In this document: in pieces, positions 1 to 64,000 of the stretch
Layout: each line of letters starts with the position of its first letter
How positions within the stretch are numbered: the first letter of the stretch is position 1
Virus record (IMG/VR): IMGVR_UViG_3300009182_000043
Location: 19,392 to 83,391 of that record
DNA: 64,000 nucleotides
Strand: one strand, 5' to 3'
Source: a virus
Translations under genes and position numbers: made by a program
The notes under the pieces: model-generated
Told to the model about the DNA's origin: nothing
The model's database searches: none
Seen by the model: the letters and a program-made list of their open reading frames with translations, nothing else

Positions 1-177
1 AGCAATACTAGCTGAGATTAAATCTGAACGTTGCCAAATTCTATCGCCGCGAATTAATAATGGGCTAGAAATGCTTTCTTCAAAACCCTGCTTGGTTGTT
101 CCCAAGTCAGTCTTAGTTTTACCGTAGGCTATTTTCTTCCAAAGATAATCAACTTTTTGTGAGTCTGAAATAGCCAT
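1..177 (-). CDS. Partial CDS running off the window start; probable virion structural protein (MAISDSQKVDYLWKKIAYGKTKTD...)
   Basis: ATG at 177 overlaps the TAA of the upstream 1990-aa gene; the frame is open to position 1; not in the ORF track. Confidence 0.7.
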   Translation of the reverse strand, partial: MAISDSQKVDYLWKKIAYGKTKTDLGTTKQGFEESISSPLLIRGDRIWQRSDLISASIA

Positions 178-3100
178 TAACTAAAGCTCCATGATGTAAT
201 ATAATCACCTGATGCTAGTGCAATACTAAACAGTACTTGATTACCTGAATTCCCTGGTGAGCTTGTACTACCTTCACCAAACGTTATTTTATACGTTGCC
301 CCTGATATTACTGAACCTGTTGGTACTACTGAACCGTCAGCACATCCGCTATCGTTTGCACCCGCTACCCCTGCACCAAAATATGCAACGTGTGCATCTA
401 ACCATCCGTTAGTTGCATATGGTAGTGAATCTGTTACACCCGGTACTGCAAAGCGCAAGCCAGAAATCTTACCTGTAATTGTCACACTGAAGCTACTCTT
501 ACTCGCTCTTACAAATGCACCTCTGAAATACTGTGTACCACTACGTCCAGTAGACAAATTAGGTCCTACTGGTAAGTAACCAGTTGACAAGTCAGTTACA
601 AAATTCTTTAATTGATTGAAACGAACAATTGCTTCATCAGTACCTGCTACTGTTTGAGCGCCAGACCATAGACCACTTGTGTAATAGTTTGTTGCTGTTA
701 CATAAGCCGGTGTAGCGCCTGATGCACTAGCAATTACAATACGTTTGGCAGCGTTGCTATTTGGTACAGCACCTACAGGGATAGTACAACTGATATTATC
801 CTCTACAAATCCGCTAGGAGTAGCATTGAATACTTGAATCTTTTTAGTATGTGTAGCATAAGCACTTGAACCATTAACATTAGTTGCCAAAAACTTGATG
901 GTTTGAACTGCGGCTACTCCAGCGACACCACCAATGTTAATTGTCTGACTACCAATTGTATATTGATTGCTACTTGTATTACCTGTATTAGCGTTTGGTA
1001 TTCCACCTGACAAGAATGTACTAGCGCCATCTAAACTACTATAAGTCTTAGTCTGTGATGCAATTACGTTTCCTGTAGTGCTTTCATCATTTGTGCCGGC
1101 TTCAATTTGGAATGGTGTAGTTGTATTTTGATATGTTTGACCAATCCAGTTATAGATATTAGCACCAGTTAAAGTAATTGTTGGGCTACCTGTATTGTAG
1201 TATGGAATACCTGAGACATAACGATAAGTTCCGTTTGTAGCATTGCTGATTGTGGCAACTGATACATCAACTGTTGGCACACTTGTTACATCATCTTTTA
1301 CAAATTCAACAATGTTTGTGTTACCAGTTGCTGTATGACTTATTTTGAAATTGTTTACCCCTACTGACAGTACAGAGTTTGTTTTAGATATTTTTGCTTT
1401 GAAGCCTTTATATAAACTAGGGCTATAAATTGATGCTCCAAATGTAGTTGTTGCACCTGTAGCATCCAATAAATTATAGTCACTTTCTGATGATAACACC
1501 AATGACTGATTGGTTCCAGAATTATCACTAGAAGTTAATGTAATGTTACCATCTTCTGAGCCATTAATAAATGCACGTAAGTATCCACTGTCAGCATTGT
1601 ATGCAAATGTTGACATTACTACAGTTTCTACCGGAGTGCCTGTAGTCACACGACTAATGCTTGATCCTGCTGTTGTAGATACTGTTCCACCTGTGTTATT
1701 TGCAAAATTGACTGCAAGATATGGGCTTGTTCCAACACTAGACTGGAAAGCAATAGTCTTACTGCTTAGTCCGTTTGGTGCAGAAATACTTGGGTTATAG
1801 ATTTTAATTGATGAGGTGCTGTTTGGACCTGTTGCAATATAAGAAGGTGTCGCTGTACTATGACTTGTTAATGTCAATGTAATTGTTTTAGTTCCTGTAC
1901 CAGAATTTTGTCCAGTAGCATAAACATGGCTCTTACGTCCGCCACCTACACCACCGGCTACACTATCACTACTGATTGTGTCAGTATTTCCATCGCCCCA
2001 ATTAATTGTATACGTTACAGTTGCACCTGAAGTATTTGTAGTTGTGTTCTCCAAATAGAATGTATCACCCTCGCTAACATACAGTGTGCTACCAGTTAAT
2101 GCACTACCACCTATACTACCTCTATACAAACTGAATCCAACGATTGGATTAGCGGTATATATGATAATGTAGCCGGTGCGAGTAAAGCTTGCTTCACTAC
2201 CCTTACCAGAACCACCATTATTGTATGCTCTAACTGTTACAGTGAATGGACTACCTGAATTAGTAGAATAAGTATGAGTTGGTGTAGTAGATGTAGCACC
2301 TGTAGTTTGACTGCCATCACCCCAATCAATATCATAGCGATTTGGATTACCTACGCTTGTAATTGTCAGTGTAACTAGTGTTCCTGCACCACCTGCTGTT
2401 GGGCTAGCAGTAAAGCTAACACTCTTTACATAAGTATTGTTTCGCACATTTTCAAGTGCTTCGTTTAAATCGTCAATTGCGTCAGTCACTTTAGTCTCTG
2501 TTGTCCATGATGTTATTGAACCCGGTGATACTAAGTCGGTATCTATAGGACCTCCTAAAGGTATTGTATTACCTACACTACCCGAAATTCCACCAGTAAC
2601 ACTAATAGTACCATTAATTATAATATTCCCAGTAATATTTGCATCTTGTTGTACTTCTAAATTTCCTACTCTTAAATTACCATACTCATTGAATGTTACT
2701 ACGTTGTCAGTTACTGATACGTTACTGCCCAATGCAAATTCTGCATTACTAGTATCCCAACCTATAAATGCATCAACTGGTGTTGTGGTATAATTATGAA
2801 TTAGTGTACCACGATCCATATTATTGTTTGATACTAATGGATTACCGTTTTGTCCGCCACCTATTTCAGTTATTGGGTCTGTTACGTAAGTTACAGTAGT
2901 TTGAATATAAGTTACTGCACCCTTAACATCTAAATTACCTTGAATTGTTGCATCTCCGGATACTGATATGTTATTTGCAGAAATATTACCCTGAGCATCA
3001 CGCAATACAAGTGTATCACCGGTAGCTGAGGTGTTTGAATTAATAAAGCCGGTACTAACATCAACCCATGCATACCCAAGATTTTGCGGATCTTTAAAAT

Positions 3101-6100
3101 ATTGATAAACTTTAGAAGTATCTGTGTCTAACCACATATCCCCTAATTTAGCATTGGTTGGTGCAGTTGCTTGTGTTGCAAAGGTAGTAACTACTTTTCC
3201 GTCACGTGTAAGATTATTACCTACACTTAAATTACTTGTAATTTCAACTGAATTTGATGTCTTGTCAAACAATACTGTAGATGTTTTTAATGTTCCGCCA
3301 TCGTTATACAATATTGCTTTGTTAGCACCAGCAACTAATATATCTCCAGAAAAACTACCAGACATATGTGTAGCAATGAAACTTGATGCTGTTACACTTC
3401 CAGTAACCACCAAGTTTCCACCAATTGACTCATCTCCAAGTACATCTAAACTAACTAGTGATCCAACACTAGTAATATTTGGCTGTGCATTGGTTGAGAC
3501 TGTGTTAGCAACAGTAGCCTGTGTTGCTAAATCAGAAGTGTCTGAATGACCAGCATTATCAGCATATACGGCATTTGCTACTTTACCTAAAACATTTCCG
3601 CCTGTAATATTTGATATATTACTACCGTCACCCGCTAGATAATCGGCTGATAGTAATTCACCAACAGTTAAATTCACTGCAATTGAAGCAGAATCATTTA
3701 CTATCAAACTTACTAAAGTGCCTACACTAGTAATATTTGGTTGACTACTTGCAGTTACATGCAATGCATAATTAGCAACGTTAGCTTGCGCCGTATTGTC
3801 AGCAAACACAGCATTTGCTACTTTATCTGTAACGTTTGGACCATAAATATTATATAAACCTGATGCTTCACCTGCAACATTACCTACAGTTAACATATTG
3901 TTAACTATACCGCTATTAGCAGTGAACGTATCTAGCGTAGTAGGTCCATTAACGTTTAAGAAGTTTAATATACCAATTTCGTTAATGTTTGGTTGAATGT
4001 TATCGTGAACCACATTAGCAATATAAGCACTGTCTGCTGTTAAACTTGATCCTGCAAAATTTGCATAATTTGCATTTGCTACATCACCTTGTATGTTAGC
4101 ACCGGAGATGTTTCCAATTTGATAACCGTCACCAACTAAGTAAATACCGGTGATTGTGTCACTAGCAGAAATATTAGAAACGCTTATGTTTCCTGATACT
4201 GTTAAATCAGTTAATGTGCCGACACTAGTAATATTTGGTTGATAATTGGTAGTAACTGTTCCGGCACGTAATGCAGTGTTTGAAATGTTTGCAAAGTTTG
4301 CAGTATTTGCTTGTTTGGCTAAATTAACGTTACCAACAACATTAGCACCTTGAATGTTTGCGAGATATGTAGCATTACCTGAAAAGAAATTAGCAATTGC
4401 TATATTACCTAATACGGCATTTCCAGCAGTTAAATTACCTGAAACATTTAATAAGGTAAGCAACCCAACAGCAGTAATGTTTGGTTGATCTCCAATTACG
4501 ACATTACCAGCATAGTTGGCATAGTTGGCATTTTCAGCACTATCAGAGAAAATTGCATTAGCTACTTTTCCAGTAATATTTGAACCAGTAACACTAGTTA
4601 AATTGCTTCCATCACCAATAAAATAATTACCACGGATTTCGTCCCCAAGGTTTGCGCTACCAGAAGTTATTACTCCAGAAATTGTTAAACTTGTTAGTGT
4701 ACCAACACTAGTGATATTTGATTGAGCACCTTGAGTTACATAGCCTGCTAAACCTGCATTGTCAGAAAAGATTGCATTTGCGACTTTACCAGTAACATTT
4801 GCTCCGGTTATATTACTTAAATTGCCACCCTCACCAATAATATGAGTGGCAATAATATGGTCACCTAGACTTGCGTTTTGTGATGTAATTGGTCCATCAA
4901 CTGTTAAACTGGTCAATGTACCCAAACTAGTAATGTTTGATTGATCGGCTGCTGTTACATGTCCTGCTAATAAACTTGTTCCTGCACTAACAGAATAAGT
5001 AGCATTTGATACTTCACCTATTACGTTTCCACCAGTAATTCCAAATAATCTGTAACCATTACCAACAAAGAAATTAGCGGTTACTACATTACCAAGACTT
5101 GGGTTAACTGTAGGACTTACTGCTAAACTAGTTAGTGTTCCAAAGCTTCTAATATTTGGCTGTGCTGAATCATTAACTGTATTTGCAACTCCTGCGATAC
5201 CTGCACTATTTGCATAAACTGCATTCGATACAAAGCCAGTAACATTTGCACCAGTAACATTTGATAGTCTACTACCGTCACCAATAAAATAACTAGCATG
5301 TAAATTGCCGTATTCATGTATAATTAAATTGTTTGCAACTAAACTTACATTACTTGCAACAGAAAATTCTTGATTTGTATCATCCCAACCAACAAACGCA
5401 TCAACTGCATTATTTGTGAAATAATGCATTACTGTACCGCGAGCATTATAATCATCTGCTTGAGTTAGTACACCACCTGTTGGGTTTGCACCTAATTGAA
5501 GAATTGGATCTTCAATACGTATTGTTTGAACATCTGCATAAATTGCATTACCTTCAACAATAAGATTACCAACAATAGTAGCATCACCTCCAACAATTAG
5601 TGATGAGTTAGCAATTAATGCACCGGTAACTGTTAGATTTGCTAAATTACCAACTTGATTAATGTTTGGTTGATAATTACCAATAACAGTAGTTGACGTA
5701 TTAGATTGGGTACTGTTTAATGTAACCAGTGCATAGTGTGCATAGTTAGCATTTGCGACTTCGCCAAATACATTTGCCCCTGCAATATAAGATATTCCTG
5801 CACCGTTACCAGCAAATGATGTTGCATTAAGTTGACCAGTAACATTGTTATATGTTAGTGTAGCATCACCACTAAATGCACCATTATTATTAAACTGAAT
5901 GGATTGATTGCTGCCGCCGGGTGTTGTTAGTGCCGCATCTTTAAAGAATAGTGTTCCAAACCCATCAGTAGCAACTACTTGGTCAGGATTTCCACCTTGA
6001 ATACTAATGTTACTAATACTACCAAGATTTGCAAAGTTACTAACTTCTAGGGAGTTGGCTATTATATTACCATTGCTGTCAACAACTGCTATTGTGGGTT

Positions 6101-6149
6101 CTAGTCCTACTGAGAACCCTGATTGCGAATTAAACTTTTTTAATGCCAT
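177..6149 (-). CDS. Long fibre/decoration protein (1990 aa) with nine QPNITSVGTL-type repeats and PKD-like domains
   Basis: G/N/S/T/A/V-rich repeats; PKD-like motifs YDIDWGDG and YTINWGDG; lies in the late structural region. Confidence 0.7.
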   Translation of the reverse strand: MALKKFNSQSGFSVGLEPTIAVVDSNGNIIANSLEVSNFANLGSISNISIQGGNPDQVVATDGFGTLFFKDAALTTPGGSNQSIQFNNNGAFSGDATLTYNNVTGQLNATSFAGNGAGISYIAGANVFGEVANANYAHYALVTLNSTQSNTSTTVIGNYQPNINQVGNLANLTVTGALIANSSLIVGGDATIVGNLIVEGNAIYADVQTIRIEDPILQLGANPTGGVLTQADDYNARGTVMHYFTNNAVDAFVGWDDTNQEFSVASNVSLVANNLIIHEYGNLHASYFIGDGSRLSNVTGANVTGFVSNAVYANSAGIAGVANTVNDSAQPNIRSFGTLTSLAVSPTVNPSLGNVVTANFFVGNGYRLFGITGGNVIGEVSNATYSVSAGTSLLAGHVTAADQSNITSLGTLTSLTVDGPITSQNASLGDHIIATHIIGEGGNLSNITGANVTGKVANAIFSDNAGLAGYVTQGAQSNITSVGTLTSLTISGVITSGSANLGDEIRGNYFIGDGSNLTSVTGSNITGKVANAIFSDSAENANYANYAGNVVIGDQPNITAVGLLTLLNVSGNLTAGNAVLGNIAIANFFSGNATYLANIQGANVVGNVNLAKQANTANFANISNTALRAGTVTTNYQPNITSVGTLTDLTVSGNISVSNISASDTITGIYLVGDGYQIGNISGANIQGDVANANYANFAGSSLTADSAYIANVVHDNIQPNINEIGILNFLNVNGPTTLDTFTANSGIVNNMLTVGNVAGEASGLYNIYGPNVTDKVANAVFADNTAQANVANYALHVTASSQPNITSVGTLVSLIVNDSASIAVNLTVGELLSADYLAGDGSNISNITGGNVLGKVANAVYADNAGHSDTSDLATQATVANTVSTNAQPNITSVGSLVSLDVLGDESIGGNLVVTGSVTASSFIATHMSGSFSGDILVAGANKAILYNDGGTLKTSTVLFDKTSNSVEITSNLSVGNNLTRDGKVVTTFATQATAPTNAKLGDMWLDTDTSKVYQYFKDPQNLGYAWVDVSTGFINSNTSATGDTLVLRDAQGNISANNISVSGDATIQGNLDVKGAVTYIQTTVTYVTDPITEIGGGQNGNPLVSNNNMDRGTLIHNYTTTPVDAFIGWDTSNAEFALGSNVSVTDNVVTFNEYGNLRVGNLEVQQDANITGNIIINGTISVTGGISGSVGNTIPLGGPIDTDLVSPGSITSWTTETKVTDAIDDLNEALENVRNNTYVKSVSFTASPTAGGAGTLVTLTITSVGNPNRYDIDWGDGSQTTGATSTTPTHTYSTNSGSPFTVTVRAYNNGGSGKGSEASFTRTGYIIIYTANPIVGFSLYRGSIGGSALTGSTLYVSEGDTFYLENTTTNTSGATVTYTINWGDGNTDTISSDSVAGGVGGGRKSHVYATGQNSGTGTKTITLTLTSHSTATPSYIATGPNSTSSIKIYNPSISAPNGLSSKTIAFQSSVGTSPYLAVNFANNTGGTVSTTAGSSISRVTTGTPVETVVMSTFAYNADSGYLRAFINGSEDGNITLTSSDNSGTNQSLVLSSESDYNLLDATGATTTFGASIYSPSLYKGFKAKISKTNSVLSVGVNNFKISHTATGNTNIVEFVKDDVTSVPTVDVSVATISNATNGTYRYVSGIPYYNTGSPTITLTGANIYNWIGQTYQNTTTPFQIEAGTNDESTTGNVIASQTKTYSSLDGASTFLSGGIPNANTGNTSSNQYTIGSQTINIGGVAGVAAVQTIKFLATNVNGSSAYATHTKKIQVFNATPSGFVEDNISCTIPVGAVPNSNAAKRIVIASASGATPAYVTATNYYTSGLWSGAQTVAGTDEAIVRFNQLKNFVTDLSTGYLPVGPNLSTGRSGTQYFRGAFVRASKSSFSVTITGKISGLRFAVPGVTDSLPYATNGWLDAHVAYFGAGVAGANDSGCADGSVVPTGSVISGATYKITFGEGSTSSPGNSGNQVLFSIALASGDYITSWSFS
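3450..5780 (-). repeat. Approximately 70-aa protein repeat array (GANVxGxVANA...QPNITSVGTLTSLTV), nine copies
   Basis: Copies read in the translation: YQPNINQVG, AQPNIRSFG, DQSNITSLG, AQSNITSVG, DQPNITAVG, YQPNITSVG, IQPNINEIG, SQPNITSVG, AQPNITSVG. Confidence 0.85.
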
Positions 6150-6168
6150 AAATTTTTATCTGGCTCTC

Positions 6169-8439
6169 TTAAATTGTACTAAACTGTGTAGTCCACACAG
6201 TTGAATTACTACTAGAAGGACTAACTGTTAATCTTATATTGCCACCTGCAAACGATACAGCTAACACACCAGTTAAACCTCCCATATTAACACTCCCATA
6301 TACAGAATAGTCTACAGCAGTACCATTATGCACAGCAGAAACTGACTCAACACTATATTTAGCACCCATAGATTCTTCACCTTTTACAGTAAAAATTACT
6401 CCTCGGATACCAGTTGCGCTTACACTTGCTATAACTTGATTTGGTACTGTGCTAGTTGTAGTCACAGTAGACCATAAAATTTTTGTTTGACCTAACGAAA
6501 TACTATTATTTGACGTTAAATTATTTGACGTTAAGTTACCAGTAACTGTTACATTACCCTTAATACTAGTTACTGCGGTAGATATGTCAACTACATTAGC
6601 AGTACCAGTTGTGCTGATAGTTACATTGCTATTAGGATAAACAGATATACTGCTGTTACCACTAGCAAGTCTATTACTTACTGGAGTGGTAAATGCAATT
6701 CCACCAAATCCATTGGTAGTTAATACTTGTCCGGCAGTCCCATCATGCGATGGATAAATTAATCCACCTGCAACTAATTGATTGATGTTTGCTGTACCAC
6801 TTATATCTACATTAGCAAGTGTACCAACACTAGTAATTTGTGGTTGTGCTGATGTTTGAATTGTTCCTTCTAAGTTACCAATAAAAGTGTCTGCTTTGAT
6901 GTTTGCGTACTGTGTAGATTGCACTGATTCGTTTGGATATCCAGTAACATCTTCTCTTGCTTCAAATTGCCCAGCAGATGTTTTCCATCCAAAGAATGTA
7001 TTATACGGGCCTGATCCATCAAACTTATAATTTTGTAATATTAAGCCGCGGTCTTTACCATCATATGCTTCAGCATCAGCTCCGTTACCAGAACCACCTA
7101 GTAATATCAACGGATCTTTTACAGCTAAATTAGTTACATTAATATATTGTGTGCTACCGCTTACAGTTAAATTACCACTAATAGTTGCATCACCCTGAGC
7201 AAAGATGTTTCCGGTGCGTACTGTGTTACTAGTCATATTGCCAACAAAATTAGCATTGCCAGTAGTCAATACACCATTTACATCAGTCAATATTGTAGTA
7301 CCTAAACTAATACCATTTGCTGATACGTACAACTGATTCCATTTAAAATTATCACTACCTAAATCATACGTAGAATTAGTAATTGGAATTAAATTTGATT
7401 TAACGTTATTCACAACTGTTAAGTTACCTGAACTTAAATTACCTAAATATGTAGGTAAATAACTCGAAACGTTGCTATTACTATATGTTGAAAAGGGATC
7501 ACCATTACTATAATAAAATTGATTGGCAGAAATAGCTCCGATTATATTAGCACCTATACTAGAAACAGTGAGTATATTAGCTGTACCAGCAATACTTACA
7601 TTAAAGTTACCGTTTAAATCAACACTTGCATTACTTGAACCATTGCTGATATTAGCCGTGTTTAGTGATATGAACCCTAAATTACCAGAACCATCTGTTA
7701 CGATTACTTGTCCAGGTAATCCGTCAACTGAGGGGTATTTAATTCCACTTGCAGTTAATCTATACGTATTTGTTCTTCCACTAACATTCATTGATTGAGC
7801 ATTAGCATCAGTACTAATATTCAACGAATAAACATTTGCGGCTCCACTAACAGTTAATGAATTTAATACACCTACACTAGTAATACTTGGTTGAGTTGGT
7901 GTAGTTAATTGTCCGCCAACAAATGTACTTGTAATTTGAGATGCATTTATTGTTGATACTTGAAAGGATCCGTCTAATGTTAATACATTAGCCAAATAGT
8001 CAAATTTGAGTGCGTCACTTGCACCGGCGTTACCTACATTGTTGTAAAGAATTGCAGTATTAGTTCCGGGTACAACAATATTACCAGATATATTTCCAAC
8101 AACGTTACCTAAAAAGTACGCGGCTGTGATATTACCAGAAGCGGTAATTTTACCTTGAACATCAAGTGTATTTGTTATTGGATTGAATTTAAGATTATCG
8201 CTTGCACCAAATCTTGGGGGTACTGCACCACTATTGATTTGAATTGCGTAAGGTGAGCCTGCAGGCTCAGAGAAGTTATAAGGTACTCCGTTAGCATAGA
8301 AAAGATAATCAGTATAAACACCGCTGGTTGCCGAGACATTAGACGTTGTAATGTCGCCATTTGGTAATACAACAACATTAGCGATTTCTCCTACAGAGAA
8401 ACCGCCCATTGAGTTAAACGCGGTAATTATTGCTGACAT
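6169..8439 (-). CDS. Virion fibre/decoration protein (756 aa), paralogous to its neighbours
   Basis: Shares the N-terminal FNSxxGFSVG motif, QPxITSVG repeats and a DPLILLG..DRG module with 177..6149. Confidence 0.65.
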   Translation of the reverse strand: MSAIITAFNSMGGFSVGEIANVVVLPNGDITTSNVSATSGVYTDYLFYANGVPYNFSEPAGSPYAIQINSGAVPPRFGASDNLKFNPITNTLDVQGKITASGNITAAYFLGNVVGNISGNIVVPGTNTAILYNNVGNAGASDALKFDYLANVLTLDGSFQVSTINASQITSTFVGGQLTTPTQPSITSVGVLNSLTVSGAANVYSLNISTDANAQSMNVSGRTNTYRLTASGIKYPSVDGLPGQVIVTDGSGNLGFISLNTANISNGSSNASVDLNGNFNVSIAGTANILTVSSIGANIIGAISANQFYYSNGDPFSTYSNSNVSSYLPTYLGNLSSGNLTVVNNVKSNLIPITNSTYDLGSDNFKWNQLYVSANGISLGTTILTDVNGVLTTGNANFVGNMTSNTVRTGNIFAQGDATISGNLTVSGSTQYINVTNLAVKDPLILLGGSGNGADAEAYDGKDRGLILQNYKFDGSGPYNTFFGWKTSAGQFEAREDVTGYPNESVQSTQYANIKADTFIGNLEGTIQTSAQPQITSVGTLANVDISGTANINQLVAGGLIYPSHDGTAGQVLTTNGFGGIAFTTPVSNRLASGNSSISVYPNSNVTISTTGTANVVDISTAVTSIKGNVTVTGNLTSNNLTSNNSISLGQTKILWSTVTTTSTVPNQVIASVSATGIRGVIFTVKGEESMGAKYSVESVSAVHNGTAVDYSVYGSVNMGGLTGVLAVSFAGGNIRLTVSPSSSNSTVWTTQFSTI

Positions 8440-8452
8440 TTTTTATGCCTTA

Positions 8453-9133
8453 CTATTTGTATGTAGTAACCATTATTTTATAACTAGCTGGGTTAGATAA
8501 TAATGGTGAAACTGTTAATTCTATATTTCCAGTGTTATATCGGACTTTGAAATCCCCTACACCCCCGTTAATATCAATGGTTCCGAATTCTGAATAAGCA
8601 ATTTGAGTACCTAAAATGCTTGCGAGTAATTTTGTTGTTTGTCTAGAATTAGCAGTAACATCGTCTGCTATAATCATGTATTCTACTGCTGAATTATTTA
8701 ATCCGCTGACTGATTGTAATACTTGGTCGGCTCCTGCACTATTTGTACTTGCAAATAACATTCTTGTTGAGCTAAATTCATAAACTCCTGCGCCCATTGT
8801 AAGAGAGTTAGCTATTAAATTTCCGTTTATAGTTACTAGATTGCTAACTTCATTGAATGTAAAATTTGTATTACCGGCTGCTATTCCGTTTTTTACAAAA
8901 GCGATAGTTGTATCAGGGGCGTCAATTTTAACATCAGCAACAATATTTCCTACTAAATTTCCATAAAAATTAGTTGCAGTTACATTTCCAACAGCAACAA
9001 TATTTCTACCAACATTAATATTGCCGCTAATGTTTGCATAAGGTGCTGTTATATTTCCACTGTCATTGATAATTGATACAGGGGGGATACCAACTGTATA
9101 TCCGCCTGCTGAGTTGAAGGGTTCTGCTGCCAT
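8453..9133 (-). CDS. Virion structural protein (226 aa), short paralogue of 6169..8439
   Basis: N-terminal FNSAGGYTVG; C-terminal domain resembles that of 6169..8439; late box upstream. Confidence 0.6.
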   Translation of the reverse strand: MAAEPFNSAGGYTVGIPPVSIINDSGNITAPYANISGNINVGRNIVAVGNVTATNFYGNLVGNIVADVKIDAPDTTIAFVKNGIAAGNTNFTFNEVSNLVTINGNLIANSLTMGAGVYEFSSTRMLFASTNSAGADQVLQSVSGLNNSAVEYMIIADDVTANSRQTTKLLASILGTQIAYSEFGTIDINGGVGDFKVRYNTGNIELTVSPLLSNPASYKIMVTTYK

Positions 9134-9155
9134 GTATTATCCTAGATTTATTATG

Positions 9156-9163
9156 TATTTATC
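9156..9163 (-). promoter_or_regulatory. T4-type late promoter box GATAAATA
   Basis: tatttatc on the + strand, 22 nt upstream of the ATG at 9133. Confidence 0.6.
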
Positions 9164-9187
9164 ATTATTAGCAAACAGATGCCCAAC

Positions 9188-9211
9188 AAAAAAGGCTCCT
9201 AAGAGCCCTTT
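9188..9211 (-). terminator. Rho-independent terminator after the major capsid gene
   Basis: Minus strand reads GGGCTC-TTAG-GAGCCT followed by a T-run. Confidence 0.75.
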
Positions 9212-9252
9212 AAGTAACTTCCCATCCCGAGGGTAAAAAGTTTCAATTCCGA

Positions 9253-10449
9253 TTATTGGAATGTTAGGTTGCTTACAGCAATCTCACCAACGTAGTCAGC
9301 CGCATTACCAAAAGATGATGCAGTATTTGTCAATTCGATGTAACCATAACGTGTCATGAATGATACGACTGGTTCGAATGTTGATGGATCTAGAACAACA
9401 CCACTGCTCATCAACGGAATGTATGGGCAATAGAATGCTGCCGCGTCTGTCTCGCTAGAACCTTTATAACCAACCAATACTGGTGTAGTGTCAGGTGCAT
9501 AAGAGTCAACGAATACACGCATAGCGCCATTCAATGTACCAACAAACTTAGTATTTGTAGGAGCTTCGAATGTACCTTCTGTTGTACGTGCAAATGCAGA
9601 TGTTGTAGCAGATTGTAGAACTGTTAAACTAGCAGATGAAACAACTGCCCAATTACCAGCACCACGGCGAGTGCGTTGTGCAATCAAGTTAGCAACACGA
9701 TTGATTAGAACAGCTAAAGCAGCATGTTCGTCACCAACGTAAGTAGCTGTACCACTTACTGTAGCTTGGTTGAATGTGTACTCTGTTGTTGCTAAAGTAC
9801 GTAGAGATAAAAGAATCTCTTGGTCGATTTCAGCAGTGATTTCTTGTGCAAGTGCGGCCATGATTTCTGCTTCAACGTCAATACCATGTTGAGACTGTGC
9901 ATCTTGTGCTGCCTCAAATGTCCAACGTGCTTGCAATTTACGTGACTTAGCTTCAACAGCTTGACGTAGAATCTGTACGGAAATTTGCTTACCGCCATTA
10001 CCTTCTAAAGTCGCTGTGTTGTTACCAGTATAGCCTGTAGATGGGCTACCATCTTTAGTCATTGTAGAATATGCTTGAGCAATTTTGAATGGGCTCAATG
10101 CTTCTTCACCAGCTTGAATGCTTGTGTTGGCTGCACTGTTGTCTGTTAAGCTAGAAGCATAACGTACACGCAATGTATGAATTTGACCAACTGGACCTGT
10201 CATTGGCTGAACGCCTACCAACTCGTTAGCAATAACTGTTGGCATTACACGACGGATAACTGGAAGAATAACACGATTAAGTGTTGCAATATTGCCTGCT
10301 GTGGTTGTACCAGCAACAGATTCTTTCAATAGTGACTTGCGAGTGTTTTCTAAGATTACACCCATTGTTGAGCGGCGAGTACCCTTAAGACCTTCAAGTA
10401 GGGCTTCTTTGGTCTCGTCCCAACGGCTTTCTAATAGAACTTGTGACAT
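9253..10449 (-). CDS. gp23: Major capsid protein (T4 gp23-like)
   Basis: Motifs GVQPMTGPVGQI, AKSRKLQARWTFEAAQD, FYCPYIPL and FMTRYG; AGGAG RBS. Confidence 0.96.
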   Translation of the reverse strand: MSQVLLESRWDETKEALLEGLKGTRRSTMGVILENTRKSLLKESVAGTTTAGNIATLNRVILPVIRRVMPTVIANELVGVQPMTGPVGQIHTLRVRYASSLTDNSAANTSIQAGEEALSPFKIAQAYSTMTKDGSPSTGYTGNNTATLEGNGGKQISVQILRQAVEAKSRKLQARWTFEAAQDAQSQHGIDVEAEIMAALAQEITAEIDQEILLSLRTLATTEYTFNQATVSGTATYVGDEHAALAVLINRVANLIAQRTRRGAGNWAVVSSASLTVLQSATTSAFARTTEGTFEAPTNTKFVGTLNGAMRVFVDSYAPDTTPVLVGYKGSSETDAAAFYCPYIPLMSSGVVLDPSTFEPVVSFMTRYGYIELTNTASSFGNAADYVGEIAVSNLTFQ

Positions 10450-10478
10450 GTTAATATTCTCCTAATAATGTCTTTTGT

Positions 10479-11579
10479 TTAGAGCCCTGCCAAACGTCTA
10501 AGGTCGATTACGTTATCACGGTCTTCAACTTCAACTTGTTTTGCGGCAGATTTATCACCTGTAACTGCTCTAACACTTTCTGAAAGCATAGGCTTTTTAG
10601 GCTCTTTCTTTTCAGTAATGTTATTAAGCACTGCGGGTAGACACTTATCAAAGGCGGTCTTCAGACGAGGTGTTTGAGTGCCTTCTAGTAAGTTCTTCAT
10701 CAATGAAGCTTTTTCTTCGTTTAATGTGGCTAATAACTCGCCCATTATTTTTTCACGTTGATTAGATTCTTTGATAACACGAACTTCACGTTCTTTACTT
10801 TCAACCAATGCTTTTGCTTTCTTCATTGATTGATAGGATTCAGCTAATTTCTGATCCTTTTCTTGAATTTGCATCATTAGATTACGTGTGTCAGCTTTCT
10901 CATTTAAATGAGTAGCACTGAACTCGCTTGCATATGATTCAAATATACGGCGACCAAAATCATTCTCACGTGCGATTTTGATATCTTCTTTCAATTGGCC
11001 AATTTCACCTTTAAGATGTGTGCTAACAACTGTATTCATTCTTTTAGCTGATTCTGATACAAATTTTGCTTTAAGAGATTCTAGTTGTTTGCGACCTTCA
11101 GCAACTAACTTAACCTTAGCTTCAACAACTGCTTGCTTGTCTTGTGCGAATTCTTTAATTTCGCGGGCAAGAGCATGAACGATAAATTGTTCTAATTTTT
11201 GTTGACTTTCTTTTTGAATCTGACGGTCAGAACGCAATTCTTTAATTTCTTCGGCTAATTTCTCAACCATAAAATTATTGAATTTTCCTGCGCTTTCACG
11301 TAGCTTCATTTGTGCTTTAACACGGTCTTCATTCATTGCTTGTCTTTCATGTTGAAATTCTTGAATTTCTTCTGAAAGACCATTGGTAACCATCTTGTCA
11401 AGGGCTTCGACCATTACATCTTTGTCGTGTTCATAACGTTGTGCGAATTCTTCACGTAATTCAGCACGTACTTGTTCCTTAGCTTCATTCAATTTAGTTT
11501 CCCAAGCTTCGTTTATAGCGATGCTTGTTTCTTCATTGATGATTCCAGATTCAAGTAATGGTTTGATAGCGTCTAGCAT
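10479..11579 (-). CDS. gp22: Prohead core scaffold protein (gp22-like)
   Basis: E/K-rich coiled coil lying between the protease and the capsid gene. Confidence 0.8.
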   Translation of the reverse strand: MLDAIKPLLESGIINEETSIAINEAWETKLNEAKEQVRAELREEFAQRYEHDKDVMVEALDKMVTNGLSEEIQEFQHERQAMNEDRVKAQMKLRESAGKFNNFMVEKLAEEIKELRSDRQIQKESQQKLEQFIVHALAREIKEFAQDKQAVVEAKVKLVAEGRKQLESLKAKFVSESAKRMNTVVSTHLKGEIGQLKEDIKIARENDFGRRIFESYASEFSATHLNEKADTRNLMMQIQEKDQKLAESYQSMKKAKALVESKEREVRVIKESNQREKIMGELLATLNEEKASLMKNLLEGTQTPRLKTAFDKCLPAVLNNITEKKEPKKPMLSESVRAVTGDKSAAKQVEVEDRDNVIDLRRLAGL

Positions 11580-11591
11580 ATCTTTTTCCCT

Positions 11592-12227
11592 TTATTTAAT
11601 TTTGAGGTCTCTAATGAGGCGAGTTACTTCCTCTTTTAGATATCTCTGAACCTTACTATTACTCTGTGCGTCTTTTGCTACATCTAACATTCTATGACCA
11701 TTTCTCATATTCATAAGACCTTCATAGATTGCTTTAGGATAAGCATTAGGTGCGCTCGGTTGAGCAACAATATCCACAGTGACTATTTCAAAGTCACTAA
11801 CACGGCCACTACCATCGTCTACGTTACCGCTTCCTCTGCTAGATACGCCTAGTTTGACACCACTCTCCAACATGGTAGACACTAATTGTCCCATTGGAGT
11901 TGGTAAAATTTTTAATTTGCCGAAACCATTTGGTCCGTCCATCCACATATTAGTAATCATATGTGACACGCGGTCTAAATTAATTTTCAAATCATCTGGG
12001 TGATCCACTTCACCTAGAACTGAATGACCTTCTTTGATTTGTTCATTTAGAGTATCTACAGCAGATTCAATCTCAGAAACAGGATACACACGCTCATTAG
12101 CGTTGCGTACCCCACCCTGGATAAAGATGCCTTTCATGTAAAGGCTCTTTAAACTACCTTCACCCGTACTTTCAACCACCATACTAGCACGGTCGAAAGT
12201 GAGGTTTTCTCTAAGATACAAAGCCAT
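11592..12227 (-). CDS. gp21: Prohead maturation protease (gp21-like)
   Basis: Motifs NANERVYP, LGEVDHP, GVSSRGSG and DIVAQPSAPNA. Confidence 0.93.
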   Translation of the reverse strand: MALYLRENLTFDRASMVVESTGEGSLKSLYMKGIFIQGGVRNANERVYPVSEIESAVDTLNEQIKEGHSVLGEVDHPDDLKINLDRVSHMITNMWMDGPNGFGKLKILPTPMGQLVSTMLESGVKLGVSSRGSGNVDDGSGRVSDFEIVTVDIVAQPSAPNAYPKAIYEGLMNMRNGHRMLDVAKDAQSNSKVQRYLKEEVTRLIRDLKIK

Positions 12228-12239
12228 TGCTCTCAGTCC

Positions 12240-13136
12240 TTATCTTCTTTTGATAACTTGTTTTGTAGACTTTTTAGATTCGCCTACAATAGATTTATTG
12301 TTCTGACCTTCTTTGCCCTTGCCATTTGCTGGCTTAGCTACAGATTCGCCTTTTTCGCTGAAGTTCTTGCCACCTGGAGCATTTTTATATGTACCAGGAA
12401 TAGTTTTAGATGTTGGCTTTAGTAAACCACCGTGTGTACCACCTTTACCGGCTTCTTGGCTACCCATTGAAATTGGCTTAGCACCAGTTTGAATAATCTT
12501 TGGTTTTGTCAATGCGATACTTCTTACGTTGTCACCGTCATCACCGCCGATGTTACTGCCATATAAGCCAGGAACTTTCTTCAACTGAACAGATTCTTCT
12601 AAAGGATCTTCACCTTCGTCATCAGATTCTTCAGCTTCCATCATTTCATCATCGCCGGAATCTTCTTCACCTTCTTCATCGCCCATATCTTCTTCGCCTT
12701 CTTCGTGACCCATTAGTTCTTCGAATTCAGCCATTAATTCGTCTAGTTTATCTTCTAAATCAACTACACGGTCTTCTAAATCTTCTTCGCCGCCCATTTC
12801 CATGTCATCATCGCCGCCGAATTCTTCGTGATCCATATCATCTTCTTCGTCATCCATGTCAATGTCAGCAAACTCATCATCTTCTTCGGACATAGCTTGA
12901 CCGGTCATATCACCTTCAACTTCGTCCATCATGTCGCCAACTTGGTCAGATTCTTCCATATCGTCATTTGTTTCCTGAACGCTTACGGTATAACCTTCTT
13001 CTAATTCTTCATCCATCATTGATTCATAGATTTCGCGGCTTTTTTCAACTACGATATCATGAAACAATGCTTTAGCTTGTTCTTCATTCTCATTGATAAT
13101 TAAATCAATAAGTTGTTCAAATTTTCTATTATCCAT
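12240..13136 (-). CDS. Acidic prohead core/internal protein (gp67/68-like position)
   Basis: Very D/E-rich N-terminal two-thirds and K/G-rich C-terminus; lies between portal and protease; AGGAG RBS. Confidence 0.6.
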   Translation of the reverse strand: MDNRKFEQLIDLIINENEEQAKALFHDIVVEKSREIYESMMDEELEEGYTVSVQETNDDMEESDQVGDMMDEVEGDMTGQAMSEEDDEFADIDMDDEEDDMDHEEFGGDDDMEMGGEEDLEDRVVDLEDKLDELMAEFEELMGHEEGEEDMGDEEGEEDSGDDEMMEAEESDDEGEDPLEESVQLKKVPGLYGSNIGGDDGDNVRSIALTKPKIIQTGAKPISMGSQEAGKGGTHGGLLKPTSKTIPGTYKNAPGGKNFSEKGESVAKPANGKGKEGQNNKSIVGESKKSTKQVIKRR

Positions 13137-13170
13137 TGTTTGTTCTCCTATAAGAATGGCTTTGTAAGAT

Positions 13171-13192
13171 TATTTAGTACGTGGGTACTAAA
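13171..13192 (-). promoter_or_regulatory. Late box CTAAATA overlapped by an inverted repeat
   Basis: tatttag at 13171-13177; TTTAGTAC-gtgg-GTACTAAA at 13173-13192. Confidence 0.45.
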
Positions 13193-13257
13193 ACGACTGA
13201 TTAACTGCTATTTTTTTACGTTTTTATCTAAGATAATAGATTTTTATGACAAATCTA

Positions 13258-13485
13258 TTACATTGCTGGCGCCGCAGGCTCTGCTACGGGCTTATATTGT
13301 TTGCGTACTTTTTTAAGATTTTGCGTTCTTTCATAGTCACGTACTTCACGCATTTTACGTAACTTTCTTATTTGACGTAATGTAAGTTTAGTCTTACGGC
13401 TTTCTTTCCATTTAGGTTTGCTGTTATCATCTTTTTCGTCTTGATAACCCTGTATAGCTGGATCGAACATTTCAAATAATTTCAT
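13258..13485 (-). CDS. Small basic head-module protein; true start probably MKLFEMFD at 13485
   Basis: The track ORF extends into the portal gene; the ATG at 13485 follows GATAAATA at 13491-13498; basic RKTKLTLRQIRKLRKMRE segment. Confidence 0.7.
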   Translation of the reverse strand: MKLFEMFDPAIQGYQDEKDDNSKPKWKESRKTKLTLRQIRKLRKMREVRDYERTQNLKKVRKQYKPVAEPAAPAM

Positions 13486-13498
13486 ACAATTATTTATC

Positions 13499-15277
13499 TT
13501 ACATTGACGGTGCGCCTGCCGGGGCGCCAGCGGCTCCTGCAGGCATTGCATTAGGGCCTGCAACACCCGGAGCCACATCTGGTGGCATTCCCTCTGGGTT
13601 TTCTTCGGAAGTAGAAGCTTCTTCTTCATCAGTATCCAAATCGCTTGCACTTATACCAATACTACGTAAGTCACTGCCCTTAACTTCGGTTTCTGCTGGC
13701 TCCTCACGCTCCTCTTCCCACATTTCTTCGTTTTCTTTGATTTCTTCTTCGCTCATACCCAGGAAACGCTTCATAGCAAAACGCTTACTGATATACGGGA
13801 ACGCTTCCATAGCTTGGAACGTAGCGACACGGTCTTTATCTAATTCGCTTTGACGATAAGCCGCAAAGTTTTGTGGTTCATTAAATTTAATATCAAATAA
13901 GCTTGATTCAATGTTGAATCCTCTCCAACGTAGGAACAACTTAAATTCTTCGTCTAGCTTTTTGCTGATATAATTCTGTAAACGTTTGCAATATTCGTTA
14001 AATCTAAATTCTTGAATCATTGCTGTGCCAACACGTCCGTCATTCAATACGTTTTGACTATCATCAGGACCTGTTGGTAAATAACTACTTGGAACACGTA
14101 ATCCACGTGCTAATCTATTATTAAAGTACTTTAAGTCATCGATTTCACCAAGATTTTGTCCACCTTGTAGCATAGTGACATCGCTACCACGCCCGTCTGC
14201 TGTTACTGGAAAGAAGTAATCTTCGTTGATGCTTAATGGATTATAACTAGCATCCATAATGCTAGTACCACCTTGTACTGAAGGTATACGTCTTTGATGA
14301 ATTTCATTCTTAATACGGTCAACGAAAGCCATAGCCATATGACTTGGCATGTTACCAACGTCAATCTTAAACACTCTGCGCTCTGGTGCACGACTTATGC
14401 GATAGATAAGAATAGCATCTTCAAGCAATTCTTTTTGCTTGTAGACTTTAAAAATGTTTTCAAGTATTGACTGACCAAACGGCCAAAAGCGGTCTAGACC
14501 TTCAGTTAAACTTAAATGCACAATATGTTCAGCATCAATGGCTGCTTCGTTCAAACCCAATGCAAAACGACTACCTGCAGTACCTGTTGGCATACTTGGA
14601 ACCGTATAACCCTGAGCACTACCACCGCCACCTGTACCACCAAAGCCTGTACTTGGATTGGCTGCAAAATCGGTTGAAACTTTCTGTGCTACAGTTAAAT
14701 TTTGTAGGTTTAAATTGATATCTTTAAGAACATATTGTTCCGGAAGTTTGCCTTCACTTTCGTTAACAATGACTTTTGTTACTTTGGTCATGTCAACCCA
14801 ATATAGTTTGAAGTTTTCAGGGTCACGTAGGAAAACCTGATCCCCGTATTTGATAGCATTTCTAAAGACTTTAAACACTCTAGTGTCAAACTCGTTTAGT
14901 TTACACCATTGTTGTAGTTGTTTTGTGATGATTTCAACTTCATGGGGAGTTGGATCTTCTTTGTATTCTACATTAAATGGAGTATTATTATGTTCGTTGC
15001 GCTGTGTACTGAATTCAGCAATAATATCTAAACATGCATTAACTTCTGCGTCCACATCCATCATTTCATATTGATTATAACGCTCAATACGATTTGGGTG
15101 ACCAGTATAAACTTCTGGTAAGCGACTTTGATAATTTTTATACCCAAAGTCATTATTATTGTAGCCACCATCGGATGTGCTACCACCATTCCAACTACCC
15201 TTATTGCTGTTGCTTCCAGAAATAGGGCTAAGAATGCCGTTTGGATTTGGATCGGAAAAACGCTTTTTATATGCCAT
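13499..15277 (-). CDS. gp20: Portal vertex protein (gp20-like)
   Basis: Motifs LLEDAILIYRISRAPERRVFKIDVGNMP, EDYFFP and LRVPSSYL. Confidence 0.95.
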   Translation of the reverse strand: MAYKKRFSDPNPNGILSPISGSNSNKGSWNGGSTSDGGYNNNDFGYKNYQSRLPEVYTGHPNRIERYNQYEMMDVDAEVNACLDIIAEFSTQRNEHNNTPFNVEYKEDPTPHEVEIITKQLQQWCKLNEFDTRVFKVFRNAIKYGDQVFLRDPENFKLYWVDMTKVTKVIVNESEGKLPEQYVLKDINLNLQNLTVAQKVSTDFAANPSTGFGGTGGGGSAQGYTVPSMPTGTAGSRFALGLNEAAIDAEHIVHLSLTEGLDRFWPFGQSILENIFKVYKQKELLEDAILIYRISRAPERRVFKIDVGNMPSHMAMAFVDRIKNEIHQRRIPSVQGGTSIMDASYNPLSINEDYFFPVTADGRGSDVTMLQGGQNLGEIDDLKYFNNRLARGLRVPSSYLPTGPDDSQNVLNDGRVGTAMIQEFRFNEYCKRLQNYISKKLDEEFKLFLRWRGFNIESSLFDIKFNEPQNFAAYRQSELDKDRVATFQAMEAFPYISKRFAMKRFLGMSEEEIKENEEMWEEEREEPAETEVKGSDLRSIGISASDLDTDEEEASTSEENPEGMPPDVAPGVAGPNAMPAGAAGAPAGAPSM

Positions 15278-15291
15278 GAAGTATTTAGCTT

Positions 15292-17808
15292 TTAAGCCGC
15301 CATGTATGTTTTTATATCGTTATGAATAATATTGCTTCGTTCAACATTTAATATCAACTCATCAAATTGATTGTTTATAAACGATAATAAACTTAAATCA
15401 ATACCATCATCTTGTTGTTGTATTGGAGTTGTCATAGGTGCAGGTGGTGGTGTTTCGCTACCCTGCATCATAGAGTCTATATCTATGGGAATTCCCCCGT
15501 CACGCAATGCTATTAATGCTTCACGTCCATGCATCTCAATCATATTTGACCCGTTAACTAATCCACCTTGTTTAAGTTGTTGTAGATGCTCTGGGTCATG
15601 TATAGGTCTTTTTAGTCCAAATTTCTTTAAAAATCCATTTTTATCTAAGTATTCTGCTTGAGTTTTATTAACATCAACTGCTCGACCGGTATTATGCGGG
15701 CCTAATCCCTTTTTAGGATCCATAGGAGTTGTAATTTTACCAAATTTACTATCGTATACAGTAGGATTATTTGGTCCACCGTTGTTTCTTACCCAAGCAT
15801 CGTATAATTCTTGTTGTTCTTCAACTGTACGAAAAGACGAATTTAATTCTAATTTTTCTTTTGTAGCGTTGTAATACTCTTGTGCCATTAAAGTTATGCG
15901 TTGTGACAATTCTTTATTTTTACTTGCTAACATGTTAAAATGGTCAAGATCACCGGATCTGCTAGTAAATTTAATGTATTTTGATGCTTCGCTGATATCT
16001 ACAGTAGAGGTACGATTTCTAATTTCAAGATTAAGCTGTTGCTGTTCTGCCTTTTTTTCTCTATATTCTTGACCCTCTAATCCAGTACCTTGTTTTCTTA
16101 CCCTAGCTTCTTTATTCATTAATTGCTGTCTTTTTTCAACAAGATCCGAATAAGAATCTTTACCTAATAATGTTTGTTTTACATTTTTTTCTTCTTGTAA
16201 TCTGGTTTTGGCAGCCTTTATTGTTGCTTGTACTACAGGATCATTTGGTGTAGTTTTGTTTACCTTTTCAAGTATTTCAATGTCTTTTTCTTGTTTTGTA
16301 ATTCTTTCTTGAATTCTTTCTACTGTTCTAATTTTTAATCCTACTTGTTTTAATTCAAGAGAAATATCATCGTGTTTTTTCTTTAACTGATTTTTGTCAC
16401 CCAACATTATTTGAACTTCTTCAAATGCATTTTTAAGTTCACCGCCGGATATCCAAGCACCAGATGCTGCCGCATAGTAAGCAACAGACCTCACTACACC
16501 TATTAAGAATTTAAATACGGTTGATGCTATTCCAGCAAAACTTTCTACAAGTTTATTTTTCAATTGCCCAGCAGTTCTTTCAGTATCTAGTCTAGTATCT
16601 TCTGTTTTCTTAAGGTCATCATCTTTTGCAGCCATATTTTTAATTAATTCTTCGACTTCCTTTTCACTCTTTGCAGATAGTATTTGATCCGTTCTTTCTA
16701 ATACTTTGCCACTAATACCAGTTTGTTTTGCATATTCATCACTAATTATCAAATTCTTTTTTTGATTTTGCATAAACTCTTGATAATATTTTAAAATCAT
16801 TTTCGTACCTTCAGCTCCAGAAATTCTGCCGGTTTTTACACCTTCTGCAATTTCACGTGCTTTACCACGGGTAACGTACATCATTGCATTACCTTCATCA
16901 GTAGTAGCCTGACCATTTGCTAAGAAGTCACTAAATCCTTTTGCAATGTCAGCACTAACAGTACCCAACGTTACCATTGCTTTATCCATTTCTTTAGCTT
17001 CTTTTTCATTACCGTTTCTTATCATCAATGTTTTTTGCATTTGATAAGTTGCATCAAGTCTTAAATCTGCTAGTCTTTTGGCAGTTTGGTCTCTTGTTTC
17101 CCCAGTCATAGATGTTAATACTGTCAATGATTTTGCATATTCTAATGTAGCTTTTTTAATTTTTATATCATCGTTTTCCATTGGTGCAGTATAACCAGTC
17201 AAATACTTTATTGCTTCACTTTGTATTTCTAGCATTCTATCTGGATTAACACCTAAACGTAAAAATTCAAGTTGAGTATCATGTGTTGAAAAGATTTTAC
17301 CTAAACGTTTTGCCGCAGTTGATGTATCAGGACCTAAATTTCTTAATGCCGGTCCAATATTAACAATAGAATCACCTAATTTACCGATATTTTCAATGTA
17401 TCTACCGGCTTCTGTTCCTATGTTTTCAAAATCAACAGTGGTTAATTTAGCAGTTGCCCCGATAGATTCTAATCCATCATATGCATTATTAAGAGCATCA
17501 ACTTGTTTTAAATAAGCATTGGTTGCACTTTCTACACCCTTAATAAAAAGAGTAATTGCCATTCCTGTTTTTGAACTAGTACCAGAAACATGTGTAAGTG
17601 CATTTGATGTTGATGTAATTAACCCTGCCCATTTACTAGTATCAGTACTAGTATCTCTTATAGCCGAAAAGGCAGACTTTGATATATTTGCTATATCTTT
17701 GAATGCTGTTACTAATTTTTTTAGTGAGCTAGCGGATGTTTTGGTACTACTAGTTATATCACCGGCAGCAGTACCTAATTGACTAATTTCTCTATCAATA
17801 TTAGACAT
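15292..17808 (-). CDS. Tape-measure-like protein with a C-terminal M15 (VanY-like) zinc peptidase
   Basis: Helical body; motifs SSFRTVEEQQELY, HNTGRAVD and DPEH. Confidence 0.65.
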   Translation of the reverse strand: MSNIDREISQLGTAAGDITSSTKTSASSLKKLVTAFKDIANISKSAFSAIRDTSTDTSKWAGLITSTSNALTHVSGTSSKTGMAITLFIKGVESATNAYLKQVDALNNAYDGLESIGATAKLTTVDFENIGTEAGRYIENIGKLGDSIVNIGPALRNLGPDTSTAAKRLGKIFSTHDTQLEFLRLGVNPDRMLEIQSEAIKYLTGYTAPMENDDIKIKKATLEYAKSLTVLTSMTGETRDQTAKRLADLRLDATYQMQKTLMIRNGNEKEAKEMDKAMVTLGTVSADIAKGFSDFLANGQATTDEGNAMMYVTRGKAREIAEGVKTGRISGAEGTKMILKYYQEFMQNQKKNLIISDEYAKQTGISGKVLERTDQILSAKSEKEVEELIKNMAAKDDDLKKTEDTRLDTERTAGQLKNKLVESFAGIASTVFKFLIGVVRSVAYYAAASGAWISGGELKNAFEEVQIMLGDKNQLKKKHDDISLELKQVGLKIRTVERIQERITKQEKDIEILEKVNKTTPNDPVVQATIKAAKTRLQEEKNVKQTLLGKDSYSDLVEKRQQLMNKEARVRKQGTGLEGQEYREKKAEQQQLNLEIRNRTSTVDISEASKYIKFTSRSGDLDHFNMLASKNKELSQRITLMAQEYYNATKEKLELNSSFRTVEEQQELYDAWVRNNGGPNNPTVYDSKFGKITTPMDPKKGLGPHNTGRAVDVNKTQAEYLDKNGFLKKFGLKRPIHDPEHLQQLKQGGLVNGSNMIEMHGREALIALRDGGIPIDIDSMMQGSETPPPAPMTTPIQQQDDGIDLSLLSFINNQFDELILNVERSNIIHNDIKTYMAA

Positions 17809-17810
17809 TG

Positions 17811-20144
17811 TTATCCCTTAACACTTTGTAACATATCTTTTTGCAATCCATTGTTTTCTTTCATCACACTTAATAAAATATTAAGTTTATTTGAAATTGA
17901 TTCAAGTGCAATACCAGCCATCTTACTGTTAGATGTACCTGGTGCTGAAGTGCTAGTAGGATCAACGTTTGTTTTTTTCAAGTTCTGTATATATGAATCC
18001 ATTAATGAATTAACACCTGATGAATTAGATAATAAACTATTTCTGTTATTAGACATGAAAGAAACTGGAATAGAATCGCCATTTGGTAACGGAACCACTG
18101 CATAATCTTTATTACCAGGCATAACAGTTTTATATCCAGAATCTGGTCCTTGTAAAACCCCACCGGAAGAAAACGTTTTATTAATTTTACCACCTTGACG
18201 CATTTTCATAACAGGTTTAGTATCTGCTGTTGGAAGTTGCGGATTAGGAACACTACTATCTGAAGGAGTTGCATCTACTTGAGGTGTATTTGCATTTGTT
18301 TGTGCAGATTTATTGTCACTGACAGTTGCTGTAGTAGTTGTAGCTTTAGTTTTAGAATTTTCTTCTTTTTGTTCTTGTTGTTTTTTAAGACTTTCGTCAA
18401 CTTTTTTATAATTTTCACCATCACGTATTCTTCTAGCTTTATCAATTGCCATTAACTGTTTGTTAACTTCATTTAATTCTTTTTCTGCATATCCTTCCAT
18501 AGAACCAGTATCACCTGATGTTGGGTCTTTAATTGCATTTGCATCTTCTTCTCTAGCTTTAGCAACTGCTTGTTGTTTTTTTTCTAGCTCTGTGGTTAAT
18601 TCTTTTTGTTGTTTAATTAAATCTTCGGTTGAATCAAACAAATAAGGTAATTCAGGTGGCATGTCTACCCAATCACCAAATTTCTTCATAAACCCTTTCA
18701 TCAATACTTGCAAACCTTTCATTAAAGCTTGGAATCCAGTTGTCACTGGTCCTTGTATCAATTCAATGAAAGAATCAAATGCTGTTGAAAGTGCGGCGCT
18801 TGCATTATTGCTTGTATTTTGAATGTCTTTATTGGAATCAACACGATTTTTTGCTTCCTCAAGTTCTTTTTGTTTAGCTTCAAGCGATCCTTCAGCTACA
18901 TTTTTATTAAGATTAGCCACTCGTTCTGCTGACATGTTCATTCTTGCCGCTAATTCAGGATTAGCTTTAAGAGAAGTAGCCATTTGCATTAATGTTTTAT
19001 TACCACTTTCATTTAATTTGTTTATTAAACCTTCACCAGTTAATTTACCACTCTTAAAATCTTGCATCCAATTAGTAAATTGACCTTGAGTTTCACCCAA
19101 CATTGATACGACTGACTGAGACATTTTTTGAGGACTTGACAATGCGTCCATAAATGCTTGAGCCGCAGTACCACTGACATTACTACGCATCATCTGCGCC
19201 ATTGATAGGTACATATCTGCTTGTTTTTTACCTGCTTCAGTTGTACTCAATTCACGTAATGTTATATTAAACGCAAAATTTTCTAAATCTTTTTTTCTAT
19301 TTTGTGAAATAGTTTCTGTTGTCTCACCCGTCAATGCGGCAAGTGATGCCAACGTAGTAACATACTTCAATGATTCGTCACTTAATTGCTTAGGTTCTTT
19401 AGCTCGGGATTGATTTAACATCCCTTGTTGTTTTACATAATCAGCTTGATACTTTGTTAATTTTTCTTGACTTATACCAATCGTATTAAATTGATTACGT
19501 ATAAGATTTTGTTCTTCTTTGGATTTAGTTGCAAAACTTGCTATTTCGGCAAATTTTTTCATACCCTCGCCAGACGTATTACCCAATGACATTAAACTTG
19601 GTCCAAGGTCACTAATAATCTTTACAAGTTTTAATGATTCTCCGTTAACTGGTAAATAATTAGCATCCTTTGCTAAATCACCAAGTGTCTTAGTAGTAAA
19701 TTGTGCGGCTCCACCTAGTTCTGCTAGTTGGTCAAATCCTTTATTAAGATTGTCTACTCTACCAAATACACTGTCAACAGTACTAGTAAAGAGTTTTGTA
19801 AATGCTCCTAATACTGCGCCCACTGGGCCCAATGACATCAACAATGTACCTAAACCATTTCCAGCAGTGTTAAGCGCATTGCCGTATTTGGATAATCCAT
19901 CTTGTCCAGATGTTAATGCTCTTGAAAATTGAATAGCCCCGGAACCTAATTCATTTAGACCCCTAGCAGCCATGTCTAATGTTTGACCTGCTTCTCTAGT
20001 ACTAAGTGATAAATCTGAAGTAGCTGAACCTAAACGACCTGCTTCACGTGACCAAGCATCATTTAACGAACCGGCAACGGATGCCATTCGTGCATTTTGC
20101 TCGTCAATAAGCCTTTGTGTTTCTTGGGCAGAATTATTATCCAT
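17811..20144 (-). CDS. Tape-measure-like protein, paralogue of 15292..17808
   Basis: Helical, A/S/K/Q-rich; LASLAALTGET matches LTVLTSMTGET in the paralogue; similar C-terminal VPLPNGDSIP / IALRDGGIP. Confidence 0.6.
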   Translation of the reverse strand: MDNNSAQETQRLIDEQNARMASVAGSLNDAWSREAGRLGSATSDLSLSTREAGQTLDMAARGLNELGSGAIQFSRALTSGQDGLSKYGNALNTAGNGLGTLLMSLGPVGAVLGAFTKLFTSTVDSVFGRVDNLNKGFDQLAELGGAAQFTTKTLGDLAKDANYLPVNGESLKLVKIISDLGPSLMSLGNTSGEGMKKFAEIASFATKSKEEQNLIRNQFNTIGISQEKLTKYQADYVKQQGMLNQSRAKEPKQLSDESLKYVTTLASLAALTGETTETISQNRKKDLENFAFNITLRELSTTEAGKKQADMYLSMAQMMRSNVSGTAAQAFMDALSSPQKMSQSVVSMLGETQGQFTNWMQDFKSGKLTGEGLINKLNESGNKTLMQMATSLKANPELAARMNMSAERVANLNKNVAEGSLEAKQKELEEAKNRVDSNKDIQNTSNNASAALSTAFDSFIELIQGPVTTGFQALMKGLQVLMKGFMKKFGDWVDMPPELPYLFDSTEDLIKQQKELTTELEKKQQAVAKAREEDANAIKDPTSGDTGSMEGYAEKELNEVNKQLMAIDKARRIRDGENYKKVDESLKKQQEQKEENSKTKATTTTATVSDNKSAQTNANTPQVDATPSDSSVPNPQLPTADTKPVMKMRQGGKINKTFSSGGVLQGPDSGYKTVMPGNKDYAVVPLPNGDSIPVSFMSNNRNSLLSNSSGVNSLMDSYIQNLKKTNVDPTSTSAPGTSNSKMAGIALESISNKLNILLSVMKENNGLQKDMLQSVKG

Positions 20145-20156
20145 GTATTTTTAGCC

Positions 20157-20181
20157 AATAAATATGTATAAGTGTATTTAG
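20157..20181. promoter_or_regulatory. Divergent late boxes: AATAAATA (+, 20157-20164) and CTAAATA (-, 20175-20181)
   Basis: Both lie in the 67-bp gap between the divergent genes starting at 20144 and 20212. Confidence 0.5.
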
Positions 20182-20211
20182 TGTATAAAAACTACCATTT
20201 TAGGAGAAATA

Positions 20212-21042
20212 ATGAGTATTGAAAACAACCCGTTAAAGCAGTATTTCCGCCGCCCAAGTATCTATTTAAAGTTACCTAGCGGGGGATTAGGGTATGAGTT
20301 TGGTGTTATTGACATGCCCGAAACAAAAGAATTACCAGTGTATCCAATGACAGCAATTGATGAGATTACTAGCAAAACCCCAGACGCATTGTATAACGGA
20401 TCCGCTGTTACAGATATTATTAAAAGCTGTGTACCCGCGATAAAAGAGCCATGGAAAATAACCACAGTTGACTTAGATGCTATTTTAGTTGCAATACGTA
20501 TTGCAACCAATGGTAGCGAAATGGATATGGAAACTACATGCCCTAGTTGCAGTGAGGAAAGCAAATATGGAGTTAATCTAAGTATTGTATTGAATAGTTT
20601 CAAAGCAGGGGACTACGAATCAGGATTGACTCTCAATGATTTAAAAATTAAATTTAAACCATTAAATTATAAATCATTGTCTCAAAGTAGTGTGAGACAA
20701 TTTGAAATTCAAAAAGCTATTATGTCAATTGACAGAATGGAAGATGGTCCTGATCGTGAAGCTAAATCAATGGATCTGTTAAAAGTTATAACCGATTCTA
20801 CGTTAGATGTATTAGTCAACACGATTGATTATATTGCTACACCCGACGCAATTGTAAATGACCGTATTTTCATCGTTGAGTTTTTGCAAAACACAGACAA
20901 AAAGACATTTGAAACTATTAAAGACTATAGTGTCAATTTACGTGAAAGCACACAAACTAAACCCCTACAAATCAAATGCATACATTGTTCACATGAGTAT
21001 GAACAATTATTTACATTGAACGTAAGCGATTTTTTCGCTTAA
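20212..21042 (+). CDS. Baseplate hub assembly / tail chaperone protein (T4 gp26-like)
   Basis: LKLPS, PMTAIDE, DLDAILVAIRIAT, two CxxC pairs and a C-terminal DFF; AGGAG RBS. Confidence 0.75.
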   Translation: MSIENNPLKQYFRRPSIYLKLPSGGLGYEFGVIDMPETKELPVYPMTAIDEITSKTPDALYNGSAVTDIIKSCVPAIKEPWKITTVDLDAILVAIRIATNGSEMDMETTCPSCSEESKYGVNLSIVLNSFKAGDYESGLTLNDLKIKFKPLNYKSLSQSSVRQFEIQKAIMSIDRMEDGPDREAKSMDLLKVITDSTLDVLVNTIDYIATPDAIVNDRIFIVEFLQNTDKKTFETIKDYSVNLRESTQTKPLQIKCIHCSHEYEQLFTLNVSDFFA

Positions 21043-21079
21043 GGCTTCTATACCTCGATCCCGAGGGTATGGGTAAGCT
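21030..21079 (+). promoter_or_regulatory. Putative -1 programmed ribosomal frameshift signal: T TTT TTC plus a hairpin
   Basis: In-frame XXXYYYZ heptamer at 21030-21036; 7-nt spacer; stem 21044-21078; the -1 frame is open into 21069..21266. Confidence 0.6.
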
Positions 21080-21266
21080 GTTTGATGGAATGGAACGGGA
21101 GACTAAAGCTATTAAAAAGAACTCCGCAAGAATAGCTTGGTATATGCGTGGGGCGTTGACCTATGAGGATGTACTAAATCTTAGTCCAGACGAATTAAAA
21201 TCAGTTAATGAAATCATTGAAGAAAACTTAGAGACTACTAAGAAAACACAGATGCCGTTCTTCTAA
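21069..21266 (+). CDS. gp51-like small baseplate assembly protein, possibly the frameshift extension of the gp26-like ORF
   Basis: WYMRGALTYEDVLNLSPDE; directly follows the gp26-like gene in the -1 frame. Confidence 0.65.
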   Translation: MGKLFDGMERETKAIKKNSARIAWYMRGALTYEDVLNLSPDELKSVNEIIEENLETTKKTQMPFF

Positions 21267-21320
21267 TCCATGGAATGTCATTTGATAATCTTAGGGTTAG
21301 TATTGTGTTCATTCATTGGG

Positions 21321-21785
21321 AGATGAACTGCGTTCATCTAAGTACTCGCTATCGCTCGTCCTTATTTGTTTTACGGTCTTTTAGTTTAATTAATTGTAAT
21401 TTGTTTATTTGTATTAAGGACTATATTGCCGCTTAGAAAGCCATGGTAGTGCTATTCAGCACTACCAATGGTAAAGGTATGTTTGCCATGCCCGTCGTCC
21501 ATAGTCATCTATTCCCCGAATAATCGACTCTTTTTTGTCACTATTCGCCACCGGTTGCTCTGTAGGGTTTACTGGGTCTGTAGTTGAAGCTATTAGGTTC
21601 TGCCTAATTCTTCAGCAACGCATGTTACATATTCGCAAGATAAAGTAAAATATGTACTCATTGAAGGTTCGCTTTGACGAGAGCCTTCTCGGTGTTCCAT
21701 GTTATTGCTAACATGCATACTCCAGAATCCAACGGCACAGCACAATCTGTACAGTCTCAAGGAGGACTTGCAACCAAGCCTACGA
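21321..21785 (-). ncRNA. Candidate large structured non-coding RNA (or structured ssDNA element) of unknown family
   Basis: 523-bp gap with no ORF in the track; at least seven hairpins plus nested long-range helices; a GCAA tetraloop and several G-U pairs favour the minus strand. Confidence 0.55.
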
Positions 21786-21789
21786 ATTT

Positions 21790-22356
21790 TTAAATATTAA
21801 TAGTAAGTGTGGACTTTGTGTCTGTATTTTCAATTGACTTTGTGTCTGCTGAATATGTTTGTACTAATTTGGTATTGTGTTTAAAGAATAAATCGAATTC
21901 CATGAGGTACCAATCACCAAACTTTTCGCTTCCGTAAAAGAAAAAATTATCGGTGATCCATGTTAGCTTGCATTGCACAGCAACATAACGACCCTTACGA
22001 TTAAACTTCATAAACAGAATGTTTAAATCGTCTGGATCGGCTACATCAAGTAGTTGTTCTAACCAAGAATCCAATATTTTGTGTTCACCTGATAATAACA
22101 AGTGAAAAGGAAAATCAGCGTAAAACTTGCATTCTACGTTCATCTTCGGAAAGCTTTGTCCGGGCACAATATCACCCTTAAAGCTACGAATCTGACCTTC
22201 ATGTAGAATCTGTGTTCTAGATTGATTCTTGCCACCAACGTAAGCACCGGAACCAGGGGCACGAATAAAGCTTTCACTATATTTTTCGCTTAGATATTTT
22301 GCGATTTCTCGCTCAAACCCTGATCCTTTGTTCTTACTCGGTGATGGCATAGACAT
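21790..22356 (-). CDS. Holliday-junction-resolvase-like PD-(D/E)xK nuclease
   Basis: SKNKGSGFEREIA, GDI and VECKFY; start probably at MSMPSP (22356), after GATAAGTA. Confidence 0.75.
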   Translation of the reverse strand: MSMPSPSKNKGSGFEREIAKYLSEKYSESFIRAPGSGAYVGGKNQSRTQILHEGQIRSFKGDIVPGQSFPKMNVECKFYADFPFHLLLSGEHKILDSWLEQLLDVADPDDLNILFMKFNRKGRYVAVQCKLTWITDNFFFYGSEKFGDWYLMEFDLFFKHNTKLVQTYSADTKSIENTDTKSTLTINI

Positions 22357-22386
22357 ATACTTATCTCTTGTGTGCAACTTTCAAAA

Positions 22387-24459
22387 TTATTCTACGTCTA
22401 CTGCTGTACTATATGTGGTAAAGCCATTTTCTTTCACGACTTTCAATACGCTAGGAACTCGTCCGGCTAATTCTTCACGATGACTAACAAGCCAAATAGA
22501 CTTATGTCGTCTACGTGACATGTCCTTAAGAATAGCAATAGCGTTTTCAACACCCATTGTGTCTAGCCCACTGTCAATCAATTCGTCAATAAACAATGTA
22601 TTGATTGGTGCATATAAGTTCTCCCAAACATCACGAAAAGCAAAACTCAAGCCTAGAATCAACCGATTACGTTCACCACGACTTAAATTGTCAAAGTCAA
22701 GTTCACGGCCCAACTCAGTAATTTCAACTGTTAAATCATTTTGAAATACTACTTGATGTGGTAAGCCAATCTTATCTAAGTAATGTGTTAAGCGACTATT
22801 CAAATATGACAGATTTTGGTCAATGATTTTCTTACGTACAAAACTATCTTTGCTAGTTAAAATATCTAACAAAAACTTTTGATGTTCCATAGTCTTAGTT
22901 AGTTTATTGATTGCTTCAAAATCAATTGCTTGCAACGCATTACTTTCCATCTCTGTAACCTGTTCAGCATATGGATCAGACTCAGCAGCCTTAGTTTCAA
23001 TTTGCTGTAACAACCCTGATACTTTGCTACGATGTTCAATCGCTTGTGCTTCTGTATCATAATGCGTAACTGGCATAGGACCCACTTCAACCGAGGTAAG
23101 TTCTGCTAATTGTTCAGCATATGGATCAACTTCTTTTTCTTTTTCAAGAATCTTTGTACGAATGTTTTCTGCATCACTACCATGACGAATTGCTTCTGCT
23201 TCTGTCTTGTAATGTGTCTTAGGCTTATCTCCCAATACAATGTCTTTATCGTTTAATTCTTTTAATTGATTCAACAGTGTAGTAACATGAAATTGTGCAT
23301 CTTCTAGCATCTTTTCTTTATCTGCTAGAACCTTAGCGTGTTGTTCGTCATGGAAATCTTGACCGCAAGCATAACATTGATGTGCTAACAACTTTATAAT
23401 TTCAACATTTAATTTCTCAATTAACTTGTTTTCTTTATCAATGTCCTTATTGATTCGTGCAACTTCTTTGTCTCTGTCTGCAATTTCTTTTGACTTGTTA
23501 TTATACTCAACCAAGGCACGATGTGCTAAGATTTCTTGTACGATATCTATTCTGGTTAGTTTTTCTGCTTGATTTAATAAGTCAGTAACATCTTTATCTT
23601 GCTTTTGCTTCCAAGCAGTTTGTCTAGCCAATAATGCATTATATGTATCTTGTTGTTTCTTCTTTTGATTCCAGATTACTAACTCTTTATGTGCTAGTAA
23701 TTCACTATCAATATCAATTTGTGACAGTTCATCATATTGTGCAACTAAGTATGCTAAGTCATTTTCATGTTTCTTTTGCCAAAGCCCTTGTCTGCGCTTT
23801 AAACTTTCAATTTGTTCTTTTACTCGCTTGTTGGCTTCTTCAATAGCTTTGACTTTAAATTCTTCACCTTGAATACTATCTTTAGTATCTTTCAACAGTA
23901 CCTTAATTGTTTCTGCTTTTTCAGAAAGTAAAGTAATACCTAACAACTGTTCAATGATTTCACGTTGTTCGTTATTTTTTAATGCTAAAAATGGTTCTGA
24001 ATATGTATTCAATGCTACGATATGACGAAACATGCTACTAGACATACACAATACTTTTTCAATTGCTACTTGTGTTTCTTTGTTCTCACCCTGTGCATCG
24101 TCCGTACCTTTTTGTAAATCATTATTTACATAAAATCGTAATAGATTTGGCTTACGACCACGCTCAATCTTATAGTCAATGCCACCAACACTGAATTCAA
24201 GTGTAACTAGCATACCCTTTCCATTTGTACGATTAACTAAATTATCTTTTCTGATACTGTTAATGGGTACACCAAACAATGCATATGATAGACCTTGAAT
24301 AAGACTGGTCTTACCTGTACCATTACGAGCACCGTCACCACCTAAGTCTAAGTTCTCACCTAGAATAAGTGTTAAGTCTTGTCGGTTAAAATCAACTGCT
24401 TGTGTGACTTGACCAATTGATAGAAAGTTTCGTAATGTAATGTTCTTTAATAATATCAT
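22387..24459 (-). CDS. gp46: Recombination endonuclease ATPase subunit (gp46/SbcC/Rad50-like)
   Basis: Walker A NGTGKT, CYAC zinc hook, LSRGE signature, FIDE Walker B and VSH. Confidence 0.93.
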   Translation of the reverse strand: MILLKNITLRNFLSIGQVTQAVDFNRQDLTLILGENLDLGGDGARNGTGKTSLIQGLSYALFGVPINSIRKDNLVNRTNGKGMLVTLEFSVGGIDYKIERGRKPNLLRFYVNNDLQKGTDDAQGENKETQVAIEKVLCMSSSMFRHIVALNTYSEPFLALKNNEQREIIEQLLGITLLSEKAETIKVLLKDTKDSIQGEEFKVKAIEEANKRVKEQIESLKRRQGLWQKKHENDLAYLVAQYDELSQIDIDSELLAHKELVIWNQKKKQQDTYNALLARQTAWKQKQDKDVTDLLNQAEKLTRIDIVQEILAHRALVEYNNKSKEIADRDKEVARINKDIDKENKLIEKLNVEIIKLLAHQCYACGQDFHDEQHAKVLADKEKMLEDAQFHVTTLLNQLKELNDKDIVLGDKPKTHYKTEAEAIRHGSDAENIRTKILEKEKEVDPYAEQLAELTSVEVGPMPVTHYDTEAQAIEHRSKVSGLLQQIETKAAESDPYAEQVTEMESNALQAIDFEAINKLTKTMEHQKFLLDILTSKDSFVRKKIIDQNLSYLNSRLTHYLDKIGLPHQVVFQNDLTVEITELGRELDFDNLSRGERNRLILGLSFAFRDVWENLYAPINTLFIDELIDSGLDTMGVENAIAILKDMSRRRHKSIWLVSHREELAGRVPSVLKVVKENGFTTYSTAVDVE

Positions 24460-24677
24460 TTTAATTTTCTAAAAAAACTGTCTTTGGATGATTTCTCAGC
24501 CTGCAACGTTCGTTCTATTATGCCTTCTAATTTCAGTTTAACTGAAATCAACGTCTTTTGTTCTCTTAAGCTACCTAAGTAAGAATGAGTATTAGTCAAC
24601 TCAGATAAAGCAATACCTAAATGCTTGTTTACTTTAATCAACGATTCTAATTCTCTAACTTCTCTGGGTATCTTCAT
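24456..24677 (-). CDS. Hypothetical protein (73 aa)
   Basis: Overlaps both neighbours by 4 bp, suggesting translational coupling. Confidence 0.6.
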   Translation of the reverse strand: MKIPREVRELESLIKVNKHLGIALSELTNTHSYLGSLREQKTLISVKLKLEGIIERTLQAEKSSKDSFFRKLK

Positions 24678-25687
24678 AGGTTATTGTAAATCTCTAACAA
24701 AATTCGTTTATCAAATGTGTTTGATTCAATGCTGTTAATCTGGTCGATGACAATCTGGTCTACACTTTCAAACTTAAGACCATCAAATCCTTGATTCTCT
24801 CTTTGTTCAACCTTCATAGGTATCAATGTCATCTCACGTAGTTTGTGTTCTGGTATCATAGTTTCACGTATGAAGTTTGCTTCTTCATAGCTAATATCAA
24901 TATCAAGATGTACTCTAACATGACTGTCAATTAATAGCAACCCTTCAGGGTTTTCTAAGATATCACTAAGTTTATGTACTCTAAATATGGGCTGTCTTGG
25001 CCAACTATGAAAGACTGGTTCAACTCCCCATTCCAATATCATCATGCCACGTGCATCATCACCTGCATCAGCATAGTTATGTGGGAAAGCATTACCGATA
25101 TACCAAATGTTTTTCTTTGCTTGTCGTTTATGAAAATGCCCACTGAATACTTTATCAAAGCCAGTAAAATGTTCACTACTAATTTCACCATGATCGGGCA
25201 TCTCTACCATAGCATTCATGTAGAAACTTGGTAATTCAAAATGACCAAACATATATTTGCCAGATAATTTTTGAACTTTCTTATAGTCATCTTGTACAAG
25301 CCAAGGTGCAATAACAACATCACCTTGACTAAACCAATCATTAACGATTGTCACGTTAGGTAAATGTCTAGCCCATTCAACTGAATGAATGTCTCGCTTG
25401 TCTCTATAATAAAGGTCATGATTGCCGGGTATAAAGAATACTTGGTCAAATGAAGCACTTAATTTCTCAAGTGCTTGTAGACCAAAGGTCAATGTGTGAA
25501 TATTAATACTAGCACGGTGATGATTGTAATCACCTAAAAAGAAACAGGTTTCACAACCCTCTTCTTTTGCTTTTTTAATAAACCAGTCTACAAAATTAGC
25601 ACAGTCTTGATTGTGCTGTAAACTGTTGCTCTTAAGTCCAAAATGAATGTCAGTAAAAACTGCGGCTTTTTTGAAAAGGTTAGTCAT
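24674..25687 (-). CDS. gp47: Recombination endonuclease nuclease subunit (gp47/SbcD/Mre11-like)
   Basis: Metallophosphoesterase motifs DIHFG, LGD, GNHD, GHFE and SGHFH; true start probably MTNLF at 25687. Confidence 0.92.
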   Translation of the reverse strand: MTNLFKKAAVFTDIHFGLKSNSLQHNQDCANFVDWFIKKAKEEGCETCFFLGDYNHHRASINIHTLTFGLQALEKLSASFDQVFFIPGNHDLYYRDKRDIHSVEWARHLPNVTIVNDWFSQGDVVIAPWLVQDDYKKVQKLSGKYMFGHFELPSFYMNAMVEMPDHGEISSEHFTGFDKVFSGHFHKRQAKKNIWYIGNAFPHNYADAGDDARGMMILEWGVEPVFHSWPRQPIFRVHKLSDILENPEGLLLIDSHVRVHLDIDISYEEANFIRETMIPEHKLREMTLIPMKVEQRENQGFDGLKFESVDQIVIDQINSIESNTFDKRILLEIYNNL

Positions 25688-25693
25688 TCGTAT

Positions 25694-25723
25694 ATTATAT
25701 AGGAAACGGAGGTGCAAAAGCAA
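25694..25723 (-). promoter_or_regulatory. Sigma70-like promoter TTGCTT-18-TATAAT, probably giving a leaderless gp47 mRNA
   Basis: -35 at 25718-25723 and -10 at 25694-25699; ATG 6 nt downstream; overlapped by the hairpin AACGGAG/CTCCGTT. Confidence 0.55.
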
Positions 25724-25737
25724 CTCCGTTGGTTAAA

Positions 25738-26643
25738 TTATTCTTCGTAGACGGTAGAACTAGTTCCAACACCTTGGCGTGACCAGCTTGGATTAAGCCC
25801 GTTCATTTCTAAAATATCATCACGGATATTTTGATTGCGCTTTTCGGTGTTCAATACACGACAGAAACTATTAGTAATAGCCGCTGTATAATATGCAAAT
25901 GGGTTTGCCGATTTAGCTTCATTGAAACGTAAGCCAACATATGTAAGTTGTAGAATGGCTGAATTACGCATCTCATCATTGTATGTGTACCCGCGCCAAT
26001 TAAACTTCATTGCGTATTTTTCACATAACATAATGTACATACGGGCAAGCTTGTTGGTGATATTTCCATGATCCTTACCAAACTCACCGTTTTCTAAATC
26101 ACCTTTCCAATGACTTTTTCCGATAACTCTGAAAGTGTTTGTGCTATCTAAGCGGAAGTGCTGAAACGGCGGGAAGTTGACTTTAACATGTACCATGTCG
26201 TCAACTTCTTTAGCAGTAGTAGGATCTTCTAAGTCAGCAAAAATCTCATCAGCATCGCCCTCGTATTCAAAGATATCTTTAGCAGTTTTCTTTTTGTCTA
26301 CCTTACGTGGTTGTTTGGGTGCGACCGGAATATGATCCCAAGTCATTACTCTAAACACTAAGTCTGTTGTAGGAATAGATATTGGATCAGTCGTGCCTTT
26401 AGCAATACCCTGCTCAACATCCAATCTTTCAGCACGATTTTCACGTGCTAACTGAATGTTTTCTGGCTTGTATGCGTATTCTAAGCTTTGGGGAATGCTA
26501 GCTTGGGGCATATCCACGATAAAATCATATCTATGGTCTGTGTCTGCTAGAAAAGTGCAATATGAGTTTTTGCTACTGTGAATCTCTTTTAAAATGTCTT
26601 TATTATTTAAATAATTTACTGGTTTTTTAGTTATGATAGTCAT
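25738..26643 (-). CDS. gp55: Late-transcription sigma factor (T4 gp55-like)
   Basis: NYLNNKDILKEI, NWRGYTYNDEM and NPFAYYT; upstream of gp47/gp46 as in T4-like phages. Confidence 0.8.
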   Translation of the reverse strand: MTIITKKPVNYLNNKDILKEIHSSKNSYCTFLADTDHRYDFIVDMPQASIPQSLEYAYKPENIQLARENRAERLDVEQGIAKGTTDPISIPTTDLVFRVMTWDHIPVAPKQPRKVDKKKTAKDIFEYEGDADEIFADLEDPTTAKEVDDMVHVKVNFPPFQHFRLDSTNTFRVIGKSHWKGDLENGEFGKDHGNITNKLARMYIMLCEKYAMKFNWRGYTYNDEMRNSAILQLTYVGLRFNEAKSANPFAYYTAAITNSFCRVLNTEKRNQNIRDDILEMNGLNPSWSRQGVGTSSTVYEE

Positions 26644-26668
26644 AAGTGGTTAATGTTTCCTTGTTACA

Positions 26669-26697
26669 ATTGTAACAGAATTGTAGACAAAAAGCAA
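26669..26697 (-). promoter_or_regulatory. Sigma70-like promoter TTGCTT-17-TACAAT with an extended -10 TG and an overlapping 16-bp palindrome
   Basis: -35 at 26692-26697 and -10 at 26669-26674; TGTTACAATTGTAACA at 26662-26677. Confidence 0.6.
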
Positions 26698-26740
26698 CTA
26701 TTTTTATTAGGAAAAGGTAAAAATAGCACTTTTTAGTAGC

Positions 26741-26748
26741 GATAAATA
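26741..26748 (+). promoter_or_regulatory. Late box GATAAATA
   Basis: 20 nt upstream of the ATG at 26769. Confidence 0.6.
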
Positions 26749-26768
26749 TATTTAGTAAAGGTTTAAAT

Positions 26769-27845
26769 ATGGCAACGAATTATGGATTAACAGCACCTTC
26801 AGTAGCACCCGGCGAAGAGCCACTGGCTCAAACACAAAATAGTATACTGACTGCAATAAACACTGCTCCTGTGTCAAGCCCTGCACCGGTATCATATTCA
26901 ATTTATTCTGAGGGTACCCCCAATTTGAATGCGATGTCTCTCAATCAAACTTCTAATACTCTCCCTGAAAATCCAAGTAATACTAATGCCGCACAAGAGA
27001 CCCCAAATTTTAAAGTACCTGTATCGGGACTTCCTAGCAACGACTGGAGATTAACTCTAAAACTTGCACCCAATTCAACGTATTTGTATAACGCACCAGA
27101 CCCCGGCATTTTAGCTCCTTTAAAAGGTAAAGGAGTAATATTTCCATATACTCCTTCTATTAACATGAACTATACATCAAATTATGAACCAACTGATTTG
27201 ACTCATAGCAATTATAAAATATATCAATACAAAAATAGCAGTGTAGGTGAAATAACTATACAAGGAGATTTTACTGCACAAGACACAAGTGAAGCAAATT
27301 ATTTACTAGCAGTAATTCATTTCTTTAGATCCGCTACAAAAATGTTCTATGGTCAAGATAAAAATCCACCAAACGGAACTCCTCCCCCACTATGTTATCT
27401 AAGTGGGTTTGGACAGTATCAGTTTGATAAACATCCGGTAGCAATATCAAGTTTTAGCTATCATTTACCTGCTGACGTAGACTATATTAAGGCAGGGGTG
27501 TTGACAGGTCCTGGTTCCACTCCTAGCCAAGATGTAAAAACTTCCGAACCAAAAACTAAGGTTCCTCCTAGCACCAAGGTAGCAAATTTTGTATCAAATT
27601 TTGTCAGTAGTAAATTATTAAGATTAGAATCGTCTAAGTTAAAACCAAACGCAAAAATAGCAGATCCTGTATTTAAGGCAAATCAAATTGAATCACCTAC
27701 TTATGTTCCAACTAAAATAAGCATTAATTTAACTTTATTACCAATCGTCAATCGTTACGATACAAGTCAGCGTTTCAGTTTAGAAAAATATGCAGAGGGA
27801 ACATTATATAGTGGTAGTTTATCTAACGACAAAGGTATTTGGTAA
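26769..27845 (+). CDS. Baseplate/tail-tube initiator-like protein (gp48/gp54-like)
   Basis: IFPYTPSI, PPPLCYLSGFG and ISSFSYHLP fit a tube-fold pattern; precedes the gp53-like gene. Confidence 0.55.
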   Translation: MATNYGLTAPSVAPGEEPLAQTQNSILTAINTAPVSSPAPVSYSIYSEGTPNLNAMSLNQTSNTLPENPSNTNAAQETPNFKVPVSGLPSNDWRLTLKLAPNSTYLYNAPDPGILAPLKGKGVIFPYTPSINMNYTSNYEPTDLTHSNYKIYQYKNSSVGEITIQGDFTAQDTSEANYLLAVIHFFRSATKMFYGQDKNPPNGTPPPLCYLSGFGQYQFDKHPVAISSFSYHLPADVDYIKAGVLTGPGSTPSQDVKTSEPKTKVPPSTKVANFVSNFVSSKLLRLESSKLKPNAKIADPVFKANQIESPTYVPTKISINLTLLPIVNRYDTSQRFSLEKYAEGTLYSGSLSNDKGIW

Positions 27846-28147
27846 TGGCATTATATAACGCATCTAGTCCATATCACGATTCAAGCATAGTGAATAATCA
27901 ATTTTTGGATATTATGGTCAACAGACCTATACCCAAAGACCCTATAGATATGTATTGGGAAATAACTCAAACATATCATTTACGTCCTGATTTATTGGCA
28001 TACGACTTATATGACAATGCTGGTTTGTGGTGGGTTTTTGCACAACGAAATCCAAATCGTTTAAAAGACCCACTGTTTGATTTTGTTGCAGGAACATCAA
28101 TTTACTTACCTCAAATGGCTAACATAAAACCCGCCCTAGGATTATAA
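27845..28147 (+). CDS. Baseplate wedge protein (gp53/LysM-like)
   Basis: RPDLLAYDLYDNAGLWWVFA..N; ATG at 27845 overlaps the upstream TAA. Confidence 0.75.
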   Translation: MALYNASSPYHDSSIVNNQFLDIMVNRPIPKDPIDMYWEITQTYHLRPDLLAYDLYDNAGLWWVFAQRNPNRLKDPLFDFVAGTSIYLPQMANIKPALGL

Positions 28148-28148
28148 G

Positions 28149-30614
28149 ATGGCATTTGAATTTACCGACGAACAACTAAAATGGTTGGGTAACGCAGACA
28201 AGCAAGACCCGTATGTTTTAGCACGTATGCCGGGACCAAAACCCCCGCCTAGTTATTTTACAAACCCCAAGGATCAAGCACTTGCAAAACAACGTTTTGC
28301 ATCGGTGTTTGTTGAAACTGCGGAAATACCCGAACAACCTTCGGTGACTCCGGATCTTCCTGCTACAAATAACGAATTGACAGATGATGATTCAACCGAC
28401 TCAACTTCTACTGCTACTATACCGGTTGCAACAGAACCGGTTGTAGCAACGGAAGAAGAATACACTCCTGGTATGCCCGGAGCCAGAACATATAATCCAT
28501 TGAGTAGATTTAGTAGCTACAATTATCATATAACATTGTATATGATAACTCCAATGGCATATAGTAATTTTGTAGAAAATGGCAGTATTAATCCTTCAGG
28601 AATGTATATTGTCGCTGAATCCGGTGGTACAAATGCAGACGGAAAGAATCAGCGTTTATTCAACTTAGATTTTTATATAGATGATTTAACATTTCAAACT
28701 TTTTTAAACACCAAAGACACTGGTGGACCTAGTGTTGATTCTATTGATTTTAATTTTAAAATATACGAACCTTTTGGTTTTAATTTTCTAACATACTTAA
28801 AAGATGCGGCATTAAAAGTTGCTCGCTTAAGTACGCTTCCTGGAGCAGAAAAAGCTACACACCACATGCAACAATTATATATGATAGGAATTAAGTTTTA
28901 TGGCTACGACCAAAACGGTGATTTAGTAACCAATGATTCACTTAATAAATTAATACCTAATTCAAAAAACGGTTCAAATCTTCAAGCTAACCCAGACAGT
29001 GGTATTTTTACAAGGTATTTACCAATAACTATCATTGATTTTCAATTTAAATTAGATGGAAAACTAACTGCATATGCAATTAAGGCTGCTAACGTGTCCG
29101 TTGCAAAAGGCAATGGCGTAGCCAGAAATCAAATTAAAAATCCTCAACAAGTGGTAGGGAAAAATGTCGAAGAAACATTGATGAATTTAGAAAAAGTTAT
29201 AAACAAAGAACAAACCGATCAATTAGATAAAGAAGAAATTAAAGTTGCAAATAAATTTATAATAAAATTTGCTAATCCTAATTCTAGAAGTATTAAAGAT
29301 GCTACAATAATTACTTCAGCCGAAGCACAGCGAATAAAATCAAACATTACTGGATTAAAAGAAATTAACGATGTTAGCCAAGTGAATGATAAAAATGCAA
29401 GTCAGGCACAACCAGATAACAATACCCGCAGTGTAAGTTTTGCTAAAGGTACTGCTATTACACAAGCAATTGAAAGAATTATTGCACAAAGTACTTTTAT
29501 AACTAATGGGTTAAGTAGAAATTTAACAGAAGATGAAGAAAACGCTGATGATAACAGTAAATCAGGATCTGGTAAAAAGATGAAATGGTTTGTTATAAGC
29601 CCGATTGCAAAAATTATAGCTTATGATACTACTGTCAATGATTTTGCATATGAAATAACTTACTTGATTAATGAGTATAAAATACCTTTTGTAAGGTCTG
29701 CTTTTGTAAAAAATGTTGAAGGATATTATGGACCTCATAAACGATATCAATATTGGTTTACTGGAAAAAACACAGAGGTCATTAGTTACGAACAGAAATA
29801 TAATGGTTTATATTATATGGATACACCGGTAAATCCTGAACCCGGAAAAGAAATGCCCAACACCGGTGGGTATGCCGCCCCATATAATACAAACACCCCG
29901 TCAAACGCAGATACTTCTACTATGTTTGAAAAGGGAGGTGAAGCTATTGGAAGTTTAAGAACTAACCTATACAATCCGGCAGATCAAATAACATCATCTA
30001 TTACTATAATAGGTGATCCTGATTTTATCGTAACTACTGTTGGAGTAGACTATACTGCATATGAATCTTTTTACGGTGCTGACTACTCAATTGACCCTCA
30101 CGCAGGGCAAGTGTTTATTGAAATTGACTTTAAACAAGTAATTGATTACAACAATGATACTGGTGTAATGGCTGCAAATGATAAATTGAGTGCATATAAT
30201 TATCCAAAGTCTTTAAAAAATGTTCAAGGTATAACTTACATGGCAAAGGATGTTGTGTCAACATTCTCAAGAGGTAAATTTACACAAGAACTACACACTG
30301 TGCTTTGGAGCCCGCCCACAGACGATAATTCATCAACTTCTAACTCTGAATCAAATAGAGAAAATCAAAAAAATGCAGAGACAAAAAATAAAGATAATGC
30401 AAAAGGAAAATTGGTTGGTTTTTCTTCAGAAGAATCTACTGGTGGTGATTCTTCAGTTTTAGCTTCTAGTGATACTTCAACTGGTCGTGAATTTGGTAAT
30501 TTGCCAGATAACTTAGAAAGTACGAACACTCCAACAACAGCAGGCGCAAAAATTATGAGTGTAAATTATCCATACAATCAAAGACCAGATGATGATAATT
30601 CAAGTTATGCATAA
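28149..30614 (+). CDS. Baseplate hub protein (gp27-like)
   Basis: Lies before the gp5-like gene; C-terminal ITIIGDP...STFSRGKFTQEL. Confidence 0.55.
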   Translation: MAFEFTDEQLKWLGNADKQDPYVLARMPGPKPPPSYFTNPKDQALAKQRFASVFVETAEIPEQPSVTPDLPATNNELTDDDSTDSTSTATIPVATEPVVATEEEYTPGMPGARTYNPLSRFSSYNYHITLYMITPMAYSNFVENGSINPSGMYIVAESGGTNADGKNQRLFNLDFYIDDLTFQTFLNTKDTGGPSVDSIDFNFKIYEPFGFNFLTYLKDAALKVARLSTLPGAEKATHHMQQLYMIGIKFYGYDQNGDLVTNDSLNKLIPNSKNGSNLQANPDSGIFTRYLPITIIDFQFKLDGKLTAYAIKAANVSVAKGNGVARNQIKNPQQVVGKNVEETLMNLEKVINKEQTDQLDKEEIKVANKFIIKFANPNSRSIKDATIITSAEAQRIKSNITGLKEINDVSQVNDKNASQAQPDNNTRSVSFAKGTAITQAIERIIAQSTFITNGLSRNLTEDEENADDNSKSGSGKKMKWFVISPIAKIIAYDTTVNDFAYEITYLINEYKIPFVRSAFVKNVEGYYGPHKRYQYWFTGKNTEVISYEQKYNGLYYMDTPVNPEPGKEMPNTGGYAAPYNTNTPSNADTSTMFEKGGEAIGSLRTNLYNPADQITSSITIIGDPDFIVTTVGVDYTAYESFYGADYSIDPHAGQVFIEIDFKQVIDYNNDTGVMAANDKLSAYNYPKSLKNVQGITYMAKDVVSTFSRGKFTQELHTVLWSPPTDDNSSTSNSESNRENQKNAETKNKDNAKGKLVGFSSEESTGGDSSVLASSDTSTGREFGNLPDNLESTNTPTTAGAKIMSVNYPYNQRPDDDNSSYA

Positions 30615-30637
30615 TATTGTAATGATGGAAGATAAAA

Positions 30638-33600
30638 ATGACTAATAACGTAGTAAAAATCAAAGGAACCACTTCTGCTAATAAACAGGGTAAGGGTGGT
30701 AGTATCAGTATAAACTATGCAGTAAAAGGTATAGTAAAGAACGTTATAGATGCAAACAGATCAGGAAGAATTCAAGTGTTCATTTCTGATTTTGGTGCAA
30801 AAGACGAGAACGCAGTAACAAGCTGGACTACAGTAAGTTATATGAGTCCTTTCTTTGGTATTACTCAGGGAGACAACGGCAACGGAAGTAGTGGTGAAGG
30901 CTCATTTAAAAACAACCATCACAGCTATGGTTTTTGGGCTGTACCGCCTGATATAGGAACTGAAGTCATATGTATATTTTTAAATGGTAAACAAGATTTT
31001 GGATATTATATCGGCTGTATTCCAAAAGTAGGATTGCATCACATGGTTCCTGGCATAGGTGCTTCAAGTCACATAAGTTCAAATAGTAGTGAAGCTGATA
31101 GTTACGGCGGTGCAACAGCATTGCCTGTTGTAGAATGGAATGACGTTGGTAATGACGAATTAAGTAATTTTCTTGATGTTAATCGTCCAGTACATAGTGC
31201 AGTTGCAGGACAATTGCAACAACAAGGTTTATTACGTGATCCAATTAGAGGTGCAATTTCAAGTTCTAGTATGCGTGAAACACCATCACGTGTGTTTGGT
31301 ATATCTACACCCGGTAGACCTATATATAAAGGTGGATTGGGTGACGGAGTTAATGATACTGCTATTGCAGAAGGTATACCGAAACAAACAGACAGTAATC
31401 TTAAAGTAACTTCTCGCCGAGGTGGACATAGTTTTGTGATGGATGACGGTAGTGTAGAAGGACAAAATCAATTAATAAGATTGCGTACAAGTTCTGGTCA
31501 TCAAATTACTATGAGTGATGATGGTCAAACTTTATTTGTGATACATGCCAATGGTCAGAGTTATGTAGAGTTGGGCAAAGAAGGCACTGTAGATATCTAT
31601 TCAATGAACAGTTTTAATGTTCGCTCACAAGGAGATATTAATTTTCACGCAGACAACAATGTCAACATACATGCTGAAAAAAAACTTAACATATATGCTG
31701 AACAAATTAATATTCAAAGTGACAAAGAAACTAATATACGAATCGGAAGCGAATTTACACAACATACAGTTGGAGACCATACACTTAAAGTTGATAAGGG
31801 GTTGAGCATGAACTCAACATCAGATGCTTCTTTGGCATCAAGTGCAACAACATATATAAACGGTAGTGTTATTAACTTGAATACCGGTGCAACTTCATTA
31901 AACCCCGAAGCAGTAAAATCATTTACTAAAACATCGCATGTTGATACATTATCTGATAGTTCTAAGGGTTGGGTGGTAACCCCAGGAAAACTTAACAGTA
32001 TAACCAGTCGTGCCCCTGCACATACACCTTGGGCAAATGCTAATTTAGGAGTTGATGTTCAAGTAAAAGCTTCTGCTAGCGATTCATTACCTAGCCCACC
32101 GTCAGCTCAAGTTGATGCAGTAAATAGTTCAGTTCCAACTAATCCAAAGAATCCTACTTATCCTGCAGTTGCCGCAACCGTACCATCAGCAGATTCAACA
32201 GGGGAATTAGATAAAGGTACAACTCAAGCAATTATTTCTCAACAAGCAGTGACCGTAGCAAACGGCCCGGCTAAAGATGCAGTTTCCGCAGGTTCTGGTG
32301 TAGTGGACATTAATGGTACAAAACAAGCAATATTAGGAAAATTAGGACAAACACCAACTCAACTAGAACAAGCTGGGATTATTAAACCGGGTAGTGCAGC
32401 CTTGGCCAATTCATTGGTAGCAAAAGGCAAAACAGTTGAAGAAGCATTACCACCAAGCTTGTTTACTGGGAAAGACGGAGTCAATAGTGTTTCAGATTAT
32501 GTACAAAATCCTAAGGCGCAAGTGTCCGGTGCAACCACTATAATGGAAAACGGATATAGCTCTCTCAAATCTTCTGGAATAATTACTGGTAAAGAAAGTC
32601 AATCTAGTGTTGGTGGGTTGTTATCTAGTTCATTAACACATGGGTCAGACGCAACTATTGGGTTTGTTAAAGGATTAGGCACTACAACACAATCAACTAG
32701 TACCGGCGCTAAGATAAGTTCAAGTATTACTGATGGAAATTATGCAGCCAATTTAAATGAAAAATCTATGAGTTCAACAGGTACAATAGGAGATTCAATT
32801 AAGAAAACAACAACCTCAATAATTGATAACGCAAAAAATGCAGCCTCAAAAGGATTTGATGCGGTTAAGTCAGTTTTCAAAGGTTTTTCTGCTAATAAGC
32901 CCGTAAACTTAACAGTCGCTACAGCAGAAAATGATCCTAATTATAAACCGGCGTTTGTTAAAGACCCGGCAACAGGCAGAGATGTTAGAAATTTTAGCGA
33001 TGCAGAGTTAGCACAAATGAAGTCTAATAACAGTGAATTAAACAAAACACTAACTGCAAGCATGGGACTTCAACCCGGCGGATCATTGTCTACTTCTTTA
33101 TCTAACGAAGGATCTGCTCTTAAAAACTCAATATCAACTTCAAGCACCTCGGAAAGTTCTATGAGTGCATTGACCTCTCCAGCAAATAATTTAGGACTTA
33201 CTAACGGAAGCGGGTTAAAAAGTTTAACTAATGGAGCGCCCGATTTGTCAGCATTAGCAGGTGCACCTAGTACAGAAAATTTACCGGTCAAATTGCCACA
33301 GAACGCACAAACTATAGCAAAATCTTCATCACCAACTGGTACTACATTAAGCAGTGTAACTTCTCCTGGATTAGGTTTAGGAGCATTTGAAGATGGATTA
33401 GCGTCATTGGGTTCTTTTGTTAACAAGGCTGATCCTGCTAGTTCAAAACCTAATTTAGGGGCTATACCCAAAGGTGGTGAAAATAGCACTGTTCTTCCTA
33501 CTTTCGCCGTAGATACAGTAGACCGAACAGAACTTAATTCATTGTCAAAATCTTTACTGGGACCGGGGGTCGCACTACCAATCACTTCGGGCGGTGCATT

Positions 33601-33835
33601 GAACGTAAAACCATTAAGTGCGGAATCATCTGCCAAATATGATACTTTGAAAAAAGAATTAGACGATTTAGATAAAAACAAAAAATGGGACCTACAAACC
33701 GCAAAAAATAAAGCTGAAAAGAAATACGGAGCTGACAGTGCAGAATATGCGAGCGCCAATCAGGATTATAAGGATTGCATCAAACGCATTGAGGATATTA
33801 GAAAAGAAATGTACAGTTTGACTACAGGACAATAA
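30638..33835 (+). CDS. Baseplate central spike (gp5/VgrG-like) with a long C-terminal extension
   Basis: OB-fold DANRSGRIQV...PPDIGTEVICIF; RTSSGHQITMSD; beta-helix repeats. Confidence 0.8.
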   Translation: MTNNVVKIKGTTSANKQGKGGSISINYAVKGIVKNVIDANRSGRIQVFISDFGAKDENAVTSWTTVSYMSPFFGITQGDNGNGSSGEGSFKNNHHSYGFWAVPPDIGTEVICIFLNGKQDFGYYIGCIPKVGLHHMVPGIGASSHISSNSSEADSYGGATALPVVEWNDVGNDELSNFLDVNRPVHSAVAGQLQQQGLLRDPIRGAISSSSMRETPSRVFGISTPGRPIYKGGLGDGVNDTAIAEGIPKQTDSNLKVTSRRGGHSFVMDDGSVEGQNQLIRLRTSSGHQITMSDDGQTLFVIHANGQSYVELGKEGTVDIYSMNSFNVRSQGDINFHADNNVNIHAEKKLNIYAEQINIQSDKETNIRIGSEFTQHTVGDHTLKVDKGLSMNSTSDASLASSATTYINGSVINLNTGATSLNPEAVKSFTKTSHVDTLSDSSKGWVVTPGKLNSITSRAPAHTPWANANLGVDVQVKASASDSLPSPPSAQVDAVNSSVPTNPKNPTYPAVAATVPSADSTGELDKGTTQAIISQQAVTVANGPAKDAVSAGSGVVDINGTKQAILGKLGQTPTQLEQAGIIKPGSAALANSLVAKGKTVEEALPPSLFTGKDGVNSVSDYVQNPKAQVSGATTIMENGYSSLKSSGIITGKESQSSVGGLLSSSLTHGSDATIGFVKGLGTTTQSTSTGAKISSSITDGNYAANLNEKSMSSTGTIGDSIKKTTTSIIDNAKNAASKGFDAVKSVFKGFSANKPVNLTVATAENDPNYKPAFVKDPATGRDVRNFSDAELAQMKSNNSELNKTLTASMGLQPGGSLSTSLSNEGSALKNSISTSSTSESSMSALTSPANNLGLTNGSGLKSLTNGAPDLSALAGAPSTENLPVKLPQNAQTIAKSSSPTGTTLSSVTSPGLGLGAFEDGLASLGSFVNKADPASSKPNLGAIPKGGENSTVLPTFAVDTVDRTELNSLSKSLLGPGVALPITSGGALNVKPLSAESSAKYDTLKKELDDLDKNKKWDLQTAKNKAEKKYGADSAEYASANQDYKDCIKRIEDIRKEMYSLTTGQ

Positions 33836-33845
33836 AGGAAAAAAC

Positions 33846-34295
33846 ATGGCAATATATTATGGATTCTCAACACAACATATTAATTCAATTAGGTCTAACG
33901 ATATACCTACAGGATTATCTAATTACAATAAGAAAATAGGTACTTCTTCAGTCGGGGCAAAAAAGTATAAAGTCACGGATGATGAATTAGTAATATTAGA
34001 TTTCCTCAATGCGCTGAATATTCCGCAAGGATCAAAACCGGGAAAAGCTTCTTATGGTACAAATATTTGGAATTTTATATATGAGCCAAATACTCCTGAT
34101 ACCGTTGCATTACTTAAAGAAGAATTGTTAAGAATTTCTAGAATGGACCCAAGATTGATTATTAATTCAATTGATGTTTACTCTCAAGAAAATACAATTG
34201 TTGCACAGATTGAGTTGGCAATAAATCCAACAAATCAAGCACAAACATTGAGTATTATGTTTGACCAACAAACAAATACTGCTACGCTAGCTTAA
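33846..34295 (+). CDS. Baseplate wedge / sheath initiator (gp25-like)
   Basis: GSKPGKASYGTNIWNFIYEP...DPRL. Confidence 0.8.
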   Translation: MAIYYGFSTQHINSIRSNDIPTGLSNYNKKIGTSSVGAKKYKVTDDELVILDFLNALNIPQGSKPGKASYGTNIWNFIYEPNTPDTVALLKEELLRISRMDPRLIINSIDVYSQENTIVAQIELAINPTNQAQTLSIMFDQQTNTATLA

Positions 34296-34314
34296 AAACC
34301 GGTATTTTTATAAC

Positions 34315-34322
34315 GATAAATA
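34315..34322 (+). promoter_or_regulatory. Late box GATAAATA
   Basis: 21 nt upstream of the ATG at 34344. Confidence 0.6.
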
Positions 34323-34343
34323 TATTAGAGAGATACTACATTT

Positions 34344-37300
34344 ATGGCCACAAGTTCTAGACAATCAACAATATTTGGTACCAATGATTGGAAAACCATC
34401 TATAAAACTTTCAGTCAAGCTGATTTCCAAAGCTACGACTATGAAACTCTGCGTAAAACTTTTGTAGATTATCTAAGAACTCACTATCCAGAGACTTTTA
34501 ATGACTATACCGAGAGTTCAGAGTATATAGCATTGTTGGATATTATTGCGTTCATGGGGCAAAGCTTAAGTTTCCGTGACGATTTAAATACACGTGAAAA
34601 TTTTATTGACACAGCAGAACGCCGTGATAGTGTTATTAAACTAGCAAATTTAATTGGGTATAGCCCAAAAAGAAATTTGTCCTCTGAGGGCTTTTTAAAA
34701 ATAGTAGGAATTAGAACTACTGAAAATATAAGTGATATTAATGGGGCTAATTTGGGTGGTAGGACAATCACCTGGAATGATCCGTCAAATGGTAATTGGC
34801 AAGAGCAATTCAATACTGTTTTAAATGCGGCTTTAATTAATTCGCAAAGAATTGGTCGTCCCGGAAATACAACTACGGTGTTGGGAATTAAAACTAGCGA
34901 ATATAGTATTCAAATACCAGCAGATGCACTACCTGTAGTACCCTTCAATGCTACAGTTAGCGGAACTACAATGAACTTTGAATTAGTTAGTTCCAGCACT
35001 GTTGGAAAAGATTATATCTATGAATTGCCACCAAAAGCAAACGGAATATTTAATATATTGTACAGAAATGATAACTTAGGTTACGGAGGATCAAATACCG
35101 GATTCTTTATGTATTTTAAACAAGGCACATTAAAGACTCAAAATTTTTCTTTGTCACAAAAATTATCAAATCAGATAGTCAGCGTAAACATTGAAAATAT
35201 TAATGATAATGATGTTTGGTTATTTAAAATTGATCCTGTAACAGGGGAACTAACCGAGTGGAAAAAAGTTGATAATATTTTTAACAACACATATTCATTA
35301 TCTAACAAGAATAATAACCAAGTATTCTCTGTTGGCTCAAGATTTAACGACCAGATAAATTATATATTTGGTGATGGTGTGTTTGGTGAAATACCAATTG
35401 GAAACTTTAGAGGATATGTAAGAGCAGGTAACTCACTTCAATATAATATTGATCCAAGTGAAATTCAAGGAACCGCTGTTTCTTTTAGTTATGTTAGTAA
35501 AACTAATAGAGTTGAAACGTTAACAATAACTCTACAGCTAACACAACCTGTAACCAATGCACAAACACGTGAACCAATATCAGATATTAAATTACGTGCT
35601 CCCACAAGATACTATACACAAAATCGTATGGTAAATGGTGAAGATTATAACGTATTCCCAAAAACATTGTACAGTAGTGTATTAAAAAGTAAAGCATTGA
35701 ATCGTAGCAGTATTGGAACTTCACGCAACTATGATTTATTAGACCCAACTGCAAAATATTCAAGTGTTAGTGCATTTGCTGAAGATGGTGCATTGTATCA
35801 GAAAACTGACAATGAGTTTAGAACATTTACACTAGAAAGAGGAACAACAAGTGTGATAAGTTTTTTAACTAATAACTTGTTGTCTATATTATCTAACCAT
35901 AAAATGTCACAGTTTTACATTTCTAACGCAAACAGATTTTCACCAACTACAAGAGATTCAATAACTGGTCAACCAATTTATAATGTATGGAAACAAACTT
36001 CATACAACTATACAAATATTACAGGTTATTTCAATATTAGTGATACTGCCGTACCTGTAGGAATATATACTACTGGAAATATGAAATATTGTACTACAGG
36101 AGCATACATTAAATTTATTGCACCTAGTGGATATGTTTTTCAAAACAATAAATTAATTCCAAAATTATCACAACCCGGAGACGTTACATATCTTTGGGCT
36201 ACTGTTGTTGATGTTGTGAATGACGGATACAACGGAGGTTTGGGTAATTTAGCTTCTGGATTGGGTCCAATTACACTTAGCCATAATATACCATCAGGTT
36301 CAATAGTAGACACAATCATTCCGGTGTTTGATAATATTGTTCCTGCTATCTTAATTCAAAATGCAATAGCACGTTGTAACATAAATCAAAGTTTTTCTTT
36401 AATGTATAACAATTCATTATCATTGAATGATCCAAATAGATGGACAATTTTTGATTATTCAGAAACTAATTTCTTAGTTAACTTTAAAAGTTTAGGTAAT
36501 GGTTTGTACTCAGTAACCAATAAAGCACTATCATTTTACTTTGGTAGTGTTAATGATACAAGATTTTCTTTTGATAAAACAAAGATTATATACGATCCAC
36601 TTAGTGGAAAATCAACTTATGATACTATAAGAATTTTAAAAACAAACTCACTTCCAAGTTCAAATTCATCTTTCTCGTCTGATATATATTTGGCTGTAGT
36701 AGGACAACCAGTAGAATCTGATGGTTATGTGGATGATTATTCTGTAGAAGTTAGCATTTTAGACCCAGAAAATAATCAAATTATTGGTAATCCTGATTTT
36801 TTTGATGACGTTACTGCATACAAGAGTGTACCAAACGCTTTTGTGTTTGTTGAAAAAATAATTGATTACAATTTATTAAACAAATTCAAAATCATCCCTA
36901 GTACAAATATTGAAACCAGCTACGGTACATTGAATCAAATTCAAAATGTAAAATACTTATACGAAATAGGTCAGCGTTTTTATGCATTTTTAGATAAAAA
37001 ATATTATCAAACTGCAATTGATTCTACTTCTGCTAATTTTATATTAGTAAATGAAATAAGTGGTATTTATAATTATTCAGGAAGACAAGGACTGTATTTT
37101 CAATACAAACATAACAGCAGTAGTACTTCTAGAATTAATCCTGCAACCACAAATATTATAGATATGTACCTTGTGACTCAATCATATTATATACAATATA
37201 ATCAATGGATCACTGATACTACCGGTAAAGTTGTTGAACCAACTGCACCTACAATAAATGAGTTAGCACAAAGCTATGGTAAAATAGAAAATTATAAAAT

Positions 37301-37697
37301 GTTAAGTGATAGTGTAATTCTAAACAGTGTCAAATTTAAACCTTTGTTTGGGTCTAAAGCAGATTCTGAATTACAAGCGGTAATTAAAGTAATTAAAAAT
37401 TCAACTACTACCGCAAGTGACAGTGAAATAAGTATCTCTGTTATCAACAGTATCAATACTTATTTCAATATTAATAATTGGGATTTTGGGGACACGTTTT
37501 ACTTTAGTGAATTAAGTGCGTATTTACATAGTGAACTGGGAGACTTTATAGGGTCTGCTATTTTAGTTCCAAAGAATCCTAAACTAAAATTTGGCGATTT
37601 GTATGAAATTCGTAGCGCACCTAATGAAATTTTTATAAGTTGTGCTCAAGTCTCTGATATACAGGTTATCACATCACTAACTGCAAATGAATTTTAA
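34344..37697 (+). CDS. Baseplate wedge subunit (gp6-like)
   Basis: ENFIDTAERRDSVIKLANLIGYSP, FGDGVFGEIP and QNRMVNGEDY. Confidence 0.85.
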   Translation: MATSSRQSTIFGTNDWKTIYKTFSQADFQSYDYETLRKTFVDYLRTHYPETFNDYTESSEYIALLDIIAFMGQSLSFRDDLNTRENFIDTAERRDSVIKLANLIGYSPKRNLSSEGFLKIVGIRTTENISDINGANLGGRTITWNDPSNGNWQEQFNTVLNAALINSQRIGRPGNTTTVLGIKTSEYSIQIPADALPVVPFNATVSGTTMNFELVSSSTVGKDYIYELPPKANGIFNILYRNDNLGYGGSNTGFFMYFKQGTLKTQNFSLSQKLSNQIVSVNIENINDNDVWLFKIDPVTGELTEWKKVDNIFNNTYSLSNKNNNQVFSVGSRFNDQINYIFGDGVFGEIPIGNFRGYVRAGNSLQYNIDPSEIQGTAVSFSYVSKTNRVETLTITLQLTQPVTNAQTREPISDIKLRAPTRYYTQNRMVNGEDYNVFPKTLYSSVLKSKALNRSSIGTSRNYDLLDPTAKYSSVSAFAEDGALYQKTDNEFRTFTLERGTTSVISFLTNNLLSILSNHKMSQFYISNANRFSPTTRDSITGQPIYNVWKQTSYNYTNITGYFNISDTAVPVGIYTTGNMKYCTTGAYIKFIAPSGYVFQNNKLIPKLSQPGDVTYLWATVVDVVNDGYNGGLGNLASGLGPITLSHNIPSGSIVDTIIPVFDNIVPAILIQNAIARCNINQSFSLMYNNSLSLNDPNRWTIFDYSETNFLVNFKSLGNGLYSVTNKALSFYFGSVNDTRFSFDKTKIIYDPLSGKSTYDTIRILKTNSLPSSNSSFSSDIYLAVVGQPVESDGYVDDYSVEVSILDPENNQIIGNPDFFDDVTAYKSVPNAFVFVEKIIDYNLLNKFKIIPSTNIETSYGTLNQIQNVKYLYEIGQRFYAFLDKKYYQTAIDSTSANFILVNEISGIYNYSGRQGLYFQYKHNSSSTSRINPATTNIIDMYLVTQSYYIQYNQWITDTTGKVVEPTAPTINELAQSYGKIENYKMLSDSVILNSVKFKPLFGSKADSELQAVIKVIKNSTTTASDSEISISVINSINTYFNINNWDFGDTFYFSELSAYLHSELGDFIGSAILVPKNPKLKFGDLYEIRSAPNEIFISCAQVSDIQVITSLTANEF

Positions 37698-37715
37698 ACC
37701 AGTGGAAAAACAATA

Positions 37716-40700
37716 ATGACATCTCAAGTAAGAACGCTTAATTTTCTTCCTGAAATATTTAGGACATCATCTAACCAACAATTTTTAAGTGCAACACTGG
37801 ATCAGTTGGTTACTCCACCTAAATTGGATAAAATAGAAGGGTACATTGGTAGAAAATTTGAATATGGATTAACTGCTAGTGATACCTATATTCCCGAAAC
37901 AAATAGTATTAGACAACATTATCAATTAGAACCAAGTGTTGTCTTTACAAAATCAAATACTAGTACCGCAGTTGACGTATTAACTTATCCGGGACTAATT
38001 GATGCATTGGCAGCGGAAAATGGTTCAGTAGTAAATCATTCTAAATTATTTCAAAATCAATTTTATTCATGGGACAGTTTTGTTGATATGGACAAACTTG
38101 TTAATTTTAGTCAGTATTATTGGTTACCTGATGGGCCGGATAGTGTTGAGATAACCACAGACTTACTACACAATGAACTTCTTTTCATTGTAAAAGATGA
38201 GACAATTGATTATTCATTCACTGCCAATGACAAAGCTTTGGGTAAAAATCCTGAAATAAAATTATTACGTGGCGGCACATATACCTTTCAAGTAGACCCA
38301 GCTTCCAAAATGTACATACAAACTAGTCCTGGTATTTCGGGTGTTGATCCTGCTAGAAATAATGTAAGTTCTAGAGAAATATACGGAGTTGATGGCAATG
38401 GAAACGGTATAATTACTTTTACTGTACCTCATGTAAACGATCAGGATTCTTTTATATACGCAAACAGTATTTTTGTTGATTTGATATCTACAATACCGTT
38501 TGATAGCATTCATGGAAAAGCATTAAGTACATTTAAAAACTTAGATAATGTAAATATTTTAAATGATAAAATTATAATGTTTTATGGGTTTGCACCTAAT
38601 CAAACCGCACGTATTGTTAATTTTTACGATGATGGTACTTTGGATAATCTTACTTTTGATTCTAGTACTCCCACCGTAGTTAATAACTATTTTTACAAAA
38701 TTAGTTTAGTTGCAGATGAGACCGGAGATCCTTTAATCTCATTATCAGAGTACAAGCAAATACCAACCAATCAAAAAATAACTATTACCAATGGAAAACA
38801 ATTTATTGGAAAATCTTTTGTACGCAATGAATTTGGAGAGATAATTTTACTACCACCAATCACTGCTAATTTAGACACCTTATATTACCAAGATTCTAAA
38901 AATTCTTTAAAAACAGGAACAATCAAATTAATTGATAATCAAGACAGCCACGCTATAAACATTGAAACTGGTATATTAGGAAAAAGAAATTACACTAGCC
39001 CGTTGGGAGTAAAATTTACTAACGGATTAAAAGTATATTTTACCGGATTGGTTTACCCACAAAATTACAAAAATAAAAATTATTATGTTGAGGGTGTTGG
39101 TTCTAGCATTTACCTAGTACCCGAATCAGAATTGTTAGTTCCAGAAAAATTTACTGAAAACGTATACAAATATTACGACACCGAAAATTTTGACACTTCA
39201 GGTTTTAGTGAAAGACTAAATGTTCCTGTTAATAAAGACTATATAACCATTAACAGAAAAGCACAAAATAGAAACGCATGGAGTCGAAGCAACAGATGGT
39301 TCCATATTGACGTATTAAAGAATACTATAAAATATACAAATGGTTCTATTGCTCAGAATGCATTGAATAATCAATTAAATCGTGCAAACAGACCTATCAT
39401 AGAATTTTATCCAAATTTAAAATTATTTAATACTGGCACTGTTCACAAATCATTTGTTGATTTTATTGATACTGTTACTACCAATGTAGATTCTCAGATA
39501 TTAGGTCAAACATCTTATATGATAGATACTAGTATACCGTTATTCGATGGTGCTAGAATTGTTTTTACAAAAGATAATAATATTGAAGTTAAAAATAAAA
39601 TCTTTATTGTAAAATTTCAAAAATTATCGGTTAACGCAACTCCTGTTATTACATTAACTAATACACCGGAGGATGTAGTTCTTCCTGACGAACAAGTTGT
39701 ATCCTTAAAAAACAATATTAATAAAGTTTATTACTTTAATGGTTCAAATTGGAATAGTTCTCAAGCAAAGACATTAATAAATCAACCTCCTTTGTTTGAT
39801 GTTTTTGATATTAATGGTATTAGCTTTAGTAATCAATCATATTATAATGGAAGTAATTTTGCCGGTAGCAAGTTATTTTCTTATGCTATAGGTACAGGTG
39901 GCAACGACAGTGTTTTAGGATTTCCTATTAAATATAGCTCGGTTTCTAATGTTGGTGACATAAGCTTTAACGTTAACTTCAATAGTGATTCATTTAATTT
40001 TATTAAAAATACTATATCAACTACATATAAAATAACTGACGGGTATGTACATAATTATACATCACGAACCAAATACAACAGAAAAATAGGTTGGGAAACA
40101 GCAAAAGGAGAAAGTTTTCAGTATCAAGCATTTGATATTAACTATTTGATTGGTCCAAGTAACCCGTCTTTGATTTTTAATATTTTACCAGTTGATGATA
40201 CAGCAACTCCATGGCCAATAACAAAATTATTTATTGATAGTGTAGAACAAACAGCCGATCAATATACTGTCACTAAATCAACTGCAAAAAATCAAACTAC
40301 TATTAGTTTATTGAATCCTCCTAAAAGCAATACATTATTGCAGATATTAATATACAGCAATGACCCGTTAGACCCTAATGCATACTATACAATACCTAGT
40401 AATTTAGCTAACAATCCATTCAACGTAGATATTGAAGAATTAAGTTTAGGTGATTTAAAAGGACAATATCAAAGTATTTTCACAAATAGCAGAAAAATAA
40501 CCGGTGATGTTTTTGGTTCAAATAACTTTAGAGATTCCGGTGATTTGATTCCCTATGGAACTAAAATAATTAGAAACAGTGCGTCACTAGTCAATACAGC
40601 AGTTTTTTTAAGAAATAGAGAATATAACTTAATTGATGCATTGACCTTTAATGAATATCAGTATATAAAATTTAAACAATTACTTTTGAATACTGTTGAC

Positions 40701-43700
40701 CAATCAGATTATACACCTTATATGTCAGGTGCAACAATGTTAGACGATGCTTTACAACAAATTGCATCTTACAAGCAAGAATCTGAAAGCTTCTTTTGGT
40801 CAGATATGCTTCCGGCAAGAGCACCCTACATTTCAAAGAATTATGTTTTTAATACATTTATTGACACCAGTTTCTTCCCATTAAGCAGAATATATGATTT
40901 TGACAACGCAAATTATTATTCAGTGTTGGTATATTTAAATTATGTAGAGAATGGAATTACAACCTCAGAACAATTGGTAAGAGGGCGTGATTATATTGTA
41001 AGTAAAACAGAACCTAAATTACAAATTACAAAAGATTTATTGCCTGGACAATCAATAACTGTCAACGAATACAATAATACATATGGTAGTTATGTACCAA
41101 ACACACCCAGTAAATTAGGATTGTATCCCGCAGTTGAACCGGGCATTGTGTTAGACAATACTTATTTGATACCTACATATTTTATTAGAGGACATGACGG
41201 GTCTCTTACTAAGTTATACGGTGACTATCAATATAGTGTACTAAAAGATTTTAAAGATAAGGTTTTATTAGAGTTCGAAACACGCATCTATAATAATATT
41301 AAAGTAAGTGCTAGTATACCTATAAAAGAAGAAGATATTATTCCTGGATACTTTAGAAACACTGGCAATTCATTAGAAGAAATTCAAAAAATATATACAG
41401 GTAATTTCTTGGATTGGGTTGGAAAAAACAACATTGATTACGCTAATCAATTTTATTCACCTAGCGAAAAATTTACTTGGAACTACGCCGGCGGTGTTGA
41501 TAAATTTGGTAAAAGAGTTATTCAAGGATTTTGGAGAGGTATATACCTGTGGTATTTTGATACTACTACCCCGCATTCTACACCATGGGAAATGTTAGGA
41601 TTAGTTAATAAACCTACATGGTGGGACGGTAAATATGGTGCGGCACCGTACACAAGCGAAAATAAAGTTCTTTGGACAGATATTGAAGCAGGAAAAATCA
41701 ACGGAACTGTAAACCCTGCAAGAGCAAGACCAAGATTATCAAAAATATTACCGGTTGATAGCTATGGTAATTTAAAAAATCCATTTACTTCTGTTGTAAA
41801 CGAATATACTGATGCTGTATTTGATAAAGATTGGCAAGTAGGAGATATGGGTCCGGCTGAGTACAGTTACAGAAAGAGTAGCAATTACCCATTTGATTTA
41901 ATTAAAATTCTTGCACTAATGAAGCCTGCTAAGTTTTTTGCTTTAGCACAAGATTTAGATTTATATGCGTTTAGTTCAGAATTCAATCAATATATGCTAG
42001 ACGGATTTCAACATGATAATAAAATTCCGTTACTATATGGAAGTGGCACGGCTCAACACAGTTACATGAATTGGATAGTTGATTATGTACAAAATACAGG
42101 TCATGTAGGATACGATAAAGTTAGTTCATTGTTGAATAATCTAGATGTTAGACTTACATATAGAGTCGCTGGATTTACGGACAAAGAATATTTGAATTTC
42201 TATCTTGAAAAATCAAGTACCAATTCAAATAATGCTTCATTGTTGTTGCCTAACGAAAGTTATAATGTTCTACTGTATCAAAATCAAGTCACTAATATAA
42301 TTAGATTTAGCAGTATTATAATACAAAAAACTGCTGCCGGCTATAAAGTTTCTGGTAATAGTCAAACACGTGCATATTTTATAACGTATGTTAGTAAAAA
42401 CACCGGTAATACTAGCTATGAAGAAATAACAGTAAATGGTATAACTGTAAATATACCAATTTTATATGAAAAAACTATAACGTATGTACCTTATGGTATT
42501 GAGTTTACTAGTCCACAAGAATTATCTGAATTTATAGTTAATTATGGTAGATATTTAACAGACCAAGGACTTATTTTTGAAAATCAAGAAAATGGTTTTA
42601 TTTTAAATTGGAATCAAATCGTAGCAGAAGTCTTATACTGGGTGAGTGCAGGATGGGAAAACGGCAGTTTAATAAATGTCAACCCATCAGCTAACAGATT
42701 AGTAATTGATAAAGAAAATTTAATTGTACAACCACTTACATTGCATAATCAAAACTATGCACTAAATCAAAACTTATTTGCAATTAATATAAGTGACTTG
42801 GGAATTACTAGAGATGGTACAAGATTCGAAATCAAACCATTAAATGACGGTGATACTATTGCATACTTCACTGCACAAATGAGTTCGTTAGAACACATCG
42901 TTGTATTTGATAACAAATCTTTGTTCAATGATACTATCTTTAATTCACAGACTGGCTTACGTCAAAATAGATTGTTCCTTAGAGGTCTAAAGAGCGCAGA
43001 ATGGAATGGTACAATGAATGCTCAGGGTTTTATATTAAATCAAGACAACATTGAGGCTTGGACATCAAATATAAAATATACTAAAGGTTCAATTGTTACG
43101 TACCAAAACAAATATTGGATGGCTAATAAAGTTATACCCCCTTCACTAACATTTAATGTGAATGATTGGATAGAAACTAATTACGCACACATTCAAAAAG
43201 GATTATTACCTAATGCAAGTACACGTGCAGCCGAAAGTGTTTTGTATTATGATATTAACAATGCTAATTTAAAAAATGACGGAGACGTATTAGGATTTTC
43301 GTTAATTGGATACAGACCGCGTGATTATCTTGCGGCTAGTGATTTATCAGATATTTCACAAGTAAATTTATTTAAAACAATGATATCTGAAAAAGGAACA
43401 AAGAATATCATTGATGCTGTTCAAAATATTAAGTTAGATATTGGTCCTATCACATATGATGTTTATGAAAACTGGGCTATAAAAACTTCTGAGTATGGCG
43501 GTGTTGCAAATAAAAACTTTATAGAAATTGTTTTAGATAAAAAGTTATTGACCGGAAATCCCAATATTATTGGAATTGTCAAAGATGTTCCAGAAACATA
43601 TTTAATGCAAACAATACCGTTATCTATGCCCAATGGTAATTTTAGTAATTTTGGTGTTCCGATAACCAGTACTAATATTTTACCAATAAAAACAGGAGAT

Positions 43701-46700
43701 AATTTAGAGTTACTGCCAACTGCTGGGTATGTTAATTTTAATGATATTAAAATACATAGTTTCCTTTATGAAACACTAAACAACAACGCAGTAAGTATTA
43801 AGGACCTATATCAAGGTGATTATATATGGTTAGCTGACGAACTTAGCACTTGGACAGTACTAACTCCAGTACCAATGGGGACTATTAATAATGTTCTAAG
43901 AGTTGTTAATGTAATTAATAATTTGAATGGAACTTGTTCTATTGTTTTTGATAATTTTCATAATTTACCAATTTATGCTACATTTATGATTATCAATTAT
44001 GATGCTAGTGTTAATGGATTTTATAGAGTTAACAAAGTAATTGATTCAAACACGGTGCAAGTTGATTTGTCATTACCTGCTAGTACTAGTGCCATCACAG
44101 CTACTGGTATATGTGCAAAATTTCAAAAACAACGAATCGCTAGTACAAAATATATTTCTGATTTAAAATTAATAAATGATGGTGTAGGTAATCAAAAAAT
44201 TTGGGTTGATGGTGACAGTAATTCTAATTGGACAGTTATACAAAAAACAATAAATTATAAGTTTATTGATACGGTAAAATTAGGTTCAACTCAACGTTTT
44301 GGAGAGTCTATTGCATATGATGATGATGCAGGAGTATTTGTGGGTGATCCGTCTTTAGGAACTGTTTACAGATATGCACCGTTAAATCAATTAAACACCG
44401 TTAGTTCATACGAATTAAAAGAAACTATCAACCTTGGTTCAAATTATGGAACTGCAATAGCAAAGAGTAACGATATATTAGTAGTAACTGCACCTAGTGA
44501 CGCCTCTAGTAAAATTTACATTTACGCATTGCACAAAAGCAACCATACTGCAATAAAATTGAATCAAACAATTACTATTTCAGGTAAAAAAGTTGGAGAG
44601 ACAGTAGCTTTATCTGGTGATAAAAATTGGTTGTTTTTTAGTTCTATAAATGAATCTACTGTATATGTTTATCGATTAGATGAAAAATTAACTCGAACCT
44701 TGACAGGATATTCTACTGCATATACTATAAAAGCAGGTGATACTAAGTTTACCGTCTCCGGAGACCAATCAGATTCTTTGGGTCACGGTGATAAGGTTTG
44801 CTTTTCATCAACGGGAATTTTTTATACCATTGAAGTTGCTACATACAATTCAGCTTTAAATTTAACAACATTTTTCTTAAATGGATCATTTAAAACAGAC
44901 ATTGATTTAGCCACACCAATATATAAGGCTACATATATCTATTCAAGCATATCATCTTTAAGTATAGCTAATGTTATACCTGCTTGGTCAAGTTTAAAAA
45001 CATATTCACCAAATGATATTGTTTATTATAATGGATTTACCTACATTGGTATCTCTCAATCAAACAGTAATAAAAATCCAAGCACACAAACAAGTGATTG
45101 GAAATTAAGTAATACTGATTTTGGAAGAACAATCTCAAGTAACTATGATGGTACTAAAATATTCATCGGAGCCCCAACTTTCGACTTTACAACCAATCTT
45201 TATAATATGGGTAAAGTTTACGTATACAATCGCATAGTTCAACAAGCTCAAATTGATACTAACACACTTACTTGGACTGATAGAACTGCGCCATTGGCTT
45301 GGACTCCTGTTAACCCAATCAGAATATATAGAAATGGGGTTTATTTAGAACCAAATACAGACTATACCGCATCAACTAATACAGTTACTTTTAAATATAC
45401 TTTAAATATAGCCGCCGGCGACATAATTACAGTAAGTTCTGGTGATTTTGTGTACACTCAAGAACTAATTCCATACGACTATTCAACTAGTATTCGTTCA
45501 GGAATATTGTTTGGTAATGGCTTAGACACTAATAAATTTGGTACTGAAGTTTTAGTTGGCTCTCCTATAGACATTTCATCAGACAATATTGAGGGTGCAG
45601 TATATAGATATACACATGAGGGCAAGAGTTATGGCACACTAACTGGCACTAGACCGGTAACTTTGTCATCTCCTGCTACTATATTGATTAATGGAATAGC
45701 TATTAATTTACCGGGCACGGGTATTAATGATATTATCAATACTATACAAAATGTTTATTCTGGTAGATTATATAACATTGGTGCAGAAAAGTTACCTAAC
45801 AATTGTTTAAAACTTTATTTAAAGTTTTCTGTTACTAGTAGATTAAATGAAAAACTTGAAATAACTGTATTTGATAAATCAGTTATTGATAGTCTAGGTT
45901 TTTCCGAGTATACTAAAACTCAAGTAATTCGTGAAGTGCATGGCGTCACAGATCCTTGTCACTTTGGTTACACAATTAAATTTAACGAATACAATTCATT
46001 TGCTGTAAGTGCAACTAAATCAAGTAAATTTTTACCTACAACATTTGACTTTGTTGATGACGGTAACGCCAACAATGATACATACTTTGATAATAACTTT
46101 ACAAGATGGGTAGATTTTTATGCAGGTGTAGGAGCAGTTTATATCTATGATTACATACCTGAAAATAATGAAAATTTAAATAATCTAGGTAAGTATGTGT
46201 TCTCACAATCATGTAATGATTTGACAACCAATAAAGGAAAAAATACTAATTATGGAAAACGTTTAGTTTTTACTAACTATAATTTGGTTATAGGTATTCC
46301 TGATTATTTTGAATCATCTTTCCCTAGTTTGGGACGAATCACTGTTTATAGAAACTTGTCAAAGACCCCTAACTGGAGCCCTTACAGAAAACCGGTAGAC
46401 TATGTTGATATTGATAAAATTACCGGAGTGCAATTATATAACAATGTAACCAATGAAAGATTAGTATCATTAGATTATATAGATCCACAACAAGGAAAAT
46501 TACTAGGAGTTGTTACCACTAACCTAGATTATATTGGTAATATTGATCCCGCAGGATATAATGTTAGCAACAGAAATAATAAACAAGTTTGGGCATCTGA
46601 TTATATTGGTAAATTGTGGTTTAATACATCTACGGCAAAATTTAATAGCTATCATCAAGATGACATATTGTATAATAGTTCACATTGGGGCACTGTTTTC

Positions 46701-49700
46701 CCCGAGAGTACAGTCACGGTATATTCTTGGATTGAAAGTAATATCACCCCTGTAAATTATGTAGGTAACGGAAGACCTTATAATATAGAATTATACTCTA
46801 CTACAGTTGAAGTTGATAACACAGGATCACTTGTATTAAAATACTATTTTTGGGTTCGTAACACTAATATTGTTTTTACAAATAAAGGAAAAACACTGGC
46901 TGATACAAACTTAGAATTGTATATTGCTAATCCTATAACTTCAGGAATACCTTTCTTTGCCGCATATAAGCCAAATGTATTTGGATTATACAATGCAGGA
47001 GAATTTATAAATGATGTTACTACTAGTTTATATATTGGATTTAGTACAAGCAATAATGATACCCCTGCGTATAATGAGTTTAAGTTAATTCGTGCAGGGT
47101 ATGAAGATGATTTTATTTCTGGGTTGCCGTCAATTTATGCACAAAATACTAAACCTGAAGCTTTGTATGAAAAATTGTTAGATAGCTTTGCAGGTTTAGA
47201 TAGTCAAGGTAATGTAATCCCTGACATCAATCTACCTAAATTAATGCAAACAGGTGTAGCATATAGACCAAGACAAAGCTTGTTTAAGAATAGATTAAAA
47301 GCGTTAAAAAATTACTTTGGATATGCCAACAATGTTTTAAAACAACATCCAATTGCAGAATTCAGAACTCCAAGTTTATTGGGTTCAAGCAATACTTCTA
47401 GTAGCACAGTAAGAGTTCCCACATTGTTTACAATTTTAGGGTCTGATTTTGATACAACAAAATATTGGGAATATGTTTACTGGTGGGCTGAAGGATATAG
47501 TGTTAATACTAAAATTGACGTTGAAGTTCCTAAGTATTATGGACTAGCAACATTAACTCCTTATACAGGAATGATTGCTGGCGTCACATCTAATGGTGAG
47601 GGCAAGCGTGAAGTATACGCACATGACGGCACAACATGGAATAGAGTTGGTTTAGAACAGGGCACTATTCAATTACTTGATTCATTATGGGATTACGAAA
47701 AAAATAAAATAGGATTTGACAACAATTTCTTTGATTTGAATGCGTTTGACGCTTATCCTTCAATGGAAACTCGCTATATTGTACGTGCTTTAAATGAAGA
47801 AGTATACACCGAAACATTACGTGTACATCGCAATAAAAGTTTGATTTTAATGTTTGAATACATTGTAGGGGAAAACACTACATCTCAAAATAATTTAACA
47901 TGGTTAAATAAAACTTCATTAGTTGATGTACATCATACTTTACGTGAATTAGCACAAGATAAAAATTATAAACGTGACAATCAAACTTTCTTAGATGGGT
48001 ATATTAATGAAGTAAAACCGTATCGTGTTGTCATTAAAGAATTTTTATTAAAATACAATGCGTTAGATTCTTATACAGGTCAAATAACTGACTTTGATTT
48101 ACCGGGAAGATACGACAATAAAACTATTAAATTTATTACACCTAATTTAGTTTTTGATGCAGTAAGAGATAACGGGCAGTTCTTACCTAATGATTCTATT
48201 TGGACTGATAGTACTTATTCTGACTGGTACAACAATTACGGATTATCACTTACTGGTAAAAAGAATTACCCTATAACTACCCTAGCCGCATATGTAGATT
48301 TGGTATCTGATGAAATACATTTAACCGACGCTTATGGTTTTCCTGTAATTGGTAGAATTAAAATAGACAATGAATTCATCGACTATTCAATAGTTGATAG
48401 AAAAAATGGAAAGTTGATGAATTTAACTAGAGGAGTAAATGGAAGTAAAATAGCAACTCATAATCCACCTACTACTGTCTACATAGATTTACCAGGAGTT
48501 GTGCTGTTAGATACTGGTAGAAATTATATTGACCCTCCAACAATCAGCGCAATAGTTGATACTTCTATATATCCTGCACCAACTAGACCGGCATTGCTTG
48601 AACCAGTGATGAGTAATGGAAAATTAATTGATATTATTGTACTTGATCCAGGAGCTGGCTATACAAATAAACCAGAAATTTTAATTCAACCTTCAATTAC
48701 CGTGTTCTTTGATAGTAACAATATTAATTATCAAGAGCATACAATACAGATTTCTAAAATACCATTAGTCACCGGAGATGTAGTTAAGTACACAATGGGA
48801 CCAAATACAAATGGTATTTCAGGATTAGAAAACAAAAAATATTACTACGTCCGCGTAATTAATTCAGATTTATTGTTCCGCAAAAATTCTGTAATTGCTT
48901 TGTATAAAACTAAACAAGATGCATTAGTTGATAACCATAGAGTAGTATTGGTGTCAAACTATTCAACCATTAAAAATAAATTAGAAGTAACTGCACGTGC
49001 AGTGCCTATAATTTCAAATACTCCTACAAGAGAAATAACTACTACAATAAAATTTGATAGAACTAGTTATAGAACCAAAGTAGAACCTTGGATTTCTGGT
49101 GAGTTTTATGGTAGTATTGTTACAGCTACAGGTGCTGAAAGCAGTTTAGGAACATTATTAGATTATGCAATACCTTACCCAGGACTTATTGCAAATAGTG
49201 ACACCAAAGGTGCAGTATTTACCGTCTTTAATATATTATTAAATTATACATATGATGTTCAAATTACATCCACTGGTACTTTATACAGTGTAGGTAACAC
49301 ACTTACAATCAAAGGAAATAATTTGGGAGGAACTACTCCACTAAATGATTGCGTATTGACAGTAACTCAAGTTAGTGGTATAGGTGAAATACAAAAAGTA
49401 ACAATAACAGGAACACCGGCAACTGTTACACGAATTAGCAAACAAGAGGCTGTGCTACCAATTACTAATATAACCTTAACCAACACAACCACAGCAATTG
49501 CAAGTAGTGGATCTTTAGTAGGAAACACGTTTATTGCAGGCGGAACTTTGACCAATACTTTTGTCAAGGGAATGACACTATCCGGCGGTACTATACCTGC
49601 AAATACTGTTTATATTACTGATGTAGTAGTGAATACTCTTAATGTTACGTGTTCTGGTGCAAAAACTGTTCAGTATATTGATGGTATACTTCCGCAAGTG

Positions 49701-52700
49701 GGAATGGTTGTTACAGGTGATACGGTTCCAGAAAATACTAGAGTTACAAAAGTATTAGGCAAAACAATTACTCTGTCAGCTAACGTACCTGCTAATAAAA
49801 AATTAAAGATTGTTGCTAAATTCTACAAAGTTAACACAACATCTGCATCACCGAAGACATCAATAGCAATTACCGGAACTATTGGAAATGCAGTAGTTAG
49901 CCTTAATTATGGTAAAACTAATTTAAGTCCTGGACAAATCAAAGGTCTTGAATTATATTTTTACAAACTTAAAACACCATATACTTATGTTGATTCACGA
50001 AGTGGCGGAGCAACAATAAAAATATACTCACCTAATTTTTCTGTGCAACAATTAGAAAACAAATATTTTATTGAAATAGTTGATTCTGGTACAAGATATT
50101 CTTCAGGTGATGTTCTTACAATCAAAGGAAGTTTGTTGGGTGGATTAGACACAGTTAACAACCTACAAATTAAAGTAATTTACACAATCTTGGGTGGTAT
50201 ATCTTTATATGAGTTAGTTGGAATTTCTAGTAAATCTTTTAACAAATTCTATGTAAAACCTTTAACTAGTACTAACATAGCATTGTACTATGATGCACCA
50301 CTGCAAAATCCAGTATTGTCTTATGATTTTATACTGTTTACTACTAACGATTATGCGTTTATTCCCGAACCAATTTATATAACTTCGGGACATACTCGCA
50401 ATATATATAGCCTAGTAACCTTTAACAACGTTTTATATCGTTGTGTTGCTAGTAATAATGACACTACGTTTGATTTTAATAAATGGGAAATAGTTAAAAG
50501 TGATGACCCTGTATTAAACGCATTAGACCGAACTATGGGGTATTATGCTCCTACAGAAAATATGTTGGGTAAAAATTTACCTATGTTAATTTCAGGTATT
50601 GACTATCCAAATAATACATATTTTGGTCAATCTTTTGATGATAACACTAACGTGCTTGATACTGTACTTAAGGATCAAATTTTTTATCCAAGAAACATAT
50701 CTCTAAGAGGTGTTACTTTTGGTAGTAACGGGGTATTTGTTGCATGTGGCGAAACTAATGACTATTCTATTATTCTTATTAGCTATGATAATGGTGAAAA
50801 TTGGTCACTTAATAAAATCAGTAAGACCAAATTAGAAGTACAAGATATTGTTCATCATGATGGTCGGTATGTAGTCGTAACACAAACACCAACTTCACCT
50901 ATAGTAATTAGTAATAACCTAGTGTCTTGGATCTCAGCCGGTGATTTTACACCATACGACTCATCTAATTTTGATATTACTCCGTTTGATAGTACTTCAA
51001 TTTTTGCACCAAAAGATAAACTTAACAGTGTATCATATCACAACAATTTGTATTTTTCTGCTGGAAACGAAGTGATAACAAGTCTTGATAGTTATTCTTG
51101 GAAATCAACATTTAATTTAAAGAGTAAACTACCTCAAGAATTCAAAAGAATATCATACGTTTCGTCTCTGGGTTTTGATGGTTATTTAGCTGTTGGTTAC
51201 GGTACAATTACTGCGGTTGAAAATACTATGACTACACTTCAATCAACCTCACGTGTTTTTAGAAGTTTAGATGGATATACTTGGGAAGAAGTTTTACCTA
51301 GAGTAACTACAAGTAGTTTAAATGTATTGATATCCTCAGGTAGTATTATTATAGTAGCCGGTGATGATTGTAATGTCTTTACTTCAAGCAACACTTACCA
51401 TTGGGTGCAGGCAACTATTAGTGATAGTAACACCGATAACTTATTAAATGGTACATTTGCAAACAACACATTTGTAATAGTTGGTGAAAATGGTAGAATC
51501 TTAATAAGTTATGATGGTGTTAATTGGGATGGTATGATATCTAATACCAATCAGAGATTAACTAGTGTTAGTTATAATGGGACTCATTGGATTGTCGTAG
51601 GAGACAATGCTACTATTTTAAGAAGTGTTGATACTTTTGTTTGGGAGAACGTTTCTCTTATTAAATCAGACCAAGATTTTTACGAAATTAAGGGCGATTC
51701 GTTCATGTCTGGATATGGTCCGGAAGAATTAATTCCTGGTGCAATAACAGACACGTTAACTATGACAGTTATTACACGTCCCGGAAGTACTTGGTCTGCT
51801 GCCGACTTTGGATATACTGGTTTTACTGTAAAATCATTTACACATAAATTGACAGAAGAAAATATATACTTTTCAACTATCACAGAAAACCCAGCACAAT
51901 TATCAGTATTTTTAATGGATAAGTCTAATAGTTCTGGAATTAAAGTATATCCAAATATAACTACAACCCTAACAAATCAGTACACATATACTATTGATTG
52001 GGTACAACAAACAATTGCGTTAAGTGCATATGATGTTGATATGCTAAATGATGATACTAAATATTTGCATATTGAAGTTTACGAGTTTGGTAACGGTAAC
52101 CAAGAAATAAGAAGTAACTCACAAAATATGCCAATGCGTATAGATCCAATTTCTAAACATACTGAAATTTGGCTTGGTTATGCATATGACGAAGGAACAT
52201 ATAACAACCCTGTTGTTTATCACAACGGTGAAAAGTTGGTGTATTTGACTGATTATGTTGTTTCAACTACCACTACAAAAGAAGCTAAACTATTATTTTC
52301 AACTGCATATCATCCAAGCAATGATTATTTAAGTTTTGTAGTAATGGGTCCTGCAATATCAGAGGTTGAGGGTAATGTTGCACACAGTATTCCGGAAACA
52401 CAAGTTTTTGTATATCCTGATGATTTTGCTTCACCATTTACAGTAACATTATTAAACTATGTAGAATCAACTAGCAATGGTTATTCTATAATTGTAGATT
52501 TTAACGGACTAAGATTATCTCCTAGTTCTGATTATATATTAACACTTGATCCAACATCATTAATAGGTACAGTTACTCTTACTGGAATTCAACCAACCAC
52601 AGGAGATATATTAAGTGTAACATCATTTAATGATACTCGACACCAATATTTATTGACTGAGGTTGTAAATACATTAAAAGTAAATCCTATATTCTATGTT

Positions 52701-53798
52701 AATACAGACAAGGGAAATTTAGCAATATCTATATCATCGGCTCCTGAATTTGTAACTGGAGACCTGATTTTAATTGATGGTATTATTGGAACCACACAAT
52801 TAAACAATCGTTCATTTTATGTTAGTATATCAGATACCGTTTACATAGAAGATGGAACAAGTTTCTACTCGCTAAGTTTATATTATGATTCTGTACTGGT
52901 GACACCGGTAACTGGAAAAGTACTTACAAAATACATCTCAGGTGGTTATATTTGGAAAGCTTCTAATATTCATCAAATCAATCAACCTGATTTTACTTTG
53001 CAAAATACAGATAGACTATATGTAACATCAAACGGTAAACGCATTGATAATTCTAGATTGAGAATTAATAATGACAATACAGTTAATATTTTAGAAGAAA
53101 TTAATATTGGTGATGTTGTTATATTTACTAGTATGATTCCTACGCCCACACCAAATAAAATGATTTATGTGAACCAAGTAGATAAGAACGGAGAACAATT
53201 AATTTATCGTGCTAATTTAGGAGTATCGACTTGGTTAACTAAAAATTTGGAAATGTTGGATAATCAAATTTATGTTGAAAATGTAGCAAGAGTTATAGAT
53301 TTAGTAACACAATCTGTAGTAGCAGTCAAAGTTGATAATTCTATTGCATGTTTTGTGAATTATGCGGTTGAAACAATTAAAGAAGTTGAGATATACAACA
53401 CTTCTACCTTGACAAATATCAACCCGTCTAATATTACGTTGTCTATTAAGAATTCAAGACCAATAATTTATATTAGATCCGGAGTTAGTGTAGGAGATAA
53501 TTTAAAAGTATCACTGCGCTTGGGGGATTTGATTAATATTGACGGTGAAATAATTAGCTATAAGAAAGTCAATACTGCCAACAATACTATTTTAGGAATT
53601 ACTAGAGGAGTCAAGGGTTCAGGAGTAAGAAAACTACACTCACAATATACAGTTGTTTCTGGAATTAAACCAACAAATACACTATTCAGCTATTACTATG
53701 ACCGTACTTGGAACAGCGAGATATATTCTGCTGAGGGCGACCCGTTGCAAGTAAGCGATAGTTTCCCAGCTAACTTCTTGCAGGTCGGTACAGAATAA
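37716..53798 (+). CDS. Giant (5360 aa) baseplate/adsorption protein in the gp7 position, with FG-GAP-like and other propeller repeats and CBM-like modules
   Basis: Follows the gp6-like gene; YINEVKPYRVVI motif; FGxxI...GAP repeats; W-x-Y..G..V.Y modules; C-terminal VGxNGxILxSxDGxxW repeats. Confidence 0.65.
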   Translation: MTSQVRTLNFLPEIFRTSSNQQFLSATLDQLVTPPKLDKIEGYIGRKFEYGLTASDTYIPETNSIRQHYQLEPSVVFTKSNTSTAVDVLTYPGLIDALAAENGSVVNHSKLFQNQFYSWDSFVDMDKLVNFSQYYWLPDGPDSVEITTDLLHNELLFIVKDETIDYSFTANDKALGKNPEIKLLRGGTYTFQVDPASKMYIQTSPGISGVDPARNNVSSREIYGVDGNGNGIITFTVPHVNDQDSFIYANSIFVDLISTIPFDSIHGKALSTFKNLDNVNILNDKIIMFYGFAPNQTARIVNFYDDGTLDNLTFDSSTPTVVNNYFYKISLVADETGDPLISLSEYKQIPTNQKITITNGKQFIGKSFVRNEFGEIILLPPITANLDTLYYQDSKNSLKTGTIKLIDNQDSHAINIETGILGKRNYTSPLGVKFTNGLKVYFTGLVYPQNYKNKNYYVEGVGSSIYLVPESELLVPEKFTENVYKYYDTENFDTSGFSERLNVPVNKDYITINRKAQNRNAWSRSNRWFHIDVLKNTIKYTNGSIAQNALNNQLNRANRPIIEFYPNLKLFNTGTVHKSFVDFIDTVTTNVDSQILGQTSYMIDTSIPLFDGARIVFTKDNNIEVKNKIFIVKFQKLSVNATPVITLTNTPEDVVLPDEQVVSLKNNINKVYYFNGSNWNSSQAKTLINQPPLFDVFDINGISFSNQSYYNGSNFAGSKLFSYAIGTGGNDSVLGFPIKYSSVSNVGDISFNVNFNSDSFNFIKNTISTTYKITDGYVHNYTSRTKYNRKIGWETAKGESFQYQAFDINYLIGPSNPSLIFNILPVDDTATPWPITKLFIDSVEQTADQYTVTKSTAKNQTTISLLNPPKSNTLLQILIYSNDPLDPNAYYTIPSNLANNPFNVDIEELSLGDLKGQYQSIFTNSRKITGDVFGSNNFRDSGDLIPYGTKIIRNSASLVNTAVFLRNREYNLIDALTFNEYQYIKFKQLLLNTVDQSDYTPYMSGATMLDDALQQIASYKQESESFFWSDMLPARAPYISKNYVFNTFIDTSFFPLSRIYDFDNANYYSVLVYLNYVENGITTSEQLVRGRDYIVSKTEPKLQITKDLLPGQSITVNEYNNTYGSYVPNTPSKLGLYPAVEPGIVLDNTYLIPTYFIRGHDGSLTKLYGDYQYSVLKDFKDKVLLEFETRIYNNIKVSASIPIKEEDIIPGYFRNTGNSLEEIQKIYTGNFLDWVGKNNIDYANQFYSPSEKFTWNYAGGVDKFGKRVIQGFWRGIYLWYFDTTTPHSTPWEMLGLVNKPTWWDGKYGAAPYTSENKVLWTDIEAGKINGTVNPARARPRLSKILPVDSYGNLKNPFTSVVNEYTDAVFDKDWQVGDMGPAEYSYRKSSNYPFDLIKILALMKPAKFFALAQDLDLYAFSSEFNQYMLDGFQHDNKIPLLYGSGTAQHSYMNWIVDYVQNTGHVGYDKVSSLLNNLDVRLTYRVAGFTDKEYLNFYLEKSSTNSNNASLLLPNESYNVLLYQNQVTNIIRFSSIIIQKTAAGYKVSGNSQTRAYFITYVSKNTGNTSYEEITVNGITVNIPILYEKTITYVPYGIEFTSPQELSEFIVNYGRYLTDQGLIFENQENGFILNWNQIVAEVLYWVSAGWENGSLINVNPSANRLVIDKENLIVQPLTLHNQNYALNQNLFAINISDLGITRDGTRFEIKPLNDGDTIAYFTAQMSSLEHIVVFDNKSLFNDTIFNSQTGLRQNRLFLRGLKSAEWNGTMNAQGFILNQDNIEAWTSNIKYTKGSIVTYQNKYWMANKVIPPSLTFNVNDWIETNYAHIQKGLLPNASTRAAESVLYYDINNANLKNDGDVLGFSLIGYRPRDYLAASDLSDISQVNLFKTMISEKGTKNIIDAVQNIKLDIGPITYDVYENWAIKTSEYGGVANKNFIEIVLDKKLLTGNPNIIGIVKDVPETYLMQTIPLSMPNGNFSNFGVPITSTNILPIKTGDNLELLPTAGYVNFNDIKIHSFLYETLNNNAVSIKDLYQGDYIWLADELSTWTVLTPVPMGTINNVLRVVNVINNLNGTCSIVFDNFHNLPIYATFMIINYDASVNGFYRVNKVIDSNTVQVDLSLPASTSAITATGICAKFQKQRIASTKYISDLKLINDGVGNQKIWVDGDSNSNWTVIQKTINYKFIDTVKLGSTQRFGESIAYDDDAGVFVGDPSLGTVYRYAPLNQLNTVSSYELKETINLGSNYGTAIAKSNDILVVTAPSDASSKIYIYALHKSNHTAIKLNQTITISGKKVGETVALSGDKNWLFFSSINESTVYVYRLDEKLTRTLTGYSTAYTIKAGDTKFTVSGDQSDSLGHGDKVCFSSTGIFYTIEVATYNSALNLTTFFLNGSFKTDIDLATPIYKATYIYSSISSLSIANVIPAWSSLKTYSPNDIVYYNGFTYIGISQSNSNKNPSTQTSDWKLSNTDFGRTISSNYDGTKIFIGAPTFDFTTNLYNMGKVYVYNRIVQQAQIDTNTLTWTDRTAPLAWTPVNPIRIYRNGVYLEPNTDYTASTNTVTFKYTLNIAAGDIITVSSGDFVYTQELIPYDYSTSIRSGILFGNGLDTNKFGTEVLVGSPIDISSDNIEGAVYRYTHEGKSYGTLTGTRPVTLSSPATILINGIAINLPGTGINDIINTIQNVYSGRLYNIGAEKLPNNCLKLYLKFSVTSRLNEKLEITVFDKSVIDSLGFSEYTKTQVIREVHGVTDPCHFGYTIKFNEYNSFAVSATKSSKFLPTTFDFVDDGNANNDTYFDNNFTRWVDFYAGVGAVYIYDYIPENNENLNNLGKYVFSQSCNDLTTNKGKNTNYGKRLVFTNYNLVIGIPDYFESSFPSLGRITVYRNLSKTPNWSPYRKPVDYVDIDKITGVQLYNNVTNERLVSLDYIDPQQGKLLGVVTTNLDYIGNIDPAGYNVSNRNNKQVWASDYIGKLWFNTSTAKFNSYHQDDILYNSSHWGTVFPESTVTVYSWIESNITPVNYVGNGRPYNIELYSTTVEVDNTGSLVLKYYFWVRNTNIVFTNKGKTLADTNLELYIANPITSGIPFFAAYKPNVFGLYNAGEFINDVTTSLYIGFSTSNNDTPAYNEFKLIRAGYEDDFISGLPSIYAQNTKPEALYEKLLDSFAGLDSQGNVIPDINLPKLMQTGVAYRPRQSLFKNRLKALKNYFGYANNVLKQHPIAEFRTPSLLGSSNTSSSTVRVPTLFTILGSDFDTTKYWEYVYWWAEGYSVNTKIDVEVPKYYGLATLTPYTGMIAGVTSNGEGKREVYAHDGTTWNRVGLEQGTIQLLDSLWDYEKNKIGFDNNFFDLNAFDAYPSMETRYIVRALNEEVYTETLRVHRNKSLILMFEYIVGENTTSQNNLTWLNKTSLVDVHHTLRELAQDKNYKRDNQTFLDGYINEVKPYRVVIKEFLLKYNALDSYTGQITDFDLPGRYDNKTIKFITPNLVFDAVRDNGQFLPNDSIWTDSTYSDWYNNYGLSLTGKKNYPITTLAAYVDLVSDEIHLTDAYGFPVIGRIKIDNEFIDYSIVDRKNGKLMNLTRGVNGSKIATHNPPTTVYIDLPGVVLLDTGRNYIDPPTISAIVDTSIYPAPTRPALLEPVMSNGKLIDIIVLDPGAGYTNKPEILIQPSITVFFDSNNINYQEHTIQISKIPLVTGDVVKYTMGPNTNGISGLENKKYYYVRVINSDLLFRKNSVIALYKTKQDALVDNHRVVLVSNYSTIKNKLEVTARAVPIISNTPTREITTTIKFDRTSYRTKVEPWISGEFYGSIVTATGAESSLGTLLDYAIPYPGLIANSDTKGAVFTVFNILLNYTYDVQITSTGTLYSVGNTLTIKGNNLGGTTPLNDCVLTVTQVSGIGEIQKVTITGTPATVTRISKQEAVLPITNITLTNTTTAIASSGSLVGNTFIAGGTLTNTFVKGMTLSGGTIPANTVYITDVVVNTLNVTCSGAKTVQYIDGILPQVGMVVTGDTVPENTRVTKVLGKTITLSANVPANKKLKIVAKFYKVNTTSASPKTSIAITGTIGNAVVSLNYGKTNLSPGQIKGLELYFYKLKTPYTYVDSRSGGATIKIYSPNFSVQQLENKYFIEIVDSGTRYSSGDVLTIKGSLLGGLDTVNNLQIKVIYTILGGISLYELVGISSKSFNKFYVKPLTSTNIALYYDAPLQNPVLSYDFILFTTNDYAFIPEPIYITSGHTRNIYSLVTFNNVLYRCVASNNDTTFDFNKWEIVKSDDPVLNALDRTMGYYAPTENMLGKNLPMLISGIDYPNNTYFGQSFDDNTNVLDTVLKDQIFYPRNISLRGVTFGSNGVFVACGETNDYSIILISYDNGENWSLNKISKTKLEVQDIVHHDGRYVVVTQTPTSPIVISNNLVSWISAGDFTPYDSSNFDITPFDSTSIFAPKDKLNSVSYHNNLYFSAGNEVITSLDSYSWKSTFNLKSKLPQEFKRISYVSSLGFDGYLAVGYGTITAVENTMTTLQSTSRVFRSLDGYTWEEVLPRVTTSSLNVLISSGSIIIVAGDDCNVFTSSNTYHWVQATISDSNTDNLLNGTFANNTFVIVGENGRILISYDGVNWDGMISNTNQRLTSVSYNGTHWIVVGDNATILRSVDTFVWENVSLIKSDQDFYEIKGDSFMSGYGPEELIPGAITDTLTMTVITRPGSTWSAADFGYTGFTVKSFTHKLTEENIYFSTITENPAQLSVFLMDKSNSSGIKVYPNITTTLTNQYTYTIDWVQQTIALSAYDVDMLNDDTKYLHIEVYEFGNGNQEIRSNSQNMPMRIDPISKHTEIWLGYAYDEGTYNNPVVYHNGEKLVYLTDYVVSTTTTKEAKLLFSTAYHPSNDYLSFVVMGPAISEVEGNVAHSIPETQVFVYPDDFASPFTVTLLNYVESTSNGYSIIVDFNGLRLSPSSDYILTLDPTSLIGTVTLTGIQPTTGDILSVTSFNDTRHQYLLTEVVNTLKVNPIFYVNTDKGNLAISISSAPEFVTGDLILIDGIIGTTQLNNRSFYVSISDTVYIEDGTSFYSLSLYYDSVLVTPVTGKVLTKYISGGYIWKASNIHQINQPDFTLQNTDRLYVTSNGKRIDNSRLRINNDNTVNILEEINIGDVVIFTSMIPTPTPNKMIYVNQVDKNGEQLIYRANLGVSTWLTKNLEMLDNQIYVENVARVIDLVTQSVVAVKVDNSIACFVNYAVETIKEVEIYNTSTLTNINPSNITLSIKNSRPIIYIRSGVSVGDNLKVSLRLGDLINIDGEIISYKKVNTANNTILGITRGVKGSGVRKLHSQYTVVSGIKPTNTLFSYYYDRTWNSEIYSAEGDPLQVSDSFPANFLQVGTE

Positions 53799-53815
53799 AT
53801 GATAAATAAACTATT

Positions 53816-53953
53816 ATGAACGAAAAACCAGAAAAAACGGAAGAAAAAGAAGTAAAACCCAATGAGCAAAGCGGGTTTTTGTTCAGTTCCTTTCTCAAAA
53901 TTACTGATCCCAATACTAAGGAAATACTAGTCCAAGTCAGAGGCGATAACTAA
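53816..53953 (+). CDS. Unannotated 45-aa protein MNEKPEKTEEKEVKPNEQSGFLFSSFLKITDPNTKEILVQVRGDN
   Basis: GATAAATA at 53801-53808 upstream; TAA overlaps the ATG at 53953; shares a motif with the next gene. Confidence 0.7.
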   Translation: MNEKPEKTEEKEVKPNEQSGFLFSSFLKITDPNTKEILVQVRGDN

Positions 53954-54570
53954 TGTCAATTCAAAACATGTTAAAAATTGAAGGATTTGTCAAATTGACA
54001 GACCCTAACACGGGTGAAGTCTTGCTAGACAAGAAAAATGCTATCCATTATGAGAACATCTCCCAAGCTATTGCAGATTCACTTAGCAATCGTGGATACG
54101 GTGGAATCTATAAAATGGCTTTTGGGAACGGTGGTTCAAGCGTTGATGACACTGGAATTATCACATATCTGCCCCCAAATACAGTGGGTGTGAATGCTAG
54201 TTTGTACAATCAAACCTACACTAAAATCGTAGATGATACTAGTATTTTAAACACTGACCCCTCACGAAACAAAATGGTTATTAGTCATGTCACTGGTAAA
54301 GTTTACACTGATATTGTTGTCCAATGTCTATTAGACTTTGGTGAACCAAGTGGACAAACAGCCTTTGACAATGGCACTCAAATTGAATCATTATATACAT
54401 TTGACGAAATGGGTATTCTAGCTGGATACGGTATGGATTCGTCGGGTAATGAGCAAACAAGACTACTAACTCACGTGATTTTTCACCCAGTTCAAAAAAG
54501 TTTGAACAGACAGATACAATTGGACTACACGATCAGGATTCAAAGCTTGACAAACGTAGTGACAATTTAA
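53953..54570 (+). CDS. Baseplate / tail-fibre attachment structural protein
   Basis: MAFGNGG, FDEMGI and LLTHVIFHPVQKS; lies between the giant baseplate protein and the fibre genes. Confidence 0.55.
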   Translation: MSIQNMLKIEGFVKLTDPNTGEVLLDKKNAIHYENISQAIADSLSNRGYGGIYKMAFGNGGSSVDDTGIITYLPPNTVGVNASLYNQTYTKIVDDTSILNTDPSRNKMVISHVTGKVYTDIVVQCLLDFGEPSGQTAFDNGTQIESLYTFDEMGILAGYGMDSSGNEQTRLLTHVIFHPVQKSLNRQIQLDYTIRIQSLTNVVTI

Positions 54571-54578
54571 GATAAATA
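54571..54578 (+). promoter_or_regulatory. Late box GATAAATA
   Basis: Immediately after the stop at 54570; GGAG RBS and ATG at 54605 follow. Confidence 0.6.
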
Positions 54579-54604
54579 TTTAAAGACTCTGGAGCAACAA
54601 GCAA

Positions 54605-55816
54605 ATGGCATATACAATTATTAGAAGTAACGGTAGTACGTTAACTACTATTCAAGACGGTACAATCAATACTACTAGTACCAGTCTAGGATTACCCGGT
54701 CGCAGTTATTCGGGTTACGGGCAAACCTTCAACACAAACTTTGTTCGTCTTGCTGAAAGTTGGGCTAGTGGCAGTCCACCTGCTAATCCTTTAAAGGGTC
54801 AGTTATGGTTTAATACATCCACTAATACATTAAATGTATGTCCAGCAGACGGTACAACTACAGCAAGTTCTTGGTTAACATTAGCAAGTACAAGTACAAC
54901 AGGTACCGCTACTCTTGCTAACGTAGTAGTTACTGGTAATCTAAATGCTAATAATGTGAATGTTGGTAACATCATTCAAAGTGATATAATTAATGTTCGT
55001 TTAGCAAACGTGTCAGGAACAGTAACCGCTACTGTCGGTAATATAACGTCTGCTAATATTTCAGCTTTAAATACTCGCACAATCACTTCAGGTTCAGCTA
55101 CTACTTCAGGAACACACACCGGTGATTGGCTATATTACGGTAATGCTTCAGGAAATGCTATAACTGTTGTTAATGGTAATCTTGCATTCTCACCCTCAAG
55201 TGTAAACGGTATTAAATGCGACAAGTATATGTACGCAAACGGGGTACAATTCAATCCATCAGGTACATATACAAACGCAAACGTTGCTGACTATTTGACT
55301 GGTGCAAATAGTATTTCACAATTTACAGGTAACATTAGACCTACAATGGTCACTACAACAAAACTTGCAGGTGGAGGCACAGTTGCTGGTGTATGGACAT
55401 TAGAAGCTGGCGCAAAATTTCAAGCAACCTTCGCTGATATGGCTGAACGTTATGAAGCTGACCAAGTATATGATGTTGGTACAGTTGTTGAATTGGGCGG
55501 AGAAAAAGAAATTACCGCTGTTAAAGATGATTTAAGTTCAAACGTATTTGGTGTTGTATCTAATAGTTACGCATATTTATTAAATGAAGGCGCCGGAACC
55601 GATGAAACACACCCTGCAATTGCACTAGTTGGTCGTGTCCCAGTTAAAGTAATAGGACAAATTCATAAAGGTGATCGTTTGGTTAGTGCAGGTAACGGGC
55701 ACGCACGTTCAGCTAAACTTGAGGAAGTAACCGCGTTTAATACTATCGGTAGAAGTTTAACTAATAAAACATCAGATGAAGCCGGTGTAGTAGAAGCTAT
55801 TGTAATTATAAGATAA
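54605..55816 (+). CDS. Tail fibre with a C-terminal intramolecular chaperone / autocleavage domain (peptidase G2/S74-like)
   Basis: PANPLKGQLWFNT; ADMAERYEAD...GVVS...ALVGRVPVKVIG..KGDRLV. Confidence 0.75.
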   Translation: MAYTIIRSNGSTLTTIQDGTINTTSTSLGLPGRSYSGYGQTFNTNFVRLAESWASGSPPANPLKGQLWFNTSTNTLNVCPADGTTTASSWLTLASTSTTGTATLANVVVTGNLNANNVNVGNIIQSDIINVRLANVSGTVTATVGNITSANISALNTRTITSGSATTSGTHTGDWLYYGNASGNAITVVNGNLAFSPSSVNGIKCDKYMYANGVQFNPSGTYTNANVADYLTGANSISQFTGNIRPTMVTTTKLAGGGTVAGVWTLEAGAKFQATFADMAERYEADQVYDVGTVVELGGEKEITAVKDDLSSNVFGVVSNSYAYLLNEGAGTDETHPAIALVGRVPVKVIGQIHKGDRLVSAGNGHARSAKLEEVTAFNTIGRSLTNKTSDEAGVVEAIVIIR

Positions 55817-55829
55817 AGGAATACAGGTA

Positions 55830-56831
55830 ATGGCCTATCAATCATCCGGGTTAATTCAATCTATTGATTTTAACAATTATGTAGGATCTCCTACAGGCAC
55901 GACTCCTGGTACAATAAACAATATTTGGGGTACAGGTTACGGCAAATATGGATATGGTCAACCTGCGATTAGTCAAGTTGGTACTAATGACATTGTTACA
56001 TCAGCACAATGGACTAATCTTATTAATGCAATTACAAAAACTAGCAATCATCAAGGAACTTCAGTAACTACAATTCCTTTGACTGATTATGAAGTGGGAG
56101 ATATTATTTCAACTAGCCTTCAAGGTGGAACAAATAGTATATTTGCACTTGACATTGCCGCATTAAACAGTAAAATGAATACCGCGGTAGCACAAGGAAC
56201 TAATGTTACCACAACCGCAGTTAACACTACTCCCTGGAGTAATCAATTAATATTTCTTTTCACTATTAGTTTTTCAGGTCCAGATCAGGCCAGATACTTC
56301 TTTAATGCAGGCGGTCAGATAGCTATTAACTTGTCTCACCCAACAGGTTCAGGAATTAATCCAGTATGGAACAATTTGTGTGCTCAAACAGGTACGTTAA
56401 TTATTAGCTCTCCTAATACAGGCACTGTATCTATTGCTGGTACTAATTATACTGGTTTTACTAAACTAGGTGGGGGTGGTGGTCCTTTAATCAATACTTC
56501 TAATTCTGGTTATTATGGGTTAAATTCTACTTGGCAAAATATATTCAAACAATTAGGTACTTCAGGACTATCACAGTATCTACAAAGCTATGTGTCAGTT
56601 AGTGCTAAAACAAATGGTACTAGAGGTGGAAACGGTGATGCAGGAAGCGTAATTAATATAGCAGTAAAACTTGACCAAGTTCCTGATGGCGGAAGTACAT
56701 TATTAACTTCTGCTGGCACATCAGCTGGAATTACAATGCGTTATCCTAGCACCTCATATTTAACTAGTACTTGGGGAACACCGATAGTTACGTATCAAGC
56801 TGGTCCACTTATAGCTTACGGTTACGTATAA
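55830..56831 (+). CDS. Virion structural / short fibre protein
   Basis: G/T/S/N-rich; GYGQ and ARYFFNAGG motifs. Confidence 0.55.
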   Translation: MAYQSSGLIQSIDFNNYVGSPTGTTPGTINNIWGTGYGKYGYGQPAISQVGTNDIVTSAQWTNLINAITKTSNHQGTSVTTIPLTDYEVGDIISTSLQGGTNSIFALDIAALNSKMNTAVAQGTNVTTTAVNTTPWSNQLIFLFTISFSGPDQARYFFNAGGQIAINLSHPTGSGINPVWNNLCAQTGTLIISSPNTGTVSIAGTNYTGFTKLGGGGGPLINTSNSGYYGLNSTWQNIFKQLGTSGLSQYLQSYVSVSAKTNGTRGGNGDAGSVINIAVKLDQVPDGGSTLLTSAGTSAGITMRYPSTSYLTSTWGTPIVTYQAGPLIAYGYV

Positions 56832-56855
56832 AATAAAAACCCAAGCATATGTCAT

Positions 56856-56878
56856 TATAAATACTCGGACGGAGTATT
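56856..56878 (+). promoter_or_regulatory. Exact T4 late promoter TATAAATA with an RBS-sequestering hairpin
   Basis: TATAAATA at 56856-56863; AATACTC-ggacg-GAGTATT at 56860-56878 covers GGAG. Confidence 0.65.
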
Positions 56879-56881
56879 ACT

Positions 56882-57187
56882 ATGGATATTGGAAATTTAA
56901 TCGCATCAGCTAGAACCAGATTTAACCACAATTCTGCTAAAAAATACCTAAAAGAAAAATACGACAGTAAATTAATTATTGCCGAACAAGGTGGATTATG
57001 GAAAATAACACCTGAATTAATTGCAGTTCTAGCAATATATCCATCCAAAACCTTAATTTTAGAAGATATGTACGGTAACCCAATAACCGTAAACAAAAAC
57101 GCCTTTTTAAGTAAAGCCAGCTCATTGTATGATTCAACAATGGCTGCATATCAATCTGAATGGGAAGAACTAGAGAATAAAAGATGA
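56882..57187 (+). CDS. Hypothetical protein (101 aa), first gene of the enzyme operon
   Basis: GGAG RBS; ATGA overlap with the next gene. Confidence 0.7.
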   Translation: MDIGNLIASARTRFNHNSAKKYLKEKYDSKLIIAEQGGLWKITPELIAVLAIYPSKTLILEDMYGNPITVNKNAFLSKASSLYDSTMAAYQSEWEELENKR

Positions 57188-57990
57188 GCAGAGGTGCTTT
57201 ACTGTTTGCATTCAACACTGATACTGTTGATTATTTCAGTATGGCTGTATACACAGCAAAGCGCATTAATCATTTTTTAAATTTACCAGTTACAGTGATA
57301 ACAGACAGTATTGAAAATAATTTAAATCAAGAATATCGATTTGATAATATAATCTATACTAACAGCGATAAGTCAAACTTTAAAGAACAAAAACTTTGGA
57401 TTAACAAGGGTAGATACGAAGCATTTGAATATAGTCCTTATGATGAAACATTGCTATTAGATAGTGATTACATTGTTAACTCAGATAAATTATTGTCATT
57501 GTTTGATATGTATGATGACTTTTACTGTCATAACACTACTGATTTTTTATTTTACTCAGATAAAAAACAAGAAACTATTGGAAAATATGGTTTTGATACA
57601 CTTTGGGCAACTGTACTTCTTTTTAAAAAAACCAAAAGAGTAAATCAAATTTTTGAATGCATGAAAATGATTCAAAATAATTATGACCACTATATAAAAT
57701 TATATGGTATGTACAATACAATGTATCGTAATGATTATGCATTGGGCATAGCACATCATATAGTGAATGGTCATATGAATAACAAGTCTGATTATATTCC
57801 TTGGGATTTACAACATGTTGGAAAAACTGTATTAGTGACACCCAATTCGAATGAAATGTTCAACACCTCATATACTATAAAAATTAATGTGGATGAGCCA
57901 GATAACCAAAGAAACGAACGTATCATAGTTAAAGATTTTGATTTTCATATGCTTGATAAAAATAACTTTGCGGAGTTAATCAATGGATAA
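57184..57990 (+). CDS. GT-A-fold glycosyltransferase-like protein
   Basis: SPYDETLLLDSDYIV (DxD after a hydrophobic strand); RNDYAL. Confidence 0.65.
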   Translation: MSRGALLFAFNTDTVDYFSMAVYTAKRINHFLNLPVTVITDSIENNLNQEYRFDNIIYTNSDKSNFKEQKLWINKGRYEAFEYSPYDETLLLDSDYIVNSDKLLSLFDMYDDFYCHNTTDFLFYSDKKQETIGKYGFDTLWATVLLFKKTKRVNQIFECMKMIQNNYDHYIKLYGMYNTMYRNDYALGIAHHIVNGHMNNKSDYIPWDLQHVGKTVLVTPNSNEMFNTSYTIKINVDEPDNQRNERIIVKDFDFHMLDKNNFAELING

Positions 57991-58747
57991 GGGTTTTGTA
58001 ATTATGGCACAAAATACAAAAAAAGTAAATTATCTAAAATGTGCCAACGTTCTTTCAGACAGTATTAAACGTGTAATGCCAGACGCAAATGTCACTATAC
58101 TCACCTCTGATAAATTACCTTATGGTGACCTAGCACCAAAGAGTACTTGGAAGTTAATTAACGATTGGCAAGTATACGAAGCTAGTCCATATGAACATAC
58201 TATCAAATTAGAAGCAGATATGATTATACCAACCAGTATTGATTATTGGTGGGAAATACTTTCAATAAAAGATGTTGTAGTATGTAATACTATTAGAAAC
58301 TTCAAAGGTGAAATATCAGATTCTAAGTTTTATCGCAGATTCATATATGATAATGAACTTCCCGATGTTTATAATGCTATCACTTATTTCAAAAAGAGTG
58401 AGTTTGCAAAAGACTTTTACGACACAGTTAGAAGTATTTTTGAAAACTGGGAAGATTTTAAAAAAATATTAAAATGTAATGTAAACGAACCTGCAACTAC
58501 TGATTGGGTGTACTCATTAGCTTGTCATATACATGGAGTAGAAAATACTACTATACCTGCGTTTACTGATATGAGCATGGTGCATATGAAACAATACATT
58601 AATGACTTGTCAACTGAAGATTGGACAAATGAATTAGTCTATGAGATACTACCAGAATGTTTTCGTGTCAATACTTTTGTGCAAAATTATCCATTTCACT
58701 ATCATGTGAAGAAGTTTTCAAGTATAATAGAGAAATCATATGGTTGA
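57983..58747 (+). CDS. GT-A-fold glycosyltransferase-like paralogue
   Basis: SPYEHTIKLEADMII; C-terminal FHYHVK. Confidence 0.6.
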   Translation: MDKGFVIMAQNTKKVNYLKCANVLSDSIKRVMPDANVTILTSDKLPYGDLAPKSTWKLINDWQVYEASPYEHTIKLEADMIIPTSIDYWWEILSIKDVVVCNTIRNFKGEISDSKFYRRFIYDNELPDVYNAITYFKKSEFAKDFYDTVRSIFENWEDFKKILKCNVNEPATTDWVYSLACHIHGVENTTIPAFTDMSMVHMKQYINDLSTEDWTNELVYEILPECFRVNTFVQNYPFHYHVKKFSSIIEKSYG

Positions 58748-59027
58748 ATTTAGATTATACCATGCCAACGGTAAATTCCTTTACTATTCTTGTGAAAATT
58801 TAGAAGGTGAATATATTGTAATTGATAAAGACACCTATGCAATAGGTGACCCTAATGTTAAAATAGTAGATGGTAAAATTGAACCCATAACATACGAGAT
58901 ACAGTTGTACAAGCTAACTAAAACAAAAAAAGGTACTATGTGTCCAATAGAAGATATAGCAATCGTAGTAGATAAATCCTACAAAGGTAGAACAAACAAA
59001 TATTCGTATGAACAAATTAAAAATTGA
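58740..59027 (+). CDS. Hypothetical protein (95 aa)
   Basis: Overlaps both neighbours within the operon. Confidence 0.6.
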   Translation: MVEFRLYHANGKFLYYSCENLEGEYIVIDKDTYAIGDPNVKIVDGKIEPITYEIQLYKLTKTKKGTMCPIEDIAIVVDKSYKGRTNKYSYEQIKN

Positions 59028-59955
59028 TGTAGCAGATTTAGATTGTATCTATCTAAGTTATGATGAACCACAGAAAGAAGAATTCTGGTTAAAAATTAAG
59101 AACATGATACCCTGGGCACGTAGAGTTGACGGGGTAAAGGGCAGTGATGCCGCACACAAAGCGGCAGCAGAAGCAAGTGATACTGAACGTTTCATATTGA
59201 TTGACGGTGACAATATGCCTAACATGGAGTTCTTTAATCTAACATTAGACTTTACTGATAAACACGAAGATTTTCAACATGCACAGTATCGTTGGAGAGC
59301 AGTTAATGCCATCAACGGACTACGTTACGGCAATGGTGGCATGAGTTCATGGACAAAAGAATATGTTATGAACATGCGTACACATGAAGCAAGTGATGGT
59401 AACGATACACATACAGTTGACTTTTGTTTAGATTATAACAACAGTTTGTATTGGAGTATGTACGATTGCTATTCAACAACATATCCTAACTATACACCTT
59501 TTCAGGCATGGCGTGCTGGATTCCGCGAAGGTGTAAAGATGTGTTTAGTTAATGGATGTAAACCAGACATAGAAGATTTTAAACGCAATGTGCCTGGACG
59601 TAATTTCAACAATTTAACTATCTGGCATAACGTAGGTCTAGATGTAGATAACGGTGATTGGGCTATATATGGTGCAAGATATGGTACTTATATGACAATG
59701 CTAGAACATTGGAATGCAAAAGAAGTACAATGGTTTGACAATCTAGCTAAACTTTGGGAACATATAAAAGATGTAAACCCTAGACAGAATGCAGAAAGCA
59801 TCGGAGAACACTTAAAAGATAAATTAGGACTTCCTATTTGTACACTTAGCTCCGAGCAAAGCAAGTTTTTTAAGCGTCACTATAATAGTGACAAACACAA
59901 TCTAGGTCCTCTAGTGCGTGAGATAGATGTAATACGAAAAATAGAAGGCTGGTGA
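59008..59955 (+). CDS. Putative GT-A-like nucleotide-sugar transferase
   Basis: IYLSYDEP, RVDGVKGSDAAH, FILIDGDN (DxD) and AWRAGFREGVK. Confidence 0.55.
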   Translation: MNKLKIDVADLDCIYLSYDEPQKEEFWLKIKNMIPWARRVDGVKGSDAAHKAAAEASDTERFILIDGDNMPNMEFFNLTLDFTDKHEDFQHAQYRWRAVNAINGLRYGNGGMSSWTKEYVMNMRTHEASDGNDTHTVDFCLDYNNSLYWSMYDCYSTTYPNYTPFQAWRAGFREGVKMCLVNGCKPDIEDFKRNVPGRNFNNLTIWHNVGLDVDNGDWAIYGARYGTYMTMLEHWNAKEVQWFDNLAKLWEHIKDVNPRQNAESIGEHLKDKLGLPICTLSSEQSKFFKRHYNSDKHNLGPLVREIDVIRKIEGW

Positions 59956-59956
59956 T

Positions 59957-61366
59957 ATGACAGAAGAAGAAAAATATGCACGGCATATTAACAAAACACG
60001 TGATGAATTAAACGAAGTTAGTCCTAGTTATTGTGTAGCTAAATGGAAACAGGTCACACTACATTTACAGAATGGACACACTCATAGCTGCCATCACCCA
60101 GGGACTCATTTAGTTTCTATAGATGAATTGAAGAAAAATCATACGGCATTGCATAATACTTCATTTAAGAAACAGCAACGTAAACTAATGCTAGAAGGTG
60201 TTCGACCAAGTGAATGTGATTATTGCTGGCGTGCAGAAGATGCAGGTAATATCAGCGATAGAACATACAAGAGTGCAGATAACTGGGCATACGAACATAT
60301 TAACAAACTTCCACAAATGTCATGGGATGCTGACGTTGATCCTAGCTATGTTGAGATTAGCTTTAGTAATGTTTGTAACTTCAAATGTAGCTATTGCAGT
60401 CCTAACATTAGCAGTCAATGGATGGAAGAAGTTGAACGTTATGGCGCATACCCAACTAGTAATAAATTTAATAATTTAGAATGGTTAAAACAAACTAATT
60501 GTATCCCTATTCCTAACAACCAAGAAAATCCATACGTAGATGCATTCTGGGCATGGTGGCCTACTATGTATAAAGAACTAAAACAGTTTAGAATTACGGG
60601 CGGTGAACCATTATTGAGTAAGAACACATTTAAGGTTCTTGATTACATTATTGAGAATCCTAATACCAATTTAGTATTCAGTGTTAATACTAACATGAAT
60701 GTTCCTGATGATTTGTATAATAAGTTTATTGAAAAATTAAAAATTATTCAAAGCAAGGGTAATATTCAACGATTACATATTTTCACTAGCGCAGAAGCAT
60801 ACGGGAAGCAAGCAGAATATATTCGTCATGGTATGAATTATGATATATGGTTAAAGAATTTAACTAGAATGATTACTGAAGTTCCTTCTGCGGGTATTAC
60901 TATTATGAGCACATATAATATTTTAAGTATCCCTACTTACAAAGAATTTTTAAAAGATATACTTGATATAAGATTGCGTTACAGAGATTTAGCATATAAA
61001 AATCATAAGATTCCTGTAGAATTAGACATGCCATACTTGCGTCATCCCCCGCACCAAGCAAGTTTTATCATACCTGAAAACTTGTTGCATTATGTAGAAG
61101 AACAATTGGCATTTATGAATGAGCATGTTGAACCTTCTACTCCTGGACAAGAATATACTGGTTTTTATAAACGTGAAATATATAAATTACAAAGAGTATA
61201 TAACATCATAAAAGCAGAACTTGATTCGGGCAAAGACAATACAGTTAATCGCAAAGATTTTATACTGTTTGTAGATGAACATGACCGCAGACGAGGAACT
61301 AATTTTAAAGAAACGTTTCCTGAATTAATAGAGATGTATGCCGAATGGAAAAAGTTATTGACATAA
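59957..61366 (+). CDS. Radical SAM protein with an N-terminal twitch/SPASM-like Cys cluster
   Basis: CNFKCSYC and TGGEPLL; N-terminal C...SCHH...CDYCW. Confidence 0.85.
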   Translation: MTEEEKYARHINKTRDELNEVSPSYCVAKWKQVTLHLQNGHTHSCHHPGTHLVSIDELKKNHTALHNTSFKKQQRKLMLEGVRPSECDYCWRAEDAGNISDRTYKSADNWAYEHINKLPQMSWDADVDPSYVEISFSNVCNFKCSYCSPNISSQWMEEVERYGAYPTSNKFNNLEWLKQTNCIPIPNNQENPYVDAFWAWWPTMYKELKQFRITGGEPLLSKNTFKVLDYIIENPNTNLVFSVNTNMNVPDDLYNKFIEKLKIIQSKGNIQRLHIFTSAEAYGKQAEYIRHGMNYDIWLKNLTRMITEVPSAGITIMSTYNILSIPTYKEFLKDILDIRLRYRDLAYKNHKIPVELDMPYLRHPPHQASFIIPENLLHYVEEQLAFMNEHVEPSTPGQEYTGFYKREIYKLQRVYNIIKAELDSGKDNTVNRKDFILFVDEHDRRRGTNFKETFPELIEMYAEWKKLLT

Positions 61367-63684
61367 AACGCCGAAAAGAATTATTTGACCAGGGGTACTG
61401 GGAAATACCTGATGGATTAAACACCTCTACATTTAACTTCAATTGGAGACCCGACCCAGTGGATAGACCGTATATTCATCAGTTCGGGACTCAGTGGCAA
61501 AAAACGGGTGGACCTAGATTTGTAATTCCTGAGAATGAGGGTATAAAATATCAGAATAGTCAAATAGCAATAAAAAATTCCGATCATAATAATCGTTGCT
61601 GGAGACCTTTGTTGCCAAACTGTACAGTTGACTTTAGTTGGCATCCTGATGAAACAGAACCTCCTTATATCTATGTATTTCGTAATCAATGGTATGATAT
61701 ACCTACATATCAATATCGTGTACCTGGAGCAACAGATAAAAAATATATAACTAGTCTCAATGCATATTTGCTTCCTGAAAAAGAAAAATGGGAGACACCT
61801 GATGATATTGATGCTAGTAGTTTTGATTATAGCTGGCGCCCCCACCCAGACGAACCTGCGTTTATATATCAGTTTGGTACGCAGTGGCAAAAGACAGGTG
61901 GACCTAGATATATTGCTGAGGGTGCGACTGATATAAAATATTTAGATATATTAAAAGCAAAAAAGTTACCTAATATGCGTAACTGGCGAATGCTATCAGA
62001 GATAGATACTGATAAATTTGATTTCAGCTGGCATCCAGATGATACTGAACCACCCATGATGTATGAGTTTGGTACACAGTGGCAAAAAGCGGGAGGTCCT
62101 ATCTATGTTACTAAAGGTAGCACACAGAAGAAATACTGTAGTGACCAAGTTGCTATCAGAATAGCGAAAGAAGATAGATGCTACAGACCATTAGTATCAA
62201 ATTTGCAGTTTGATTATAGTTGGCATCCCGATCCTAATGAACCACCATACATATATGTGTTTGGTAATCAATGGTATGATGCAGAAGTAATGCCCACACT
62301 ACTATATCGGGTGAAAGATGCAACAGAAAAGAAATACGTAACAGATGTAAAAGCCAGACTAACTGAAAAGATGGATAACTGGGTTACACCCGACGATGTA
62401 GATTATACTGTATTCGATTATAGTTGGTGCCCTCATCCCGGTGAGCCTCCACTAATACATCAGTTTGGTACACAATGGCAACGTACCGGCGGACCGTCAT
62501 ATGTAGCACCCAACGCAAATGGTATAAAATATGAAACTGCAATCAAAGCAGTTAAAAAACCAAACATACGAAACTGGCGCATTATAGAACCTATTGATAA
62601 AGAAACCTTTGACTTTAGTTGGCATCCTGATGCTACTGAAGAAAATTACAATCATGTGTTTGGAACTAAGTTTCATAGTCCTGAAGTACTACCTGCATTA
62701 ATGTATCGCGGGCATGATGATGCTAGAAACAACAAGTACAGCAATGACTTACAAGCAGACTTGCAAATAGAAAAAGTTACATATGAGGACAGTATATTTG
62801 ACGCATGTAAAGAACATAAGTTTTCTACTGCATATGCACATTTCATTAAGAGTACAGATAGTAATTATGCACATGATTTAATTAGTGCTGAAAATATCAG
62901 TGTACATTTGTTTCCTAGTGAAGCAATCGTTCCAAGACTTGCGGTTCAATATATGTATGACAAACTATCGGATTATGATTATGTGGTCAATCATAAATTT
63001 GATGAGACAGTTGAACCATTAGATGTTATATTTGTTAGTAACGGTGAAGCTTGTGCCGAAGAAAACTATGAACATCTATTATCGCTTGGTATTTTAAATA
63101 GAATCATACGCATTGATGGTGTAAAGGGTCGTGTGGCAAGTCAACATGCGGCTGCTAATGCTAGTAACACACCTTGGTATTTCTTAGTCAACGCTAAATT
63201 AAAAGTCAGAGAAAACTTCAACTTTAATTGGCAACCCAATATACACAAGTCACGCAGACATTATATTTTTACTGCCACTAATCCAGTAAATGGATTAGAA
63301 TATGGACATCAAGCAATAGTAGCAAACAATAAGAAACTCACATTGAGTACAGTTGTTCGTGGCTTAGACTACACAATGGATAGCAAGACTGAAGTATTGT
63401 CTGTTAATTGCGGAGTTAGCACATTTAACACAAGCCCCTGGGATACTTGGCGTACTGCATTCAGAGAAGTTATTAAATTAAAACATTACACAGACAATGA
63501 TTCTAAGCGTAGACTAGATGCTTGGTTGATTATTAAAAATGGATTATTTGGTGACTACTGTATCCGTGGTGCAAATGATGCTGTTAAATACTATGATGAA
63601 GTTGATGGTGATATGAGCAAACTTATGTTATCCTATGATTGGGAGTGGTTAGAAACTATTTACATAAATAATATGAAGAAGTAA
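61345..63684 (+). CDS. Protein with seven W(H/R/C)P repeats fused to a degenerate copy of the 59008 GT-like domain
   Basis: FDxSWHP...FGTQW repeats; C-terminal RIDGVKGRVASQHAAA and WRTAFREVIK. Confidence 0.7.
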   Translation: MEKVIDIKRRKELFDQGYWEIPDGLNTSTFNFNWRPDPVDRPYIHQFGTQWQKTGGPRFVIPENEGIKYQNSQIAIKNSDHNNRCWRPLLPNCTVDFSWHPDETEPPYIYVFRNQWYDIPTYQYRVPGATDKKYITSLNAYLLPEKEKWETPDDIDASSFDYSWRPHPDEPAFIYQFGTQWQKTGGPRYIAEGATDIKYLDILKAKKLPNMRNWRMLSEIDTDKFDFSWHPDDTEPPMMYEFGTQWQKAGGPIYVTKGSTQKKYCSDQVAIRIAKEDRCYRPLVSNLQFDYSWHPDPNEPPYIYVFGNQWYDAEVMPTLLYRVKDATEKKYVTDVKARLTEKMDNWVTPDDVDYTVFDYSWCPHPGEPPLIHQFGTQWQRTGGPSYVAPNANGIKYETAIKAVKKPNIRNWRIIEPIDKETFDFSWHPDATEENYNHVFGTKFHSPEVLPALMYRGHDDARNNKYSNDLQADLQIEKVTYEDSIFDACKEHKFSTAYAHFIKSTDSNYAHDLISAENISVHLFPSEAIVPRLAVQYMYDKLSDYDYVVNHKFDETVEPLDVIFVSNGEACAEENYEHLLSLGILNRIIRIDGVKGRVASQHAAANASNTPWYFLVNAKLKVRENFNFNWQPNIHKSRRHYIFTATNPVNGLEYGHQAIVANNKKLTLSTVVRGLDYTMDSKTEVLSVNCGVSTFNTSPWDTWRTAFREVIKLKHYTDNDSKRRLDAWLIIKNGLFGDYCIRGANDAVKYYDEVDGDMSKLMLSYDWEWLETIYINNMKK

Positions 63685-63694
63685 GGATTATTTT

Positions 63695-63844
63695 ATGGAA
63701 CTAGTAAGATACAGAGATGCGGGTATGACTACATATACTTGGTTTTATGTAAACGAAAAGAAACATTGTATTAGTCCTTTTTTTGATAGTGAAGAAGAAG
63801 CCAAAGACTGGTTAGATTCAATCTTTGATAAATCGGAAGAGTAA
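63695..63844 (+). CDS. Small hypothetical protein (49 aa)
   Basis: AAGGA RBS; MELVRYRDAG...SPFFDSEEEAKDW. Confidence 0.55.
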   Translation: MELVRYRDAGMTTYTWFYVNEKKHCISPFFDSEEEAKDWLDSIFDKSEE

Positions 63845-63850
63845 GTTTTT

Positions 63851-63958
63851 ATGTTTGAAAATTGGCATTGGGTTTATATGTGGGGCATTTTAGTTGTAGT
63901 TAACTATATGTTTTGGATAGTAAAAAGCGTTTGGTGCTGGTGCAAAACTAAATACTAG
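63851..63958 (+). CDS. Small putative membrane peptide (35 aa)
   Basis: MFENWHWVYMWGILVVVNYMFWIVKSVWCWCKTKY; hydrophobic core and basic tail. Confidence 0.4.
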   Translation: MFENWHWVYMWGILVVVNYMFWIVKSVWCWCKTKY

Positions 63959-64000
63959 ATGCGTATAGATGAAATCACTGCTTATCACGGAACAGATGCA
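63959..64000 (+). CDS. Partial CDS MRIDEITAYHGTDA, possibly an ADP-ribosyltransferase-like protein
   Basis: CTAAATA at 63948-63954 upstream; YHGT motif; only 14 codons visible. Confidence 0.35.
   Translation, partial: MRIDEITAYHGTDA

Follow-up and report, generated by a model that had tools for sequence, protein, structure and literature searches.

Frameshift pairs are known among the tail genes of long-tailed phages, such as G/GT of lambda and E/E+E' of P2, and Xu, Hendrix and Duda reportedly described in 2004 that a -1 frameshift is conserved in the tail assembly chaperone genes of these phages. A comparable signal occurs in E. coli dnaX, where a -1 frameshift at A_AAA_AAG, followed by a downstream hairpin, gives rise to tau and gamma. 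Elsewhere the dnaX products are made by other routes, e.g. by transcriptional slippage in Thermus. The T4 proteins gp26 (208 aa) and gp51 (249 aa) are listed as 'hub assembly chaperones' (Leiman et al. 2010, PMC3004832, Table 2). Both are needed for assembly of the baseplate hub, gp51 is absent from the finished particle, and for decades the part that each of the two plays in building the hub has been both unclear and contradictory (PMC3004832). In our scans both were members of Pfam family PF12322 (E 9e-64 for gp26 and 4e-52 for gp51).

The window analyzed here, a stretch of 64,000 nucleotides, stems from an uncultured giant T4-related phage and contains a member of the same family. Sequence comparison makes it very probable that this gene (20212-21042) carries a programmed -1 ribosomal frameshift, by which hub-assembly proteins of 276 aa and 351 aa would both be made. 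The locus consists of the following features:

20184..20191, + strand: candidate late promoter of the PF12322 gene, TATAAAAA, with 1 mismatch to TATAAATA (read from the sequence)
20202..20206, + strand: Shine-Dalgarno sequence AGGAG, 5 nt 5' of the ATG (read from the sequence)
20212..21042, + strand: 0-frame gene for the short form, a PF12322 baseplate-hub assembly protein of 276 aa (Pfam, PHROG, AF2 model)
21030..21036, + strand: putative slippery heptamer T_TTT_TTC, of the form X_XXY_YYZ in the 0 frame (sequence and comparison)
21037..21042, + strand: spacer of 6 nt, comprising GCT, the final sense codon of the 0 frame, and the TAA stop (sequence, A3 alignment)
21043..21079, + strand: putative stimulatory stem-loop with the paired arms 21043-21056 and 21064-21079, a bulge of 2 nt and a loop of 7 nt (covariation, codon bias)
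21036..21266, + strand: -1 frame extension, 76 codons and TAA (conserved in relatives; in frame in the fused clade)
21069..21071, + strand: ATG within the 3' arm of the stem, not conserved as a start codon (comparison of relatives)

The assignment of the 0-frame product is supported at several levels. The 276-aa protein matches PF12322 (T4_baseplate) with an E-value of 9.7e-20 and 71.6 bits, against a gathering cut-off of 24.5, as do 64 of 64 scanned relatives, and it belongs to PHROG 150 'baseplate hub'. With its AF2 model (pLDDT 88) the top Foldseek matches in BFVD were annotated as 'baseplate hub assembly protein, T4-like' (E 5e-21, TM 0.69/0.84); the same search against the PDB gave no match at E <= 0.001. 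The protein contains two CxxC pairs that are kept in at least 90% of the relatives. The gene and its neighbours are oriented divergently: the genes for a 777-aa protein, an 838-aa protein and the portal lie on the - strand, while the PF12322 gene is followed by a nuclease gene. The 777-aa and 838-aa proteins are at most candidate tape-measure proteins; no similarity was found by BLASTP between the 777-aa neighbour and T4 gp29. The octamer TATAAATA is the T4 late-promoter box, and TATAAAAA at 20184..20191 could possibly serve as the late promoter of the PF12322 gene. The one RNA contig found, from run X7, covers 20749-20962 only, which ends short of the slip site.

The gene ends with AGC GAT TTT TTC GCT TAA, which places T_TTT_TTC in the 0 frame at 21030-21036, as read by the first-pass annotation, with one sense codon between the heptamer and the stop. 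This position is unique in the window: the 40 ORFs with 100 aa or more contain 137 in-frame heptamers of the form X_XXY_YYZ, and at no other of them does the -1 frame run on for 40 residues or more past the stop. About 170 homologous loci were compared, including those of phages 121Q, Atu_ph07, Paride and SCTP-2, and the heptamer is kept in all but four of them. Phage records and IMG/VR contributed 90 loci, 88 with an in-frame TTTTTTC and 2 that are in-frame fusions, and metagenomes contributed 80, 78 with the heptamer, 1 fusion and 1 with C_TTT_TTC. The heptamer also occurs in SCTP-2, in Vibrio phage 2.275.O, in CM1 (as TTTTTTT) and in the 595-kb record LR756511. The conservation concerns the nucleotides themselves. 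In the 149 distinct heptamer-bearing homologous genes the heptamer reads TTTTTTC 148 times and TTTTTTT once; its first Phe codon is TTT in all 149, versus 68% elsewhere in the gene, and its second is TTC in 148, versus 32% elsewhere. The codon 5' of the heptamer can be any of nine codons for nine amino acids, all of which end in T. The spacer is invariant in length across the A3 alignment, and its variable bases match a hydrophobic -1 codon (L/I/V/M) and no conserved 0-frame residue.

The bulged hairpin that had been noted behind the heptamer is indeed present. In the fold of the window sequence by itself, 21047-21057 pairs with 21062-21073 and outer pairs form as well, and 12 of the 14 pairs of the comparative consensus stem form in the window (count on the A3 alignment). 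On its own the hairpin of the window is not unusually stable (z = -0.8 versus shuffles), and its significance lies in its conservation rather than in this fold. RNAalifold predicted no consensus structure for the 69 aligned sites, and the stem was therefore specified from single-sequence folds and tested by pair counts. For the structure specified in this way by the analyst, 80% of the cells in 69 distinct sequences are paired, versus 36-54% in slid controls, and compensatory changes are found at 9 of the 14 stem pairs, the observed value being reached by none of 500 shuffles. In the inner stem, taken at fixed register, about one third of the cells are unpaired. Codon choice within the stem is likewise biased, with CTN for 95% of Leu (43% elsewhere) and AAG for 92% of Lys (26% elsewhere). 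Another stem (GCCUCCU...AGGAGGC) is found in a second clade, at the same distance of 6 nt from the heptamer. An Rfam scan over 20900-21900 gave no match.

The same 351-aa fusion could be made from a part of the mRNAs if RNA polymerase, and not the ribosome, slipped on the T6 run and added one U; the biology would be unchanged, with the recoding step on the polymerase. The strict conservation of a homopolymer run and the 7-T run of CM1 would fit such transcriptional slippage, and slippage by the two machineries on a T6 run cannot be told apart by sequence comparison alone. Yet the run here has 6 T, and for the polymerases of bacteria and phages to slip efficiently, runs of about 8-9 bases are usually required. 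Moreover, the register that is conserved is the ribosomal X_XXY_YYZ, with an invariant T at the wobble position before the first Phe codon, the covarying stem 6 nt downstream occupies the classic position of a ribosomal stimulator, and this stem fades in the clade that has no heptamer. We consider transcriptional slippage an improbable explanation of the locus.

Ribosomal frameshifting also agrees with what lies beyond the heptamer. Translated from 21036 on, the -1 frame gives R L R L L Y L D P E G M G K L F and continues through the ATG at 21069, with no stop until the TAA at 21264-21266, so the -1 frame is open into ORF 21069..21266 just as the first-pass annotation had it. The long form would thus comprise residues 1-275 plus 76, i.e. 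351 aa. In the relatives the extension measures 73-82 aa, and its conservation sets in at the first codon past the heptamer, with the consensus FFR[LIVM][RK]LL..PE...WYMRGG.SY.DILNMS..ER...NLETTKK..PFF for the -1 peptide. Structure prediction indicates that the extension contributes about 75 aa folded as a helical domain; in the model of a naturally fused protein (that of L008, pLDDT 92.9) it forms four helices. Scanned alone against Pfam and PHROGs, the extension gave weak and inconsistent matches only.

Alternatively, the downstream ORF of 65-75 aa might be translated by itself, with initiation at the ATG of 21069 or through termination-reinitiation at the stop of the preceding gene, to give two separate proteins and no fusion. 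In the window this ATG has GAGG close upstream, and in GenBank a small CDS of its own is annotated for 121Q, CBB, SCTP-2, the Vibrio phage and WPEC3. Where the stop is TGA, it is overlapped by an ATG (ATGA), so that termination-reinitiation could yield an additional small protein at these loci, and 121Q has TAATG. However, no more than 3 nt separate the GAGG from this ATG, which itself sits inside the stem. Independent initiation at 21069, which had been named earlier as a challenge to the frameshift, finds no backing in the comparison. The ATG is not conserved, most relatives have no ATG, GTG or TTG at the equivalent position or 5' of it, in many the extension offers no possible start until its codon 38, and in Paride there is neither a start codon nor an annotated ORF. 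The peptide is nevertheless conserved 5' of every candidate start, from the heptamer on. Separate translation would also leave the nucleotide-level conservation of the heptamer unexplained, and both parts are fused in frame in six natural proteins. We regard two separate proteins as very unlikely; on the basis of these comparisons ORF 21069..21266 appears to be a start-less extension and not a separate gene.

The six fused proteins (P0002-P0007) define a clade, found at L008/L009 and L121, that resembles the gene of the window in family and genomic context. They are 342-355 aa long and 64-100% identical with an invariant junction, and the fused long protein equals the predicted frameshift product minus one Phe. 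Unlike the gene of the window, the fused genes have no heptamer and a weak stem region, and a second gene supplies the short form. The heptamer was lost by substitutions, which produced the junction TAT TTT CGG, and not by an extra T. The former stem region folds with -5.6 and -8.3 kcal/mol, versus -14.3 +/- 3.5 in frameshift loci. A short paralogue of 272 aa follows the fused gene in tandem (checked in L008/L009 and L121), and the one of L008 has an exact TATAAATA 5' of it. That natural in-frame fusions are accompanied by a separate short paralogue supports the recoding reading. The locus L103, which the tblastn table had suggested to be a distant in-frame fusion, was rejected as such and is an ordinary frameshift-type locus. 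A scan of genome contigs found no relative of the fused clade.

That the locus is merely a 351-aa in-frame gene split by a 1-nt homopolymer indel, through decay or faulty assembly, is hardly credible: homopolymer runs are error-prone and an in-frame version does exist in nature, but the same TTTTTTC split recurs in ~170 loci, which come from numerous samples and studies and from cultured phages sequenced by different groups, the fused clade differs by substitutions, and a contig from a separate DNA run is identical to the window over 20730-21076, across the site, so that the T6 run is not an assembly error.

The comparative evidence for a programmed -1 frameshift, as put forward in the first-pass annotation, is strong: heptamer, spacer, stem and -1 peptide are conserved in ~170 relatives, and natural fusions exist. 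In the proposed mechanism UUU-UUC (Phe274-Phe275) would occupy the P and A sites while the stem-loop, 6 nt downstream, stands at the mRNA entrance. A fraction of the ribosomes would slip back by one base, so that both tRNA-Phe would re-pair on UUU-UUU. These ribosomes would resume at CGC (Arg), bypass the 0-frame stop and add 76 residues in the form of a small helical domain, whereas those that do not slip would terminate one codon later; the two forms would have their first 275 residues in common. We infer that the slipping takes place on the ribosome. The long form would presumably be the minor, catalytic-type species, like gp51 and lambda GT, and both forms would act in hub and tail assembly. 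The arrangement resembles that of dnaX in its heptamer, short spacer, downstream stem-loop and two nested products from one gene. In dnaX, however, the slip leads to early termination and a shorter product, with the help of an upstream SD-like element, whereas here it would extend the protein.

A comparison with T4 clarifies the nature of the two forms. By hhalign the jumbo-phage family matches the gp51 family with a probability of 95% (E 3e-8), collinear to the C-terminus. When the extension alone is aligned with the gp51 tail, P is 6e-5 and the score 26.0, versus 10.4 +/- 2.3 for column shuffles, none of 300 reaching it. The link is seen only by profile-profile comparison, BLASTP of the extension against T4 gp51 giving E = 1, and it is distant, since PF28602 (the gp51-type long form) is not listed for the fused proteins in the precomputed lists. 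T4 gp26 ends at the same conserved Phe as the short form here, and the C-terminal tail of gp51 aligns with the helical tail of the long form. The sequences thus suggest that the correspondence of the short form to gp26 and of the long form to gp51 is right in substance. The labels gp26-like and gp51-like that had been given to the two ORFs apply in so far as the two forms match these proteins; they fail where 21069..21266 is taken as a gp51-like gene of its own. There are clear differences as well. T4 uses two divergently transcribed paralogous genes, whereas here both forms would come from one. The FF of gp26 is written TTC TTT, which is not slippery, in contrast to the TTT TTC found here. 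The proteins here are ~70 residues longer than those of T4, at the N-terminus and in the middle, and the extension exceeds the gp51 tail by ~25 residues. Finally, gene 26 of T4 has an annotated internal-start product, 26', with no counterpart here. If gp26 and gp51 go back to a single ancestral protein as its short and long versions, and relatives produce both from one gene by a frameshift, a concrete and testable model follows in which the long form is the minor, catalytic-type one, as in lambda G and GT.

Since the short form matches gp26 and the long form gp51 with a homologous tail, the two-form logic of lambda G/GT fits the locus. As in lambda, a -1 slip near the 3' end, predicted here from sequence signals and comparison, would yield a short and a long protein with a common N-terminus and a small extra domain in the long form, and the signal is of the X_XXY_YYZ form. 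By analogy, the products would be assembly factors rather than major virion parts. The examined part of the virion mass-spectrometry list of CBB has no gp26-like protein among its entries. The first-pass annotation went further and classed the pair as a G/GT-type chaperone system, of which the two nested forms hold up and the gene order does not. No Pfam TAC family was among the hits of the 64 relatives at E up to 10, and a sequence profile search of the PDB returned nothing relevant. The gene of lambda is co-oriented between the tube and tape-measure genes, whereas the one here diverges from its neighbours. Its T4 relatives act in hub assembly, unlike the tape-measure-linked G/GT. The protein also has a four-Cys zinc-ribbon-like site, and to our knowledge lambda G has none. 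Comparison with the structures of known tail chaperones gave weak matches only (Z 4.4-6.1). In VIA-align these covered the N-terminal ~100 residues, with Z 4.5 (rmsd 8.3) and Z 6.1 (rmsd 5.9, 88 aligned) for YqbN (3klu) and Z 4.4 for the HK97 chaperone (2ob9), all below the level that the tool considers meaningful. We only tentatively raise the idea, rather doubtful at present, that the PF12322 proteins are what G/GT tail assembly chaperones are in other phages, as their T4-type counterpart and possibly as distant homologues. If true, a chaperone in a short and a long form would be a universal requirement in the assembly of long-tailed phages, T4 genes 26 and 51 would represent a frameshift pair that gene duplication had resolved, and a switch between the two strategies would have taken place at least twice.

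Within the jumbo phages the family tree points to such a transition. PF12322 genes number one per genome in 121Q, Atu_ph07 and Paride and two in T4 and in the fused-clade contig. The clades of fused long proteins and short paralogues are nested inside the frameshift-type genes, apart from the clade of T4 gp26 and gp51. As the tree is midpoint-rooted only and T4 gp26 lies on a long branch, it fixes no direction of change beyond the jumbo-phage clade. The fused clade seems, from this topology, to be a T4-like two-gene solution that arose inside the frameshift-type clade. One gene family would then obtain the same two products via recoding or via gene duplication, with decay of the stimulatory RNA after loss of the slip site.

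The site is not described in the literature searched on frameshifts in gp26/gp51, baseplate-hub or tail-chaperone genes, nor in the GenBank records examined, and the papers on PA5oct and CBB mention no frameshift. The present reading corrects the annotation of a core gene in the jumbo phages of the 121Q/PBECO4/RaK2 group and the PA5oct/Paride group and in Atu_ph07 and CBB. The affected cultured jumbo phages are studied for therapy or biocontrol, and in them the extension appears as a hypothetical gene or is left unannotated.

The 3' end of the PF12322 gene at 20212 places a T_TTT_TTC heptamer in the 0 frame, as the following features of the window make clear.

Proposed slip site and reading frames in the window
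20212..21042, + strand: 0-frame PF12322 gene, 276 aa; 3' end reads AGC GAT TTT TTC GCT TAA
21030-21036, + strand: heptamer T_TTT_TTC, in the 0 frame; a single sense codon between heptamer and stop
21036 to the TAA at 21264-21266, + strand: -1 extension, open through the ATG at 21069; 76 added residues

A -1 slip would make CGC at 21036 the next codon to be read, and two products, of 276 aa and 351 aa, are predicted from the gene. The ORF reading bears out the in-frame heptamer with its open -1 frame claimed by the first-pass annotation, and the stem-loop claimed 3' of it is present in the window's own fold; taken alone, this hairpin does not exceed shuffled sequence in stability (z = -0.8). 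Among the window's 40 ORFs of 100 aa or more there are 137 in-frame X_XXY_YYZ heptamers; the one at 21030-21036 alone leads into a -1 frame that stays open for at least 40 residues beyond the stop.

The 3' ends of homologous genes were read in about 170 loci. In a set of 90 (the window, three phage records and 86 IMG/VR contigs), 88 have TTTTTTC in frame and two have an in-frame fusion, and among 80 metagenome loci the heptamer is found in 78, a fusion in one and C_TTT_TTC in one. The heptamer is also found in SCTP-2, the Vibrio phage, the 595-kb record LR756511 and, as T_TTT_TTT, in CM1. The C_TTT_TTC locus (L139 577-1598, on a 3.5-kb contig) has AGC TTT TTC replacing T_TTT_TTC, and may represent a site that has weakened, a polymorphism or an error in the reads. 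Apart from the fusions and this variant, the heptamer and the -1 frame are kept across the roughly 170 loci; conservation of the hairpin is supported by a pairing test on 69 distinct sites. The conservation of the heptamer acts on nucleotides, as seen in 149 distinct genes.

Codon use at the proposed slip site in 149 distinct genes, compared with elsewhere in the same genes
Codon preceding the heptamer: varies over 9 codons, one each for D, S, N, A, H, T, L, Y and G, T-ending without exception; elsewhere GAT makes up 69% of Asp codons
First Phe codon: TTT in 149/149; elsewhere TTT in 68%
Second Phe codon: TTC in 148/149; elsewhere TTC in 32%

T4 gp26 retains both Phe residues, spelled TTC TTT, unlike the TTT TTC found here.

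Single-sequence folds of 72 distinct sites have in common a hairpin that begins 6 nt 3' of the heptamer. In an alignment of 69 distinct sites, 80% of the stem cells are paired, against 36-54% with the 3' partner shifted by 1 to 3 columns, and 9 of the 14 stem pairs show changes on both sides (e.g. CG:17 with UA:16 in one case, UA:23 with CG:18 in a second). Across 500 shuffles the real figures for paired cells, doubly changed cells and covariation score were never reached; the pair count and pair-type measures were reached in 1/500 and 3/500, respectively. Codon choice in the stem arms is likewise skewed, with Leu encoded by CTN in 95% (43% elsewhere) and Lys by AAG in 92% (26% elsewhere). RNAalifold predicts no structure on the 69-site alignment, and with the register fixed, the inner stem has about one third of its cells unpaired. 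A higher-GC freshwater clade of metagenome loci (L132-L183) has another, long-range stem, GCCUCCU ... AGGAGGC, starting at the same 6-nt distance. In the first 75 nt past the heptamer, this clade has four 0-frame codons, compared with one, before the stop, and the stem arms resemble anti-Shine-Dalgarno and Shine-Dalgarno sequences.

Judged by sequence comparison, a canonical -1 site (heptamer, 6-nt spacer and stem) is under nucleotide-level selection. At such a site, with the stem holding out against unwinding, the two tRNA-Phe would re-pair from UUU-UUC to UUU-UUU. Identical proteins would arise if the polymerase slipped on the T6 run; this rival is argued against by the shortness of the run, by the register, which is the ribosomal one, and by the stem that sits downstream.

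The -1 peptide is conserved starting at the first codon past the heptamer (FFR[LIVM][RK]LL..PE ... WYMRGG.SY.DILNMS..ER ... NLETTKK..PFF). No ATG, GTG or TTG in the -1 frame is conserved across the loci, many of which are without any until codon 38, and the Paride extension has zero such starts and no annotated ORF. Where the last 0-frame codon varies, its bases suit a hydrophobic -1 residue, not a conserved 0-frame residue. As read from the aligned loci, the -1 domain is conserved and start-less. In L008 and L009, IMG/VR contigs from different samples, the heptamer is missing and both parts are encoded in one frame (...NYCEYFRVRLLYMQPEE...). A search of 5.8 billion proteins yielded six such fused proteins of 342-355 aa, 64-100% identical and with an invariant junction, the remaining relatives being of about 275 aa. 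The fused protein is a functional natural product. Independent initiation or reinitiation of the downstream ORF is contradicted by the missing starts, by a peptide conserved upstream of any start and by these natural fusions. An assembly error that split the gene is excluded, the loci being many and independent and a contig from an independent DNA run spanning 20730-21076 with zero differences from the window.

Both fused contigs that were read, L008 and L121 (fused proteins 64% identical), carry a second PF12322 gene of 272 aa in tandem 3' of the fused gene. This gene terminates exactly at the end point of the short form, and the L008 short paralogue has its own TATAAATA box. PF12322 occurs once in each of the genome records 121Q, Atu_ph07 and Paride, and twice in T4 and in the fused-clade contig. 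Both forms would be required, because lineages losing the slip site retain a separate short gene. Where the stem used to be, the fused loci fold at -5.6 and -8.3 kcal/mol, compared with -14.3 +/- 3.5 in the frameshift loci. In a maximum-likelihood tree, rooted by midpoint only and with T4 gp26 on a long branch, the fused-long clade (100/100) and the short-paralogue clade (100/100) are nested within the frameshift-type genes, are not sisters, and both lie apart from the T4 gp26+gp51 clade (98/98). Under this midpoint root, the nesting implies that in the jumbo-phage group the frameshift state came first and gave rise to the two-gene state, separately from T4. The short paralogues (L008 4042-4893, L121 3529-4347) group with genes of other phages, the L104/L110 group (98/94), and not with their own fused neighbour; a gain by recombination, not simple local duplication, is suggested.

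The 276-aa protein belongs to Pfam PF12322 'T4_baseplate' (E 1e-19) and to PHROG 150 'baseplate hub'. T4 gp26 and gp51 are both full-length PF12322 proteins (E 9e-64, residues 1-206, and E 4e-52, residues 1-201); gp26 ends two residues past the conserved FF, and gp51 runs on for 48 residues. A jumbo-phage profile built of fused, short and extension rows matched 22 gp51 proteins in a profile-profile comparison with a probability of 95% (E 3e-8), collinear right to the C-terminus. The extension against the gp51 tail alone gave P 6e-5 over 27 columns (RGG.SY.DILNMSP.ER..I..IIE / K..Y...SIM.MIP.ER.IALSLVEKD), with a score of 26.0 versus 10.4 +/- 2.3 in 300 column-shuffled tails (maximum 19.6). Family membership, the gp26 end point and the gp51 tail alignment together indicate that the predicted short product corresponds to gp26 and the long one to gp51; the PF12322 matches and the tail alignment also uphold the earlier labels gp26-like and gp51-like. 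In T4, genes 26 and 51 are adjacent and divergent, with gene 25 after gene 26. Gene 26' (L004 2803-3090) is an annotated internal-start product comprising the C-terminal 95 aa of gene 26, so that T4, too, gets nested products from this family, by another route. Both gp26 and gp51 are listed as 'hub assembly chaperones' by Leiman et al. (PMC3004832), according to whom gp51 is needed for assembly and absent from the particle; the hub literature is there called contradictory. Slipping ribosomes would be a minority and the long form a minor species, which agrees with the catalytic role ascribed to gp51.

The AlphaFold2 models are of high confidence: in that of the fused L008 protein (pLDDT 92.9, pTM 0.87) the extension folds into four helices at residues 270-345, and the window's short form reached pLDDT 88. 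Two conserved CxxC pairs, on two beta-hairpins, suggest a zinc site. Foldseek found no match in the PDB, and in BFVD gp26/gp51-type proteins only. Most VIA-align matches were generic helical. For the N-terminal ~100 residues the sole matches were a pair of tail assembly chaperones: YqbN (3klu), at Z 4.5 for the first model and, over 88 aligned residues at rmsd 5.9, at Z 6.1 for the second, and the HK97 chaperone (2ob9), at Z 4.4. All are under the tool's own meaningful level. As to the first-pass proposal of a G/GT-type chaperone, the lambda-type pair made by -1 frameshift, homology of the family to these chaperones is a lead, not a finding.

Frameshifting of the -1 type in a tail-assembly chaperone gene is already known as a kind of element. 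As far as the searches reached, neither its occurrence in the gp26/gp51 family nor an interpretation of T4 genes 26 and 51 as a resolved frameshift pair is known; full-text searching found no description of the site in the literature. The GenBank records of 121Q, Atu_ph07, CBB, SCTP-2, the Vibrio phage, WPEC3, Paride, CM1 and LR756511 have no joined CDS at the site; the extension is annotated as a separate 'hypothetical protein' in the first six and is unannotated in the last three.

The source record, 83 kb in length, represents part of the genome of an uncultured freshwater phage. The closest cultured relatives, at just 26-32% identity, are jumbo myoviruses (Atu_ph07, Phosso, the 121Q/PBECO4/K64-1 group, Paride/MIJ3 (Wroclawvirus), CBB, GAP32, SCTP-2 and Vibrio phage 2.275.O). 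Upstream of the gene, on the - strand, lie a T4-type portal gene and paralogous 838-aa and 777-aa genes, and downstream a PDDEXK nuclease, gp46/47-like SbcCD genes and a late sigma factor. The products of these paralogues (15292-20144, - strand), candidate tape-measure proteins encoded between portal and hub genes, are related at BLASTP E 8e-16 (22% identity over 468 aa), and only the 838-aa one has a VanY/M15-type peptidase domain. BLASTP gave no link to the T4 tape measure gp29; the homologue in phage CBB, CBB_251, is an abundant virion protein. Finally, a near-perfect inverted repeat (CCATGGTAGTGCT ... AGCACTACCAATGG) lies at 21430-21480, 3' of the extension, where transcription converges. 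It matches no Rfam family, and its 5' part with flank (GCCGCTT.GAAGCCATGGTAGTGCTATT) is found again in L008 (5066-5100), after the short paralogue; the repeat may act as a terminator in both directions, or else be a conserved element at the RNA or DNA level.

What the first reader, a model, noticed from the sequence alone, without database searches (positions are those of the whole stretch)
21410..21785. Large, compactly folded non-coding element with nested long-range helices and a possible pseudoknot, downstream of the gp55-gp47-gp46-resolvase operon
Seen in sequence: this is the only long ORF-free gap in a densely coding window, and it is more GC-rich than other spacers. Local hairpins occur at 21445-21466 (GGTAGTGCT/AGCACTACC), 21517-21547, 21586-21613, 21626-21656, 21663-21688, 21698-21715 (GCAA tetraloop on the minus strand) and 21735-21752. 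Long-range pairings nest consistently: 21427-21437 with 21728-21737, 21477-21481 with 21716-21720, 21549-21553 with 21690-21694, and 21554-21559 with 21614-21619. A further 7-bp pairing (21500-21506 with 21419-21425; GACUAUG/UAUAGUC on the minus strand) crosses the outer helix, forming a pseudoknot. It echoes the group I P7 GACUA/UAGUC core, yet no gene is interrupted. Inference: an unclassified, ribozyme-sized phage ncRNA co-transcribed with the recombination genes.
Basis: partly seen in the sequence, partly recalled or inferred. Interest (0 to 1): 0.85.

Follow-up and report, generated by a model that had tools for sequence, protein, structure and literature searches.

The report
Knotted non-coding RNA of lake jumbo phages
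The gene-free gap behind a small resolvase gene of this uncultured freshwater giant phage encodes a real, intricately folded RNA of about 360 bases with two pseudoknots; hundreds of related phages keep it, part of it resembles an orphan bacterial RNA (Polynucleobacter-1), and its job is unknown.

Summary
Window 21426-21785 (minus strand) is a conserved structured RNA, not chance hairpins.

- **Distribution:** a homologue lies just 3' of the resolvase gene in about 190 fetched IMG/VR loci, always in the same gene order.
- **Not coding:** there is no codon periodicity and no conserved ORF.
- **Structure:** on 83 diverse sequences, 92% of cells in 94 proposed pairs are paired, against 31-44% when partners are slid. 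71 pairs show compensatory changes.
all seven local hairpins and two of four long-range helices hold. The other two long-range helices and the "group I-like" pseudoknot do no better than shuffles. Two different pseudoknots are supported instead (21638-21643 with 21505-21510; 21574-21576 with 21514-21516).
- **Strand:** G-U pairs outnumber A-C 4:1, and the GNRA loop appears on the minus strand only.
- **Known families:** no Rfam family matches, including Polynucleobacter-1 (RF01718).
- **Bacterial relative:** a model of the phage core (P5-P8) hits the stretch directly 3' of RF01718 in 9 of 10 freshwater betaproteobacterial loci (up to 24 bits). It is therefore a distant relative of that orphan RNA.

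Function is unknown. Other agents of this scan found the same family on other DNA.

The parts
21765..21780 (-). P1 hairpin (21775-21780 pairs with 21765-21770), 9 nt after the resolvase stop codon
   Evidence: 5 of 6 pairs show compensatory changes. MAFFT misaligns some rows, so only 79% of cells are paired.
21720..21764 (-). P2 (CUCC 21761-21764 with GGAG 21720-21723), enclosing the P3 hairpin (21747-21752 with 21735-21740) and conserved joining strands
   Evidence: P2 is 100% paired, and two sequences carry a CUCU/AGAG double change. P3 has 5 of 6 pairs with compensatory changes.
21698..21715 (-). P4 hairpin capped by a GNRA tetraloop (GCAA here)
   Evidence: The stem covaries. A closed GNRA loop occurs in 49/83 relatives on this strand and 3/83 on the other.
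21549..21694 (-). Core domain. It contains P5 (21690-21694/21549-21553), P6a (21684-21688/21663-21667), P6b (21678-21680/21669-21671), P7 (21659-21661/21622-21624 and 21649-21656/21626-21633), P8 (21614-21619/21554-21559), the variable P9 hairpin (21586-21613), and the conserved boxes ACUACAG (21578-21584) and YUACAG (21560-21566).
   Evidence: P5, P6, P7 and P8 are 96-100% paired, and P7 has 11 of 11 pairs with compensatory changes. Model R1 of this domain scores 147.7 bits here. R1 also hits the Polynucleobacter-type bacterial RNA.
21638..21643 (-). PK1, 5' strand (in the P7 loop); pairs with 21505-21510
   Evidence: 97% paired, 5 of 6 pairs with compensatory changes. Slid controls give 38-57%. 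Pair states change 3-17 times, by pair, on an RNA tree (12-17 for four of the five pairs counted).
21505..21510 (-). PK1, 3' strand (AGAUGA)
21574..21576 (-). PK2, 5' strand (CCC); pairs with GGG 21514-21516
   Evidence: 93% paired, and each of the 3 pairs has a few compensatory changes. Support is weaker than for PK1.
21514..21547 (-). P10 hairpin (21537-21547 with 21517-21528), followed by the PK2 3' strand GGG (21514-21516)
   Evidence: 11 of 11 P10 pairs show compensatory changes, 91% paired.
21445..21466 (-). P12 hairpin. The 8-bp stem is invariant in all 83 relatives while its loop varies. It is followed by an invariant AUGG.
   Evidence: 7 pairs never vary and 1 varies on one side only. 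This conservation goes beyond what pairing needs and is unexplained.
21426..21444 (-). Conserved 3' tail (AUGGCUUC...GCGGCAAU). A closing helix of 21427-21431 with 21733-21737 is possible.
   Evidence: The segment is conserved. The putative closing helix is 77-95% paired, pair by pair, but has no real compensatory change, and it overlaps P3.
21321..21365 (.). Two conserved hairpins after a variable AT-rich spacer. They are probably back-to-back terminators. The 21341-21365 hairpin is followed by a T-run on the + strand. The 21321-21339 hairpin may end the minus-strand RNA.
   Evidence: Mean pairwise identity is 0.78, against 0.49 for the spacer. The 21321-21339 hairpin covaries. The consensus terminator scan found nothing, so the terminator role is inference.
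21790..22377 (-). Upstream gene: Hjc/RusA-like PDDEXK Holliday-junction resolvase, 195 aa
   Evidence: Pfam PF24608, 8.8e-24. PHROG 244, 'RusA-like Holliday junction resolvase'. It lies directly 5' of the RNA in nearly all fetched loci that extend that far (two exceptions, L138 and L146, not followed up).

Best explanation
**Shown**
- Window 21426-21785, read on the minus strand, is a conserved non-coding RNA of about 360 nt. It may run on to about 21321 (about 460 nt).
- It starts 9 nt after the stop codon of a Hjc/RusA-like resolvase gene.
- It folds into twelve helices. P1-P4 form a 5' domain. P5 closes a multi-helix core holding P6-P9. P10-P12 form a 3' domain.
- Two pseudoknots lock the fold. 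One ties the P7 loop, and the other a CCC in the P9/P8 joining strand, to the strand just 3' of P10.
- It is a fixed, syntenic part of one clade of uncultured freshwater T4-like jumbo phages.
- Its P5-P8 core is a distant relative of the RNA that continues Rfam's Polynucleobacter-1 motif in freshwater Betaproteobacteria.

**Inferred**
- It is made as the 3' end of the resolvase/gp46/gp47 transcript, or from a minimal promoter overlapping the stop codon.
- It acts as a free, pre-folded RNA in trans. The many invariant unpaired nucleotides, the GNRA loop and the invariant P12 stem fit a binding surface for a protein or ligand, or a catalytic core, better than a simple mRNA end.
- What it binds or does is not known.
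For: **Conservation and synteny**
- All 80 loci fetched through the resolvase protein hold the element at 70-95% DNA identity.
- The loci fetched through the P12 pattern hold it too (112 nhmmer matches), full-length unless the contig ends within it.
- The order resolvase > RNA < orf65 < baseplate gene is kept throughout.
- RNA core identity is 0.74, against 0.47-0.69 for the flanking coding ends.

**Not coding**
- No 3-periodicity and no conserved ORF.

**Structure**
- RNAalifold found 46 of 77 pairs compensatory.
- The curated fold is 92% paired, against 31-44% for slid controls. 71 of 94 pairs have double changes. The covariation score is 0.398 against 0.06-0.08, and 0 of 500 shuffles reach it.
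- The pseudoknots alone are 95.6% paired, with 8 of 9 pairs compensatory.

**Strand**
- G-U 410 against A-C 103. GNRA in P4 in 49/83 sequences against 3/83 on the other strand.

**Expression hint**
- Lake metatranscriptome contigs from four runs of four studies cover the stretch; in three of them they cover the RNA. Three contigs join the resolvase gene to the RNA.

**Relative**
- R1 hits the stretch 3' of RF01718 in 9 of 10 bacterial loci, at 9.9-24.4 bits and E down to 2.8e-4. Noise tops out at 12.1 bits in the whole window.
- The bacterial helices covary.
- The reciprocal model R3 has its top hit of the whole window on 21552-21715.
Against: - No raw stranded reads were available, so a discrete transcript, its ends and its strand are not shown directly. 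RNA-library contigs can also hold DNA.
- No promoter or terminator was found by consensus scans. The conserved TAAAAATT upstream is not the GATAAATA-like motif seen before late genes here.
- Single-sequence folding energy is only about 2.4-2.9 sd better than shuffles, and about the same on both strands.
- The trans-acting role is pure inference.
- The bacterial link is weak in the reverse direction. R3 scores 12.5 bits here but only 7.3 bits or nothing on the RNA in 8 other phage loci. The 3' domain model R2 finds nothing in the bacterial RNA.
Confidence: 0.6

Rival explanations
1. A cis-acting 3'-UTR element. The fold stays attached to the resolvase/gp46/gp47 mRNA. It protects that mRNA from 3' exonucleases, or insulates the two converging transcription units from each other.
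For: It begins 9 nt after the stop codon, with no recognisable promoter. It sits between convergent operons with terminator-like hairpins at 21321-21365. Metatranscriptome contigs join gene and RNA.
Against: A 360-nt double-pseudoknotted fold with dozens of invariant unpaired bases is far more than 3'-end protection needs. The bacterial relative is not behind a resolvase gene; it stands between a divergent DUF6641 gene and a recombinase gene. The resolvase homologue of Salicola phage SCTP-2 has no such tail.
Confidence: 0.18
2. An RNA partner (guide, cofactor or regulator) of DNA-recombination enzymes. In the phage the partner would be the neighbouring Hjc-like resolvase. In the bacterial relatives it would be the neighbouring 188-aa catalytic-domain-only tyrosine recombinase.
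For: The phage RNA always follows the resolvase gene. The related bacterial RNA lies upstream of a 188-aa tyrosine recombinase that matches only the catalytic part of integrase profiles. Both neighbours act on DNA junctions.
Against: This is guilt by association only. The recombinase is missing next to at least one bacterial copy, L336. No variable 'guide' segment was identified. Resolvase homologues in other phages work without such an RNA. The search for sequence matching the invariant P12 strand in the window (both strands, up to 2 mismatches) found no enrichment.
Confidence: 0.1
3. A group I-type intron or a free-standing derivative of one, as the GACUA/UAGUC 'P7 echo' suggested.
For: The size is similar, the core is pseudoknotted, there is a GNRA tetraloop, and phages of this kind carry introns (review PMC13282480).
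Against: Rfam shows no match for any intron family at E<=10. No gene is interrupted, since the resolvase ORF ends before it and nothing coding follows on that strand. The proposed P7 pairing is only 46% paired in relatives.
Confidence: 0.03
4. A DNA-level element, such as a replication origin, packaging site or recombination hotspot. On this reading the inverted repeats matter in DNA rather than in RNA.
For: It lies next to recombination genes. Folding energy is similar on both strands.
Against: There is a 4:1 excess of G-U over A-C in pairs, and the GNRA loops are strand-specific. Long-range helices and pseudoknots up to 140 nt apart covary, which cruciform DNA does not explain.
Confidence: 0.04

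Closest known systems
Polynucleobacter-1 RNA motif (Rfam RF01718; Weinberg et al. 2010, PMC2864571)
   Same: Both are orphan RNAs of fresh water with unknown function. The stretch directly 3' of the Rfam motif in Betaproteobacteria shares the phage RNA's core, in the same order: a hairpin, GGAA-N-CAC(C)GAG, P6a/P6b with the same UCU/AAU dimorphism, P7 with a 14-15-nt loop, UGCGUU, P8, and CAUAAA...ACAG.G.AACCG. R1 hits this stretch in 9 of 10 loci. Its helices covary. The reciprocal top hit falls on the phage RNA.
   Different: The Rfam model itself (141 nt, the 5' part) matches none of 41 phage records at E<=1, while it scores 53-102 bits on 8 of 8 bacterial controls. The phage 3' domain (P10-P12) has no counterpart there. 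The bacterial core is about 30 nt shorter (no P9). The context is DUF6641 plus a small tyrosine recombinase in bacterial chromosomes, not resolvase plus baseplate genes in a phage. The reverse model is weak on other phage members.
GOLLD (RF01998) and ROOL (RF03087), large ornate RNAs often carried by phages
   Same: They too are large, elaborately folded RNAs of unknown function that are not obviously cis-regulatory and are often phage-borne.
   Different: There is no covariance-model match at any threshold tried. This RNA is about half their size. It is tied to one syntenic spot in one phage clade. It was absent from 185,579 prokaryote species genomes by a 22-nt signature.
Group I introns (RF00028)
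   Same: Similar size, a pseudoknotted core, a GNRA tetraloop, and occurrence in T4-like phages.
   Different: There are no exons, no Rfam match, and the P7-like pairing is not conserved.

Membership tests
Polynucleobacter-1 (RF01718) | Reaches the family's Rfam gathering score (37 bits) | tested here: not met
   No match in the window's own 83-kb record at E<=10, nor in 40 diverse member records at E<=1. The positive control scored 53-102 bits on 8 of 8 bacterial loci.
Polynucleobacter-1 (RF01718) | Homology to the RNA that carries the motif (shared core beside the Rfam segment) | tested here: met
   R1 with filters off gives on-target hits of 9.9-24.4 bits in 9 of 10 loci and 14.6 bits in L343. 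Noise reaches at most 12.1 bits in 128 kb. The R3 top hit of the window is on 21552-21715, E 0.021. However, R3 is weak on 8 other phage loci and R2 finds nothing.
Polynucleobacter-1 (RF01718) | Genomic context (the paper places it downstream of GOS11034 genes; here it lies between a DUF6641 gene and a small tyrosine recombinase gene) | tested here: not met
   The phage context is resolvase > RNA < orf65 < baseplate gene. The bacterial context is shown.
Group I intron (RF00028) | Covariance-model match | tested here: not met
   Nothing at E<=10 in 21000-22100.
Group I intron (RF00028) | Interrupts a gene (flanking exons) | tested here: not met
   The resolvase ORF ends at 21790. No ORF or codon periodicity follows on that strand.
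Group I intron (RF00028) | Conserved P7 pairing (GACUA/UAGUC) | tested here: not met
   21500-21506/21419-21425 is 45.6% paired in 83 relatives, no better than shuffles.
GOLLD / ROOL / OLE / raiA / HEARO and all other Rfam 15 families | Covariance-model match | tested here: not met
   0 matches at gathering score in 64 kb. Only one chance lncRNA hit at E 9.9 locally.
tRNA / tmRNA | ARAGORN detection | tested here: not met
   0 genes in the window.
Self-cleaving or self-splicing ribozyme (any) | Catalytic activity | not testable with these tools
   This needs in-vitro transcription and cleavage or splicing assays.

The most novel reading that the evidence does not exclude
The RNA and its bacterial relative are partners of DNA-junction enzymes: an RNA that guides, activates or restrains a Holliday-junction resolvase in phages and a catalytic-domain-only tyrosine recombinase in bacteria. 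This would be a new kind of RNA-assisted recombination.
Probability: 0.08. Interest if true: 0.9.

Novelty: new variant of a known kind. Interest (0 to 1): 0.75.

Why it matters
Large, tightly conserved, pseudoknotted RNAs with many invariant unpaired bases have usually turned out to be ribozymes, ligand sensors or cores of RNA-protein machines, and few such classes are known in phages.

- **Scale:** this one is a fixed component of a whole clade of abundant lake jumbo phages.
- **Extends a catalogued motif:** the work shows that Polynucleobacter-1, an orphan motif catalogued in 2010, is only the 5' piece of a larger RNA.
- **Links phage and bacterial versions:** the core of that larger RNA is shared between bacterial chromosomes and giant phages.
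- **A route to experiments:** Polynucleobacter can be grown in culture (my own knowledge, not checked here), so the shared core can be studied experimentally even though no phage of this clade is cultured.

Tried and rejected
- **Rfam:** no match at gathering score or at E<=10. ARAGORN found nothing.
- **Cultured phages:** blastn of the gap gave no match. nhmmer and R1 found nothing on the PA5oct, GAP32 and SCTP-2 loci or whole genomes.
- **GAP32 gap:** the 800-nt unannotated gap at the equivalent place holds small ORFs and only sub-threshold sRNA hits. I did not pursue it.
- **SCTP-2:** its resolvase homologue has no downstream gap.
- **Prokaryote genomes:** the 16-base P12 pattern gave 120 chance hits, none holding the RNA. 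The 22-base version gave 0 hits.
- **Bacterial loci by sequence:** nhmmer of the phage profile found nothing significant there.
- **3' domain:** R2 found nothing in the bacterial RNA.
- **Promoter and terminator scans:** one weak plus-strand sigma-70-like site, below the shuffle expectation, and no terminator. TAAAAATT is barely enriched (28 sites against 17 expected) and not tied to gene starts.
- **Trans targets:** the search for sequence matching the invariant P12 strand (both strands, up to 2 mismatches) found no enrichment.
- **Metatranscriptomes:** only contigs of relatives were available, so there is no strand, ends or level, and the uncovered part 21308-21511 proves nothing.
- **Literature:** searches found no description of this RNA.
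- **Other readings:** RNase P-like and 5S-like resemblances of short motifs were considered from memory and dropped, because no Rfam model matches.

Full report
**Setting.** The window is part of an 83-kb IMG/VR virus record that CheckV rates 24% complete, so the genome is in the jumbo range. Around the finding, two plus-strand genes converge on a minus-strand operon.

- Plus strand: a T4_baseplate-family gene (20212-21042) and a 65-aa ORF (21069-21266).
- The 523-nt gap 21267-21789 is the longest ORF-free stretch of the window. Its GC is 0.42, against about 0.35 beside it.
- The nearest cultured relatives are remote. Only the SbcC gene matches, at about 66% DNA identity, in PA5oct-like Pseudomonas phages and in GAP32.

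**Is it more than chance?** On its own the sequence folds only 2.4-2.9 sd better than dinucleotide shuffles, on either strand. The comparative evidence is decisive.

- The resolvase protein retrieved 307 IMG/VR relatives. All 80 loci kept carry a homologue of the gap directly 3' of the gene, at 70-95% DNA identity.
- A scan with the invariant P12 hairpin gave over 119 more contigs. The profile found the RNA in these loci (112 matches), full-length unless the contig ends within it.
- The order resolvase > RNA < 65-aa ORF < baseplate gene is kept throughout.
- The RNA core is more conserved (mean pairwise identity 0.74) than the ends of the flanking genes (0.47 and 0.69) or the AT-rich spacer behind it (0.49).
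- There is no three-base periodicity of substitution and no ORF conserved in place.

**Structure.** RNAalifold on 65 sequences predicted 77 pairs, of which 46 have compensatory changes. I curated a fold on 83 sequences thinned to under 93% identity (alignment A2). It has twelve helices and two pseudoknots (coordinates under 'parts').

- 92.0% of 7380 cells are standard pairs, against 31-44% when the 3' partners are slid by 1-3 columns.
- 71 of 94 pairs show changes on both sides.
- The covariation score is 0.398, against 0.06-0.08 for slid controls. No shuffle in 500 reaches any of the five measures.
- PK1 (loop of P7 with AGAUGA 3' of P10) has 5 of 6 pairs compensatory. PK2 (CCC with GGG) is thinner but consistent. 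Tested alone, the two are 95.6% paired against 38-57%.
- On a tree built without those columns, the PK1 pair states change 3-17 times, by pair (12-17 for four of the five pairs counted). Tree error inflates this, but it is clearly not one inherited event.

- Confirmed: all seven local hairpins, and the long-range helices 21549-21553/21690-21694 and 21554-21559/21614-21619.
- Not supported: the outer helix 21427-21437/21728-21737, the helix 21477-21481/21716-21720, and the 'P7-like' pseudoknot 21500-21506/21419-21425. Together they are 60.8% paired, the same as shuffles (60.5%).
- Within the outer helix, an inner 5-bp core is conserved, but it never covaries and it competes with P3.

**Strand.**

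- In the paired columns G-U/U-G occur 410 times and A-C/C-A 103 times.
- P4 is capped by a closed GNRA tetraloop in 49 of 83 sequences on the minus strand, and in 3 of 83 if read on the other strand.
- The RNA is therefore on the strand of the recombination genes. It begins 9 nt after the resolvase stop codon.

**Ends and expression.**

- The conserved fold ends near 21426. After a variable spacer come two conserved hairpins (21321-21365). One is followed by a T-run on the plus strand. They look like back-to-back terminators, although the consensus scan did not call them.
- No promoter was recognised. The conserved TAAAAATT overlapping the stop codon differs from the GATAAATA-like motif upstream of likely late genes.
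- Lake and freshwater metatranscriptome contigs of relatives, from four runs of four studies, cover the stretch; in three of them they cover the RNA. Three contigs join the resolvase gene to the RNA's 5' part.
- This fits co-transcription, but contigs show no strand, no ends and cannot exclude DNA.

**What it is not.**

- No Rfam 15 family matches at gathering score in 64 kb or at E<=10 locally. There is no tRNA or tmRNA.
- It is not a group I intron: no model match, no interrupted gene, no conserved P7.
- The three cultured jumbo phages checked (PA5oct, GAP32, SCTP-2) lack it.
- A 22-nt signature is absent from 185,579 prokaryote species genomes.

**Relation to Polynucleobacter-1.** Earlier agents of this scan named this Rfam motif as the closest known family, so I tested the claim.

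- RF01718 itself hits none of 41 phage records. It hits 8 of 8 control loci from Polynucleobacter, Limnohabitans and relatives at 53-102 bits. I fetched those loci with a 24-nt motif from the paper's alignment.
- My model of the phage core (R1, P5-P8), run without filters, hits the stretch immediately 3' of RF01718. It scores 14.6 bits in L343.
- In ten other diverse loci it gives on-target hits in nine, at 24.4, 22.7, 21.2, 19.2, 18.6, 17.8, 16.7, 13.6 and 9.9 bits, with one off-target hit of 13.4. Noise in the whole 64-kb window peaks at 12.1 bits.
- The matched bacterial stretch has the same order of elements as the phage core (listed under 'closest known'), and its helices covary on their own.
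- A model built from the bacterial stretch (R3) puts its best hit of the entire window on 21552-21715, minus strand (12.5 bits, E 0.021).
- The link is partial. R3 is weak on eight other phage members. The phage 3' domain finds nothing in the bacterial RNA. The contexts also differ: in bacteria the RNA stands after a divergent DUF6641 gene and usually before a 188-aa tyrosine recombinase that has only the catalytic domain.
- I read this as a shared, old core module with different outer domains, at about 75% confidence. It is not membership of RF01718.

**How it probably works.**

- Shown: a conserved, independently folding, double-pseudoknotted RNA on the minus strand.
- Inferred: it is released or acts as a free RNA. 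Its many invariant unpaired bases, its GNRA loop and the oddly invariant P12 stem form a surface for a protein or ligand, or a catalytic core. P12 has 8 bp that never covary while every other helix does, its loop is free to vary, and its 3' strand repeats the CACUAC of the first box.
- The main rival is a cis-acting 3'-UTR element.
- The most novel reading not excluded is an RNA partner of junction-processing enzymes, prompted by the recombination genes beside both the phage and the bacterial versions. That rests on association only.

**Verdict.** This is a real and interesting RNA class of unknown function. It is uncatalogued in its phage form and is a distant variant of an orphan catalogued motif. 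Other agents of this scan reached the same family independently on other genomes.

Noticed in passing
L343:6218-7145 (also L345:4064-5073 and most of L324-L350): In freshwater Betaproteobacteria the Rfam Polynucleobacter-1 motif (141 nt) is only the 5' part of a conserved non-coding stretch of about 900 nt. That stretch lies between a divergent DUF6641/phrog_31551 gene and a 188-aa tyrosine recombinase that has only the catalytic domain. The Rfam family seems to be truncated.
   Followed up: partly
window 21321-21365: Two adjacent hairpins are as conserved (0.78) as the RNA core. The loop GAACGAAGUGA is kept even where the stem changes. They are probably a bidirectional terminator pair, but the loop conservation is unexplained.
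   Followed up: partly
window 21445-21466 and 21578-21584: The P12 stem is invariant in 83 diverse relatives while its loop varies freely. Its 3' strand shares ACUAC (CACUAC in most relatives) with the conserved box ACUACAG in the core. This hints at alternative pairing or sequence-specific recognition.
   Followed up: no
related loci, e.g. L098, L161, L199, L107: The distance between the resolvase and SbcC genes is about 600 nt in many relatives but 1250-2480 nt in others. In L184, L147/L149, L196, L191, L167 and L131, 700-1040 nt are inserted between the RNA and the 65-aa ORF. These are probably mobile genes.
   Followed up: no
window 26740-26768, 34315-34343, 9134-9170 (minus), 54575-54604, 56850-56881: A GATAAATA / TATAAATA-like motif lies 20-35 nt upstream of several structural genes. 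It resembles T4 late promoters.
   Followed up: no
window 37716-53798: A single ORF of 5360 aa on the plus strand.
   Followed up: no
window 21028-21266: Another note of this scan (e1-6104192) proposes a -1 frameshift joining the 276-aa and 65-aa ORFs just 5' of the gap. I did not examine it.
   Followed up: no
L202:3107-3910 (Cronobacter phage GAP32): An unannotated 800-nt stretch lies at the equivalent position, between the small ORF after the baseplate gene and the recombination genes. It contains unannotated ORFs of 69-74 aa, and no homologue of this RNA.
   Followed up: partly
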